Positions 1 through 64,000 of a stretch of DNA of 64,000 bases are shown in pieces; positions within the stretch are counted from its first letter, which is position 1; the number at the start of each line of letters is the position of its first letter. Origin of the DNA: Macrostomum lignano (lineage: Eukaryota). The notes beneath the pieces were generated by a model. The model was not told where the DNA came from. It saw only the letters and a program-made list of their open reading frames with translations, and did no database searches. Made by a program: the position numbers and the translations under genes. The stretch covers positions 62,001-126,000 of the forward strand of contig NIVC01001588.1 in assembly GCA_002269645.1 (NCBI GenBank), given 5' to 3'.

Positions 1-606
1 CAATTTGGAATGTATGACCAACAAGGCCACATGCTAAAATGGCCATAGCTCTAGATAGCTCACAAAGATAAGTAACTAGTTTTTATATGACTAAGTGATT
101 ATATTTATAATAAATTAGGCCCTAAAATACCTAAATATAGCAAGCTCAAGTTTCAAATTGATTGAATCATATCAGTGACCAGTGAATAAAAAAATAAATG
201 TTTTTGGACCTACCAATTTTATTAATAAAAACAACCAGATTGGCCTTTATCAATCAGTTATGTCATTCATGTCTTTCTATTGTTCAATATAGTTTATCTT
301 AAACCTCTAAGGTTTTATTTTCCCATCTTGTTTATGGCTCTATTTAAGATAAAGACTATTTAAGCCTATCAAATTTGTTATAAATTACCATGCCATCAAA
401 CTAAAAATATTGATGAATCCTAGACCTATCAATATATTTATCTCTATCTTTTCTACATATGTAAACAAATAGCCTTTATATGCTACTGCTTATCAATAAC
501 TATCAAGTGACCTAAACCCTAATATGTATATTTCAGATTGGCTTCGATCAAGTCAGGAAGAGTCAATTATAAAATATCGAGATATTATTTAATATATCTT
601 TAATCA

Positions 607-3600
607 ATGGGTGCCCAATTGTGCAGTCCTGTATTGGCTAACAGTTCTTTGCATAGCAGGCAGCGGCAGTCCAAGCAATTTGCTAGTTCAAACACCTATC
701 TTGAGCCATTTAGCCATGCCAACAGCTGTCTGCCACCAGTCTGGGCCCAGATGGCCAGCTTCCAGTCCCTTCCGACAGCTGAGCATTTCCATCGGAACTT
801 GCCTAGCGATCCGGCCAGTGGACTGCTTTGGTCTGTTGATTTGCACTTTGTGCCCAGGTCTGAGCGTCAGCTCATTGTTAGTTTTGCTGCTCATCTACCG
901 CGTGGCGGCATGACTCCGGTACCTGTCAATCAGTTTCTGTCTGGCGGCTGTATCAGCGTGTGGCGAATTGACTCTGTGACAGAAATTAGTGAGAACCGCT
1001 TTGCTTACTTGCTAATCGGGATAGCTAATGGGCTAATGATCGGGCTAATCAGTGAGCTAATGATATAGCTAATCAGTGAGCTAATTGTATAGCTAATCAG
1101 TGAGCTAATGGTACAGCTAATCAGTGAGCTAATTGTATAGCTAATCAGTGAGCTAATTGTATAGCTAATCAGTGAGCTAATGATATAGCTAATCAGTGAG
1201 CTAATGATATAGCTAATCAGTGAGCTAATGATATAGCTAATCAGTGAGCTAATGATATAGCTAATCAGTGAGCTAATGGTACAGCTAATCAGTGAGCTAT
1301 CAGTGTATAGCTAATCAGTGAGCTAATTGTATAGCTAATCAGTGAGCTAAATATATAGCTGATCAGTGAGCTAATTGTATAGCTAATCAGTGAGCTAATT
1401 GTATAGCTAATCAGTGAGCTAATGGTACAGCTAATCTGTGGGCTAATGGTATAGCTAATCAGTGAGCTAATGATATAGCTAATCAATGAGCTAATGATAT
1501 AGCTAATCAGTGAGCTAATGATATAGCTAATCAGTGAGCTAATGATATAGCTAATCAGTGAGCTAAATATATAGCTAATCAGTGAGCTAATGATATAGCT
1601 AATCAGTGAGCTAATGATATAGCTAATCAGTGAGCTAATGGTATAGCTAATCAGTGAGCTAATTGTATAGCTAATCAGTGAGCTAATGATATAGCTAATC
1701 AGTTCAGCCCCCGCCCAACCGCAGCCTGCAGCCTGCTCCCGCGCCTCCAGTCTATGTCCTATCCCTGCCGGGTCCGGGTGGCCGTGCACCCCGGCTGGCC
1801 CAAAGTCTGTTTTGCCGGCGAGCTCGGCCTCAGCCTGGTGGACCTGCTGGCCCCGCCAGTCAACGGCCTCCCCCGGGTTCGCAGCGCCGGCAAGCCCAAC
1901 ATGGGCGAAGTGATCAAAAGCCTGGCCATGTCTCCAAACGGCACCAGAATTCTCGTCATGCTGCGTCTCGCGCACAGATTCTATTTGAGAATTGTCCGGC
2001 TCAGCTCGCTGCCCGATGTGGAAAATGAGGTCAGGAAACTCAGCTGATGGGAAAATGCTGATGGGGAAGATCTGATGGGGAAGATCTGATGGGGAAGATC
2101 TGATGGGAAAGATCTGATGGGAAAGATCTGATGGGGAAGATCTGATGGGAAAGATCTGATGGGGAAGATCTGATGGGAAGATCTGATGGGGAAGATTCTG
2201 ATGGGGAAGATGCTGATGGGGAAGATCTGATGGGGAAGATCTGATGGGGAAGATCTGATGGGAAAGATCTGATGGGAAAGATCTGATGGGGAAGATTCTG
2301 ATGGGGAAGATGTTGATGGAGGAGATGCTGATGGGGAAGATGCTGATGGAGGAGATGCTGATGGGGAAGATGCTGATGGGGAAGATGCTGATGGGGAAGA
2401 TGCTGATGGGGAAGATGCTGATGAAGAATATACTGATGGGGAAGATGCTGATGAATAATATACCGATGGGGAAGATGCTGATGGGGAAGATGCTGATGAA
2501 GAAGATGCTGATGGGGAAGATGCTGATGAAGAAGATGCTGATAGGGAAGATACTGATGGGGAAGATGCTGATGGGGAAGATGCTGATGAAGAAGATGCTG
2601 ATGGGGAAGATACTGATGGGGAAGATGCTGATGAAGAAGATGCTGATGAGGAAGATACGGTAGCGAGTGAGACTGCCATTTGCCAAAACAAAATCTCAAT
2701 TACCTTTGTTCTCCCCTTTCCCACCTCAATCCGCAGGTGAGTCTGGGCCGGCTGATCCCCAGCATGCAGCTTGGCCGGGACTACACGGAGACTGGCCACT
2801 GCGCCTGGAGCTCGGACGGCCGCCGGGTTGGCTTCACCGTCTCCACCGGCCACTACGGCGTGCTGCTGCTGCGTCGACGTCGAGAGTCAAACCCTTGCCT
2901 GCTCAGAAGACGGAACGCCAATGGGAAACTTGAGCCTCTCAGCAGCTTCGTGCTGGCCTTGGAGTGGTGCCGCTGTCCTGCTGACGCTGCCGCCGCTTCG
3001 TCCTCCTCGACTTTCAACGCCGAGCTTTCATCGACTCGGGCGTTCGCCTTCTGGCCGGTAAATCCTGAGTCGGCTGAATTTGTCAACGGCAGCGACAGCG
3101 ATGGGTGCGACGACAGCGTCAGGTTTGTCAGTCGGATCAATCGACAATCGATCATTGATCTATCGACATTCGATAATTGATCTATCGACATTCGATAACT
3201 GATCTATCGACAATTTGATCTATCGAAATTCGATAACTGATCTATCGACATTCGATAATTGATCTATCGAAATTCGATAACTGATCTATCGACATTCGAT
3301 AATTGATCTATCGACATTCTATAACTGATCTATCGACATTCTATAACTGATCTATCGACATTCTATAACTGATCTATCGACAATCGATAATTGATCTATC
3401 GACAATCGATAATTGATCTATCAAAATTCGATAATTGATCTATCGACAATCGATAATTGATCTATCAAAATTCGATAATTGATCTATCAAAATTCGATAA
3501 TTGATCTATCGACAATCGATGATTGATCTATCAAAATTCGATAATTGATCTATCGACATTCGATAATTGATATATTGACAATCGATAATTGATCTATCGA

Positions 3601-4905
3601 CATTCGAATTGATCTATCGACATTCGAATTGATCTATCGACATTCGAATTGATCTATCGACATTCGAATTGATCTATCGACATTCGAATTGATCTATCGA
3701 CATTCGAATTGATCTATCGACATTCGAATTGATCTATCGACATTCGAATTGATCTATCGACATTCGAATTGATCTATCGACATTCGAATTGATCTATCGA
3801 CATTCGAATTGATCTATCGACATTCGAATTGATCTATCGACATTCGAATTGATCTATCGACAATCCTTCCGCTTCAAGCTGCCGCTGCCTGCTGGCTCTC
3901 GGCGACTCCGCCGGCCACCTTCACGTTGTCGGAGGCTTTGTTGATGTCGGCAACGACGATAAAAGCGACTTCGACGTGAACGAGCGGCTGGCGGCCTACC
4001 TGCCTGTACAGCGGGTGGGCCTGAGCCCAGGGGAAACCGCCGAGGTCCTGCAGTTCAGCAGCTCCGGCCGCCTGTTGGCTGTCGGTTGTCGAACAAGCGG
4101 CCGCATTCGAGTGTACCGGTTCGACTGCCGGCGGGTGCGACGGCGAGAGGGCGAGAGCGACGATATTGCAGCGAGAGCCGGAATTACCGTCAGGTATGTA
4201 TGTGCGAGCTGTCATTTTGAAGTGCGCGCGTACTCTTGACTAAGTGCGCACGTACTCTTGACTAAGTGCGCGCGTACTTTTCTTAGGTTAGTGCTTGCGC
4301 ACTCTTTATTAAGTCCGGTTGTACTTTCGACTAATTAGCCGCGTACTCCTGGTCAAGTACACGCGAACGCATTATCAAGTGCGCGCGTACCCTTGATCAA
4401 GTACGACCAAACTTTTAAAACGGAACTTTGAATTTAATTGATGTTGCTTCGGATTTTCGATTGCAGTCTGCAGCTGCTGCGCATTCTGGAGGCCAAGCCG
4501 TGGTCCCCTGCAGCCCTCACCGTTCCCGTTTTCTATCCCGTCGTATCGTTGGCCTTCACCGACACAGAAGAGGTTCTCGTTTCCGCCGACACCGCCGGCT
4601 TTGTCCGACTTTGGCGCCTGCCGCCGCCGAGTCAGCTCGAGTGCACCGACGACAATGGCTTCAAAACCGTCCGCAGCCTCGCCGAGCTCTCCGGCCGCGC
4701 TGTGGCCTCCCGGTGTCCGATTGACTGCGCCGACCGGCTGCCGTTGCCGCCCAGCCTGCTGCCACCGCTCTGCCCCAACCTGATGGATCGGCTGCGTACC
4801 TGCCGACGTCTAAAAATCTTCGGCAACAATCGCGACAGCGACTGGAACCTTGAATTCGACAGAGGACCCGACGAGCCCAAAGTTTTCAGCGTCAGCTTAT
4901 TTTAA
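607..4905 (+). CDS. WD40-like beta-propeller protein with C-terminal SOCS box (WSB-like architecture), 5 coding exons
   Basis: Exons 607-988, 1725-2029, 2737-3122, 3879-4193 and 4467-4905 join in frame through GT-AG sites (phases 1,0,2,2). Propeller-like motifs: IKSLAMSPNGTRILV, CAWSSDGRRVGF, LLALGDSAGHLHVV, LQFSSSGRLLAVG, VSLAFTDTEEVLVSADTAGFVRLW. SOCS-box-like C-terminus VRSLAELSGRAV...DRLPLPPSLLPPL. The start could be 607 or a later Met. Confidence 0.7.
1018..1702. repeat. Intronic minisatellite, 24-nt unit AGCTAATCAGTGAGCTAATGATAT (two related 12-mers)
   Basis: Visible tandem array filling intron 1 of the WD40-SOCS gene. Confidence 0.95.
2043..2655. repeat. Intronic minisatellite, 14/15-nt unit GAT(G)CTGATGGGGAA
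   Basis: Tandem array filling intron 2 of the WD40-SOCS gene. Confidence 0.95.
3150..3862. repeat. Intronic minisatellite, 22-nt unit changing to 20-nt GAATTGATCTATCGACATTC
   Basis: Tandem array filling intron 3. The 3' part (about 3590-3860) is a near-perfect 20-mer. Confidence 0.95.
4215..4405. repeat. Degenerate intronic tandem repeat (about 20 nt, GTGCGCGTACTCTTGACTAA-like)
   Basis: Recurring GTGCGCG..GTACT motif in intron 4. Confidence 0.6.
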
Positions 4906-6044
4906 TGGATTCCGAAATCGCACTGTAGCATATTGTTTGTTTCCAAGTACGTTTGGTACCGTTGGTTTAATGCGCGCCTGTGTGTACTTTTGTGTGAGTA
5001 CGTACGTACTTTTATATGAGTTCGAGTGTACTTTACTAAGTACGTGTGTACTCTTTTAAGTACACATGTACTTTTTAAGTATGCGTGTACTTTTCCATGT
5101 ACACGTGCACTTTTAGGTACGCATGTACTTTTTTTAAACATGCGTGTACTTTTTGGGAATCGTGCGAACTATTTATTGTTGTACGACATCATCTTTGCGT
5201 GGGAGCTTCATTCAGGAGCTGCACAAAATTTCCCATTTTCTGGTAGCTGATATCTAGATTTGTTTATATTTTTTGCTTTCAAATCCTATAGAATATTTTC
5301 TTTGAGGCTTTTTTAACTTTTCTCCAACTTTATTTTTATAACACTATTTCCCTGAGCTCATCCGAAACTTTTATTTTTTATGCTATCGAAAAAAGGTTAC
5401 CGATTTCTTTCGGGCCTACTTTAAGTAGCTTGCTTGTTTTTTAAGATCATTACTGCAAAAGTTTCCATTGTAAATTATAGTAATTAGACAACTAGTTTTG
5501 ACAATAATTTTAAAATACAAACCAATGTAGAAATGCCTTCATTCCTATTTTGTTTAAATACACCTTCGTTAATAAAAGAGTTTTATAAAAAGCAACAGAA
5601 CTGATTCTGGTCAATTTTGGATTTCCGCTTTTTTTACTACTGGAATTTGTTTAAAATTCAGAATTGGTTCAATTCGAAATTCGTTAAGCACTTACTTAGG
5701 CAGTATCTCATCGGTTTGCTAAATAATTGGTTTTGCATTCTGCTCAGAGAAAAATGTTATCTACATTAACTTTTAGGATAATTCCAGCATGTTTCATCTC
5801 TTTTTGGCGGGGATCCCGATCGACTGCCGGCTTCCGGCTTTGGCCAGCTGATGCCGCTGCTGGATTGCTGTTGTTAACATCGTGTGATGTGGAGCAGGCT
5901 TAGTTTTTTGCATGGCCGGTTCCTGATGTTGCTCGGTCTGCTTGTTTATCATTCTGAAAATTGAGCAAACTTTCAAAGACCAGGGCGATTGACAACCTTG
6001 TTTGGAGGGGGGGGGGGAAAGCAGCCGGGGTGATAAAGTTTAAT

Positions 6045-7235
6045 TTGTGGCGCCAAACTGGGGCGCCAACTTGCAATACATGGCACCCAACTTCAGTAGA
6101 TGGCGCCAAAATTAAATTAGTGCCAAACTTTAATTGATGGCGCCAAACTTCAATAAAAAGGCGCCAAACTTCACTATAATGGCGCAAAACTTCTATCAAA
6201 ACAATGGCGCCGAGCTTTAATCCAGTGGCGCCAAAATTTCAACTGATAGAGCTAAACTGCAACAGATGGCGCCAAACTGCAACAGATGGCGCCAAACTGC
6301 AATAGATGGCGCCAAACTGCAATAGATGGCGCCAAACTGCAATAGATGGCACCAAACTGCAATAGATGGCGCCAAACTGCAATAGATGGCGCCAAACTGC
6401 AACAGTTGGCACCAAACTGCAATAGATGGCGCCAAACTGCAATAGATGGCGCCAAACTGCAACAGTTGGCACCAAACTGCAATAGATGGCGCCAAACTGC
6501 AATAGATGGCGCCAAACTGCAATAGATGGCGCCAAACTGCAATAGTTGGCACCAAACTGCAATAGATGGCGCCAAACTGCAATAGATGGCACCAAACTGC
6601 AATAGATGGAGCCAAACTGCAATAGATGGCACCAAACTGCAATAGATGGCGCCAAACTGCAATTGATGGCGCTAAATTGCAACAGATGACGCCAAATTGC
6701 AACAGATGACGCCAAACTGCAACAGATGGCGCCAAACTGCAACAGATGGCGCCAAACTGCAATAGATGGCGCCAAACTGTAATAGATGGCGCCAAACTGC
6801 AATAGATGGCACCAAACTGCAATAGATGGCGCCAAACTGCAATAGATGACGCCAAACTGCAACAGATGGCGCCAAACTGCAATAGATGGCGCCAAACTGC
6901 AATAGATGGCACCAAACTGCAATAGATGGCGCCAAACTGCAATAGATGGCACCAAACTGCAATAGATGGCGCCAAACTGCAATAGATGGCGCCAAACTGC
7001 AACAGTTGGCACCAAACTGCAATAGATGGCGCCAAACTGCAATAGATGGCGCCAAACTGCAACAGTTGGCACCAAACTGCAATAGATGGCGCCAAACTGC
7101 AATAGATGGCACCAAACTGCAATAGATGGCGCCAAACTGCAATAGATGGCGCCAAACTGCAACAGTTGGAACCAAACTGCAATAGATGGCGCCAAACTGC
7201 AATAGATGGCGCCAAACTGCAATACAGCGCGGCGC
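6045..7235. repeat. Minisatellite, 20-nt unit TGGCGCCAAACTGCAATAGA
   Basis: About 50 well-conserved copies, degenerating at the left edge. Confidence 0.97.
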
Positions 7236-7622
7236 CATTGCTTTCTCTGTTTCAGACAAAAGTTGAAAGTATCGCTCTGAATTACAATGCAACTGCTCGT
7301 CAAATTTTTTCTATTCATTGATCTTCATAAGTCTACTAAAAAACTTTGCTGCATGTGCGACTAGTGAGTCGAAAAGTTTTCTAGATTAATCACTTCGGCA
7401 TCAACTAGTAGCTAGGCTGTAAGCTATGCGAGACCGGTCACAGTCAGACAGTTTGACCAATCGGAAGTCTCCAGTTGAAAGCGGTTATCTCTCAGCTGAT
7501 CATTGGGTTAAACACGGACGAAGTTTAAGCCACAGATACATATAAATGGGCCACCCACCTCTGTGAGGCTGCGCAGAGAGAGATTCGCTATCCAACAGCA
7601 AGCGGCAGGAGCAGCAGCAGCC

Positions 7623-9606
7623 ATGGCCGGCTGCCGTATTGTCCAGCTGTTCGTGGCCAGCACCAGCCTTCGCGGATTCGCCAAGCTGGCCAAGCCGGGC
7701 CAGCAGCCGTTCCTGAGGCTGCTGTGGGCCGGCTTCATCCTGAGCATGCTCTGTGTGCTCAGCCTGAGCTGCTACTCGCTAATGTTCGAGTACTTTCAGT
7801 ATCACGTGAGCCTGCAGACTGACCAGCTGGTGAAGCACCCCAGCCCGTTTCCCAGCATCACGATCTGCTCGCACCAGCCGTTCTCTAAGCGCGCCGTCAG
7901 CCTGTGGTCGAACGGCACCGCGCCAAGTCCGGCCAACTTCTCCGGCAGGGTGCGAGCCGTGATGCGCGACCTCCTGGCGCAGGGCCGCTACCAGGACGCG
8001 CGCGAGGTCTTCCAGACTGACAGGCTGTCGGGCTACTACCAGAACCTGGAGCACAGCCAGATTGTGCGGCTGGGTCACGACCAGGCCGATCTGCTGCTGT
8101 TCTGCGTGATGCGACACAGTCACAACACCAACCCGTCTGTGGCGCATGAGGACCAGTGCAAGCACCGCGTCAGGCGCATCCTGCACCCACTCTACTTCAA
8201 CTGCTTCGACCTCGAGTTGGCCAAAGATCCCAACTACGTGAGCAGCGTCTCCATGGTGATCTCAGGCGGCGGCCAGATAGAAAGCGGTCTTAGCGACCAG
8301 GTGTACAACCTGTTCGACCAAGCCGCCGGCCTGGTCATCGTGCTGCACGAGCCCGGCACGTACCCGGACACGGACTCGGAGCATTACAAGATCCAGCTGG
8401 GCACTGCTAACACCATTCGCTACACGACTGAGCGGTACGTGCACCACAGATCCCCGAAGACTGACTGCATGCACAACTGGGAGATGCCGTTCGAGGCGCC
8501 GAGGATATCGCAGAACAGCGAGATCGATTTTCACTACACGCAAAGCGCCTGCATTGGCCAGAGGATCAGCCAGTTCATCACCGAGCACTGCAACTGCACG
8601 TCTGCGTTCCACCTCAGCGACAGGAAGATGGACAAGGCCGTTCCATTCTGCAGCCGCTTGCCGGAGGGGGACAGCGTTGCCAGCGCTGAGCAAATGCTGG
8701 CTAGGATCGCCTGCGCCAGGAACATCAGTCTGGAAAAGGTGTACTCGGAGCCGGGGGACCACACCGCCTGCCGACGGAGATGCGTGCGCTGGAGATACTC
8801 GGTGAGCCGCTTCGTCTGTTTCTGCACCGGTTGCTGGTGTCTGCCATGCTTGCTGGTGTCTGCCATGCTTGATGGTGTCTGCCATGCTTGATGGTGTCTG
8901 CCATGCTTGATGGTGTCTGCCATGCTTGATGGTGTCTGCCATGCTTGATGGTGTCTGCCATGCTTGATGGTGTCTGCCATGCTTGATGGTGTCTGCCATG
9001 CTTGCTGGTGTCTGCCATGCTTGATGGTGTCTCTGCCATGCAAACTGCTCAGCCGCTCATGCCCAGGTGGAGCAGTCAAACAGCGACTGGCGCCCGCTGG
9101 GCTCCCAGCTTCGCTGGATGAAGCCCGTCACGGAGATTCTGAGCAAAGCGAACGGAATCGCCATAGCAACGGAGGACGCCAGATTGCTGGAGGATTTCTT
9201 TGCGGACGGAGCCGACGGCAACTGGACAGATGCCAGGTCGGCCTCGGACGAAGGCATGGCCATGGTGACGGTGGTGCGCGAGACCTTCGCCACGATGCAA
9301 CAGTCGGAGAAGCCGGTGATCTCGCCCAGCGCCCTAGTCAGCCGGCTTGGCGGTGTCGGCACCCTGACGCTCGGCGTGACCCTCACCTTCGCGTTCGAGC
9401 TGGTCGAGCTGATCTACTTGGCCGCGGCTGAGGCGCTGTGCGGATCTGCCGGCAGCAACAAAGCAGCTGACGCCGCCGAGGACGACGCTGCGCTGGCTGA
9501 TGGACTGCTGAACGCCATCCGGTCGGAGGGCCTGGCAGTCAGGACGGTGATCGGCGGCGGAGCAGCTGTACAAGCCGAGCCGAAGCTGAACAACAGCTCG
9601 TTGTAG
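7623..9606 (+). CDS. DEG/ENaC (amiloride-sensitive sodium channel family) subunit, 2 coding exons
   Basis: Exon 1 7623-8801 (donor TCG|GTGAGC), exon 2 9067-9606 (acceptor CCCAG|GTG), phase 0. Family motifs: pre-TM1 F.ASTSLRG, TM1 RLLWAGFILSMLCVL, FPSITIC, HPLYFNCF, GLVIVLHEPGTYP, cysteine-rich YTQSAC...CNC...C, TM2 SRLGGVGTLTLGVTLTFAFELVELI. The frame is open upstream to 7563. Confidence 0.9.
8830..9040. repeat. Intronic minisatellite, 19-nt unit GCTTGATGGTGTCTGCCAT
   Basis: Tandem array in the ENaC intron (8802-9066). Confidence 0.95.
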
Positions 9607-9764
9607 CAGCGGCCGGCCAAGGACTGCGGTTGTTCAAGGACAGTTGAAGCCACTTGGATGCATCGGAAGTAGAAGTACAGTTCCTGGCATGGACCACTAA
9701 AGTAGAAGTACAGTTCCTGGACTACTGAAGTAGAAGTAAAGTCATCTTTGAAATAGAACTACAG

Positions 9765-10110
9765 TTGTAGCTTGGTGCCACATTATTGTAGTTTTTTGCC
9801 ACTTTACTGTAGTTTGACGCCACTTTACTGTAGTTTGACGCCACTTTACTGTAGTTTGACGCCACTTTACTGTAGTTTGACGCCACTTTATTGTAGTTTG
9901 ACGCCACTTTATTAGTTTGACGCCACTTTACTGTAGTTTTGCGCCACATTATTGTAGTCTGGCGCCACTTTATTGTAGTCTGGCGCCAATTTATTAAAGT
10001 TTGGCGCCACTTTAGTGTAGTTTGACGCCACTTTACTGTAGTTTGACGCCACTTTGTTAGTTTGACGCCACTTTAATGTAGTTTTATGCCACTTTATTGT
10101 AGTTCGGCGC
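9765..10110. repeat. Minisatellite, 21-nt unit GACGCCACTTTACTGTAGTTT
   Basis: Tandem array. Its reverse complement resembles the 6045-7235 unit. Confidence 0.9.
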
Positions 10111-10357
10111 CTCGTTGTTGTACATGTATGTAGTTTGAAGCCTAGCTAGACACATTTTGTTTAGATTTTCTTAAAGCGTTTTTAGCGATTACAAAATGCA
10201 GTGTAAAATTTTAAGTGACTCTGTACTGCCTATTCTTGTTACAAATAATGTTTCCTGATATCATTTAGTTTGCAAAATAAAACTTTTATGATTGGAAAAC
10301 CATATATAATTCACAAAAAAGTAAACGTGTATAAATATTACTTTACATGTACATAGG

Positions 10358-10615
10358 ATCAAGAGAAGTCAAGGGAAGTCAAGGGAAGTCAAGGGGGTCA
10401 AGAGAAGTAAAGGGGGTCAAGAGAAGTCAAGGGGGTCAAGAGAAGTCAAGGGGGTCAAGAGAAGTCAAGGGGGTCAAGGGAAGTCAAGGGGGTCAAGGGA
10501 AGTCAAGGGGGTCAAGGGAAGTCAAGGAGGTCAAGGGAAGTCAAGGGGGTCAAGGAAAGTCAAGGGAAGTCAAGGGGGTCAAGGAAAGTCAAGGGAAGTC
10601 AAGGGGGTCAAGGAA
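10358..10615. repeat. Purine-rich repeat built on a 10-nt unit GTCAAGGG(A/G)(A/G)
   Basis: Visible tandem array. Confidence 0.9.
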
Positions 10616-11453
10616 AGCCGAAGAAGAAAAAAGTTTAAGCATTGAAAGTGAAAAAAATATTGAACATAAAACCTCAATCCTGATCGTGCAATATCATGTT
10701 CTGCAGAATCAACTGTAGCAAAAATCTGTTTTGCATATTTCTATTTGTTTTAAAAAACATTGAAAGAAGATTTAAAAAACCAGAGCATGCTTATTATTGC
10801 AGCTGGAATCAATACAAATCAGTATGATTGGCAATGCTAGTTGATAGGTGTTGACGAATTCCAAAACTTCTACCTTTTTTTAATTTATAAAATCAATCTA
10901 CATATGGTATCAGTAGTCAGTTCAAGTTTCAAGACGCTAAATTTATCTACGAAGTCGCAGATAAAAATTTATGTATTCGAGCAAATAAATCGCATCAGCC
11001 TACTACTCGATCAAACAAAATTAGCATATAAACAACGAAAATATAAACAACGGTCCATGAACGAAGCGCAAAATTTGAAATGGAAAAATTGACAAAAATA
11101 AAACACACAATTTCACTGCTCGTGAAATTCTTCCAATAGCAGCTATACACGGCATTGAAAGAAGCTCTGGCATCGTACTACTTTTTATCTTGGCCATAAT
11201 TCCCTACTTCAACTATATTTGTCTACTATAAGTAGGCCTGAGGTACTTTATATTGGCGAGTGATTCAAATACTTACTTGCATAAAAATTCTTGCTTTTGT
11301 CTACTATTTCTACTACAAGTAGGCAAACGAAAGACTGCTATCGTAAATTATTCACGTGAGCTAGTCTTGGACATTTAATTAAAAGCATTTTTCTCGAGGC
11401 TGTAAAAGCACCATTAGACAGGATACTGGGCAGTGACTGCTCACCTCGCGCCG

Positions 11454-14237
11454 TCAATCGTAACCTTCGAAAGCTTCCAGAACGTAGGCATTGAAGCTGC
11501 GCCAGTCCTCCGCATAGATATGATGCCCGCACTGCGGCAGCTCGCGGACTCCGCCGACCTGCGTGCTGCCGGCTGGCCTCGCCGACCGGAGCTTCTCGCC
11601 GATGTTCGGCTCGCCGCGGGCTCGTTCCAGACGGTACAGCCGCGAGCGGCCGCCGTAGAGCACTGTGAGGGGCAGCTGGGCCGGCAGCTGGTCGATGCGG
11701 GACAAACAGGGTCGCCTGGCGAAGGCGATCAGGTGGCAGAGGCGGCGGAACCCCGTCTCACCGCTGGGAACCTGCGGTTGGTTCGAGATGGCGGTGTGGT
11801 AAATGGTATGCTGTGTGGTAAATGGGATGCTGTGTGGTAAATGGGATGCTGTGTGGCAAATAGAATGTGATAAACAGGGTGGGATAGAGTGTGGTAAACA
11901 GGGTGGGATAGAGTGTGGTAAACAGGGTGGGATAGAGTGTGGTAAACAGGGTGGGATAGAGTGTGGTAAACAGGGTGGGATAGAGTGTGGTAAACAGGGT
12001 GGGATAGAGTGTGGTAAACAGGGTGGGATAGAGTGTGGTAGACAGGGTGGGATAGAGTGTGGTAAACAGGGTGGGATAGAGTGTGGTAAACAGGGTGGGA
12101 TAGAGTGTGGTAAACAGGGTGGGATAGAGTGTGGTAAACAGGGTGGGATAGAGTGTGGTAAACAGGGTGGGATAGAGTGTGGTAAACAGGGTGGGATAGA
12201 GTGTGGTAAACAGGGTGGGATAGAGTGTGGTAAACAGGGTGGGATAGGGTGATAAACACAACCAAGCCTAATCTGCATCTCACACCTGGGCATTGCAGTG
12301 GTACACATAGTCGAGAACCTCGTCACCGCTGGACTTGCCGCCGACCCAGCCGCTGCTGCCGTCTCCGTCATCCTCGAAGAAGTTTCTCAGGTCGCCGCGC
12401 AGTCGGCGGACCAGGCCGGGACCGAACGGGCCGGCGGCGCGCAGGAGGTCGAGCGGGTCCAGCCGCCAGTAGTCCATGACCGACGCGATCCGGCGGAGCA
12501 GCGGCGGCGGCTCGTAGCCGGGAGGCGGCGGCAGCATGCCCCACGGATCGGCGAGCAGCAGGTGCGCCACCGAGGCCGGATACTTGGCTGAGTAGCAGAA
12601 CGCCAGGTAGCCGCCGAAGCTGTGCCCGACAACCAGCAGGCCTTCGGGCAGGCCGGCGGCCAGCCGCCACTGCTCGATGGAATCAACGAATCGGGCTTCG
12701 CAGGCGGCCGCGTCCAGGGGGAACGGCACGCGGCTGCTGCGGCCGAAGCCGAGAATGTCTATGGCATAAACTGGGCGCTGCCGGCTCAGCTGCCCGATGT
12801 TGCGGCACCAGATGCCCACCGCGGCGCCCATGCCGTGCAGCAGCAGCAGCGGGCGGCGCCGCGCGTATGCAACCGGATCGGCGCCAGGCGCCGTGGCGCG
12901 CAAAGTTCGAATTTCGGCGCCGCAGGGCAGCATGACGAAGCTGCAGTCCAGCTCGCAGTCTGAGATGCCTGCGGATGGGTGGCGGAGCGGATCTCCTGTC
13001 GCACCCTTCATTCTCAGCTCAAGCCGTAGCTAGTCACTCTATCCATCTCCCACTCTCTACCTGACCTGTCATTCCTTTGACTCCTGCTTCACTCCCTTCA
13101 CTCCTGTGTCACTCCCTTCACTCCTGTGTCACTCCCTTCACTCCTGTGTCACTCTCTTCACTCATGTGTCACTTACTTCACTCCTGTGTCACTCCCTTCA
13201 CTCCTGTGTCACTCCCTTCACTCCTGTGTCACTCCCTTCACTCCTGTGTCACTCCCTTCACTCCTGTGTCACTCCCTTCACTCCTGTGTCACTCCCTTCA
13301 CTCCTGTGTCACTCCCTTCACTCCTGTGTCACTCCCTTCACTCCTGTGTCACTCCCTTCACTCCTGTGTCACTCCCTTCACTCATGTGTCACTTACTTCA
13401 CCCCTGTGTCACTCCCTTCACTCGTGTCACTCCCTTCACTCCTGTGTCACTCCCTTCACTCATGTGTCACTCCCTTCACTCATGTGTCACTTACTTCACC
13501 TCTGTATCACTCCCTTCACTCTTGTGTCACTCCATTCACCCCTGTGTCACTCCCTTCACTCCTGTGTCACTCCCTTCACTCATGTGTCACTCCCTTTAGT
13601 ACTGTGTCACTCCATTCACTCCTGTGTCACTCCATTCACTCCTGTGTGACTCCCTTCACTCGTGCGTCACTCCATTCACTTTGTCTCACTCCCTTCTTTC
13701 CTGCCTCACCGGCTTCACTCTTGTATCACTCCATTCATTCCTGTGTCACTCCCTTCACTCCTGTGTCACTCACTTCACTCCTGTGTCACTCACTTCACTC
13801 CTGTGTCACTCACTTCACTCCTGTGTCACTCACTTCACTCCTGTGTCATTACTTCACTCCTGTGTCACTCCCTTCACTCCTGTATCACTAAATTCACTTC
13901 TGCCTCACTCGCTTCACTCTTGTGTCACTCGCTTCATTCCTGTGTCACTCCATTCTCTCATGTGTCACTAAATTCAGCACTTCGTCACTCCCTTCAGCAC
14001 CTTGTCACCCTCGCACTGGCAAAGCGGTCACTCACGGTTCAGCACCAAAGCCTCAGCGTAAGCCAACGAAAATGAGGAAGTTGGCCGCCAATAGTGCGGC
14101 AGCCAAGAGTGGCTGCTGGCCACCGAGCTGGCGCTCTCGTGAATCAGCAGCGCTCCTTCGTGCGCGTCTCCGTCTCGATTTACGGCGCTGCCTGATGCAG
14201 ACTCAGCCGAGACTTTGGTTGAATTCGGCGTCGCCAT
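11454..14237 (-). CDS. ABHD4: ABHD4-like alpha/beta hydrolase, paralogue 1, 3 coding exons
   Basis: Exons 14237-14036, 12968-12286 and 11771-11454 join in frame (phases 1,0). Motifs: SWLPHYWRPTS..LAYAEALVL, LLLLHGMGAAVGIW, IDILGFGRSSR, nucleophile elbow GHSFGGY (Ser, so ABHD4-type; vertebrate ABHD5 has Asn), LADPWG, YHCNAQ.PSGETGF, HHIYAED (HX4D). Orthology within the ABHD4/5 group is not resolved. Confidence 0.88.
11800..12250. repeat. Intronic minisatellite, 24-nt unit GGGATAGAGTGTGGTAAACAGGGT
   Basis: Fills intron 2 of ABHD paralogue 1. Confidence 0.95.
13075..13990. repeat. Intronic minisatellite, 20-nt unit CTCCTGTGTCACTCCCTTCA
   Basis: Fills intron 1 of ABHD paralogue 1 and degenerates to the right. 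Confidence 0.95.
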
Positions 14238-14264
14238 CTTTCGAATGATTGATGATCAAAGCTG

Positions 14265-14660
14265 GATTGTTGGGTAGATTGGCTAGCGGGTTGGGTAGAT
14301 TGGATAGCGGGTTGGGTAGATTGGCTAGCGGGTTGGATAGATTGGATAGCGGGTTGGGTAGATTGGCTAGTGGGTTGGGTAGATTGGCTAGCGGGTTGGG
14401 TAGATTGGCTAGCGGGTTGGGTAGATTGGCTAGCGGGTTGGGTAGATTGGATAGCGGGTTGGGTAGATTGGCTAGTGGGTTGGGTAGATTGGCTAGCGGG
14501 TTGGGTAGATTGGCTAGCGGGTTGGGTAGATTGGCTAGTGGGTTGGGTAGATTGGCTAGTGGGTTGGGTAGATTGGCTAGCGGGTTGGGTAGATTGGCTA
14601 GCGGGTTAGGTAGATTGGCTAGCGGGTTGGGTAGATTGGCTAGCGGGTTGGGTAGATTGG
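14265..14660. repeat. Minisatellite, 21-nt unit GGGTTGGGTAGATTGGCTAGC
   Basis: Tandem array just upstream of the ABHD paralogue 1 start codon, probably in a 5'UTR intron. Confidence 0.95.
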
Positions 14661-15214
14661 AGTAGCAGTCTTTGTAGCCCAAGTTACTTCTCCGTCTTTG
14701 TTTCAAATGAATGCTGCAATTAGGATTGAAAAAGACATTAATAGCTTACACGGCTAACTTTCCAAACACTAGATGCTGATAAAACATTTAGTGTCTATAG
14801 CCATTGTTTTCAAAATAATAAAACAGTTTGAAAACTTTCACATGCGGAGAACAATGCAGTTATCCTGTTTTGTGCAGCCTCATGGCTGACTATAATGGAT
14901 CAATACATTGCAATTAAATACTTTGCACGATAATCCTAAAGAAAATCTATTGAGGATACATGCGCAGTCAAATAAAGCATTTCAAGTAATATTTTATTCG
15001 TGTTGCTATCTGTAAAGAAAAACACACTCGATTTTGGTCGCGAGGTCAAAGGAACCAGAGACAAAAATACGATCTGTCGAAACGCACAGGACAAAAAATA
15101 GCGTCTTCACGAAAACAGCATCAGCGAAAAAAAACAAAGAAAAACTGACACTAAAAATATTGAACATATTTTCTATAGCAGTTTTCAGTGCCGTGTAACG
15201 GCAGACTCAGATCG

Positions 15215-15675
15215 CTTCGAACCCTCTGACCCCAATGTACACTCGCTCCGGACCAAACCCTCTAACCCCAATGTACACTCGCTCCGGACCAAACCCTCTG
15301 ACCCCAATGTACACTCGCTCCGGACCAAACCCTCTAACCCCAATGTACACTCGCTCCGGACCAAACCCTCTAACCCCAATGTACACTCGCTCCGGACCAA
15401 ACCCTCTGACCCCAATGTACACTCGCTCCGGACCAAACCCTCTAACCCCAATGTACACTCGCTCCGGACCAAACCCTCTAACCCCAATGTACACTCGCTC
15501 CAGACCGAACCCTCTAACCCCAATGTACACTCGCTCCAGACCGAACCCTCTAACCCCAATGTACACTCGCTCCAGACTGAACCCTCTGACCCCAATGTAC
15601 ACCAGCTCCAGACCGAACCCTCTGACCCCAATGTACACCAGCTCCAGATCGAACCCTCTAACCCCAATGTACACT
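15215..15675. repeat. Minisatellite, 36-nt unit ACTCGCTCCGGACCAAACCCTCTAACCCCAATGTAC
   Basis: Tandem array between the two ABHD genes. The period was checked at 15241 and 15277. Confidence 0.95.
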
Positions 15676-15766
15676 CTATGCCACCAACCCCGCAAAAATT
15701 GCAAACCCGCAATGCAACGCAGCAATGCACACTTGGCTCAACAGTGCAAAGTCAGTCAAACAAAGG

Positions 15767-18200
15767 TCAAACTCCCTGGCTCTCGTCTTGCACCAGCTTA
15801 TTGAACTGATTGAAGTCCTCGGCGTACAGATGGTGATTGCAATTGCGCATGCAGCGAACAGTCACCGGCCCGCGACGCGGCCCGAGTCGTTCCCGAAATT
15901 CCTCCGCCAGATCCGGCGCGTCGGCCGGCCGTCCGTAGCGGAACAGCCAGCTCCGGCCGCCGTAGATTAGCGACACGGGCAGGCGGGGCTCCAGCTGCGG
16001 CAGGCGGGGATAGAGAGGGCGCTTGGCGAATCCCAGCGGAGCGGCCAGGTAGCGGAAGCCGGTCTCTCCGCTGGCCGGCTGGGCATTGCAGTGGTAAATG
16101 TAATCCAGAATGTCGTGGGCGCGCTCCACCGACTCCGGATTTGTGGCCGCCTCCGCCGTCGCGGCCACGTCGTCCTTATCGTCGTCAAAGTACGCCTGTG
16201 AGAGCGGCGGCGATGGAGAAATGAGAACGATATCGAGGTTTCGGACGCGGGAAGATTATTGGAAAGGGCGAGATTTTTGGACGGGGTGAGTCTCGGACAG
16301 AAAATTTTGTAGAGATAGTTTTCGGACAGTTGAATTACGGACAGGTAGGTTTCGGACAGGTAGGTTTCGGACATGTAAATTTCGAATACGAGGGTAGACT
16401 TCGGACAGGTAAGTAAATTTCGGACATGTAGATTTTCGACAGGTAGATTTCGGATAGGTAGATTTCGGACACGTAGACTTCGGACGGGTAAATTTCGAAC
16501 AGGTAAATTTCGGACAGGTAGGTAGATTTTGGACACGTCAATTTTAGACAGGGTAGATTTTGGACAGGTAGATTTCGGACAGGTATATTTCGGACAGGTA
16601 GATTTTGGAGAGGTAGATTTCGGACAGGTAGATGTCGGACAGGTAAATTTCGAACAGGTAAATTTCGGACAGGTAGGTAGATTTTGGACACGTCGATTTT
16701 AGACAGGGTAGATATTGGACAGGTAGATTTCGGACAGGTAGATTTCGGACAGGTAGATTTCGGACAGGTAGATTTCAGACAGCGGTAGATTTGACGCACC
16801 TGAATGTCGCCCCGGAATCGGCGAATCAGCGATGGTCCAAACGGGCCAGCCGCGCGCACCACGGCGAGCGGGTCAAACCGGTGCAGCAGGTTGCCAACGA
16901 CGCTGATCCAGCGACGCGACGGCTGATGATTGTCCGGCCGCTCCAGCAGGCCCCACGGGTCGGCCAAAATCAGCTTTCGAACCGAATTCGGATGTCGAAG
17001 CGCGTAATTAAAAGCCAAATAGCCGCCGAAGCTGTGCCCGAGCAGGATGACTTCGTTGAGTCCTTCGGCTTTGCGCCATTCTTCTATTGAACGAACGAAG
17101 GCGGATTCGCACAGCTCCGGGTTGGCCGGAAATGCCACCCGACTGCTGCGGCCGAAGCCCAGCAAATCCACAGCGTAGACTGGGCGCTGCCTGGCCAGCG
17201 GGCCGAAGTTTTTGCACCACATGCCGACACCAGCGCCCATGCCATGCAGCAGCACAATGGGCGTCCGGGACAGGTAGCCGGCGTCCTGGCCGACTGTGGC
17301 TCGGACTGTCCGAATCTCTTCGCCACCGGGTAAGCGGACAAATTTTGCTTCTAAATCGCAGTCTTGAACGCCTGTAGGGAGAATTTGAAAACCGGATGTC
17401 TACCAACTCTGGCAGCGATATCTTAATTCCAGGTCCCAATCTGCAATCCCAGGACCCAATCTGCAATCCTAGGTCCCAATCTGCAATCCCAGGTCCCAAT
17501 CTGCAATCTCAGGACCCAATCTGCAATCTCAGGACCCAATCTGCAATCCCAGGACCCAATCTGCAATCCCAGGTCCCAATCTGCAATCCCAGGTCCCAAT
17601 CTGCAATCCCAAGTCCCAATCTGCAATCCCAGGTCCCAATCTGCAATCCCAGGCCCCAATCTGCAATTCCAGGCCCCAATCTGCAATCCCAGGCCCCAAT
17701 CTGCAATCCCAGGCCCCAATCTGCAATCCCAGGCCCCAATCTGCAATCCCAGGACCCAATCTACAATCCCAGGTCCCAATCTGCAATCCCAGGTTACAAT
17801 CTACAATCCAAGGTCCCAATCTACAATTCCAGGTCCCAGTTTGCAATCTCAGGTCCCAATTTATAATCCTAGGTCACAATCTGCAAATTCCAAGTCAAGT
17901 CTTAAATCCCTAAACCCCAAAAAATCCTATCTGTAGACCCCAAAAAACTAACCTATAAATCCCAAGTCAAGTTCCAATCTACAAATCCTAGACTATGATC
18001 AATGAAATCCCACATTTACCTAACTGAAAATACTTGTACTTGTAAACAAAATTGTGCTTTCTTTTTCAATAACAGTTGCAACACTTACGCTGCAAGACAA
18101 TTTCTTCTGCATAAGCCAGAGCAAAGCTATTTGTAGGCCGCCAATGCCATGGTAGTAGGTGGCGATAAGTGCAAGCTTTGGATGACAATGAAGGCAGCAT
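15767..18200 (-). CDS. ABHD4: ABHD4-like alpha/beta hydrolase, paralogue 2, 3 coding exons
   Basis: Exons 18200-18089 (MLPSL...PWHWRPTNSFALAYAEEIVLQ, not in the ORF track), 17370-16800 and 16195-15767 join in frame (phases 1,0). Motifs: IVLLHGMGAGVGMW, VDLLGFGRSSR, GHSFGGY, LADPWG, YHCNAQPASGETGF, HHLYAED. Confidence 0.88.
16335..16785. repeat. Intronic minisatellite, about 15-nt unit GGACAGGTAGATTTC
   Basis: Fills intron 2 of ABHD paralogue 2. Confidence 0.9.
17428..17885. repeat. Intronic minisatellite, 20-nt unit CTGCAATCCCAGGTCCCAAT
   Basis: In intron 1 of ABHD paralogue 2. Confidence 0.95.
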
Positions 18201-20875
18201 CTGAGAGTCCTGTGGTTCTGAAGTTCTGAATATTAGATGAGAATAAAGAGATTTATTATAAAATCAATTTATTGCTAAATTGGAAATAAATTATTACTAT
18301 ACAGTAAAGATCAGGTGTACTTCTTAAAAAGTAATCACAAAAAATAGACAAAAGCCAGTTAGAATGCTTACATATTTTTAATATAAAAGCAATTGATAAG
18401 CAACCACTTGGAAAATTGGTCACATTTATTAATTTTATAATAAAGAATCCTTATGTTATTTAAAGCTTCATTGAATTTTTAAATAAGGAAATCAATTCCC
18501 TTTTTCTATCAAGCTTATAGGATTACACATTCAGTAGTAAATATCTTGACTTTGTGTCAATACATGTATTCAGTCTATAGTAGTTATAATATAGAATAAC
18601 AACTTATCAATAGACCTATCAATATTGATATGTTAATGTACAGTAAAAGTCTTAGCTTAACAACTTCATATTAAAAACCCTATATAAACCATGCACAATT
18701 AAAAACAATGGAACCATTCCCAGTTTACCTTTTAAATACTTGTAAATACTTTTACAAGAATTTAGTTGAGATCACAGATCAACAATACTTACATTTCTGT
18801 CTCGGTACTCATTTGGAGCTCTAAGATGGTACAACGAAAATTTTGTTGAGACACGGGCTTGTGTTAAAGCTTATTCAAGACTTTTTGAGGTCTTCAAAAG
18901 CAATAAGCTAAGAACAATACTGTTTTAACTATTACTAGTGTATACACAATACACTGGGAAATATGCTTGTTTGATTTACGCTACGACAGTATTCAATAAT
19001 GATCGAGAGCGCAAATCAAGACAACAAAGCGCACGGAGCTTAGATTACAACGTACTTAAATAGTTTAAAAGGTCGAAAGATCAACTTATTTATGCAACTA
19101 TGCCTACGTATGTTGTGCGTACAGGGGACGGTTCAGTTCAGTTTACCACGGCAGGCGCGCTAAAAATAGAAAACAGTGTACAAGTTAAATCGAGTGGCTG
19201 GTTCAATTGACATCAGCAACTTGTTTAAAACAATTTTCTACTAAAAGACATACTTTTAAGATCATTTTATGAAGAAAACGGTCTCAAATTTAAATGCATC
19301 TATGTTTTAAAAGTGGGCTTAAAACAAAAACACTTGTAGTTAACTTTGCGAAATTAATGAGTTTTCAATTAACCACTTACAGAGATTTCCGGAACATGTC
19401 TATTTTAAACTCAGCAGTTGCATGCAAAAGCACAAGCGATAGATTTGTAAAAACATCTGAGCGACTTGCAAAACGATCAAAACAAAAAAATTTGGGATTT
19501 AGGTTTTGTTCCACAAAAAAACTACACGCATAAACACTACTGACACAAAAATGGGACCCGTACAGCGAATTGTCTTTTTGTCTTCAGGCCAGCGCGTAAG
19601 ATGTTTTACAAGTTCTTATATGTACATGTAGTTGTTGGCATCCTGCTTCGGCCGTGACCGTGACGCAGAGAGCAAAGTTTGTGCTGGTTGATTTTTAGAC
19701 AACACGATTTTTTGCCACAAAAGTTTAGCCATGAAAAGGTTTTTAATTAAGCACTCACACACAGCGAATTGAAAATGTACTTTAAAGGATTTTTGCATCA
19801 ATTATTATTGCTAAAACTGTCGTGTTTTTAAATGTAAGGAACTGGCAAATAAATCACCTGTACCAATTGACAAAACAAATTATAATTAATATGAACATTA
19901 AAATAAAGTTCCAATTCAAAAGCTTTGTTCCGGCAGTGTTAGGCGGGGGTTACAAATCGCAATCTTTTCATGCTTATTGCACCCACGTGTACAAAGGCAG
20001 CAGGACCTCCACTTTAAAGTCACCTAAACTACGATGTCCTTGATGTATGGCCATAATAGCAATCACCTCGACAAAGATCGCCGCGGGACAGCAGGCGACG
20101 AATTAAATAAAGCGATCCAAGTTTGTCATATCCAAGCTCTCCAATCAGTTGAAACTCAACACCATGCAGGCCCCATCCTGTTCGCCAACAATTCAGCCGC
20201 ACCTCCGAAAGGCCTTAAGCAGACTCAGAAACGCTACAAAGAGGGCGACTGGCGATCGAAAGGCTCTACATGGGCCCCAGGGTCCGCAACGAAGGGGGAG
20301 CTGGGAGGCGGCCGCACCCCTGCTGGTTGAGCCATACTACTCATGGGCACCTACAAGTAGCTGATCGCTGAAGAGCAGCTAGAGATACAGTAACGTACAA
20401 GTACTATTGTCTCACTGACCGCCACTTTGCTTCCTTGACCACGTGTAACATGCCAACCGGCCCATTCCGGGTTTCAATCCACCAGACAATCGATCGCGGG
20501 ATGTAAATGTAACATTATATACATACAGGGGCAGTTCGGTGAAACACAGTTACAGGGATTTCCCACTCCAGTCCGTGATCCCTAGCCTCCCTCAGCCTTA
20601 CTTGAACATTATTCAACTCCCGTTTCTCAAGCACATCCTCACGGGCACTCAATGAACCGGAAATCTATTCTGTCAAATAGCTAATACTTGTATAATGTTA
20701 CATCGTACACATGCACTTTCTACACTTTCTACACGCCACTTTCTACGAGTACATGTACATGTAGCTAGCTCGTTCTTATCCACCTAGCTTTTTCATGGCT
20801 ACACGCAAATGTATACAGAGACTCATGATCCAGGCGCGGCGGAAGAAGAAAATATTGAGGGAGTGGCAACACAAG

Positions 20876-20917
20876 GCCGTAAGACGGTCTCTTACTGCGA
20901 ACTTAATTTATTGCATG
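20876..20917 (+). other. Flatworm-type spliced-leader (SL) exon sequence with no downstream splice donor
   Basis: GCCGTAAGACGGTCTCTTACTGCGAACTTAATTTATTGCATG shows the flatworm SL hallmarks: a 5' CCGT-loop-ACGG hairpin and a 3' TTGCATG. It is close to the Macrostomum lignano SL as I recall it (GCCGTAAAGACGGTCTCTTACTGCGAAGACTCAATTTATTGCATG; from memory, needs checking). It is followed by TTGCAG, not GT, and I see no Sm site after it. Confidence 0.8.
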
Positions 20918-23318
20918 TTGCAGTCTATTTGAACTCTCGTTGAGCGTTTAAATAGCTCCATCGCCTGCTAGCATGCTAGCGGTGCGTTGCAAGGCCTCAA
21001 CGGAGAGCTGCGCTTCTGTTACGGCTGCCAAGAGCGGTACAACCATCCACTCGGCAAGTTAGCGCCGACGCATAGAGCGGCACCGTGAGCGAAATCGCCG
21101 TGGTGCGACCCCTCCTAACTGGCTGTGCGGATCCGCTGGGTGGCGCCGGGACCATGAGGTTCAAAATCACCGGACCCCAGCCGAACCAAAATGCGCACAG
21201 CAACAGCTCAGAATTGCTATCTGGAACTTCCGAACTCTGAGAGCAAAGTGGAGAAAACATCTTTTGGCCCAGCTCGCAGGTGACCTACAACTTGGCATAT
21301 TTATGCTGCAAGAGCTATCCATCACGGCCGAGCCTGGGCTCCACCAGGAGCACTTAAGGAGCGGCTGGCTCCTGCAGTACACATCAGCAGACTCGAAAAG
21401 ACAGGAAGAAATCGGCGTTCTAACCGGGGCCAAAGCTTCAGCAAAGTACACGTTGTGAGAGCCTGCCACCGCGGTTATTGCGCCTCGACATTCGACTCCG
21501 CGTAACATGCGGCTCTTCTGTGCCTATGCGCCCCAAGCTGCGCACCCAGTAGAGCACCGGCAGTTCCTGGAGTTCCTGTCAGCGCAGCTAGATAAGACCG
21601 CTCAACGTGACACTGTACTGGTACTCGGAGACCTCAACGTCGTCATGCGAAGGTCCGAGCGCTCCCACTTCGTAACGCCACGCGAAAATAACAATACTAA
21701 TGCCCTACTGGATTTCATAGACCGCCACGACATTGTCTCAGCAAACACGCTGTTCAGGAAGCCGCTTCAAAGATTGGCAACGTTTGCTGACAGTAAACGG
21801 GCACGTCGAAAAGCGTGTGGAAAATTCGCTAGGAAGAGACCGCACAGCTCGATCACGTGCTGTTTCGCCAGCGAGAACGACGACGAGTGACCAACTGCGA
21901 CCAACTGCTCCGCTGGCAGTGCGGTCAGACCACTGGCTGCTCTATTGTGACCTGCGCCTGAGGGACCCGTATTCTACCAGCGAAAACAGCCAAAGCGCTA
22001 CTTCCGCGCCGTACGCGACCCGGTTACAAGTGGCCGCTTCTGCCTGGCATTTGCCGAGGCGCTGGAAGGACGATCAGACACAACAACCCCAGCCCGGACA
22101 TCAGTGCCGCCATCCAAGCCGCCGCTAACAAAACTCTGCCGCTGGTGAAGCCAGTAGAAAAGAGTCCGCCAGTGTGGCTGCGGCAGGCCCGACTGACAGT
22201 GGAGAGACTGTGGAGGAGCGGTCAGCTTTAGGAGAAGGAAGAGGAGACTCTAGCGGAGAAATTTAAAGCCCGGCAACGCGCCGCGGTAGAGACCGCTATT
22301 CAGGAGATCACAGACGCCGGTCCCCACAAGAAACCGTGTGCCTTCTGGTCGGTCGTCAATCAACTGACAGGCCGCAAGAGACGCAACGCTCTGAACCTGG
22401 CGGGTGACACGTCCGAAGAGAGGCGAAACGAGCTGCGGACCTTCTTCTCCGCAGCCGTAAAGGGACATGTCATTGCCCACGGAAGCTGCGCTGCCAGAGG
22501 AGAGCTACTTTAACACCAGCCCCATCACCATCGATGAGGTGCTTCAACTTGCAAAGAAGACGCTGGGCAACAAAGCCACTGGACACGACAATGTCCACAA
22601 TGTGCTGCGCCTCTCGCAGGTCGCGTTGGAATTCATGCCAGTGATGAAGCTGGTGCCACGCACCTACTGAGTGACGGACTGCGCATATCGTCGGGATCCC
22701 AAAGAAACCAGGCTCCGTCAAGATCGAAGAGCATCGCGGGATTTCACTAAATCCTGCATGGCTAAAGCTGTTTAACAGGGTTCTGCTGTCGCGGCTTTAA
22801 ACACCAAAAAGACAATGGTGCTGACCGTGCCGACAGACCTCCCAGCTAGCTGAAATCTACTGCCGCTGCACGAACGGGCAGGTGGCGTTGCTGCCCCGCT
22901 GCAAAGAGTTCGTCTACCTCGGCGGTCTTGTACCTTTAAGGTAAGGTAAGGACGACATGACACGGCGCAGGGTGCATGCCTGGGGCGCATTCTGCACCGT
23001 GCAGACTGTCCTGCAGTGCCCCATGCTGTCGGATCGGCTACGAAGATGGCTCTTCCAGGCAGTCATAGAAACCTCTACAATGCTGAAACGAGGACACTGA
23101 CCGGCCCGCAGAAGCGGCAACTGGACTTCTGCGAGCCGCCTTCGGTGTCCACTCAAGGACCACTAGAAGTTACTTGTGTCCACTATTCGCCGACCGCCAC
23201 CTGCACCACTGCATGCACCAGGAATGACGGCCCAGCAGCTCTCCCGATCCAGCCAGCTCCTGCGCTTCCGGCGCCTACAGCTGGCCGGCCACGTCATCCG
23301 CAAGGACAACTGAAGTAG
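20918..23318 (+). mobile_element. Decayed non-LTR retrotransposon (APE endonuclease plus reverse transcriptase, RTE-like)
   Basis: APE motifs spread over frameshifts: LRIAIWNFRTL (about 21207), MLQE, AYAP, VLVLGDLN, QLDHVL, VRSDHWLL. RT motifs: NKATGHD, IPKK, HRGISL..KLFNRVLLSRL, NTKKTMV, FVYLGG, LYNAET, RLQLAGHVIR (about 23300). The RT core with YADD appears deleted between RVLLSRL and NTKKT. No 3' tail was found. Confidence 0.85.
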
Positions 23319-24280
23319 AAGGACGCAACACTCGAAATCTTTGGTAAATGTTTTGAAGGCAACTTTTCGCCGAAAAATACACTACAGAGATAGGAGGCTT
23401 CAATTTTTTCAGCACAAAAATTGTTATTGCTTTTGATATGAGGCAGATCCAGTGTTCATCTTTTGATATTTTGTGCCTTTCTTATTGCTCCATCGATATT
23501 CATAATATCGATATTCATAATATTCATCGATTGCCCTGAGCCGCTGCAGGATGTGCTGCTGCTGTCCCTTTAAGGGCCGCGGCGTCTTGGTCAGGCGAGG
23601 TGATCTCGAAGTCTCCGTTAATTTGACAGCTGCTTCTAAGATTACGCTGAGATTTCTGACCCTCGCGGACTCGCTTGCGCGCGCTTTTTGACAGCAATCT
23701 AGTGATGAGGACGCACCTTTTTTCAATCTTAGAACCGCACATTTTGCTTCGATGCGCTTTTCCCCTACTGTCAGTAGGCTAGCTTAGGAATTGCTCTCCA
23801 TTCTCTCATCTAGGTTAAGTTCTATACTATTTTATGCCATTACTATTAGTTATGTTAGAAACTCAATGTATTTCTCTTAGGATTCTAATTTTGGGATTGT
23901 TTATGCATCTTTGAAGGTCAGACTGTCTGGGTTTGAGACGGATTGACCTCTTGCAGTCTAGACAGGCGACACTAAGTCTTGGAGGGACGTTTTCAACCTT
24001 GTTCTGACCCCCAGATTTGTGGCTTTTTTACTGTTCTCAGTGATTTATGGCCGTCTAGCTGTCACTTTTGGCTCCCGCCTGTCTGGGTCAAAGAGGTCTT
24101 TCCAGCTTTCTCCCCACTCGCTCTGTAGCTTTCTCCTTTGATTTATGGGCGTTTTGCTGTCACTTTTGGCGCCAGGATGTCTAGACAAGTTGTTTTGCTT
24201 ATGATTTATGACCGCACCTGTCAACTTCCCTGGGGTCTGAAGGCCACCTGGTGGGGTGGGTTTTGGGGCCTTGAGCTCAG

Positions 24281-24412
24281 CCAATCAGAGTTGACCTGAC
24301 TGCCCCCGGCTCGACCAATCAGAAAATTCGGCGCCTATTTTAACAAAAGCTCTCAGCCAATCGGAAAATTCGGCGTGCGTTATAACAAATCGGCCGCGTG
24401 AGAGCTATAAAA
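24281..24412 (+). promoter_or_regulatory. Pol II promoter-like module: three CCAAT boxes plus TATAAAA (orphan promoter or LTR U3)
   Basis: CCAAT at 24281, 24315 and 24357; duplicated CCAATC(A/G)GAAAATTCGGCG; TATAAAA at 24406-24412; GC-rich island in an AT-rich background. No associated ORF was found. Confidence 0.4.
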
Positions 24413-26183
24413 GGCGGCAACTCGACCCGCGCTCGAGAAAAAAGGGCACTTTCCCCCGGCCAAACTGGAGAGCGGACCCTGGTCCTCCTCTTCTGGTCCT
24501 GCCGACCTGATCGGTCCCCGGCAGTTTCGGCTTCAACAGCTAAGTTCCCCCTGAGAAGCATCATCAACATCTCCCGGCAGTGATCTAAGAGCAGCAACGA
24601 CTATCGGCAAGTGAAGAGCAGCGGCGGCAATCGTCAGTCAAGATCAGCAGCAGCATCCCACCTAAGCGCTTCGGTCTCTGTGGATTCCTTGGCTACCGGC
24701 AGATAGGTCCTCTGATTGGTTTGGTGAGAGGCTCTCCTGACCTGCTTAACTGGATGCACCCTTTGTCTGACCCCTTCCTAGGTAGTCTGATAGGATTTGC
24801 ACTTTTGCTTACTTGCTTTTGTGTGCCAATCTCGAGGCAGAAGTGTCAGTTAATATTAAAAATAGCCATTTGCTCTACACTGTAAACTCCAGGGGTCCGA
24901 AAAAAGGTCCGATAGGGGTCCGTATGTTGCTGTATATACTGCAGTACAGCATTAAATCCCCATTTTCATATCGCTCCAGAGGAAAAATTACGAACAATAA
25001 AATTGTCGATTTGCGAGTCTTAAATTTTTTGCCCAGACTGGCCAGAGTTTCGACTAACATTTAACTAGTACAATGCCTAGCTGTCTCTTAATTATATAAA
25101 ATGCTCCCTATACAATAATTATCGCATACCGAGTATATTTTCGTAAATAAATTTAGTAGAATAAAGAATAATTTCAGTAATAAAATATTAGAATAAAACC
25201 TATAATATTAGTTACAATAATAATTACATATTACAACCATATTAAGAATGTTATAACTCAATCTAAAGTGTCTAGGATTGCGGATTAAGTGAGAAAGTTA
25301 AATTTGGAAGTTAAAGACTTAGCGTTTTCTTTCTTTTTCGCAATGCCAGCTGAGATGAGCGGCTAAATCTAGAGGCAGAGGTCACGGTGGACCGGAAGCG
25401 GCACAGTTCTCAGTCAATCAGTCAATCCCAGAAATCATTATGTTAAGCATGCAAATTAAGAGCCAGACTGGCGCTTTGGCGCGGTCACAGGCAGTTAAGC
25501 GGCACGACATTAAGTTAAATTAAGTTAAATTAAATTGACTAAACATTAAGTTAAGTAAGTTAAATATTAGTCTAAAGATCTCCGAAAGTGACAATGCATC
25601 TACATCATCGCTATCTGTCGAAGTGTTAACACATTTAGTGCCAAAAGCGTGCAGTTACGTGTACTTATACATGTACTTCTGGGAATTTGGTAATGAAATA
25701 GTACATTTAGTAGTGTATGAAGGCTCGCCAGCGCAAGAACCCCCTGCAGAAGTCCTCTCTGTCCCTGCATGGCCAATGCGATCCTAGTCCCAGCAGCGTC
25801 CCTTCTATTCGGCTATGACTTCGAGATTTAGACAGCTAAAAGACACTAGATGGCAGGTAAGTGCAATGCCCCTCTAGTCGCAAGTCCGATTTCGATAGCT
25901 CCGGTTTGGTGAGCCGGGGCGCACGGACTGGTGGCAGCGAGTTAGTTAATCTGCGGATTAGCTAATCTCTACCTTTCAAATTCTCCCTGCTTGTCTCTCG
26001 CTGTCTTCTCCTAGCTATAGGACCTTGCTGCTCGCCCACAATCTAGCTACCATGGGGCTGACCATCTGACAGGAGTGAGAGGCCAGAGCTCTTAGTGATT
26101 CATTTCTGAGTTCTGAGGCCCGAAGCTACAGGCTTAAAAAGGCCGAACCCATCACTAGCTTGGCTTGTCCAGGGCTGCTACTT

Positions 26184-26229
26184 TTGTTGTTGTTGTTGTT
26201 GTTGTTGTTGCTGCTGCTGCTGCTGCTGC

Positions 26230-26265
<36 letters not shown>

Positions 26266-26282
26266 GTTGTTGTTGTTGCAGC
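26184..26282. repeat. Compound (GTT)n(GCT)n(GTT)n microsatellite
   Basis: Read directly from the sequence. Confidence 0.95.
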
Positions 26283-27529
26283 ACAGGGCTATAAAACCAA
26301 GTGAGAACCACAGGACTCAGATAATTTTTGACGGAGAAGCCTAGACGGAGAATAAAGACTAAATGCTATAACATATTTATAATGTCATTGACAATATTAT
26401 TAGGAAGGCAATGCCCCCTCCCCCGACAAAATTATTGCGGGCAGGCAATTGCCACCTCGCGGTCCCGGCTCCTCCGCGCGAAACACTATATTAGCCAGAG
26501 TTTCTTGATAGAGCTTGACTATCAAAGACATTTAATGAAAATTCATAGGTTACTATTCAAATTCTTGTAACCTTGATTGGTATCCTGCAAGCTGCAAGCC
26601 CTTCAGGATCGACATTGCTTAAAGTCTGCCCCGAATGATACAGCTAGATTGTGATTTTTTGAAAAGTAGACTAATTTTTTAATAAAAACTTGTGTACCAT
26701 CTATTTTATTTTTTTATTTAATTTTATACTAAAAAATTATATAACGTTACAATATGAACGGTGATTCCCTCTCAGAAGTTTTTGTTATAGTCATAACTAA
26801 AACATTCAAAAAAGTTCTTTTTTGATTTTTAGCTTGCGGTGGTGGTGATTAATGCCATAGTATCATAAGTTTTAAAATCTATTATTTTTTTACATTGGTC
26901 ACTGGTGATCGCCAATTCAAATTTTACAATCTTTCGTATTTAACACTTTCCTACTTTTGCAACTGGTCGACCAGTTTACATTAATTATTTGCTATAATAT
27001 GTGACATGACTGATGAGTGAATCAGTGATGACATTATTTTACTCTGAAATATAAATTAAATTTAAATATTGTTACTAGGCCCTAATGTTATATGTAAATG
27101 TGAATTAAATGTACTCTTACTCTGTTAGCAGCTACAGCTAGCTAAGCCTATATATCTGCTGAGTGTTGTTCATTTTTATTACATTCATATTGTGTGTTTC
27201 TTCAATATATTATTTATTATTTACTGTTATGGACTTACTAGTCCTTATATAGTCTCTTTTTGCTTTTAATAGTTTGAAAACCCTTGCTGAATAGTCTTGT
27301 TTAGCCAGAGCCAAGGTTAACTCAAGGTTAACCCAGGTTATGGTTAGGCCTACTATTACTTTCTACTCCTGTTCTAGTTCTTGGCCTGGTGATCCTTCAG
27401 TTTCCCACTCTAAATTAGATTTAAATTAGATTTAAAAAAATTAAACCCCTTTTTTGAACTTTTCAGCTACTGCCAGTATGGCTGGCTGACCTCCAATGCC
27501 ACAATCTATCGTCCCTACCACTAAAGTCA

Positions 27530-27700
27530 ATACACAAATACTATAGAATTTAGAAAGAATGTAGGGCAACTGCAAAGCCAAGTTTCAAGCTATGTATAGA
27601 ACCAGCAACAATTTGTTCGAAACGTACCTGCAGGAGTTCATGTGGTGCCGAGCTTTCCCCTATCAGCATTTCAGCAATCTTTTTCAACATCCTTTACTAG
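27530..27700 (+). mobile_element. Remnant of a Merlin/ISXO2-like (IS1595-type DDE) transposase C-terminus
   Basis: Short translated pieces TNTIE and NLFETYLQEFMWCRAF resemble the HTNTIE...YLxEFMWR signature of this family. They are interrupted by stops and frameshifts. Confidence 0.55.
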
Positions 27701-27917
27701 ATAGGGGCCTAGCCTAACATACTACTACACTATATAGAACTCTAGTCTAGGGCCTATGAACTCTTGCAAGAACTCTAGGCTTGTTGGACTCTGAAAAGTT
27801 CAAAAATGGTTTAAATAATTTAGAGTAGGAAACCAAAGGATTGCTTTTGGCTTAATACTTAAAATATGATTTATGATTGTAGTTATTGTTCCTTCTTATT
27901 GCCTACCTAGGGTCCAA

Positions 27918-28197
27918 CCCTATTGCAGCGCATGGCTTAAGTACGCCAGACGCCTACACAACCTGCGCCACGCTGTGAAATGACTTACCTGTGAAAGAAA
28001 CCCTAAAGCAAAATTAACGCAGTTTTGGGTAAACGGCAGGAGTAACTATGACTGTCTTATCAAGCCTAAATGCCTTGGCATCTAATTAGTACCACGCCGC
28101 GCCATACTAATCGCCGCGCGCCATACGCGCCGCGCCGCGCCATATTAGATCCGCGCCGGACGCCGTCCGCCAAAATGCCCATGCGCTGCAATCAGGG
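27918..28197 (+). mobile_element. MITE-like element carrying a 28S rRNA-derived cassette (copy 1)
   Basis: Inverted ends ATTGCAGCGCATGG (about 27922) and CCATGCGCTGCAAT (about 28179), with GGTCCAA repeated directly on both flanks. Internal 28027-28090 resembles 28S rRNA. About 110 nt are shared with 60240-60350. Confidence 0.6.
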
Positions 28198-28266
28198 GGT
28201 CCAAATTGTATAGTAGGCTTAGTATATACTAGAAAAAGAATCCTATCTTAGCTAAATATACACTAG

Positions 28267-28526
28267 TGCACTCTGGGTTTTTTATCAACAAGACAAGGTG
28301 CAAAATTGCACCCTATGTCTAATTTTAGGGTAGAATTTTAAGACTCAAAGTATAATACAATTTCTCTTTTTTCTTAGGCCTATGTTAAGGCAGTGCAAAT
28401 GAGGCTTAAAAGGTAAAATTGGTTATGAGACTGCACCAAAACTGCACCTATTCTTTTAATTTCAGGGTATGATTTTAAAATTTAAGGTATATATGTATAC
28501 TCTGCATACAAAAAACCTTGAGTGCA
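28267..28526. mobile_element. Possible decayed MITE
   Basis: 17-nt inverted ends TGCACTCTGGGTTTTTT and AAAAAACCTTGAGTGCA (15/17 match). No clear target duplication. Confidence 0.35.
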
Positions 28527-29042
28527 TGCCAAAAACAAAAAATTTCCCTAAATGTATACATATAACCTTCTAGAGTCTAGCCTATTGTATGCATCCTATA
28601 TTACTAGACTACTAGTAATATACACTCTACTAGTGACCAGCTAGACTAGGGCATAAGGTCTAAAATATTTAATATGATATATATTTTAGATACCAACTTT
28701 AGTCATTGGTATTTTGGTATCTCACTATTAAGGCTCTCAATAACTTCAATTACCAATGTAAGAACCAAATAACTAAGGTAGTGAATTCAACTGACTTTTC
28801 TTAATGATGCAATCATTTAATGTTAACTTATATTATAGATCATTTTATTTGATATTCACTATCTCAAGATTTTGTCTGTCTTACAAAGAATAAAATATAA
28901 AGATGTTTAAAGTAAAAAGCTCAATTCTCTATTGGAATAAGTGTAGAAAACCTGCAGATACACATCATGGGATCTAAAATTGTAGTTCAAAAATGCAATG
29001 TGACATAGAACATGTTAAATTTTGCACTGAATACATGTATAT

Positions 29043-29106
29043 TAATTAGCTGACAAGGCATTTAGCCCTAATAAGACAGTCATAGTTGTCACTCCCACTG
29101 TTTACT
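29043..29106 (-). repeat. Degenerate copy of the 28S rRNA-derived cassette
   Basis: The reverse complement reads GTAAACAGTGGGAGTGACAACTATGACTGTCTTATTAGGGCTAAATGCCTTGTCAGCTAATTA, related to 28027-28090. Confidence 0.65.
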
Positions 29107-30127
29107 TATAACTGCATTGTGCTATGATACTACCTACCTTGATTCTAGCTGTAATGTACCACCAGAGCAGAAAATCCGAAATTGCAATGGACAGTCAGAC
29201 ACCTTTGTCCACTTATTCCAATAGGCTAGGGGCTCAATTAACTCAAGTCTAGTCTATGAAAAATATCACATCATGTTTAAAGACTCAAATTCCTATATGG
29301 TATAGTGCATGACTCTGATAATGGTAGCATCCAAAAAATGTTTAGCATGCGCTGCTGCAAAGAGCAAAATATTATATTGATATCTTTTAATATCAAACTA
29401 TTTTCTTATCAGATTCATAGAGCATAGTGTAACATACATCTATATTAGTCAATTTTAGCATTATTTAAGTATAATAATATATTTTGGTTTATTTATTGGT
29501 ACTAAGTCACAAAGAAAATCAGTAGGCATATGTTATAGCCCTATAGTATCCCTAGACTAGGCCACTAAGGCCTATAGGCCCTATTGATTATATAAAAATC
29601 TAGCCTAGGTTTTTGCTATTAGTAAGATGCATGATTGCATCTGATCTAAGGACTAAGGTACAATTTTAAGATGCTCATAAATGTAATTAAGAAAGTCATT
29701 TTATATTGCTTAAAAAAACTTGTATGTATATGACCTATAGTGGTGAAAATCAGGTCTATTAATAAGGGCTTTAGTAAGGGTCCCATCCATCCTATAACTT
29801 ACCAATATATAGGTCCACCCAAAATAAATTTTAATAAAAAAGTATTTCATATTTTGAAAGGCAATTATGTAAAATAAGAAACAAATATATATAAGAAAGA
29901 AAAGTATTTTTAAAAAACAGAAAACTTTTTATAAACAAAAATATATATAGTTTTCATTGGGTTGATGACAAACTAGGCCTATGTTTTTTGTTTTTTAAAA
30001 GAACTGTCATTAATATATTGAATTATATCTATTACAAGTAGAAAAAGAAATTTATGACATTGGCTATAATGAAAAATATCTTAGTCCCCTCATTTCCCCT
30101 CATGCATTTTAGGCTTAAGGAAAAAGC

Positions 30128-30398
30128 ATAGGTGGCAAGAGCTTATAGCACTGGGGGCACATGACCCCCCTCCCCCCGCCCCCAAAAATGAGTCCAGGCA
30201 GCATGCAATCTATTGTGCCCCCCCCCTGAATTTTTGACTTTCTGATATTTGAGTGCTTAGAAATAAGAAATAATGGTAGTTTTTAGTGCTTCTTCTGATT
30301 TTGGTTGCTGAATTAGCAGCTTATAGGGACATCCATGCCCCCTTGCCCTGTGCCCTGGTGCCCCCCCCCCCCTAAAATATTAGGCTCTGCCGCCCCTA
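30128..30398. mobile_element. Possible degenerate hAT-like MITE
   Basis: Imperfect inverted ends (TAGGTGGCAAGAGCT and AGGCTCTGCCGCCCCTA) with internal GGGGCAC and GTGCCCCCC runs typical of such elements. Confidence 0.3.
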
Positions 30399-30596
30399 AG
30401 AAAAAAGGAAAATATTAAATTGAAAGCAGAGCAGTTCTATATACAGTTCTGTTGTACTGTTGCACTAGCAGGGTAAATTTGAGGAGGTTGCTCATGTTTA
30501 CTTCATTTGGCTTTATATACCAGGAAATGTTTTTTTCGTCCTACAACCAAGTTTGTGTGCTTTTATACCTTTAAATTTGAAATACTCCCCTTCCAG

Positions 30597-33500
30597 AAGG
30601 GAATTATTGCCAATACGCCTAAGCGGCTGCGCGACCTGATCAGAGAGATCAGGGCTGCTAAAACTGCCGCCGAGGAGAGAGCCGTTGTTAACAGGGAATG
30701 CGCCCAGATTCGCGATAGCTTCCGCGAGGAGGACAATGCCTATAGGCTAGTTGCTATGGATTTATTAATTATGTGGCTTGCAGTTATTTTTGTCCTGTTA
30801 TGTCCCTATCTCTCAGATAAGCTATCATCTGTCCTTTGGCAAAAGCACCCATCTCTCCCCGTAAGATACCCCATCTCTGCCTGTAAGACACCCCATCTCT
30901 GTCTGTAAGACACCCCATCTCTGCCTGTAAGACACCCATCTCTGCCTGTAAGACATCCATCTCTGCCTGTAAGACACCCCATCTCTGTCTGTAAGACACC
31001 CCATCTCTGTCTGTAAGACACCTCATCTCTCTCTGTAAGACACCCCATCTCTCTCTGTAAGACACCCCATCTCTCACTGTAAGACACCCATCTTTACCTG
31101 TAAGACACCCATCTTTACCTGTAAGACACCAATCTCTCACTGTAAGACACCCATCTTTACCTGTAAGACACCCATCTTTACCTGTAAGACACCCATCTTT
31201 ACCTGTAAGACACCCATCTCTGCCTGTAAGACACCAATCTCTCACTGTAAGACACCCATCTTTACCTGTAAGACACCAATCTCTCACTGTAAGACACCCA
31301 TCTCTGCCTGTAAGACACCCATCTCTGCCTGTAAGACACCCCATCTCTCCCTGTAAGACACCCATCTCTGCCTGTAGGACATCCATCTCTGCCTGTAAGA
31401 CACCCCATCTCTGTCTGTAAGACACCCCATCTCTCACTGTAAGACACCCATCTCTGTCTGTAAGACACCCCATCTCTGTCTGTAAGACACCCCATCTCTC
31501 ACTGTAAGACACCCATCTCTGTCTGTAAGACACCCCATCTCTCTCTGTAAGACACCCCATCTCACTGTAAGACACCCATCTTTACCTGTAAGATACCCAT
31601 CTCTGCCTGTAAGACACCCATCTCTGCCTGTAAGACACTCATCTCTGCCTGTAAGACACCCCATCTCTCACTGTAAGACACCCATCTTTACCTGTAAGAT
31701 ACCCATCTCTGCCTGTAAGACACCCATCTCTGCCTGTAAGACACTCATCTCTGCCTGTAAGACACTCATCTCTGCCTGTAAGACACCCCATCTCTCACTG
31801 TAAGACACCCATCTTTACCTGTAAGACACCCATCTTTACCTGTAAGACACCAATCTCTCACTGTAAGACACCTATCTTTACCTGTAAGACACCCCATCTC
31901 ACTGTAAGGCACCCATCTTTACCTTTAAGACACCCATCTCTGCCTGTAAGACACATATCTTTACCTGTAAGACACCCATCTCTGCCTGTAAGACACCCAT
32001 CTCTGCCTGTAAGACACATATCTTTACCTGTAAGACACCCATCTCTGCCTGTAAGACACCCATCTCTGCCTGTAAGACACCCCATCTCTCTCTGTAAGAC
32101 ACCCATCTCTGCCTGTAGGACATCCATCTCTGCCTGTAAGACATCCATCTCTCTCTGTAAGACACCCCATCTCTCACTGTAAGACACCCATCTTTACCTG
32201 TAAGACACCCATCTTTACCTGTAAGACACCCATCTTTACCTGTAAGACACCCATCTTTACCTGTAAGACACCCATCTCTGCCTGTAAGACACCAATCTCT
32301 CACTGTAAGACACCCATCTTTACCTGTAAGACACCAATCTCTCACTGTAAGACACCCATCTCTGCCTGTAAGACACCCATCTCTGCCTGTAAGACACCCA
32401 TCTCTGCCTGTAAGACACCCCATCTCTCCCTGTAAGACACCCCATCTCTCACTGTAAGACACCCATCTCTGTCTGTAAGACACCCCATCTCTGTCTGTAA
32501 GACACCCCATCTCTCACTGTAAGACACCCATCTCTGTCTGTAAGACACCCCATCTCTCTCTGTAAGACACCCCATCTCACTGTAAGACACCCATCTTTAC
32601 CTGTAAGATACCCATCTCTGCCTGTAAGACACCCATCTCTGCCTGTAAGACACTCATCTCTGCCTGTAAGACACCCCATCTCTCACTGTAAGACACCCAT
32701 CTTTACCTGTAAGACACCAATCTCTCACTGTAAGACACCCATCTTTACCTGTAAGACACCCCATCTCACTGTAAGGCACCCATCTTTACCTTTAAGACAC
32801 CCATCTCTGCCTGTAAGACACATATCTTTACCTGTAAGACACCCATCTCTGCCTGTAAGACACCCATCTCTGCCTGTAAGACACATATCTTTACCTGTAA
32901 GACACCCATCTCTGCCTGTAAGACACCCATCTCTGCCTGTAAGACACCCCATCTCTCTCTGTAAGACACCCATCTCTGTCTGTAAGACACCCCATCTCTG
33001 TCTGTAAGACACCCCATCTCTCACTATAAGACACCCATCTCTGTCTGTAAGACACCCCATCTCTCTCTGTAAGACACCCCATCTCACTGTAAGACACCCA
33101 TCTTTACCTGTAAGATACCCATCTCTGCCTGTAAGACACCCATCTCTGCCTGTAAGACACTCATCTCTGCCTGTAAGACACCCCATCTCTCACTGTAAGA
33201 CACCCATCTTTACCTGTAAGACACCCATCTTTACCTGTAAGACACCAATCTCTCACTGTAAGACACCCATCTTTACCTGTAAGACACCCCATCTCACTGT
33301 AAGGCACCCATCTTTACCTTTAAGACACCCATCTCTGCCTGTAAGACACATATCTTTACCTGTAAGACACCCATCTCTGCCTGTAAGACACCCATCTCTG
33401 CCTGTAAGACACATATCTTTACCTGTAAGACACCCATCTCTGCCTGTAAGACACCCATCTCTGCCTGTAAGACACCCCATCTCTCTCTGTAAGACACCCA

Positions 33501-36500
33501 TCTCTGCCTGTAGGACATCCATCTCTGCCTGTAAGACATCCATCTCTCCCTGTAAGACACCCATCTCTGTCTGTAAGACATCCATCTCTCCCTGTAAGAC
33601 ACCCCATCTCTCTCTGTAAGACACCCATGTCAGCATCCATCTAAACTTCAATCACAAGAAGCGGCACCATCCTCCATCCAGGTGCCGCAATGTGGCCAAG
33701 CTGCTGTACATCCACATGCTGGGCTATCCGGCCCACTTTGGCCAAATGGAATGCCTCAAACTGGTAGCGTCGCCAAAATTTTCGGACAAACGCATTGGCT
33801 ACCTGGGCGCTATGCTATTGTTAGACGAGAGGGCCGAGGTTCACCTATTGGTGACAAATTCGGTTAAGAACGACATGAACCACAGCACACAGTACATCGC
33901 TAGTCTGGCCCTGTCCACGCTAGGCAGCATCTGCAGTCCCGAGATGAGTCGAGATTTAGCCGGCGAAGTGCAGGCACTAATCAAGTCGAACAACGCTTAT
34001 TTGCGCAAAAAAGCTGCGTTATGCGCTCTGCGCATCATACAGAAGATCCCGGACATCATGGAGATGTACATCCCGTGTGCCAGGTCTTTGCTCAACGAAA
34101 AAAATCACGGTACTTTTTCGCGTTTTGTTGTCAACCTTTTTGTTATAACATATCATTAGATCTGAGGTCCTGAAATCCGAGTACCAGATGAGATCCATCC
34201 GGGGTCCTGAAATCCGAGTGCCAGATGAGATCCAGGGTCCTGAAATCCGAGTGCCAGATGAGATCCAGGGTCCTGAAATCAGGTTGCCAGATGAGATCCA
34301 GGGTCCTGAAATCAGGTTGCCAGATGAGATCCATCCAGGGTCCTGAAATCCGAGTGCCAGATGAGATCCAGGGTCCTGAAATCAGAGTGCCAGATGAGAT
34401 CCATCCGGGGTCCTGAAATCTGAGTGCCAGATGAGATCCAGGGTCCTGAAATCCAGTGCCAGATGAGATCCAGGGTCCTGAAATCAGGTTGCCAGATGAG
34501 ATCCATCCAGGGTCCTGAAATCCGAGTGCCAGATGAGATCCAGGGTCCTGAAATCAGAGTGCCAGATGAGATCCATCCGGGGTCCTGAAATCCGAGTGCC
34601 AGATGAGATCCAGGGTCCTGAAATCAGGTTGCCAGATGAGATCCATCCAGGGTCCTGAAATCCGAGTGCCAGATGAGATCCAGGGTCCTGAAATCAGATT
34701 GCAAAGAACTAAAGTACTTTCTGTTTTCTTCCTTGCAGGTGTTCTATTGACCGCCGTCTGCCTGATCTCGCAGATGTGCCAGCTTAGCCCGGAGACACTT
34801 AACCACTTCCGAAGGGTGAGCAATGCTCGTCAGATATAATAGTTTTACTCTCTAATTGTAAATGAAAGCCCTAACCAGATAATGTATTTAAAACCTTACT
34901 GCATCTATGCATACTGCATACATCGATCAGTGGTTCTAATGAGGGAAGTAAACTCACTCGAATTAATCATTAAGTGAGCGAAATCCTTTTTCACCTGCTA
35001 CTGCTAACTATCAATTATAAATTAATTAGGACGGATCTGCTGAGGTAAATTATTCAATTATTGTTTTTAATTAGTTTCGATGGTGTCTGGGTTTTCGTAT
35101 GCAAAAGTGTCGACCTTGTTTTTGAGGTTGTATTGGTATTTGAATGAGTATTACTTGGCAGTTGTTGGGTGAAGCGTTTTGTCACGTTGCACCTCAAATC
35201 AGGCAGATGGCAAATAACGTCTCCGATCTTTAGATTTTACTTCTCCTGTTCATAAATAACTCAAGATAAAACAATTTAAAACATTTGTCACACAATCTAA
35301 CCATTCCCAACCCAATCCAACCCACCAAAACCCAATCCAACCCACCAAAACCCAATCCAACCCACCAAAACCCAATCCAACCCACCAAAACCCAATCCAA
35401 CCCACCAAAACCCAATCCAACCCACCAAAACCCAATCCAACCCACCAAAACCCAATCCAACCCACCATATCAATCTAACCATTCCCAACCCAATCCAACC
35501 CACCATATCAATCTAACCATTCCCAACCCAATCCAACCCACCATATCAATCTAACCATTCCCAACCCAATCCAACCCACCCGAACACAATCTAGCCATTG
35601 TAGAACCAGTCCAACTAATATAAACCCAATCCACTTCAAAAACCTTTCTAATTCTCACGTACAGAGTTTCACTTCAAAAAATATTTCACTAATTATGATG
35701 TGCCAGAATGATTTGATTTCAGTTTAAGCTTAAACAAATAATTACTTAAGGTATTTCCATAGTCAATATTTCAATTCCTCAATGTTCCACAGCTGGTGCC
35801 CAACCTGGTCCGGATCCTGAAGAATCTGATCATGTCCGGCTTCTCTCAGGATCACGATGTCAACGGCGTTAGCGACCCGTTTTTGCAAGTGAAAATTCTG
35901 CAATTGTTGCGCATTCTGGGCCACCAGGACTCTGCGGCCAGTGAGCAGATGAATGACATCCTTGCTCAGGTGAGATGATGATTTCATCTGTTATATGAAT
36001 AGATTATGACTCTTGTTTGAGTGTGTAATAGTCATAGTCACGACTACCCTAAATTTGGTGACTGGGTGGGTCATGACCCTCAACTTGCTGATTGAGTGGG
36101 TCATGACCCTCAACTTGCTGATTGAGTGGGTCATGACTCTCAAATTGCTGATTGAGTGGGTCATGACTCAAATTGCTGATTGAGTGGGTCATGACTCAAA
36201 TTTCTGATTGAGTGGGTCATGACCCTCAAATTGCTGATTGAGTGGGTCATGACTCAAATTGCTGATTGAGTGGGGCATGACTCAAATTGCTGATTGAGTG
36301 GGGCATGACCCTCAAATTGCTGATTGAGTGGGTCATGACTCTCAAATTGCTGATTGAGTGGGTCATGACTCAAATTGCTGATTGAGTGGGTCATGACTCA
36401 AATTTCTGATTGAGTGGGTCATGACCCTCAAATTGCTGATTGAGTGGGTCATGACTCAAATTGCTGATTGAGTGGGGCATGACTCAAATTGCTGATTGAG

Positions 36501-39500
36501 TGGGGCATGACTCAAATTGCTGATTGAGTGGGTCATGACTCAAATTGCTGATTGAGTGGGGCATGACCCTCAAATTGCTGATTGAGTGGGTCATGAACCT
36601 CAAATTGCTGATTGAGTGGGGCATGACCCTCAAATTGCTGATTGAGTGGGGCATGACTCAAATTGCTGATTGAGTGGGGCATGACCCTCAAATTGCTGAT
36701 TGAGTGGGTCATGAACCTCAAATTGCTGATTGAGTGGGGCATGACTCAAATTGCTGATTGAGTGGGGCATGACCCTCAAATTGCTGATTGAGTGGGACAT
36801 GACCCTCAACTTGCTGATTGAGTGGGTCATGACTCAATAACTACCGTAATTAGCTATATAATGCCTAACATTTTCCCAACAGGTCGCCACTAACACAGAA
36901 ACGTCAAAGAATGTCGGTCACTCTATCTTGTACGAAATTGTGCTCACCATTATGGGTATCGAGTCTGAGTCCGGACTGCGGGTGAGCTTATATATGCTTT
37001 TGCCAGGTACTACTCAAACAGTCCTTGTGTGTGATATGCATATTTTAATTGCAATAAAGTTTAAATAAAAGTAAATGTACTACTCAAACAGTCCGTGTGT
37101 TTGAGTAGTACATTTACTTTTATTTAAACTTTATTGCAATTAAAATATGCATATCAGTACAGTCCAACCATTCCAAACCCAATCCAGCCATTCCAAACCA
37201 TTTATTCCAAACCCAATCCAGCCATTCCAAACCCAATCCATTCATTACAAACCTAATCCATTTATTACAAACCCAATCCAGCCATTCCAAACCCAATCCA
37301 TTTATTCCAAACCCAGTCCAGCCATTCCAAACCCAATCCAACCATTCCAACCCCAATCTAGCCATTCCAAACCCAATCCAACCATTCCAACCCCAATCCA
37401 ACCATTCCAACCCCAATCTAGCAGCTTACATAGCGCACCTGTTTGCTGCACACCCAATCCAGGTTCTGGCAGTGAACATCCTGGGCCGGTTCCTGCTCAA
37501 CACTGACAAGAATATTCGGTACGTGGCACTCAGCACTCTGCAGCGAGTTGTGCAAGCCGATTACAATGCAGTGCAGCGGCATCGAACTACAATAGTGGAT
37601 TGCCTACGCGACACGGACGCCAGTATTAAGCGCCGAGCAATGGAACTGTGCTTCTCCCTAATCAATGGGCAGAATATTCGTGGCATGGCTAAAGAGATGC
37701 TTAGCTTTCTAACCGACTGCGGATCCGAGTTCAAGGCAGACTGCTGCTCCAATTTAGCCATTGCGGCCGAGCGGTACGCGCCTAACAAGCGTTGGCACGT
37801 TGATACTCTGCTGAAACTGCTGGCAGCGGCTGGGAACCACGCCAGGTAGAGACAATCGTGATGGGCTTGCTTGTTGTCAGTTCTGCAGATCGTGAAAACC
37901 CAAAGCTTTCTCCAATCTGTTATTCTGTCACTCCAATCTCCCTGTCACTCTAATCTCCCGTCACTCTAATCGCCTGTCACTCCAATCTCCTTAAATCAAA
38001 TCTCAATATCACTCCAATCTCCCGTCACTCCAATCTCCCGTCACTCCAATCTCCCGTCACTCCAATCTCCCGTCATTCCAATCTCCCGTCATTCCAATCT
38101 CCATCACTCCAATCTCCCGTCACTCCAATCTCCCGTCACTCCAATGTCCATCACTCCAATCTCCCGTCACTCCAATCTCCGTCACTCCAATCTCCCGTCA
38201 CTCCAATCTCCGTCACTCCAATCTCCCGTCACTCTAATCGCCTGTCACTCCAATCTCCGTAAATCAAATCTCAATATCACTCCAATCTCCCGTCACTCCA
38301 ATCTCCCGTCACTCCAATCTCCCGTCACTTCAATCTCCCGTCACTCCAATCTCCCGTCACTCCAATCTCCGTCACTCCAATCTCCCGTCACTCCAATCTC
38401 CCGTCACTCCAATCTCCGTCACTCCAATCTCCCGTCACTCTAATCGCCTGTCACTCCAATCTCCGTAAATCAAATCTCAATATCACTCCAATCTCCCGTC
38501 ACTCCAATCTCCCTTCACTCCAATCTCCCGTCACTCCAATCTCCCGTCACTTCAATCTCCCGTCACTCCAATCTCCCGTCACTCCAATCTCCGTCACTCC
38601 AATCTCCCGTCACTCTAATCGCCTGTCACTCCAATCTCCGTAAATCAAATCTCAATATCACGTCACTCCAATCTCCCGTCACTCCACTCTCCCGTCACTC
38701 CAATCTCCATCACTCCAATCTCCCGTCACTCTAATCGCCTGTCACTCCAATCTCCGTAAATCAAATCTCAATATCACGTCACTCCAATCTCCCGTCACTC
38801 CAATCTCCCGTCACTCCAATCTCCATCACTCCAATCTCCCGTCACTCCAATCTCCCGTCACTCAATCTCCCGTCACTCCAATCCCCGTCACTCCAATCTT
38901 CGTCACTCCAATCCCCGTCACTCCAATCTCCCGTCACTCCAATCCCCGTCACTCCAATCTTCGTCACTCCAATCTCCCGTCACTCCAATGTCCATCACTC
39001 CAATCTCCCGTCACTCCAATCTCCGTCACTCCAATCTCCCGTCACTCCAATCTCCGTCACTCCAATCTCCCGTCACTCTAATCGCCTGTCACTCCAATCT
39101 CCGTAAATCAAATCTCAATATCACTCCAATCTCCCGTCACTCCAATCTCCCGTCACTCCAATCTCCGTCACTCCAATCTCCCGTCACTCTAATCGCCTGT
39201 CACTCCAATCTCCCGTCACTCCAATCTCCGTCACTCCAATCTCCCGTCACTCTAATCGCCTGTCACTCCAATCTCCGTAAATCAAATCTCAATATCACTC
39301 CAATCTCCCGTCACTCCAATCTCCCGTCACTCCAATCTCCCGTCACTCCAATCTCCGTCACTCCAATCTCCCGTCACTCTAATCGCCTGTCACTCCAATC
39401 ACCGTAAATCAAATCTCAATATCACTCCAATCTCCCGTCACTCCAATCTCCCGTCACTCCAATCTCCCGTCACTCCAATCTCCATCACTCCAATCTCCCG

Positions 39501-40046
39501 TCACTCAATCTCCCGTCACTCCAATCCCCGTCACTCCAATCTTCGTCACTCCAATCTTCGTCACTCCAATCCCCGTCACTCCAATCTCCCGTCACTCCAA
39601 TCCCCGTCACTCCAATCTTCGTCACTCCAATCTTCGTCACTCCAATCTCTCCAATCAATATCACTAATCAATATCTCTGTAACTTCTCTTGTTCTAGGGC
39701 TCTCGACAACCACTATCTTTATCTCATTGAACTCTCCCAGTGTCTGAATTCTCCCTCTGGGTATTTCTCATGTCTTCTGTCCCTCATTCGATTCCCTCTC
39801 GATCGCCCACGCCAGAGACGACGTGGTGGTGGCGGCCGTCCAGCTGATCAGCGAGCAGTCGGCCTACCAGGCCTACGCTGTTCACCAGCTGTTTTACTAC
39901 GCTAGCCAGGACTTCAGCCAGCAGCCAATGGTGCTGCTGGCCTGCTGGTGCATCGGCGAGTACGGCGGCGGGCTGTTCAGCGACTGCTGCGCCGATGGAC
40001 TGGAGACTTATTCGGTGAGGGACTGGGTTGGCTGTTCTAGGCGGAC

Positions 40047-40097
<51 letters not shown>

Positions 40098-40132
40098 GAG
40101 AGCCAGACAGACAGACAGACAGACAGATACTA

Positions 40133-40195
<63 letters not shown>

Positions 40196-40244
40196 TACTA
40201 AGACAGACAGATACTAAGACAGACAGACAGACAGACAGATACTA

Positions 40245-40275
<31 letters not shown>

Positions 40276-40280
40276 TACTA

Positions 40281-40311
<31 letters not shown>

Positions 40312-41864
40312 TACTAAGACAGACAGACAGACAGACAGATACTAAGACACTAAGACAGACAGCCAGACAGAAAAACAGACAGGCAGTAGAGAGACAGCAG
40401 GCAGACAGGCAAACGGAAAATATGAGACAATCCCAGCAACGCAGCAGCTCAGACTCCCCACCATCCGCCGCTCACCCAACCCCCAGGCGAAGTCACCGGA
40501 GGAGGTGCTGGGCCTACTTGAACAGGCGCTGCTCAGCTCGCAGTCGCGCCAATCAACCAAGCATGTGGCTGTCACCGCCGTGATGAAGCTGTCAACCCGG
40601 CTGCCCCATCAAGAACAGCAGCTGTTAGACAGCATCCGGCACCTGGCCGCCTATCACTGCACCAGCTCGCAGTTGGAGCTGCAGCAGCGCTCCGTGGAAT
40701 TCAGCGCCATCTTCCGTCATCACGAGAACATCCGGGCGGCCCTGCTGGAGCCCATGCCAGTGATGGAAAGCCGGGCCGAAAGCGGCCGGAACCTGCCGGC
40801 TGGCTCGGGTGCAGCAGCGGTGGCCAGCGGCGATTCCGCCGAAGTCGGCGACGAGGAGGCGGCGGCCGCGGCAGCAGCAGCAGTCGCCGCCACTTTCGAA
40901 TCGTTGATCAATTTCGACGATTCCAGCACAGGCGGCGTTCCAAATGCTACTACTGGCCTGCCCAATGCCGCTACTAACAGTAGTAGCATGCTTGCTACTA
41001 ATAATAGCAACAGCGTTGCCGGCCCTCTGATTGACGTGTTTGGCGATTTAGGCGTGTCCGAGCCTGCGCCTGTGTCCGACGCCTCTGCCCTGCCTGCTCT
41101 GCCCCCGATCGCTTCGGCTGGCATTGCCGGCCTGCAGCTGAGTCTGGCCGGCAGCCGGCAGCAGAGTAACAACGTTGATCTCATCATCCGAGCTGTCAAT
41201 CTGGGCGACACCAATATGACCAACTTTCTTCTGCAGGCTGCTGTGCCGAAATCGCTGCAACTGTCAATGATGCCAGCCAGCGGCGACTGCCTGCCACCTG
41301 CCGGCGGCTCCGTCACTCAGAAAGCTGTTGTGACCAATCCGAATGGGGTTAGTGCTCTCTGTGGCTTGAAGGGCCTGGTCAGGGTTGAAGGGGTTGGGGG
41401 TAAGGGTTGAAGGGGTTGGGGTAAGTGTTGAAGGGGTTGGGGGTAAGGGTTGAAGGGGTTGGGGGTAAGTGTTGAAGGGGTTGGGGTAAGGGTTGATGGG
41501 GTTGGGGGTAAGGGTTGAAGGGGTTGGGGTAAGGGTTGAAGGGGTTGGGGGTAAGGGTTGAAGGGGTTGGGGGTAAGGGTTGAAGGGGTTGGGGGTAAGG
41601 GTTGAAGGGGTTGGGGGTAAGGGTTGAAGGGTTTTGGGACAGGGTTGAAGGGTTTTGGGACAGGGTTGAAGGGTTTAGCGACAGGGCTGAAGGGTTTAGC
41701 GTCAGGGTTGTAGTGCCCAGCATCTAGATGAGGCTGCATGGCACCCATGTGAACATTGACAGGCTCAGCTGAAGCTCCGCATTCGAGTCAGCTGCAGTTC
41801 AAACGGCGGCCAAGTGTCGGACGTGATCGACGTCAGCAACTTTCCGCCGGTTTATTGGCAGTAG
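30597..41864 (+). CDS. AP1G1: AP-1 complex subunit gamma (gamma-adaptin), 9 coding exons
   Basis: Exons 30597-30745, 33682-34109, 34739-34815, 35793-35969, 36883-36981, 37463-37845, 39816-40014, 40487-41347 and 41763-41864 join in frame. Strongly conserved gamma-adaptin sequence: [93 protein letters not shown], ear domain [13 protein letters not shown], and the C-terminus NFPPVYWQ*. There is no AUG in exon 1, and intron 1 must be GC-AG. Confidence 0.96.
30845..33630. repeat. Intronic minisatellite, 21-22-nt unit GTAAGACACCCATCTCTGCCT with higher-order block duplications
   Basis: Fills AP1G1 intron 1; roughly 130 units estimated from length divided by period. Confidence 0.97.
34160..34700. 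repeat. Intronic minisatellite, 33/37-nt unit CCAGGGTCCTGAAATCCGAGTGCCAGATGAGAT
   Basis: AP1G1 intron 2. Confidence 0.95.
35295..35600. repeat. Intronic minisatellite, 20-nt unit CCCACCAAAACCCAATCCAA
   Basis: AP1G1 intron 3. Confidence 0.93.
36060..36836. repeat. Intronic minisatellite, 28-30-nt unit TGACTCAAATTGCTGATTGAGTGGGTCA
   Basis: AP1G1 intron 4. Confidence 0.95.
37032..37156. repeat. Perfect 59-bp inverted repeat with a 7-nt loop
   Basis: 37032-37090 is the exact reverse complement of 37098-37156; the loop is GTCCGTG. It lies in AP1G1 intron 5. Confidence 0.95.
37165..37420. repeat. Intronic minisatellite, about 20-nt unit AACCCAATCCAGCCATTCCA
   Basis: AP1G1 intron 5. Confidence 0.9.
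37925..39655. repeat. Intronic minisatellite, 15-16-nt unit GTCACTCCAATCTCCC with interspersed variant blocks
   Basis: AP1G1 intron 6. Confidence 0.95.
40045..40385. repeat. (GACA)n microsatellite
   Basis: AP1G1 intron 7. Confidence 0.95.
41380..41705. repeat. G-rich intronic minisatellite, 21-22-nt unit AGGGTTGAAGGGGTTGGGGGTA
   Basis: AP1G1 intron 8. Confidence 0.93.
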
Positions 41865-42539
41865 CCGGGCCTGTGTGTGCAACTTGAATTTGCATAATTT
41901 ATGATCCCTCTGAAATCAATACATTAGTGCCGCCAGCTAAATAAATTTAATCATTTTGCGATGAACCAATTATCATTTTTGATTTTCTGTTGTCTCCCGG
42001 AAGTCCTGATTGATTTATTGAGATATAGTTATTGATAGTTTTATCCAGCTTGTCAATTGTCATTCCATACTGATGAAACGTATAAGCTTGTCATGGATGT
42101 TATCCAATGCTTTATTAGTTCTGTTTTTGCATAATATGTGTGTGATTGTCTGTCGGATTTTTAGTTTAACTTTTCATTTAATTATTTAGTTCTCATATAT
42201 TGGTGATTGATTGGTTGATACTTAATTAAATAATGGAACTTTGTTGTTTGTTGTCATTGATTTTGTTAGTTTAATCTGGTTCCTGTCATAGCTGGATATG
42301 TTAAATGCTTCGCATTTATAGTTTTAGTAAAATAATTACAAATAATGAACTTGTTTAAGATAATGTTACACAGCGGCTGTTGCTGTTGTTTTCTCTAAAG
42401 TTTCTGTCTCAGATGGTTTAGAATCTGCTCTATAGCCTACTGATGAATACAACCTTTCAAATTTGTCTGTCTTGGCCATAGACAAAATTCGGCAATCAGC
42501 CAATCAAAACTACGTAATTGAATAGTTGTTCTCTCTTAT

Positions 42540-44980
42540 CTTATCTCTTATCTCTATATCCTTATCTCCCACTCTGTCTCATCTCTATATCCGTATCTCC
42601 CACTCTGTCTCATCTCTATATCCGTATCTCCCACTCTGTCTCATCTCTATATCCGTATCTCCCACTCTGTCTCATCTCTATATCCGTATCTCCCACTCTG
42701 TCTCATCTCTATATCCGTATCTCCCACTCTGTCTCATCTCTATATCCGTATCTCCCACTCTGTCTCATCTCTATATCCGTATCTCCCACTCTGTCTCATC
42801 TCTATATCCGTATCTCCCACTCTGTCTCATCTCTATATCCGTATCTCCCACTCTGTCTCATCTCTATATCCGTATCTCCCACTCTGTCTCATCTCTATAT
42901 CCGTATCTCCCACTCTGTCTCATCTCTATATCCGTATCTCCCACTCTGTCTCATCTCTATATCCGTATCTCCCACTCTGTCTCATCTCTATATCCGTATC
43001 TCCCACTCTGTCTCATCTCTATATCCGTATCTCCCACTCTGTCTCATCTCTATATCCGTATCTCCCACTCTGTCTCATCTCTATATCCGTATCTCCCACT
43101 CTGTCTCATCTCTATATCCGTATCTCCCACTCTGTCTCATCTCTATATCCGTATCTCCCACTCTGTCTCATCTCTATATCCGTATCTCCCACTCTGTCTC
43201 ATCTCTATATCCGTATCTCCCACTCTGTCTCATCTCTATATCCGTATCTCCCACTCTGTCTCATCTCTATATCCGTATCTCCCACTCTGTCTCATCTCTA
43301 TATCCGTATCTCCCACTCTGTCTCATCTCTATATCCGTATCTCCCACTCTGTCTCTTATCTCTATATCCGTATCTCCCACTCTGTCTCATCTCTATATCC
43401 GTATCTCCCACTCTGTCTCATCTCTATATCCGTATCTCCCACTCTGTCTCATCTCTATATCCGTATCTCCCACTCTGTCTCTTATCTCTATATCCGTATC
43501 TCCCACTCTGTCTCATCTCTATATCCGTATCTCCCACTCTGTCTCATCTCTATATCCGTATCTCCCACTCTGTCTCATCTCTATATCCGTATCTCCCACT
43601 CTGTCTCATCTCTATATCCGTATCTCCCACTCTGTCTCATCTCTATATCCGTATCTCCCACTCTGTCTCATCTCTATATCCGTATCTCCCACTCTGTCTC
43701 ATCTCTATATCCGTATCTCCCACTCTGTCTCATCTCTATATCCGTATCTCCCACTCTGTCTCATCTCTATATCCGTATCTCCCACTCTGTCTCATCTCTA
43801 TATCCGTATCTCCCACTCTGTCTCATCTCTATATCCGTATCTCCCACTCTGTCTCATCTCTATATCCGTATCTCCCACTCTGTCTCATCTCTATATCCGT
43901 ATCTCCCACTCTGTCTCATCTCTATATCCGTATCTCCCACTCTGTCTCATCTCTATATCCGTATCTCCCACTCTGTCTCATCTCTATATCCGTATCTCCC
44001 ACTCTGTCTCATCTCTATATCCGTATCTCCCACTCTGTCTCATCTCTATATCCGTATCTCCCACTCTGTCTCATCTCTATATCCGTATCTCCCACTCTGT
44101 CTCATCTCTATATCCGTATCTCCCACTCTGTCTCATCTCTATATCCGTATCTCCCACTCTGTCTCATCTCTATATCCGTATCTCCCACTCTGTCTCATCT
44201 CTATATCCGTATCTCCCACTCTGTCTCTTATCTCTATATCCGTATCTCCCACTCTGTCTCATCTCTATATCCGTATCTCCCACTCTGTCTCATCTCTATA
44301 TCCGTATCTCCCACTCTGTCTCTTATCTCTATATCCGTATCTCCCACTCTGTCTCATCTCTATATCCGTATCTCCCACTCTGTCTCATCTCTATATCCGT
44401 ATCTCCCACTCTGTCTCTTATCTCTATATCCGTATCTCCCACTCTGTCTCATCTCTATATCCGTATCTCCCACTCTGTCTCATCTCTATATCCGTATCTC
44501 CCACTCTGTCTCATCTCTATATCCGTATCTCCCACTCTGTCTCATCTCTATATCCGTATCTCCCACTCTGTCTCATCTCTATATCCGTATCTATCCCTCT
44601 CTATCTCTTATCTCTATATCAGTATCTCCCTCTCTATCTCTTATCTCTATATCAGTATCTCCCTCTCTATCTCTTATCTCTATATCAGTATCTCCCTCTC
44701 TATCTCTTATCTCTATATCAGTATCTCCCTCTCTATCTCTTATCTCTATATCAGTATCTCCCTCTCTATCTCTTATCTCTATATCAGTATCTCCCTCTCT
44801 ATCTCTTATCTCTATATCAGTATCTCCCTCTTTATCTCTTATCTCTATATCAGTATCTCCCTCTCTATCTCTTATCTCTATATCAGTATCTCCCTCTCTA
44901 TCTCTTATCTCTATATCAGTATCTCCCTCTCTATCTCTTATCTCTATATCAGTATCTCCCTCTCTATCTCTTATCTCTAT
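42540..44980. repeat. Large homogeneous minisatellite: 31-nt unit (about 65 copies) switching to a 33-nt unit (about 12 copies)
   Basis: The unit is ATCTCTATATCCGTATCTCCCACTCTGTCTC up to about 44590, then CTATATCAGTATCTCCCTCTCTATCTCTTATCT. It produces the spurious 830 and 843 aa ORFs. Confidence 0.97.
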
Positions 44981-45639
44981 CCCGGTTTGCAACTTTTAAT
45001 TTCCAACTAATAAAGCATTATAGGCATCAACTTCTTGCGTATCAAATTGCCCTGTAGTCACTTTTGGTTACTATTTAAAAAAATCCTATTCGATCAAACA
45101 TGCTTTGTCGTACTTTGTTAGGCTAATTATTGATTCGTATGCAGACGGTCTTTATTTATCCATGGCACTATAGCACTATAGCTGTCCGCATCTATATATT
45201 TACAGGCGAATATGTGTTTTTTCTGGTTATTCGGTTCCAATTTCAATCATTTCCATTTTGCCTATAATTTCTTTCTTTTTCCAGTTTTTTTCAGCTTAAA
45301 CACCGTATTGTCTGTTGCTTTTTAGCTGACCATAGGAAAGTGCGTTCGCTTTATATCCATTTCACCTTGTACATTTGTTTGTCTGAATTGTCTTATACAA
45401 AAGTACATTAGGCCACTGTTAGAAAATTTTATTGTTGGTAATAAATTTAATCAGCAAAATAAATATGAATATGCACAGCTGTCCGGTATACAGGCCTGAA
45501 ACTCACTAATATTATGCTCTCTTTTGGTCTGTATTGTAACTGTTTTTGCTTTCCATTAATTTCATTGATGTCTATCGATATTTATGTTTCATGGTTAGAA
45601 TAAAAAATTTAGTTAGAGCTCAACTTTGTCTATCAATGG

Positions 45640-46225
45640 CCATCTGACTGAAGGTCTATGACCATCTGACTTATCTATGGCCATCTGACTGTATATCTAT
45701 GGCCGCCTGAATGTGTATGTCTATGGTCATCTAACCATGTATATCTAGGGTCGTCTGAGTGTATGTCTATGGCCGTTTGACTGTATATTTATGGCCATCT
45801 GAGTGTATGTCTATGGCCGTTTGACTGTATATTTATGGCCATCTGAGTGTATGTCTATGGCCGTTTGACTGTATATTTATGGCCATCTGAGTGTATGTCT
45901 ATGGCCGTTTGACTGTATATTTATGGCCATCTGAGTGTATGTCTATGGCCGTTTGACTGTATATTTATGGCCATCTGAGTGTATGTCTATGGCCGTTTGA
46001 CTGTATATTTATGGCCATCTGAGTGTATGTCTATGGCCGTTTGACTGTATATTTATGGCCATCTGAGTGTATGTCTATGGCCGTTTGACTGTATATTTAT
46101 GGCCATCTGAGTGTATGTCTATTGCCGTTTGACTATATATTTATGGCCATCTGAGTGTATGTCTATGGCCGTTTGACTGTATATTTATGGCCATCTGACT
46201 GTATGTCTATGGCCACTGTCTGCGT
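45640..46225. repeat. Minisatellite, 44-nt unit made of two related 22-mers
   Basis: GGCCATCTGAGTGTATGTCTAT alternates with GGCCGTTTGACTGTATATTTAT. Confidence 0.93.
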
Positions 46226-46398
46226 ATGTCTATGGTCATCTGCTTGTTTGTCTGTGCCTATATTTGTGCCCACCGCACAGTCCTTAATCCTAATCCCTTT
46301 ACCTATAATTGCAGTTCCAGCCGCAGTTCTATCCTATTGAACCAGAAGGCCAGTAAGAGACGCAGCTAACGGATTTCTCAGCACAGGTTGCAGTCAGT

Positions 46399-47098
46399 AT
46401 GTCATTCCAGCAGCCGCTAGCCATGCCGATGCAATTCCTCACGGCTGACGGATTGTCCGTGTTCCCATCGTCCGCCGGAGTCCAGTATGCTGCTGCCCCT
46501 GCCCACCAGCCTCTGCAGCAGATGTCGCATCAGCAGCAGCCGCAGCAGCCTCCGCCGCAGCATCAACAGCAGGCTCAGCAGCATCAGCAGGTTGTTCAAG
46601 CAGTTCACCAGCAGCAGCTTCACCAGCAGCAGCTGCAGCAGCAGCAGCAGCAGCAGCATCAGTCGCACCTGTCAGCTGCCCATCACCGAACCGGCGTTGT
46701 TAAGTCCGAGTCTACCGCCATCGTTGCCGCCACTTCGGCTGTTTCCGGGGTAACCGTTTCCATGCCAACAGCTGCTCACACGGCCAGCTTGCCGATTCAC
46801 ATGACTTCAACTAGCGCAGCGGGCCATGTGCTGGACTATTATTATAGCCAGCACCCGCAGCATCCGCATCATCAGCTGTTCCTCATCCCGGCCGCTGCTG
46901 CCGCTGCCGCCGCCGCTCAGCAGCTGGTGCCGGCTAAACTGGAGCCTGTCCGGCTGCAGGACCTACTACCGCAGCAGCAGCAACAGCATCACCAGGTCTG
47001 TCTGACAGTCTAGCTGTCTGTCTGTCTGTCTGTTTGTCTGTCCGTCTATCTTTCTTTCTGTCTTAGTGTCTTAGTGTATGTCTTTCTTTCTGTCTTAG

Positions 47099-47190
<92 letters not shown>

Positions 47191-47686
47191 CGTCTATCTT
47201 TCTTTCTGTCTTAGTGTCTTAGTGTATGTCTGTCTGTCTGTCTGCCTATCTATCTATCTGTCTGTCTTGGTGTCTGTCATCTGCCTGTCCGTGTGCGTGA
47301 AAATTCTCGTAGCACAAAACTGTGTGTATGCATGTTCAAGGCTTGAAATCCTAGAAAACTCCGAGTTCCGATCCTGTGCAGCTCAGCGGTTTGTACATCC
47401 TGTACGAGCGCGTGGCTGTGCGTGCCCAGAGGTCAGGGAAATGGCAGAACTCGTCTAGGGCACACAGCCTTCATTTGCAAGCATCTTCTGTTTAAGCTTG
47501 CTAAAAGTTACCTAATAAAAACTCTTCTCTCCACAGATGCTACAGCAGCAGCTTCAGCAGCCGCAGGCGGCCCACCAGCATCATCATCAGCAGGCTCTGT
47601 TTCATCAGCACAGTCTGCAATCTCAGCAGCTGCAACAGCAGCAGCAATTGTTAGTACAACAGCAGCAACAGCAGCTTCAACAACAA

Positions 47687-47725
<39 letters not shown>

Positions 47726-49231
47726 CAACAGCAGCATCAAGCAACCTTGACAACCCCGAAGCGTCAGCAGCCGCAACAGCCTCAAGCCGCTACCGCAGCC
47801 GGCTCTGTCGACGGCGCCAGCGGTGGCGCCACGTTCAACTGCGACTCGTGCGGCAAAGCTTTTGGGTCCAGTTATCGGCTGAAACGGCATCTTGTTATGC
47901 ACAGCGAGACCAAACCATACAGGTTGGCGTAGCTGACAATTATCAGCCCAATAGATGCTTTGCACTTTAGACGCTGGCTAACGTATTGTCGAGAATTCTG
48001 GTTATACTAGCTTGTCTTAATATAGACATGTATTTAAAGTTCCGTTGCACTTTTATAACGGACAATACAAGAGAGCAAACACACTTTTCTGAGACTGTGC
48101 ACTATTCAGGGACATTGTACTTTTCTGGAAGTATGGCATATTTTTGTTGGATAGATCGTTTAGTTTTCTATAAAAGTCTGCATATACTAAGAGCAATGGC
48201 GCGTTTAAATTAATAGACAAGACCATTGCTTTGCAACTCGGTGCTCTCCTCCTTCCTATAGTGGTTCACGCTCGGTAGCAAAAGGGAATTTCAACACTTC
48301 AAAGCCTTGGTACCTTGCGTACTCGCTTTCAGGTGCCCCACCTGCGGCAAATCGTTCAGCCGATCCTACAGCCTGAGCACTCATCTGAAGATTCACACTG
48401 GGGCGCGTGATTACAGGTGTGAAGCCGCTGCACTTGTCTAGCTGGCTAGCGGGTCTAGGGGTCACCTGCCCTCCCTTCAGTGTGTGTTCAGCCTGGCTTT
48501 CTTTTGATGGGGTCACCTGCCCTCCCTTCAGTGTGTGTTCAGCCTGGCTTTATTTTGATGGGTCACCTGCCCTCCCTTCAGTGTGTGTTCAGCCTGGCTT
48601 TCTTTTGATGGGGTCACCTGCCCTCCCTTCAGTGTGTGTTTAGCCTGGCTTTCTTTTGATGGGGTCACCTGCCCTCCCTTCAGTGTGTGTTCAGCCTGGC
48701 TTTCTTTTGATGGGGTCACCTGCCCTCCCTTCAATGTGTGTTCAGCCTGGCTTTCTTTTGATGGGGTCACCTGCCCTCCCTTCAGTGTGTGTTCAGCCTG
48801 GCTTTCTTTTGATGGGGTCACCTGCCCTCCCTTCAGTGTGTGTTCAACCTGGCTTTCTTTTGATGGGGTCACCTGCCCTCCAGTGTGTGTTTAGCTCGGC
48901 TTTTAATGGGCTATCTGCCCCTTTCAATGCTTGGCTTGTCACAGGGGGGGTCAGTTGCCCTCTCTCCCACATTATTCAGTCTCCAACTTGGCTCCTGAAC
49001 TTTCCCAGGTGCCCGAACTGCGACAAGTCGTTCAGCCGGTCCTACAGTCTCAACACGCACCTGAAAATTCACACCGGAGTGCGAGATCACCGCTGCAGCC
49101 ACTGCGAGAAGGCCTACGCCAGGTCGGACCACCTGAAGCGGCACGTGTTGCACTGCCACACCCCCGCTGGCAGCCGGCCGCCCAACGTCTCTCGCCAATC
49201 GAAAGCCGTCAAGAACTCCAACAACGCCGCT

Positions 49232-49262
<31 letters not shown>

Positions 49263-49300
49263 CCGCTGCTGCAGCGGGCACCGTCATTGTTCATCAGTAG
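46399..49300 (+). CDS. Glutamine/histidine-rich transcription factor with four C2H2 zinc fingers
   Basis: Exons 46399-46995, 47537-47922, 48333-48416 and 49009-49300 join in frame (phases 0,2,2). Fingers: CDSC..H..H (SSYRLKRH), CPTC (RSYSLSTH), CPNC (RSYSLNTH), CSHC (RSDHLKRH). Long polyQ and polyA tracts. A further exon at 50038 is possible (see findings). Confidence 0.88.
47000..47275. repeat. (TGTC)n microsatellite
   Basis: Zinc-finger gene intron 1. Confidence 0.9.
48460..48890. repeat. Intronic minisatellite, 51-nt unit GGGGTCACCTGCCCTCCCTTCAGTGTGTGTTCAGCCTGGCTTTCTTTTGAT
   Basis: Zinc-finger gene intron 3, about 8 copies. Confidence 0.95.
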
Positions 49301-49339
49301 CTGGCATTTCGTACGTACGAGTTTTATTCGCTGCGGGAT

Positions 49340-49965
49340 GGTGAGGTTGCTGAGTGACACTGGTGAGGTTGCTGAGTGACACTGGTGAGGTTGCTGAGTG
49401 GCACTGGTGAGGTTTCTGTGTGACACTGGTGAGGTTGCTGAGTGGCACTGGTGAGGTTTCTGTGTGACACTGGTGAGGTTGCTGAGTGGCACTGATGAGG
49501 TTTCTGTGTGACACTGGTGAGGTTGCTGAGTGGCACTGGTGAGGTTGCTGAGTGGCACTGGTGAGGTTGCTGAGTGACTCTGGTGAGGTTGCTGAGTGCC
49601 TCTGGTGAGGTTGCTGAGTGGCACTGGTGAGGTTGCTGAGCGTCTTGGTGAGGTTGCTGAGTGGCACTGGTGAGGTTGCTGAGTGACTCTGGTGAGGTTG
49701 CTGAGTGCCTCTGGTGAGGTTGCTGAGTGGCACTGGTGAGGTTGCTGAGTGACACTGGTGAGGTTGCTGAGTGGCACTGGTGAGGTTGCTGAGTGACTCT
49801 GGTGAGGTTGCTGAGTGGCACTGGTGAGGTTGCTGAGTGTCTTGGTGAGGTTGCTGAGTGACTCTGGTGAGGTTGCTGAGTGCCTCTGGTGAGGTTGCTG
49901 AGTGGCACTGGTGAGGTTGCTGAGTGTCTTGGTGAGGTTGCTGAGTGCCTCTGGTGAGGTTGCTG
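49340..49965. repeat. Minisatellite, 22-nt unit CACTGGTGAGGTTGCTGAGTGG
   Basis: Tandem array after the zinc-finger stop codon, probably inside an intron spanning 49311-50037. Confidence 0.95.
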
Positions 49966-50884
49966 AAAGTGCTTGACAAGTGGCCGTGAAGTTACACAGT
50001 GACTCAACCTACTTATCTGCTCTCCCAACCAATGCAGACGGCTCGCCCCAGGCAGTGGCCCAGAGCGAGCGCCCAGGGCTTCAGCCAATCGCAGTCGTCT
50101 TAAACGAAATGTGTTCTAAAAACATTGGTGTCGGTCTATAATATTCCCTTTTATGAGCTGCTGAATTTCTACTGTATCTGAACTGACCCCCAGCATAGCA
50201 ATCCGTATTTCAATTGTGTTGGCTTTTTCCCTGACATTGTGCTAAGAAATTTGTGTAGCTGCAGTGCACAGTGTTGTGTCTGTATTTTACTCAACTGAAA
50301 CAGCTATTTTTGTAGTGACTTTTTGAATGGTGAAACTTTTGCAACACAACTCCTATTGTAGCGTCTGTTGTGCCCCGTTTCTATGCAGATTAGCCGTTAT
50401 TGTTAATAATTACGAATTTATTATTGTGTACTATTTGTCAGTCAGTTAACAATGCAATGCTGCCCAGTTAAACAAGGCCTCATTAATTCTGGTCCTATTT
50501 CGAATCCTCATCAGCTGTTGTTGGCATTCTCTTTACTATTTTCTATTATTTTTCCTTATTTGTCAGTTACAGTCAGTAATGCTTGTCAGCCTGTATTTTT
50601 GTTCAATTTGTTTGCTAGTTTCTTCACTTTGCGTGATATACTACTCACTCATTTACCATGGCCAGGTGTTCCTCCCTCCACCGTTTCGTTTCTTACACAA
50701 CTTAGTTTACTGCTGTTTCTTTGCTGCGTTACAGTTGAGTTTATAATGTTTTATTACTATTATTATTACTATTTTTTCCTTTAAAATGGATTGTATAAAT
50801 TGTTTGATTTCTACAATACCGGCTTGCATTCTATGAGTGTGTCCTATGTGTGCAATAACAGTTTGTCTGGATCAATGGGTGCCC

Positions 50885-51525
50885 GGTTTTACTAGATCAA
50901 AGGGTGCCGCTCCTCTACAATATCAAAGGTGTAGCTCCTCTACAAGATCAAAGGTGTAGCTCCTCTGCTGATCAAAGGGTGCCGCTCCTATACAAGATCA
51001 AAGGGTGTAGCTCTACTAGATCAAAGGATGCCGCTCCTCTACAAGATCAAAGGGTGTAGCTCTACTAGATCAAAGGATGCCGCTCCTCTACAAGATCAAA
51101 GAGTGTAGCTCCTCTACAAGATCAAAGAGTGTAGCTCCTCTACTAGATCAAAGGGTGCCGCTCCTCTACAAGATCAAAGGGTGTAGCTCCTCTACAAGAT
51201 CAAAGAGTGTAGCTCCTCTACTAGATCAAAGGGTGCCGCTCCTCTACAAGATCAGAGTGTAGCTCCTCTACTAGATGAAAGGGTGCCGCTCCTCTACAAG
51301 ATCAAAGAGTGTAGCTTTTCTACTAGATCAAAAGGTGCCGCTCCTCTAAAAGATCAAAGAGTGTAGCTCCTCTACTAGATCAAAGAATGTAGCTCCTCTA
51401 CTAGATCAAAGGATGCCGCTCCTCTACAAGATCAAAGGGTGTAGCTCCTCTGCTAGATCAAAGGGTGCCGCTCCTCTACAAGATAAAAGGGTGCCGCTTC
51501 TTAACTAGAGCAAAGGCGCCGCTCA
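50885..51525. repeat. Complex minisatellite (GCTCCTCTAC(T)AGATCAAAG modules)
   Basis: Alternating modules of about 24-28 nt. Confidence 0.9.
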
Positions 51526-52679
51526 ACTAAATTAACAGGTTGCCGTTCTACGAACTTTGGACCAACCTACAATTTTATTGCTAGCCAGCCTGCTGTTTCA
51601 AATACTGTTTCCTGTTTTACACTCTTTCACATTTCGCTACTTACCAATCTCAATCAGAGCGGTAGTATATGCATGTTGCAATATATTCAAATAACATTCG
51701 CGGTAATCTCAAATAAAGTTGCGGTTTGTTTCACGCAGACTGTAGATGAAAATATTCTATTTAAGTACTGTTGCACACCAAGGCCAGTTTGTCTGCTGCA
51801 TGAAACCCCGCATTTGGCCCCGCGCATAGTGCCGCCGCCCCCCTGCAGACTTCGCTGCTGCGGCACTCAGTCACCTTTCTTGTCCCCTGTTATTCATCTT
51901 TATCCGTCACCTGCTTTCTAAGCACGAATGAAATAGCTTAAATAAATAGCGTTACGGCTTATATATATACAAAATGCTATAATTTTAGAACAGAAATTGT
52001 CAGCCTTTCTGTCTCAATGACACTTTTCAAGAATGCTATTATTTTATTGGCTCACTACTGAACACGGTGAAGGACAACTGAAGTAGCTGGAGGCCGGTAA
52101 AGCAACGCTTGCTATTGGCAAATCCTGTCGAGAAATAATGAGAAATAAAAATGAATAATTTGAGTATAATAAAACAGCTAATATGAGAATTTATTATTTA
52201 TAACTTCACGGGTATTATTACTAATAATAATTATGTTTTTTGTATTTCAAAGTTATAAATTAATATTATTCTGCATGCCTGGCATAGAAAATGAAATTCT
52301 CTGCAAAAGTGAAAACAAGAAGCTGAATAATGAGCAAATATAATAAATCAGTATGGTGCTCGATACTAGAATAACGGAAAATATAGGTAGGAATTGACTG
52401 TACATAAAAGCTGAATGCGGCCGCTTTAAGTTGACGGAAAAAAGAATAATTTAAGCTGCTGAAACTATTACGTATTAACATAAGTCATACTGACAAAACA
52501 TGTTATTAATTTGTTTCTTGTAGTAAGTGAAACGATTCTTAAGCCATGACAGCGTTAACAGTTATCAACCTAGGCTATTAATATATCACAGAAATTAAAA
52601 CTAGCAACTAGTACCGCCACTAAACACCCATAACTAAAAACGCCATTACAACCTATTCGTTGCTGTCTATCCAGCAAAA

Positions 52680-52825
52680 GATAGATAAATAGCAATCGAT
52701 TGGTAGCCATAGCAATCGATTGGTAGCCATAGCAACCGATAAGTAGCCATAGCAACCGATTAGTAGCCATAGCAACCGATTAGTAGCCATAGCAACCGAT
52801 AAGTAGCCATAGCAACTGATTGTTG
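52680..52825. repeat. Short minisatellite, 20-nt unit ATAGCAACCGATTAGTAGCC
   Basis: About 7 copies downstream of the RNF8-like gene. Confidence 0.85.
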
Positions 52826-52983
52826 CTATTATCGTTGCTATACATAGGGTGCTATAGCAATCATGGCTAGAAAATACCATAGCAGCTAATACATTGCCAG
52901 AGTTGCAATTATGAGGACGACAACACAGGAAGTGCGATAAATATCAAAACTGTACAATTATGATAACAAACTTCAATCGATTA

Positions 52984-55908
52984 TTAAAACGGGCACCCGT
53001 TGGCCCAATGGCCCCGCCTGCCGCAGTTATAGCACCTGCCGTAGCCGCCGTAATAAGCCCTCGGATTGCCGTCCATTGATTCGCTCGAATCTGTACTGCT
53101 GCCGCCGTTATATTCGGCGTCCGAGTCGCTGTCGGAGTCCGAGCTGTCCAGCACAATGGCGGTGGCGGCGGCGGCTCCGCGTCTGCCGGAGGGACCCGCG
53201 GCTGCTGGCGGCTGACGCTGCTGACGAGAAGTCGACGCAGCTTGCTGCTGTCGTTGCTGCTGCTGCTGCTGCTGCTGCGTCTGTGACTGCTGCCCAGGGC
53301 GTGGCCGCTTGCGGCCCTGCAGTGAATGATAGCCATCTATATTCATATAAAGTGATTTATAATACACTGGTGTGCGAGCTCTGATTTCTCGGGGGTTTAA
53401 AGATGACATTCCGATATTAGGGAAATGGCATTCCATTTTCATTTACGAAACGGCCCTAGGAAATAGCATTGAATTGCAATGTCTAGGAAATGGCCCTGTG
53501 GCTTCTAGGAAAGGTCATTCTGTTTCTTGGAAATAGCAATGTGGTTTCTAGGAAAGGTCATTCTGTTTCTTGGAAATCGCATAGAATCGAACCCCCTTCC
53601 TACCCAAGCACGGCGGCCCGTACAGACCTGCAGTTTATCCAACTTCTCGCGCTGCTCCGCAACCCGAGCGTCGCGTTCCGCCCTCCGCTCGGGCGCCAGC
53701 TCGGCCACCATCCGGTCAACGTAGGAGTCCACGACTAGGGCGCGAGACAAGCTGCCGTTGCCGGGCGCCCGGCACTGCGGGCATTCGTTCTTCCTGCGCA
53801 GCCACTCTTCTATGCAGTAGCGACAGAACGTGTGCGAGCAGGGCATTGTCGCGGCGTCAACTAGCAGGTCGCAGCAGATTGGGCAGTTCAATTCGGTCTC
53901 GAGCACTTCGGCGAGGCTGCGCATTATGTCGGCGCGAGCTTCCGGGGTGACGCCGCCGGAGCTGGCGGCAGCGTCGCGGGCTTTCGACAGTTCGCCTTCC
54001 AGCACAGCCTGCAACAGTGGCGAAGGTGTGCGGCTGTAGCGATTGGGGGTCAGTGAGTGCACTGGGGACAGGGGTTTTGTTGGGAAAGGGTGTGTACATT
54101 GGGGGCAGAGATTTAGTAAGGAGTGTACATTGTGGGCAGATATTTGGTCGGGAGTGTACACTGGGGGCAGAGATTTAGTAAGGAGTGTACATTGGTGGGG
54201 GGAGAGATTCTGTCAGGAGTGTACATTGGTGGCGGGAGAGAGATTCTGTCAGGAGTGTACATGGAGGGGCAGAGATTTAGTCAGGAGTGTACACTGGAGA
54301 CAGATTTAGAGACAGCGCACCTGCTTAGCCTCCTTATCCCTGAGCGCCTGCTCCAGCCTTGCCCTCTCCCGTTGCAGCAGCGCCTCGTGCTCGGCGTCCC
54401 TATCCGCCATCTCCTTGCGCATCTCCGCCTCTAAGCCGGCCATCACGGCCAGCCTGTCGGCTTCCAGGGCTTCAACTTCGTCCGCTAGACGCTTTCGCAT
54501 CTGGCGCTCCTGTTCGGCCAGGGCGCGGTCCTTCTCGGCCAGTTGGTCGCGCAGGGCCTCCAGTTCCCGTCGCATAGCGGCCACTTCGGCATCTTTGTCT
54601 GCCGCGGTGTCGGCCTAATTAGTGAAAGTTGGATATTGAAATGGCTGAGGCTTGGGCTCTACATGCGGGACTTTATGCCCACAGTATATTGTATAAGGTA
54701 GGCTACTCACAGGTCCTGAAGGCACATTCGTGTCCGATGCTTTCCGCTTTGGAGAAGTCGCTGCGCACGACTGGAATAGTTTAATATTTAATAAACAGTA
54801 TCCATAGATGCGGAACCCCAACAAGACACCGGAAATAGGAGGGTAGCGGAACCCCAACAAGACACCGGAAATAGGAGGGTAGCGGAACCCCAACAAGACA
54901 CCGGAAATAGGAGGGTAGCGGAACCCCAACAAGACACCGGAAATAGGAGGGTAGCGGAACCCCAACAAGACACCGGAAATAGGAGGGTAGCGGAACCCCA
55001 ACAAGACACCGGAAATAGGAGGGTAGCGGAACCCCAACAAGACACCGGAAATAGGAGGGTAGCGGAACCCCAACAAGACACCGGAAATAGGAGGGTAGCG
55101 GAACCCCAACAAGACACCGGAAATAGGAGGGTAGCGGAACTCCAACAAGACACCGGAAATAGGAGGGTAGCGGAACCCCAACAAGACACCGGAAATAGGA
55201 GGGTAGCGGAACCCCAACAAGACACCAGAAATAGGAGGGTAGCGGAACCCCAACAAGACACCCGAAAAATAAGCGTAGCTACCTCACCTCAGCATCGCCA
55301 TTTCCGGCGTCATTTCTAGCTGTAGCTGGGCTAGACCTTTTCCTACTAGAAGCAGCAAAGCTGGCGGAGCAGTCAGCCACAGCGGACGGCCGGTGCAGCG
55401 GACAATCGGCCGCCACGAACTCCAGCCAAAGCACCGACTCGCGCGGCGGCCCAACCGTGATTCGATCGCCGCACCGTAACGGCGGTGCCGAATTAGCGCC
55501 GCCAATGTCAACTGGCGCCCGGCGCCCGTTAACAAACGTGCCATTGGCGCTGCCGCAGTCGACTGCTCGCCAGTCCCAGCCGGTCAGCTGATCGGGCGGA
55601 GTGCCGGCATGCCGAACCACCGGAACCAGAGCCAGCTGCTGCCTAGAGGCGGAGCCGTGTCTGAGAATGAGATTAGCGTCCGGCCGCCGACCGATGCTCA
55701 GCGCTCGAGTGTCGCCGCCGCCGCACAGCCGGTAGACTCCAGTCTTGCCGAGAGCCGGCTCGGGGCCGCGACTCACTAGACAGCAGCGACACTGGCCGGC
55801 ACTGGATTTCGGCGTTGTCGAATTCTCGCCTGACAAACTGGCAGCGCCAGCCGATAATTTGCCGCTGCTGTTCGACACCACAGGCTGGATTGAACAGGAG
55901 GCTTGCAT
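52984..55908 (-). CDS. RNF8: RNF8-like E3 ubiquitin ligase (FHA, coiled coil, RING) with a C-terminal CCHC zinc knuckle, 5 coding exons
   Basis: Exons 55908-55288, 54770-54711, 54614-54321, 54008-53628 and 53316-52984 are all phase 0 and join in frame (about 562 aa). FHA motifs: LSIGR, ASRQQL, DCGSANGTFVNG. Coiled coil. RING: LETELNCPICCDLLVDAATMPCSHTFCRYCIEEWLRRKNECPQCR, then LVVDSYVDRMV. Terminal CYNCGRRGHWANGC. The RING context fits RNF8 better than CHFR. Confidence 0.85.
54055..54305. repeat. Degenerate intronic repeat (AGGAGTGTACA..GGGG..AGAGATT)
   Basis: RNF8-like intron 3. Confidence 0.75.
54808..55262. repeat. Intronic minisatellite, 36-nt unit CGGAACCCCAACAAGACACCGGAAATAGGAGGGTAG
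   Basis: About 13 near-identical copies in RNF8-like intron 1, with no spacers. Confidence 0.97.
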
Positions 55909-55944
55909 AGCAGCTGCTGTCTTCTAGAGGAAAGTTTTGCTTGG

Positions 55945-57045
55945 AAAATTGCATACTGGTATATGGGAAATAGCATACTGGAATCTGGGAAATGGCATAC
56001 TGGAATCTGGGAAATGGCATACTGGAATCTGGGATATGGCGTACTGGAATCTGGGAAATGGCATACTGGAATCTGGGAAATGGCATACTGGAATCTGGGA
56101 AATGGCATACTGGAATCTGGGAAATGGCATACTGGAATCTGGGAAATGGCATACTGGAATCTGGGAAATGGCATACTGGAATCTGGGAAATGGCATACTG
56201 GAATCTGGGAAATGGCATACTGGTATATGGGAAATGGCATACCGGAATCTGGGAAATGGCATACTGGAATCTGGGAAATGGCATACTGGAATCTGGGAAA
56301 TGGCATACTGGAATCTGGAAAATGGCATACTGGAATCTGGGAAATGGCATACTGGAATCTGGGAAATGGCATACCGGAATCTGGGAAATGGCATACTGGA
56401 ATCTGGGAAATGGCATACTGGTGTATGGGAAATCACATACTGGAAGCTAGGAAATGGCATACTGGAATCTGGAAAATGGCATACTGGAATCTGGGAAATG
56501 GCATACTGGCATATGGGAAATGGCATACTGGCATATGGGAAATGGCATATTGGAATCTGGGAAATCCACTGGAAGCTAGGAAATGGCATATTGGAATCTG
56601 GGAAATCCACTGGAAGCTAGGAAATGGCATACTGGCATATCGGAATTGGCCTACTGGAAGCTAGGAAATGGCATACTGGAATCTGGGAAATGGCATACTG
56701 GCATATCGGAAATGGCCTACTGGAAGCTAGGAAATGGCATACTGGTATATCGGAAATGGCCTACTGGAAGCTAGGAAATGGCATACTGGTATATCGGAAA
56801 TGGCCTACTGGAAGCTAGGAAATGGCATACTGGTATATCGGAAATGGCCTACTGGAAGCTAGGAAATGGCATACTGGTATATCGGAAATGGCCTACTGGA
56901 AGCTAGGAAATGGCATACTGGTATATCGGAAATGGCCTACTGGAAGCTAGGAAATGGCATACTGGTATATGGGAAATGGCATACTGGTATCTGGGAAATG
57001 GCATACTGGTATCTGGGAAATGGCATACTGGTATCTGGGAAATGA
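55945..57045. repeat. Minisatellite, 22-nt unit GGAAATGGCATACTGGAATCTG
   Basis: Immediately upstream of the RNF8-like first acceptor. Confidence 0.95.
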
Positions 57046-57588
57046 ACCCATCAAAGAATGTTGCACTAAACGGATATGAATTTTCTAGACATGTTAGGCG
57101 TCCATTGTCTCCAAAAATGAGGGAAAAGTTTTAGCAAAGATTTATGACGATGTAAGTGCCAATCTAAGCTTAACTATATATTTTTGTTGCATAACGGTAG
57201 CAAGAAAACTTTTAGTAAATGAGTACTTTATAGCTCGTACTATTTCCACTTCTATAAATATTCTACATAGTAAATATTACAAGCTTATGTTACCATAGAA
57301 ACTGTCAAACACTTTCTGCTACAGGCTGCGAGCACAACACTAACTGGGATTGCTACTCAGGGCTAAACGGTTTGAAGTTGTACACGCCAGACGAAGAGAA
57401 ACAACACAAAAAACTTCTCTATACTGCTACAAGTAGAACAGTCAGATCTATAGATAATTAATATATCGGTTTTGCTGTCTTTAACAAACAAACTGCTTTT
57501 AATGAAGAAGAGGCTGTGTTTTAGTCGCGAGAAATATTTAATTTAACAGTTTTCGATCCACACCAGTCCGAATAGTTCAAGGAGGCCT

Positions 57589-60025
57589 TCAAGCTGTCGC
57601 CTGCTTAGTGGTCTCCTTCTTGTACTTGTTGTAGTTCACCATCATCAGCTTGATCTCGGCGATAGCGCGACCGGGGTTGAGGCCCTGCAACAGGGTTATT
57701 GATTGTAGATTAATTGATCAAAGACTAGATAAGACAGCCGGAAGGGTGCCAGGTCCAACAAAGACCAGCTTGAAGGGTGCCAGGTCCAACAAAGACCAGC
57801 TTGAAGGGTGCCAGGTCCAACAAAGACCAACTTGAAGGGTGCCAGGTCCAACAAAGACCAACTTGAAGGGTGCCAGGTCCAACAAAGACCAACTTGAAGG
57901 GTGCCAGGTCCAACAAAGACCAGCTTGAAGAGTGCCAGGTCTGACAAAGACCAGGGCGAAAATTATCCAAGCAGATACCAGCGCTTACCTTCGGGCAGGT
58001 CTCGGTGCAGTTCATGATAGTGTGGCAGCGGTACAGGCTGTCCTTATTCTGCATGCTCTCCAACCGCTCGAATGTGTAATCATCACGCGAGTCAATCATC
58101 CAGCGATAGGCCTGGGGTTGGCGAGTGAAGCACAAAGCAAATGCAGGGGTACGATCGCGATTGAGTTTTTAGAGTTGAGGTTAAAAAACACCCCCACCTT
58201 CAGTTCTAGGCTCTGAACCGCCCCTAAGATCCGCTGCCTTCCATGTCCCTTGAAGATCCGCCCCACGCCACTAAGCTAAGCCCCATGTCACTAAGATCCA
58301 CCCCCATGTCACTAAGATCCACCCCCATGTCACTAAGATCCACCCCCATGTCACTAAGATCCACCCCCATGTCACTAATATCCGCCCCATGATATCAATA
58401 TCCGCCCCATATACTAATATCCACCCCCATGTCTCTAAGATCCGCCCCATGATATCAATATCCGCCCCATGTCTCTAATATCCGCCTCATATATCTAATA
58501 CCCGCCCTATGTCTCTAATATCCGCCTCATATATCTAATATCCGCCCTATGTCTCTAATATCCGCCCCATGCCTCTAAGATCCGCCCCCATGCCTCTAAG
58601 ATCGGACACTGCGGCAAACGCAACCTGAGCCGATAGCAGAAAGCTACAGAAGTCCCCAACTCGCACCTGCATAAGCACAGCGGGCCCAAGGTACTTGTCG
58701 CCGTTCCACCAGTAGGCTGGGCAGGAGGTGCTGCAGCAGGCACACATGATGCACTCGTACAGGCCGTCAAGCTTGTCGCGATCGGCGATGGACTGTTGAA
58801 AGGCCTCCTTGCCGAGGTCCTCCTCTTTAAAGTTCTTCTTTTTCAGGTAAGGCTCGATGGACCTGATGGAACGGTTGTTGCGAGCTTTTTGGTTCAACAA
58901 CTTGCCATTAAATAGGGTTTTAGATAAACGCATTCATCTCAACCAGTGGCTTGTAGGTCACTGATCTCTCCAACGTAAAAAATTTGATTTAAAATCTCGC
59001 ATTAGAAGTCTCTAGGCATAAAATCTCACCTGAGAAGTCTGTAAACCTCACCCTAATAGATTCTGCAGGTCTCAAATCTCACCCAATAGATTTGCAGGTC
59101 TCAAATCTCACCCAATAGATTTGCAGGTCTCAAATCTCACCCCAGTAGATTTTGATGTCGGTTAAATAAGATTTAAACAAGGTTTCAATTCAAAAGCCAA
59201 ACACCTCACTTCTTTAATCCACCTAAATCATACCGGAGACCTGAAGCAAATACAAGAAGGAAGCCGCACCTGTACTGCGCATAGAAGTTGTTCATGTCCG
59301 GCACCAGGTCCTTGATGATGTACATGTGCGGCAGCGGATAGATTTTGCTAGTTTTGCCGCTGGTATCGATCGGGCAGATGCAGGCCAGGGTGTTGCGACC
59401 GTCAATGTTCATCGAGCAGGAGCCGCAGATGCCCTCCCGGCAGGATCGGCGAAATGTCAGGGTCGGGTCGACCTCATTCTTGATCTTGATCAGCGCGTCA
59501 AGCACCATCGGGCCGCAGTCGTTCAGGTCGATCTCGTAGGTCTGCATCTTTGGCCTGCTCTCCGGCTGGTCCGGGTTGTAGCGGTAGATGGAGAACTTCT
59601 TCGGCTGCGGCGTCTTGGCGCTGGCTGCGGCAGCGGCCGCGCTCAGTGAGGTCGCCTGAGAGAGCAGTTTAGGGGGCTCAGGTGACCATTAACGAGTTCA
59701 GGTGGGGACTGGGGAGTTTGGGTGGGGATTGGGGAGTTTGGGTGGGGACTGGGGAGTTCTGGTTGGGATTTGGGAGTTTAGGTGGGGATTGGGGGGGTTC
59801 AGGTGGGGATTGGGGAGTACTGGTGGGGATTTGGGAGTTCAGGAGGGATTCGAAGGCTTTAAATTTTACTACCTCTTTCAGATGCTAGACAACATACATA
59901 AATTACAATCTGAAATTACAGATGATTGTAAAGTCAAAACTATAATATATATGGAAAATTTAAAGACTTACAGGCTGCCTAAACAGGCAGACAGCAGTTC
60001 GAGCAAACACACGCGATGGTAGCAT
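57589..60025 (-). CDS. SDHB: Succinate dehydrogenase iron-sulfur subunit, mitochondrial precursor, 5 coding exons
   Basis: Exons 60025-59972 (transit peptide [18 protein letters not shown], not in the ORF track), 59655-59270, 58862-58667, 58111-57989 and 57684-57589 join in frame. Fe-S motifs: [50 protein letters not shown]. Confidence 0.97.
57740..57955. repeat. Intronic minisatellite, 31-nt unit AAGGGTGCCAGGTCCAACAAAGACCAGCTTG
   Basis: SDHB intron 4. Confidence 0.93.
58225..58605. repeat. Intronic minisatellite, 21-nt unit CACTAAGATCCACCCCCATGT
   Basis: SDHB intron 3. Confidence 0.9.
59035..59150. repeat. Short intronic repeat, about 30-nt unit GCAGGTCTCAAATCTCACCCAATAGATTT
   Basis: SDHB intron 2, 3-4 copies. 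Confidence 0.75.
59690..59850. repeat. G-rich intronic repeat, about 20-nt unit GGTGGGGATTGGGGAGTTT
   Basis: SDHB intron 1. Confidence 0.85.
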
Positions 60026-60145
60026 GGTGAAGAAACTGAAAATGAATTTTCGGTAGTAGTGGAAATAGAAACAGGTCAACTAAGGCACTCTACATCTAGC
60101 TAGAGTAACTGGCTGACAAAAGACTGATTCAATGAGAGATATTTT

Positions 60146-60412
60146 CATACATGCGCAACTGCTGGCCGACCTGGCCACTGTAAATTGTGGTGGACCAGGG
60201 GTAAGTCACAAAAATGACACCCCAAAGAATAAAGATGTAGTACTAATTAGATGACGAGGCATTTAGCCCTTATAAGAGAGTTATAGTTACTCCTGCTGTT
60301 TACCCAAAATTGCGTTAATGTTGCTCTAGGGTTTCTTTCACAGGTAAGTCGCATTTTTGGTCAAAAAGTAAGTCGCATGGCCAGTGTAAATCAGGGGGGT
60401 TGCGCATGTATG
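60146..60412 (-). mobile_element. MITE-like element carrying a 28S rRNA-derived cassette (copy 3)
   Basis: Perfect 14-bp TIRs CATACATGCGCAAC (60146-60159) and GTTGCGCATGTATG (60399-60412). Flanks GATATTTT and CATATTTT form a near target-site duplication. The reverse complement of 60242-60305 matches 28S rRNA, including AAATGCCTCGTCATCTAATTAGT. Confidence 0.7.
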
Positions 60413-61997
60413 CATATTTTATTGTTGCATAGAGCTGTTGTATACAATAAACACTATACCATAACAGTGGTTTAAATGCAACTAGCAAAACAAGGATGCC
60501 TCTTAGCCTTGGGAGGCTAAACTTTCTTACACTTGTAGTAATACATCAAAAACTGCTTGCCAATTGCAATTTGACCTATTGGGCCTTGTAACTTGATAAG
60601 CTTAAATTTTAGAAAAATTTGCAAAAAAATTGCAAATACATTAATACATTTTTTTTAAGAAATTAAAGATACAAAAAAGTTGTGCAACCTGTTTTATTTT
60701 TATTGCTTGACCAATTTTCAAAAGTAAAGCATCTTTATTTTCATGCAAATGTCAATGAGATTTATGAAATGAAATAAAACTAAAAAATAACTTAAAAAAT
60801 CTTACTAGAATCCTAACCATAATGAGTTAAGCTTTAGAAACAAAATTGCAATAAGCATTTAAGCTTAGCAGAAAAAACTTTTAAATTTAAAGCAATGTTT
60901 TAAAAACAAAATCTTATAATGGGCCTAGACCAGGGCCTAATTGGCCTATTAGGTAGTAATATTAGGCCTATCTTTAAAAACTCTTGGATAGGCCTATAAT
61001 CTTTCTAGTTGCAATCTACATATTCTACATAGTATAATAGCAAGTCAATTTGCCAAAAGTCTATTGGCCAAGAGTTGATTTGCCTAACTAAAGCAGTTGT
61101 TTTGTTAAAAGTTTTGTAATATAAATCTATTGGAAATTAATCAATTTAAAGAATTGAACAAATGGACAAATAAACAAAGTCAAGGTAGCTAAAATGTGTT
61201 GAAGGTTAAATGTTAAAATGAAAAACATTAAAATTAGTCTTGTTTCCTTATTGTCATTGCACAATGGCCAAGGCCAATGCACTTGTAATCATTCATTAAA
61301 AAGTGTCTTTAAATACATATTTGCCATTTTGCCATTTTTGCCTATAAGTTTAAATACATATTTGCTTTTTTGTCTATAAGTAGGCAGTAGTTGAACATTA
61401 CAATTGCAATTACTACCATTTAAATGGGGCAATATATCATGTAAATGATTGTGAACAAAAGCTAAGGGGGTTATACTCTATCATTTCAAGTTCTAGAACT
61501 GTTTGTTAAAACAGATCCTATATATCCACTTTGGTTAACAATCATTTAAATGGCAGAAATACATACAAATGATTGTGAAACAAAGGTAAAGAGGTTTTGT
61601 TTTAGTATCATGATTGATGCTGTCTTGTTGACTTTAAAACTATTCACACATATAGTACAAATTAACAGTTTGACCACTGTAGCACTTCAGACTCAATTCC
61701 ATATGGTATATCTGTAGAGCTCTGTGGAGATAAGACAAATGAATTAGCATACTACATATGTCCTCACACTACCCCCTTTAGCTTTGGTTCACAATCATCT
61801 ACATGTATTTCTACCATTTAAATTATCATAAACCAAATGTCAAATAGACAATTAACTAATAATATAAGTGATTAGCAGGGTAGAAAAGAAGTAAAACAAA
61901 GGACAAAGACCAAAGCCACAAGTTGAACTTGTATTTATACAAATATCTAGCAAACAAGGCAGCTGAAATATCTGTAGTAAAGTAACAGTTATGATAG

Positions 61998-62354
61998 GAG
62001 GGCCGTAACCCAGCGGTAGCGCAGCTGCTCTGGTGTGCCGCGACCCAGGCTCGATTCCAAGTGCAGTCACATTAATTTGGGTCTGGATTGGAATCTTGGC
62101 TTGGCTCGCTTGTGCAATTAACGGCCTTGAAAGCCAACCCCCCAAGGCGCAGTGAAGTGTACATGCCTAACAATTGATAAAGTTAGGGCCGCTGTACACT
62201 CCTATGTGAGTGTGTGCCTGTGTAACATATCCGCACGCTTGTATGCCTGCTCAGGGGAGTTGGTGGAATGGGCAGTAATGCCTCTCGCCGGTTGTGTGCC
62301 AATGACGCTTAAATTGCGCCAGGATGCACACAACCCCCCTGCCTCTAATAAAAA
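61998..62354 (+). mobile_element. Full-length tRNA-derived SINE with a 14-bp target-site duplication
   Basis: TSD AACAGTTATGATAG at 61984-61997 and 62355-62368. Pol III A-box-like TAACCCAGCGGTA and B-box-like GGCTCGATTCC in the head; AATAAAA tail. Confidence 0.75.
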
Positions 62355-64000
62355 AACAGTTATGATAGTCTATGGGAAAAATCATGGTAAACAAAGTGAA
62401 TCGGCTAACTAAAAAGTATGAGACTGAATCGCAAAACAAAAAGTACAAATATTTAGAGGATAGAAATCTAACACCAAAGTAGATATATAGAATCTTTTTC
62501 AATAAATAGTTCTAGAACTTCAAATGATATCTAGAGTAAAACCGCTTTCACTTTGGTTTATGATCATCTACATGTATTTCTCCCATTTAAATGATTGTAA
62601 CTAAAGTGGATACATAAGATCCTCTCCTCTTTAACTTCAATAAACACTTTATTGATAAGAATATATTATGATTTTTTGTACCAATCAACAATCATTTCAT
62701 TTTACATATAGGCTATTTGGCATTGGATACCTTGATAGGCTAACTAAAAAAATATTGTAGTGACTAGGGCCTAGATTATTAGTTTAATATATTACTAAAA
62801 TGATATGTTTTGTTTTCATCTATCTTTCTAATAGGGATTGTCACAAATTTCAATAATTGTAAACCAAAGGAATGCCAAAAAAATTAGCACTAGGCCTAGC
62901 AGATAGAAATAAATATTATTATAAAATTGAGAGGGCCTATTAATAATGCAGTTAAAATAATTCTAAAAAAATCCAACTAGGAAAAATTAAACTCATAAAC
63001 TTTGTTTAAGCTTCAACATAAAGACCCTAGGGGCCTAATCCTATACTGCTTATTGGCCTGGCCATTATGACATTAGACAGCTATTATTATTTTAGTATCT
63101 AAACTGACTTTTGGCAAAGAATGATTTCAATGAATTGACTTTCAATAAAGGGATGTTTAGCTAAAATCATTTTTGAAAAAAGGTTTTTGGCAAATAATTT
63201 AGTATTCCAGTGCTCAGAGCTTGCTCAGGCAAGACACTGCTTAAAGTTAGACCTAGGCTAAGCGTAGCCTAATCTTAGAGTTCTTTTAGTTAGACTTAGG
63301 TTTTATTACTTAGCTATTAAAGAAAGAGTTAGCTAGAGACTTGTCATTTGAAAGTTTATACTATACTCTATAGTAGTAGTAAGTTTGGCTCAGGCAAGAA
63401 GCCTGTTTGCCAATATATTTCTGTGTATTTTAAGAATACTTCAGGAACAGAAGGCACTATTTTGTAGCATTAGTTATTTACTACTATTACAATAAACGAG
63501 TTTTGTGATATAGTTTTTGAAAGAACATGTAAATTTTGTTGACAAAACTTTGGACGACTAATGAGGTGAAAGAAAAAGCAAGGAGTTAAAAAAGTATTGC
63601 GTGAAGTTTATGTATGTAGTTGCCAATATTGTGCAAGACAGTTTAGCCTATAGGTTATAAAAATAAGTTATATAGGCCTAGATATTAATCAGGTGATAAC
63701 AAAATTGTATAAAATACAATATTTAAAAGAGCATATAGGATTTTTTTATGGTTTTACAGATGAACTATATGAACAAACAACAGAACGACAGGTAATTAAG
63801 AAGAGAGTTATAAAAACAGGTATCGTATGGCTTTGATGCCAAACAATGGTTCATCCAAAATGCAATAGATATGCATGCATTAATCTGTCAATGAAAAATA
63901 TTAAGTATAAGGATTGCTCATAAATAAAATTTGGCAATTATTGTAAACTTGTAAATATACTGTTTGGAGGCCTAAAAAAGGACAAAAAAACCAGCAACTT

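What the first reader, a model, noticed from the sequence alone, without database searches (positions are those of the whole stretch)
20876..23318. Complete spliced-leader exon fused to the 5' end of an RTE-like retrotransposon
Seen: a 42-nt flatworm-type SL ending in TTGCATG sits directly in front of a LINE that runs from 5'UTR through APE into RT. The SL is followed by TTGCAG, with no GT donor or Sm site, so it is not an SL RNA gene. Known: SL trans-splicing adds a capped leader to mRNAs; genomic relict SLs mark retroposed transcripts in other trans-splicing lineages; and some non-LTR elements (NeSL, SLACS/CZAR/CRE, which use restriction-like endonucleases) target SL RNA genes. Inference, preferred: the element's RNA is SL trans-spliced and was copied back full length, so the element uses host trans-splicing for capping and 5' end formation. 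Alternatives: the family permanently carries an SL in its 5'UTR, or this is an APE-type element inserted at the exon/intron junction of an SL gene. This copy is decayed and its 3' end is missing, so the alternatives cannot be separated here.
Basis: partly seen in the sequence, partly recalled or inferred. Interest (0 to 1): 0.82.

Follow-up and report, generated by a model that had tools for sequence, protein, structure and literature searches.

The report
Spliced-leader relic abutting a decayed LINE
A complete but slightly decayed copy of the Macrostomum flatworm spliced leader sits 10 bases in front of an old, broken RTE-like retrotransposon; it is most likely the scar of an element RNA that was trans-spliced before being copied back, but a 10-base repeat that brackets the element without the leader keeps a chance-neighbour explanation alive.

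Summary
Window 20876-20917 is the 45-nt Macrostomum spliced leader (SL) from its first base to its final ATG: 41 bases identical, one substitution, three bases lost in two deletions. It is not an SL RNA gene. Two real SL genes recovered from public data continue ATG|GTAAGACACCG...ATTTTTAG, whereas the window continues TTGCAG and has no intron-like sequence.

Downstream lies one decayed RTE-like LINE: 5' hairpin, degenerate start codon, APE, and an RT with about 207 codons deleted. After a roughly 215-nt insertion the ORF resumes and stops at 23689-23691.

The trans-splicing reading is only partly supported.

- **For:** the SL ends exactly 10 nt before the hairpin arm. Related elements carry 17-nt tandem units ending TTTGCAG there, which matches the published M. 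lignano trans-splice acceptor motif [T/C]TNCAG.
- **Against:** those same 10 nt (TTGCAGTCTA) recur at 23951-23960. That looks like a target-site duplication enclosing the LINE but not the SL, and no duplication encloses the SL.

No second copy could be obtained. A 2025 paper already noted SL fragments next to LINE/LTR elements in parasitic flatworms. My estimates: trans-spliced retrocopy about 0.5, insertion beside a pre-existing SL about 0.3.

The parts
20876..20917 (+). Relic of the complete Macrostomum spliced-leader exon (42 of 45 nt kept; 1 substitution, 2 deletion events), ending in the SL's ATG
20918..20927 (+). TTGCAGTCTA. The 10 nt between the SL and the hairpin arm, equivalent to the 10-nt spacer of the last 17-nt 5' unit in relatives. 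Also the first copy of a perfect 10-nt direct repeat (candidate target-site duplication)
20925..20955 (+). Conserved 5' hairpin of the LINE (CTATTTGAAC / GTTTAAATAG, 10 bp). Relatives have the same hairpin with different, mutually complementary arms
20960..21206 (+). Degenerate start codon (CCAT-CGCC versus CCATGCCGCC in relatives) and the basic N-terminal region of the single ORF (..RRRIERHRERNRRG..), with frameshifts
21207..21969 (+). Apurinic/apyrimidinic-type endonuclease domain, interrupted by a stop and a frameshift
21970..22463 (+). Linker between APE and RT, homologous to P0001-P0004 and P0009
22464..22797 (+). N-terminal part of the reverse transcriptase (to ..IVGIPKKPGSVKIEEHRGISL..)
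22798..22857 (+). Junction of an internal deletion that removed the RT core (P0003 residues about 522-727, roughly 207 codons)
22858..23310 (+). C-terminal part of the RT/ORF (P0003 residues 728-870; ..FRRLQLAGHVIRKD)
23312..23531 (.). Roughly 215-nt AT-rich block inserted into the ORF, containing a 15-nt tandem duplication at 23492-23521. Absent from the M. lignano copy P0007 and from P0003
23532..23691 (+). Last part of the ORF (CPEPLQDVLLLSL.. RFLTLADSLARAF) with the stop codon TGA at 23689-23691
23692..23950 (+). 3' UTR and/or flank. The true 3' end of the element is not defined; no recognisable simple-repeat tail
23951..23960 (+). Second copy of TTGCAGTCTA (context CCTCTTGCAG|TCTA). Candidate 3' target-site duplication

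Best explanation
This is an old, dead retrocopy of an RTE-like LINE RNA that had received the host spliced leader by trans-splicing. SHOWN: a full SL exon without donor or intron lies 10 nt upstream of the conserved 5' hairpin, start codon and single ORF of a near full-length APE+RT element. INFERRED: the parent copy carried, like its relatives, one or more extra 17-nt 5' units ending in TTTGCAG. A transcript that began upstream, either by read-through or from an upstream unit, was trans-spliced at that CAG. The SL-capped RNA was translated and reverse-transcribed to its very 5' end by target-primed reverse transcription, so the SL became genomic. The copy then decayed. On this reading the 10-mer at 23951 is a chance match.
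For: (1) The SL is complete from the first G to the ATG, and the junction is blunt at the exon end, which is the signature of splicing. (2) The SL ends exactly 10 nt before the hairpin arm. In L003/L017, L004, L005 and L006 the upstream unit ends GCAG (GCGG in L005) exactly 10 nt before the arm, so the SL sits precisely where a unit boundary falls. (3) That boundary reads TTTGCAG|, which fits the trans-splice acceptor motif [T/C]TNCAG reported for M. lignano (PMC8629364). The last unit always reads GCAC, which is not an acceptor and forms part of the hairpin. (4) The last 3 nt of the 10-mer (CTA) pair with TAG in the hairpin, as the equivalent bases do in relatives. At least part of the 10 nt therefore belongs to the LINE. 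(5) The alternative ways of getting an SL there are weak: there is no SL intron anywhere nearby. (6) Precedent: 597 SL-like loci in parasitic flatworms lie next to LINE/LTR elements and were interpreted the same way (PMC12582326). Cer1 of C. elegans has an SL1-trans-spliced mRNA (PMC3315495).
Against: (1) TTGCAGTCTA directly after the SL recurs exactly at 23951-23960. The empirical chance for that one position is 8e-4, or about 0.07 for any 10-mer in the junction region. If it is a target-site duplication, the SL was already in the target. (2) No direct repeat of at least 8 nt ends within 2 nt of the SL's 5' side and recurs after the ORF. (3) There is only one copy, so recurrence of the junction is untested. 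No master copy with an AG at that point was seen in the same genome. (4) The SL carries two deletions in 45 nt against roughly one frameshift per 300 nt in the LINE, although it has only one substitution. (5) Relatives come from unidentified hosts, so it is unknown whether their TTTGCAG units are ever spliced.
Confidence: 0.5

Rival explanations
1. Unrelated juxtaposition. A slightly 5'-truncated LINE inserted by ordinary target-primed reverse transcription into a site lying immediately 3' of a pre-existing genomic SL relic, such as the 5' end of an older retrocopy. TTGCAGTCTA is the target-site duplication, or 7 nt of duplication plus 3 nt of 5' microhomology. The element RNA never carried an SL.
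For: A perfect 10-nt direct repeat starts at the first base after the SL and recurs 260 nt after the ORF stop, a plausible 3' UTR length. The chance is 8e-4 for that position. No duplication encloses SL plus LINE. The SL has more indels than the LINE body would predict for equal age. SL sequences do occur elsewhere in Macrostomum genomic DNA at gene 5' ends (PMC8629364).
Against: This reading needs several coincidences. The nick must fall exactly at the last base of the SL. The duplication length must equal the relatives' invariant 10-nt spacer, so the SL lands on the unit boundary. The CTA of the 'target' must complete the LINE hairpin. The LINE must be truncated by only about 7 nt. The supposed older SL-bearing retrocopy has no recognisable body, tail or duplication of its own, and the sequence after 23960 is the upstream region of a host promoter. 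The region 23692-23950 has no RTE-type tail.
Confidence: 0.3
2. Chimeric retrocopy by template jump. The reverse transcriptase reached the capped 5' end of an ordinary, unspliced LINE RNA at the unit boundary and jumped end-to-end onto the 3' end of a free SL exon (a trans-splicing intermediate). This resembles U6-L1 chimeras.
For: The junction is blunt at both natural RNA ends. Tandem 5' units in relatives, each differing from the last unit by a G at the junction and sharing 1-4 nt of microhomology (ACC/ACC, TCC/TCC), look like products of repeated re-priming after copying a cap G. This suggests the RT is prone to jumps at the 5' end.
Against: The abundant species is the full 109-nt SL RNA, and a jump onto it would bring in the intron, which is absent. 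Free SL exon is a rare, spliceosome-bound intermediate. The 10-mer repeat problem is the same as for the best explanation.
Confidence: 0.08
3. Site-specific insertion. The family targets SL sequences and nicks at the end of the SL exon, in the manner of NeSL/SLACS/CZAR but with an APE.
For: The candidate duplication begins exactly at the SL exon's 3' end.
Against: The sequence after the duplication is not an SL intron. Both real SL genes read GTAAGACACCG..ATTTTTAG there, and similarity scores are no better than for shuffled sequence. Complete 5' junctions of relatives L005, L006, L008 and L019 are not next to this SL.
Confidence: 0.04
4. The SL-like stretch is a permanent, inherited part of the family's 5' UTR, meaning an SL captured once and then propagated.
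For: The relatives' units (for example CTGAATTATTTGCAG) resemble the SL 3' end (CTCAATTTATTGCATG), and MAFFT aligns them.
Against: No relative carries the SL's first 30 nt. The units within each lineage copy that lineage's own last unit, not a common SL. The resemblance lies in AT-rich sequence and was not tested for significance.
Confidence: 0.05

Closest known systems
Relict spliced leaders on retroposed transcripts (dinoflagellate 'recycled cDNAs', Slamovits & Keeling 2008, cited in PMC7789003; dinoflagellate retrogene papers found)
   Same: A genomically encoded SL exon without donor or intron sits at the 5' end of a sequence that was copied from RNA.
   Different: Here the body is an autonomous LINE, not a host gene. 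There is one relic, not a nested series of truncated relics. Retroposition of SL plus body as one unit is not proven, because the only candidate duplication excludes the SL.
SL fragments next to LINE/LTR elements in parasitic flatworm genomes (PMC12582326, Mol Biol Evol 2025)
   Same: Same phylum, same association and same proposed cause: retrotransposon transcripts that received the SL and were integrated.
   Different: That paper reports partial leaders discarded as false SL-gene candidates and gives no junction analysis. Here the leader is complete, the junction is mapped to a conserved 5' unit boundary, and the host is a free-living macrostomid.
Site-specific non-LTR elements of SL RNA genes (NeSL-1, SLACS, CZAR, CRE); knowledge of the field, not tested in a paper here
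   Same: A non-LTR retrotransposon is physically next to SL exon sequence.
   Different: Those elements use a restriction-like endonuclease, insert inside functional SL genes, and are flanked by both halves of the gene. This element has an APE and no SL intron follows it.
5' processing of co-transcribed LINEs by HDV-like ribozymes (R2, some RTE, L1Tc; PMC4035085 listed)
   Same: Conceptually the same problem and solution class: a promoter-poor LINE is released from a host co-transcript by an RNA-processing event at its 5' end.
   Different: No ribozyme was detected (Rfam E<=1). The proposed processing is spliceosomal SL addition, which would also supply a cap.
Cer1 (C. elegans Ty3/gypsy) SL1-trans-spliced subgenomic mRNA (PMC3315495)
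   Same: A retrotransposon RNA serves as a substrate of SL trans-splicing.
   Different: In Cer1 the trans-spliced RNA is a subgenomic message, and the genome-length RNA is not trans-spliced. Here the trans-spliced RNA would itself be the transposition template.

Membership tests
SL RNA gene | [quoted passage not shown] | tested here: met
   20876-20917 matches the 45-nt Macrostomum SL with 41 identities
SL RNA gene | GT splice donor immediately after the exon (GTAAG in Macrostomum) | tested here: not met
   The window has TTGCAG. Real genes L015 and L020 and PMC8629364 have GTAAG
SL RNA gene | Intron part with two hairpins and an Sm-like site (ATTTTTAG) | tested here: not met
   No similarity above shuffled controls to the L015 intron, either in situ or after the 3' 10-mer. 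Rfam has no usable model; it misses even the real gene
RTE-clade non-LTR retrotransposon | N-terminal APE-type endonuclease | tested here: met
   Pfam PF03372, E = 1.8e-5, residues 20-246 of the conceptual translation
RTE-clade non-LTR retrotransposon | Reverse transcriptase downstream in the same ORF | tested here: met
   tblastn to P0003 (PF00078), residues 406-521 and 728-870. The core is deleted in the window copy, and Pfam alone finds nothing there
RTE-clade non-LTR retrotransposon | Single ORF of about 1,000 aa, no separate ORF1, no C-terminal zinc knuckle, element about 3.3 kb, short 3' UTR with a simple-repeat tail | tested here: inconclusive
   Relatives have one ORF from an ATG just after the hairpin through APE and RT. 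The P0003 C-terminus has no CCHC, and L001 has a (TATTTC)4 tail. The window copy is too decayed and its 3' end is undefined
RTE-clade non-LTR retrotransposon | Placement within the RTE clade in an RT phylogeny | not tested
   No reference LINE set was available in the tools used
SL-gene-specific non-LTR elements (NeSL/SLACS/CZAR/CRE) | Restriction-enzyme-like endonuclease C-terminal to the RT | tested here: not met
   The endonuclease is an N-terminal APE
SL-gene-specific non-LTR elements (NeSL/SLACS/CZAR/CRE) | Insertion at a fixed site in SL RNA genes, with the remainder of the gene following the element | tested here: not met
   No SL intron after the element. The relatives' flanks are not this SL
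Retrocopy of an SL-trans-spliced RNA | Complete SL joined bluntly to the transcript body, with no donor or intron | tested here: met
Retrocopy of an SL-trans-spliced RNA | Junction corresponds to an AG acceptor in the source (master) copy | tested here: inconclusive
   No master copy from this genome was available. In relatives the equivalent position follows TTTGCAG, which fits the M. lignano acceptor motif
Retrocopy of an SL-trans-spliced RNA | Target-site duplication enclosing SL plus body | tested here: not met
   None of at least 8 nt was found. The only clean repeat excludes the SL. Decay could have erased a short duplication
Retrocopy of an SL-trans-spliced RNA | Same junction in several independent copies, or SL-element reads in RNA | not testable with these tools
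   The window holds a single copy. The source genome and its RNA-seq are not searchable here. Protein-search and contig look-up caps are exhausted

The most novel reading that the evidence does not exclude
This RTE-like lineage may carry, as an inherited device, a tandem array of 17-nt 5' units that each end in the host's trans-splice acceptor consensus (UUUGCAG|). A promoter-less copy transcribed by read-through would then be cut out of the host transcript and given a capped leader by SL trans-splicing. Spare units would ensure that progeny keep an acceptor. The window copy would be a progeny element spliced at the last available acceptor and so left with none. That would make SL trans-splicing a LINE 5'-end formation strategy, analogous to the HDV-like ribozymes of R2 and some RTE elements.
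Probability: 0.15. Interest if true: 0.8.

Novelty: new member of a known kind. Interest (0 to 1): 0.45.

Why it matters
How LINEs without a strong internal promoter make a defined, capped and translatable 5' end is only partly understood. The known answers are internal promoters and self-cleaving ribozymes. If an APE-type LINE in a trans-splicing animal routinely borrows the host spliced leader, that would be a third answer. Genomic SL relics would then become a convenient tag for full-length retrotransposition events in flatworms, as they are for retrogenes in dinoflagellates.

As it stands, the finding is a single dead copy with an ambiguous duplication, and the general idea has already been voiced for parasitic flatworms. 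There is also a practical point. SL-like hits next to LINEs are false positives in SL-gene searches, and several M. lignano database proteins are read-through translations of decayed copies of this family.

Tried and rejected
- **Other copies in the window:** blastn and tblastn found none. No second SL was found with up to 3 mismatches.
- **Rfam:** nothing at gathering or at E<=1. It also misses the genuine SL gene, so it is uninformative for the SL. No HDV-like ribozyme was found.
- **The search for related loci with an APE alignment on JGI metagenomes:** 496 pattern hits, none confirmed.
- **Source species:** the ASC-channel ORF's best hits are M. lignano paralogues at 35-38% identity. Five exact window ORFs are not in the protein collection. 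There is no DNA similarity to 43 kb of M. lignano genome, and those loci hold no LINE copies. The species stays unresolved: Macrostomum or a close relative.
- **Target-site duplication outside the SL:** none found.
- **Body, poly(A) or duplication of a hypothetical older SL-bearing retrocopy downstream:** none found.
- **Flank tandem repeats reaching upstream of 23951**, which would have disproved the candidate duplication: no significant similarity.
- **3' UTR homology to relative L001:** none. L001 shows no clear duplication either.
- **The post-SL sequence or the reconstituted 'empty site' as a diverged SL intron:** rejected, with z about -0.1 to -0.5 against shuffles.
- **My first reading,** that the TTGCAG after the SL is the tail of a preceding unit, was dropped once the alignment showed a constant 10-nt spacer.
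- **SL 21-mer in IMG/VR:** no hit.
Full report
**1. What is at 20876-20917**

The 42 bases read GCCGTAAGACGGTCTCTTACTGCGAACTTAATTTATTGCATG.

- The M. lignano SL consensus is CCGTAAAGACGGTCTCTTACTGCGAAGACTCAATTTATTGCATG (PMC5173321).
- M. cliftonense gives GCCGTAAAGACGG...GCATG (45 nt), and M. hystrix gives the same sequence minus its first two bases (PMC10468722, supplementary table S3).
- The window copy begins at the same first G and ends at the same ATG. It differs by one lost A in the first hairpin loop, a lost GA, and one C>T (blastn-short E = 1.5e-8).
- It occurs once in the window.

The exon is identical in three species and in two environmental genes (below). The differences are therefore best read as decay or copying error. 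A species-specific SL variant cannot be excluded, because the source species is not identified.

**2. It is not an SL RNA gene**

Scanning public contigs for the SL 3' 21-mer returned:

- five metatranscriptome mRNAs with the SL at their 5' ends;
- two genuine SL RNA genes, L015 (JGI metagenome) and L020 (a contig filed under a Flavobacteriaceae MAG).

Both genes read ..ctttGCCGTAAAGACGG...TTGCATG|GTAAGACACCG..GATCCAAT..ATTTTTAGCAGCCC... This agrees with the published description of a GTAAG donor and an Sm-like site (PMC8629364). The window has TTGCAG after the ATG. The intron part has no match better than shuffled controls after the SL, after the LINE ORF, or after the candidate 3' boundary. 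Rfam finds nothing, but it also misses the real gene, so that result carries no weight.

**3. The element**

Conceptual translation across frames gives the parts below.

| Part | Window coordinates | Evidence |
|---|---|---|
| Basic N-terminal region (..RRRIERHRERNRRG..) | from ~20960 | |
| APE domain | 21207-21969 | Pfam PF03372, E = 1.8e-5 |
| Linker | 21970-22463 | |
| First part of RT | 22464-22797 | |
| RT C-terminal region | 22858-23310 | |

- About 207 codons of the RT core are deleted between the two RT parts.
- At 23311/12 a roughly 215-nt AT-rich block interrupts the ORF. The M. lignano copy P0007 and the intact relative P0003 run straight through this point (..AGH.IR...YC.EP.QDV..).
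- The ORF resumes at about 23532 and stops at 23689-23691 (RFLTLADSLARAF*, compared with NFIRDLALKRAL* in P0003).
- The nearest named relatives are M. lignano database proteins. These are themselves read-through translations of decayed copies, about 75% identical.
- Intact or near-intact relatives at about 45-50% identity come from metagenomes and SRA assemblies of unknown hosts.
- By architecture the family is RTE-like: one ORF, APE then RT, no zinc knuckle, and a short 3' UTR with a (TATTTC)n tail in L001. I did not make a phylogeny.

**4. The family's 5' end**

Relatives share a distinctive 5' end.

- It consists of a hairpin (..ATTTGCAC-loop-GTGCAAAT..) followed by the ORF's ATG: about 10 nt later in L006 and within 4 nt in the others.
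- The arms differ between lineages but stay complementary. All hairpins fold with z-scores of -3.5 to -5.
- Upstream of the hairpin there are one to five tandem 17-nt units. Each is a copy of the 10-nt spacer plus the 5' arm.
- Every upstream unit ends GCAG (GCGG in L005). The last unit, which forms the hairpin, ends GCAC.
- The distance from GCAG to the arm TTTGCAC is 10 nt in all four lineages.

In the window the hairpin is CTATTTGAAC/GTTTAAATAG (20925-20955). The start codon is degenerate (CCAT-CGCC). Exactly 10 nt (TTGCAGTCTA) separate the arm from the last base of the SL. The SL therefore occupies the place of an upstream unit, and the junction falls on the unit boundary.

That boundary in relatives reads UUUGCAG|. 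This is an instance of the [T/C]TNCAG motif found at M. lignano trans-splice acceptor sites (PMC8629364).

A parent with at least one extra unit would be trans-spliced at that CAG, giving SL|spacer-hairpin-ORF, which is what is seen.

**5. The complication**

A k-mer comparison of the junction region with the sequence after the ORF found TTGCAGTCTA again at 23951-23960.

- Across the window, a 10-mer at a fixed position recurs in the same relative interval with frequency 8e-4.
- For any 10-mer in the roughly 95-nt junction region the expectation is about 0.07.
- The repeat begins at the first base after the SL and lies 260 nt after the stop codon. It therefore has the form of a target-site duplication that encloses the LINE and excludes the SL.
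- In target-primed reverse transcription nothing can be added between the upstream flank and the 5' copy of the duplication. If the repeat is real, the SL was already in the target, and the association is a juxtaposition (or SL-directed targeting).
- No repeat of at least 8 nt ends within 2 nt of the SL's 5' side and recurs downstream.

Arguments against the duplication reading:

- The nick must fall exactly at the SL's last base.
- The length must equal the relatives' invariant spacer.
- Its last three bases complete the LINE hairpin, though this can be explained as 5' microhomology.
- The region 23692-23950 has no RTE-type tail.
- The supposed older SL-bearing sequence has no body, tail or duplication of its own.
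- What follows 23960 is the upstream region of a host promoter, with three CCAAT boxes and TATAAAAG at about 24276-24416.

I could not disprove the repeat by showing that flank repeats extend across it.

**6. Weighing the explanations**

A rough estimate goes as follows.

- Random LINE 5' ends landing within a few bases of one of the genome's SL relics should be very rare genome-wide.
- SL-tagged retrotransposon copies seem to occur by the dozen per flatworm genome (597 loci over the species surveyed in PMC12582326).
- The 10-mer gives a likelihood ratio of perhaps 4 to 25 in favour of juxtaposition. That erodes the prior advantage of trans-splicing but does not overturn it.

| Explanation | Estimated probability |
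|---|---|
| Retrocopy of a trans-spliced LINE RNA | about 0.5 |
| Juxtaposition beside a pre-existing SL | about 0.3 |
| End-to-end template jump onto a free SL exon | about 0.08 |
| SL-directed insertion, and an inherited SL-derived 5' UTR | about 0.04-0.05 each |

These numbers are judgement, not computation.

**7. A side observation on the relatives' arrays**

The G that distinguishes upstream units from the last unit, together with 1-4 nt of identity between the start of a unit and the bases after the last unit (ACC/ACC in L006, TCC/TCC in L004), has a second possible cause. The RT may copy the cap G and then re-prime 17 nt downstream. That would create TTGCAG acceptor-like sites as a by-product, without selection. 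It would also imply the RNA normally starts, capped, at a unit boundary. Both ideas predict the same sequences, and I could not separate them.

**8. What could not be done**

- No other copy from the same genome could be reached.
- The window's ORFs are not in the protein collection.
- The species is unresolved: best gene hits are M. lignano paralogues at 35-38% identity, and there are no shared repeats with 43 kb of M. lignano DNA.

**9. Novelty**

Genomic SL relics on retroposed transcripts are well known in dinoflagellates. SL trans-splicing of a retrotransposon mRNA is documented for Cer1 (PMC3315495). SL fragments beside LINE/LTR elements in flatworm genomes were noted, with the same interpretation, in 2025 (PMC12582326). 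This is a new, well-mapped example in a free-living flatworm, not a new kind of thing. The conserved array of acceptor-like 5' units is the part that could lead somewhere new.

Noticed in passing
window 23312-23531: A roughly 215-nt AT-rich block is inserted in the LINE ORF between ..GHVIRKD and CPEPLQDV... It contains a perfect 15-nt tandem duplication (ATCGATATTCATAAT x2, 23492-23521). The M. lignano copy P0007 lacks it. Its nature (small non-autonomous element or filler) is unknown.
   Followed up: partly
L003 1-95, L017 1-52, L004 1-31, L005 ~100-118, L006 1545-1616: Related LINEs carry tandem 17-nt 5' units, each a copy of the element's own 5' spacer plus hairpin arm. Upstream units end GCAG and the last unit ends GCAC. 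There are 1-4 nt of identity between the unit start and the bases after the last unit. Two readings fit: spare trans-splice acceptors, or cap-G copying followed by re-priming by the RT.
   Followed up: partly
L020 1590-1700 (JAGQZA010000190.1): A complete Macrostomum-type SL RNA gene (SL exon, GTAAG donor, ATTTTTAG Sm-like site) lies in a contig deposited as a Flavobacteriaceae MAG. This is almost certainly flatworm contamination of the bin. A second such gene is in the JGI metagenome contig L015 at 615-725. Their stems differ by compensatory changes.
   Followed up: partly
window 20915-20932: The SL's ATG opens a 5-codon upstream ORF (ATG TTG CAG TCT ATT TGA). It lies 45 nt, in phase, upstream of the degenerate LINE start codon.
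   Followed up: no
window 24276-24730: A host promoter-like region lies about 500 nt downstream of the element. It has three CAGCCAATCAGA-type CCAAT boxes at 34 and 42 nt spacing and TATAAAAGG at about 24408, followed by a GC-rich non-coding stretch ending at a GGTGAG donor-like site at about 24723. The LINE lies just upstream of this gene.
   Followed up: no
window, whole (e.g. 30846-33628, 42546-44982, 37927-39649, 6122-7224, 13067-13969, 55942-57044): About 25 separate minisatellite arrays with 15-51-nt units, some with more than 100 copies, cover a large share of the window. Several long 'ORFs' are translations of these arrays. The 21-nt array at 30846-33628 contains GTAAGACACC, identical to the first 10 nt of the SL intron. 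Matches of that length are expected by chance.
   Followed up: partly
window 7563-8891 (+), 12280-13011 (-), 16335-17255 (-), 40505-41410 (+): Host coding exons: an amiloride-sensitive sodium channel (ASC) ORF of 442 aa, two paralogous alpha/beta-hydrolase exons, and an adaptin C-terminal exon. The ASC ORF is only 35-38% identical to its best M. lignano hits, so the source may be another Macrostomum species or an unannotated paralogue.
   Followed up: partly
P0006, P0007, P0014, P0015, P0016 (UniRef, M. lignano): Several M. lignano database 'proteins' (named reverse transcriptase, DUF4780-containing, peptidase A2-containing and so on) are partly off-frame read-through translations of decayed copies of this LINE family. 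They are annotation artefacts.
   Followed up: partly
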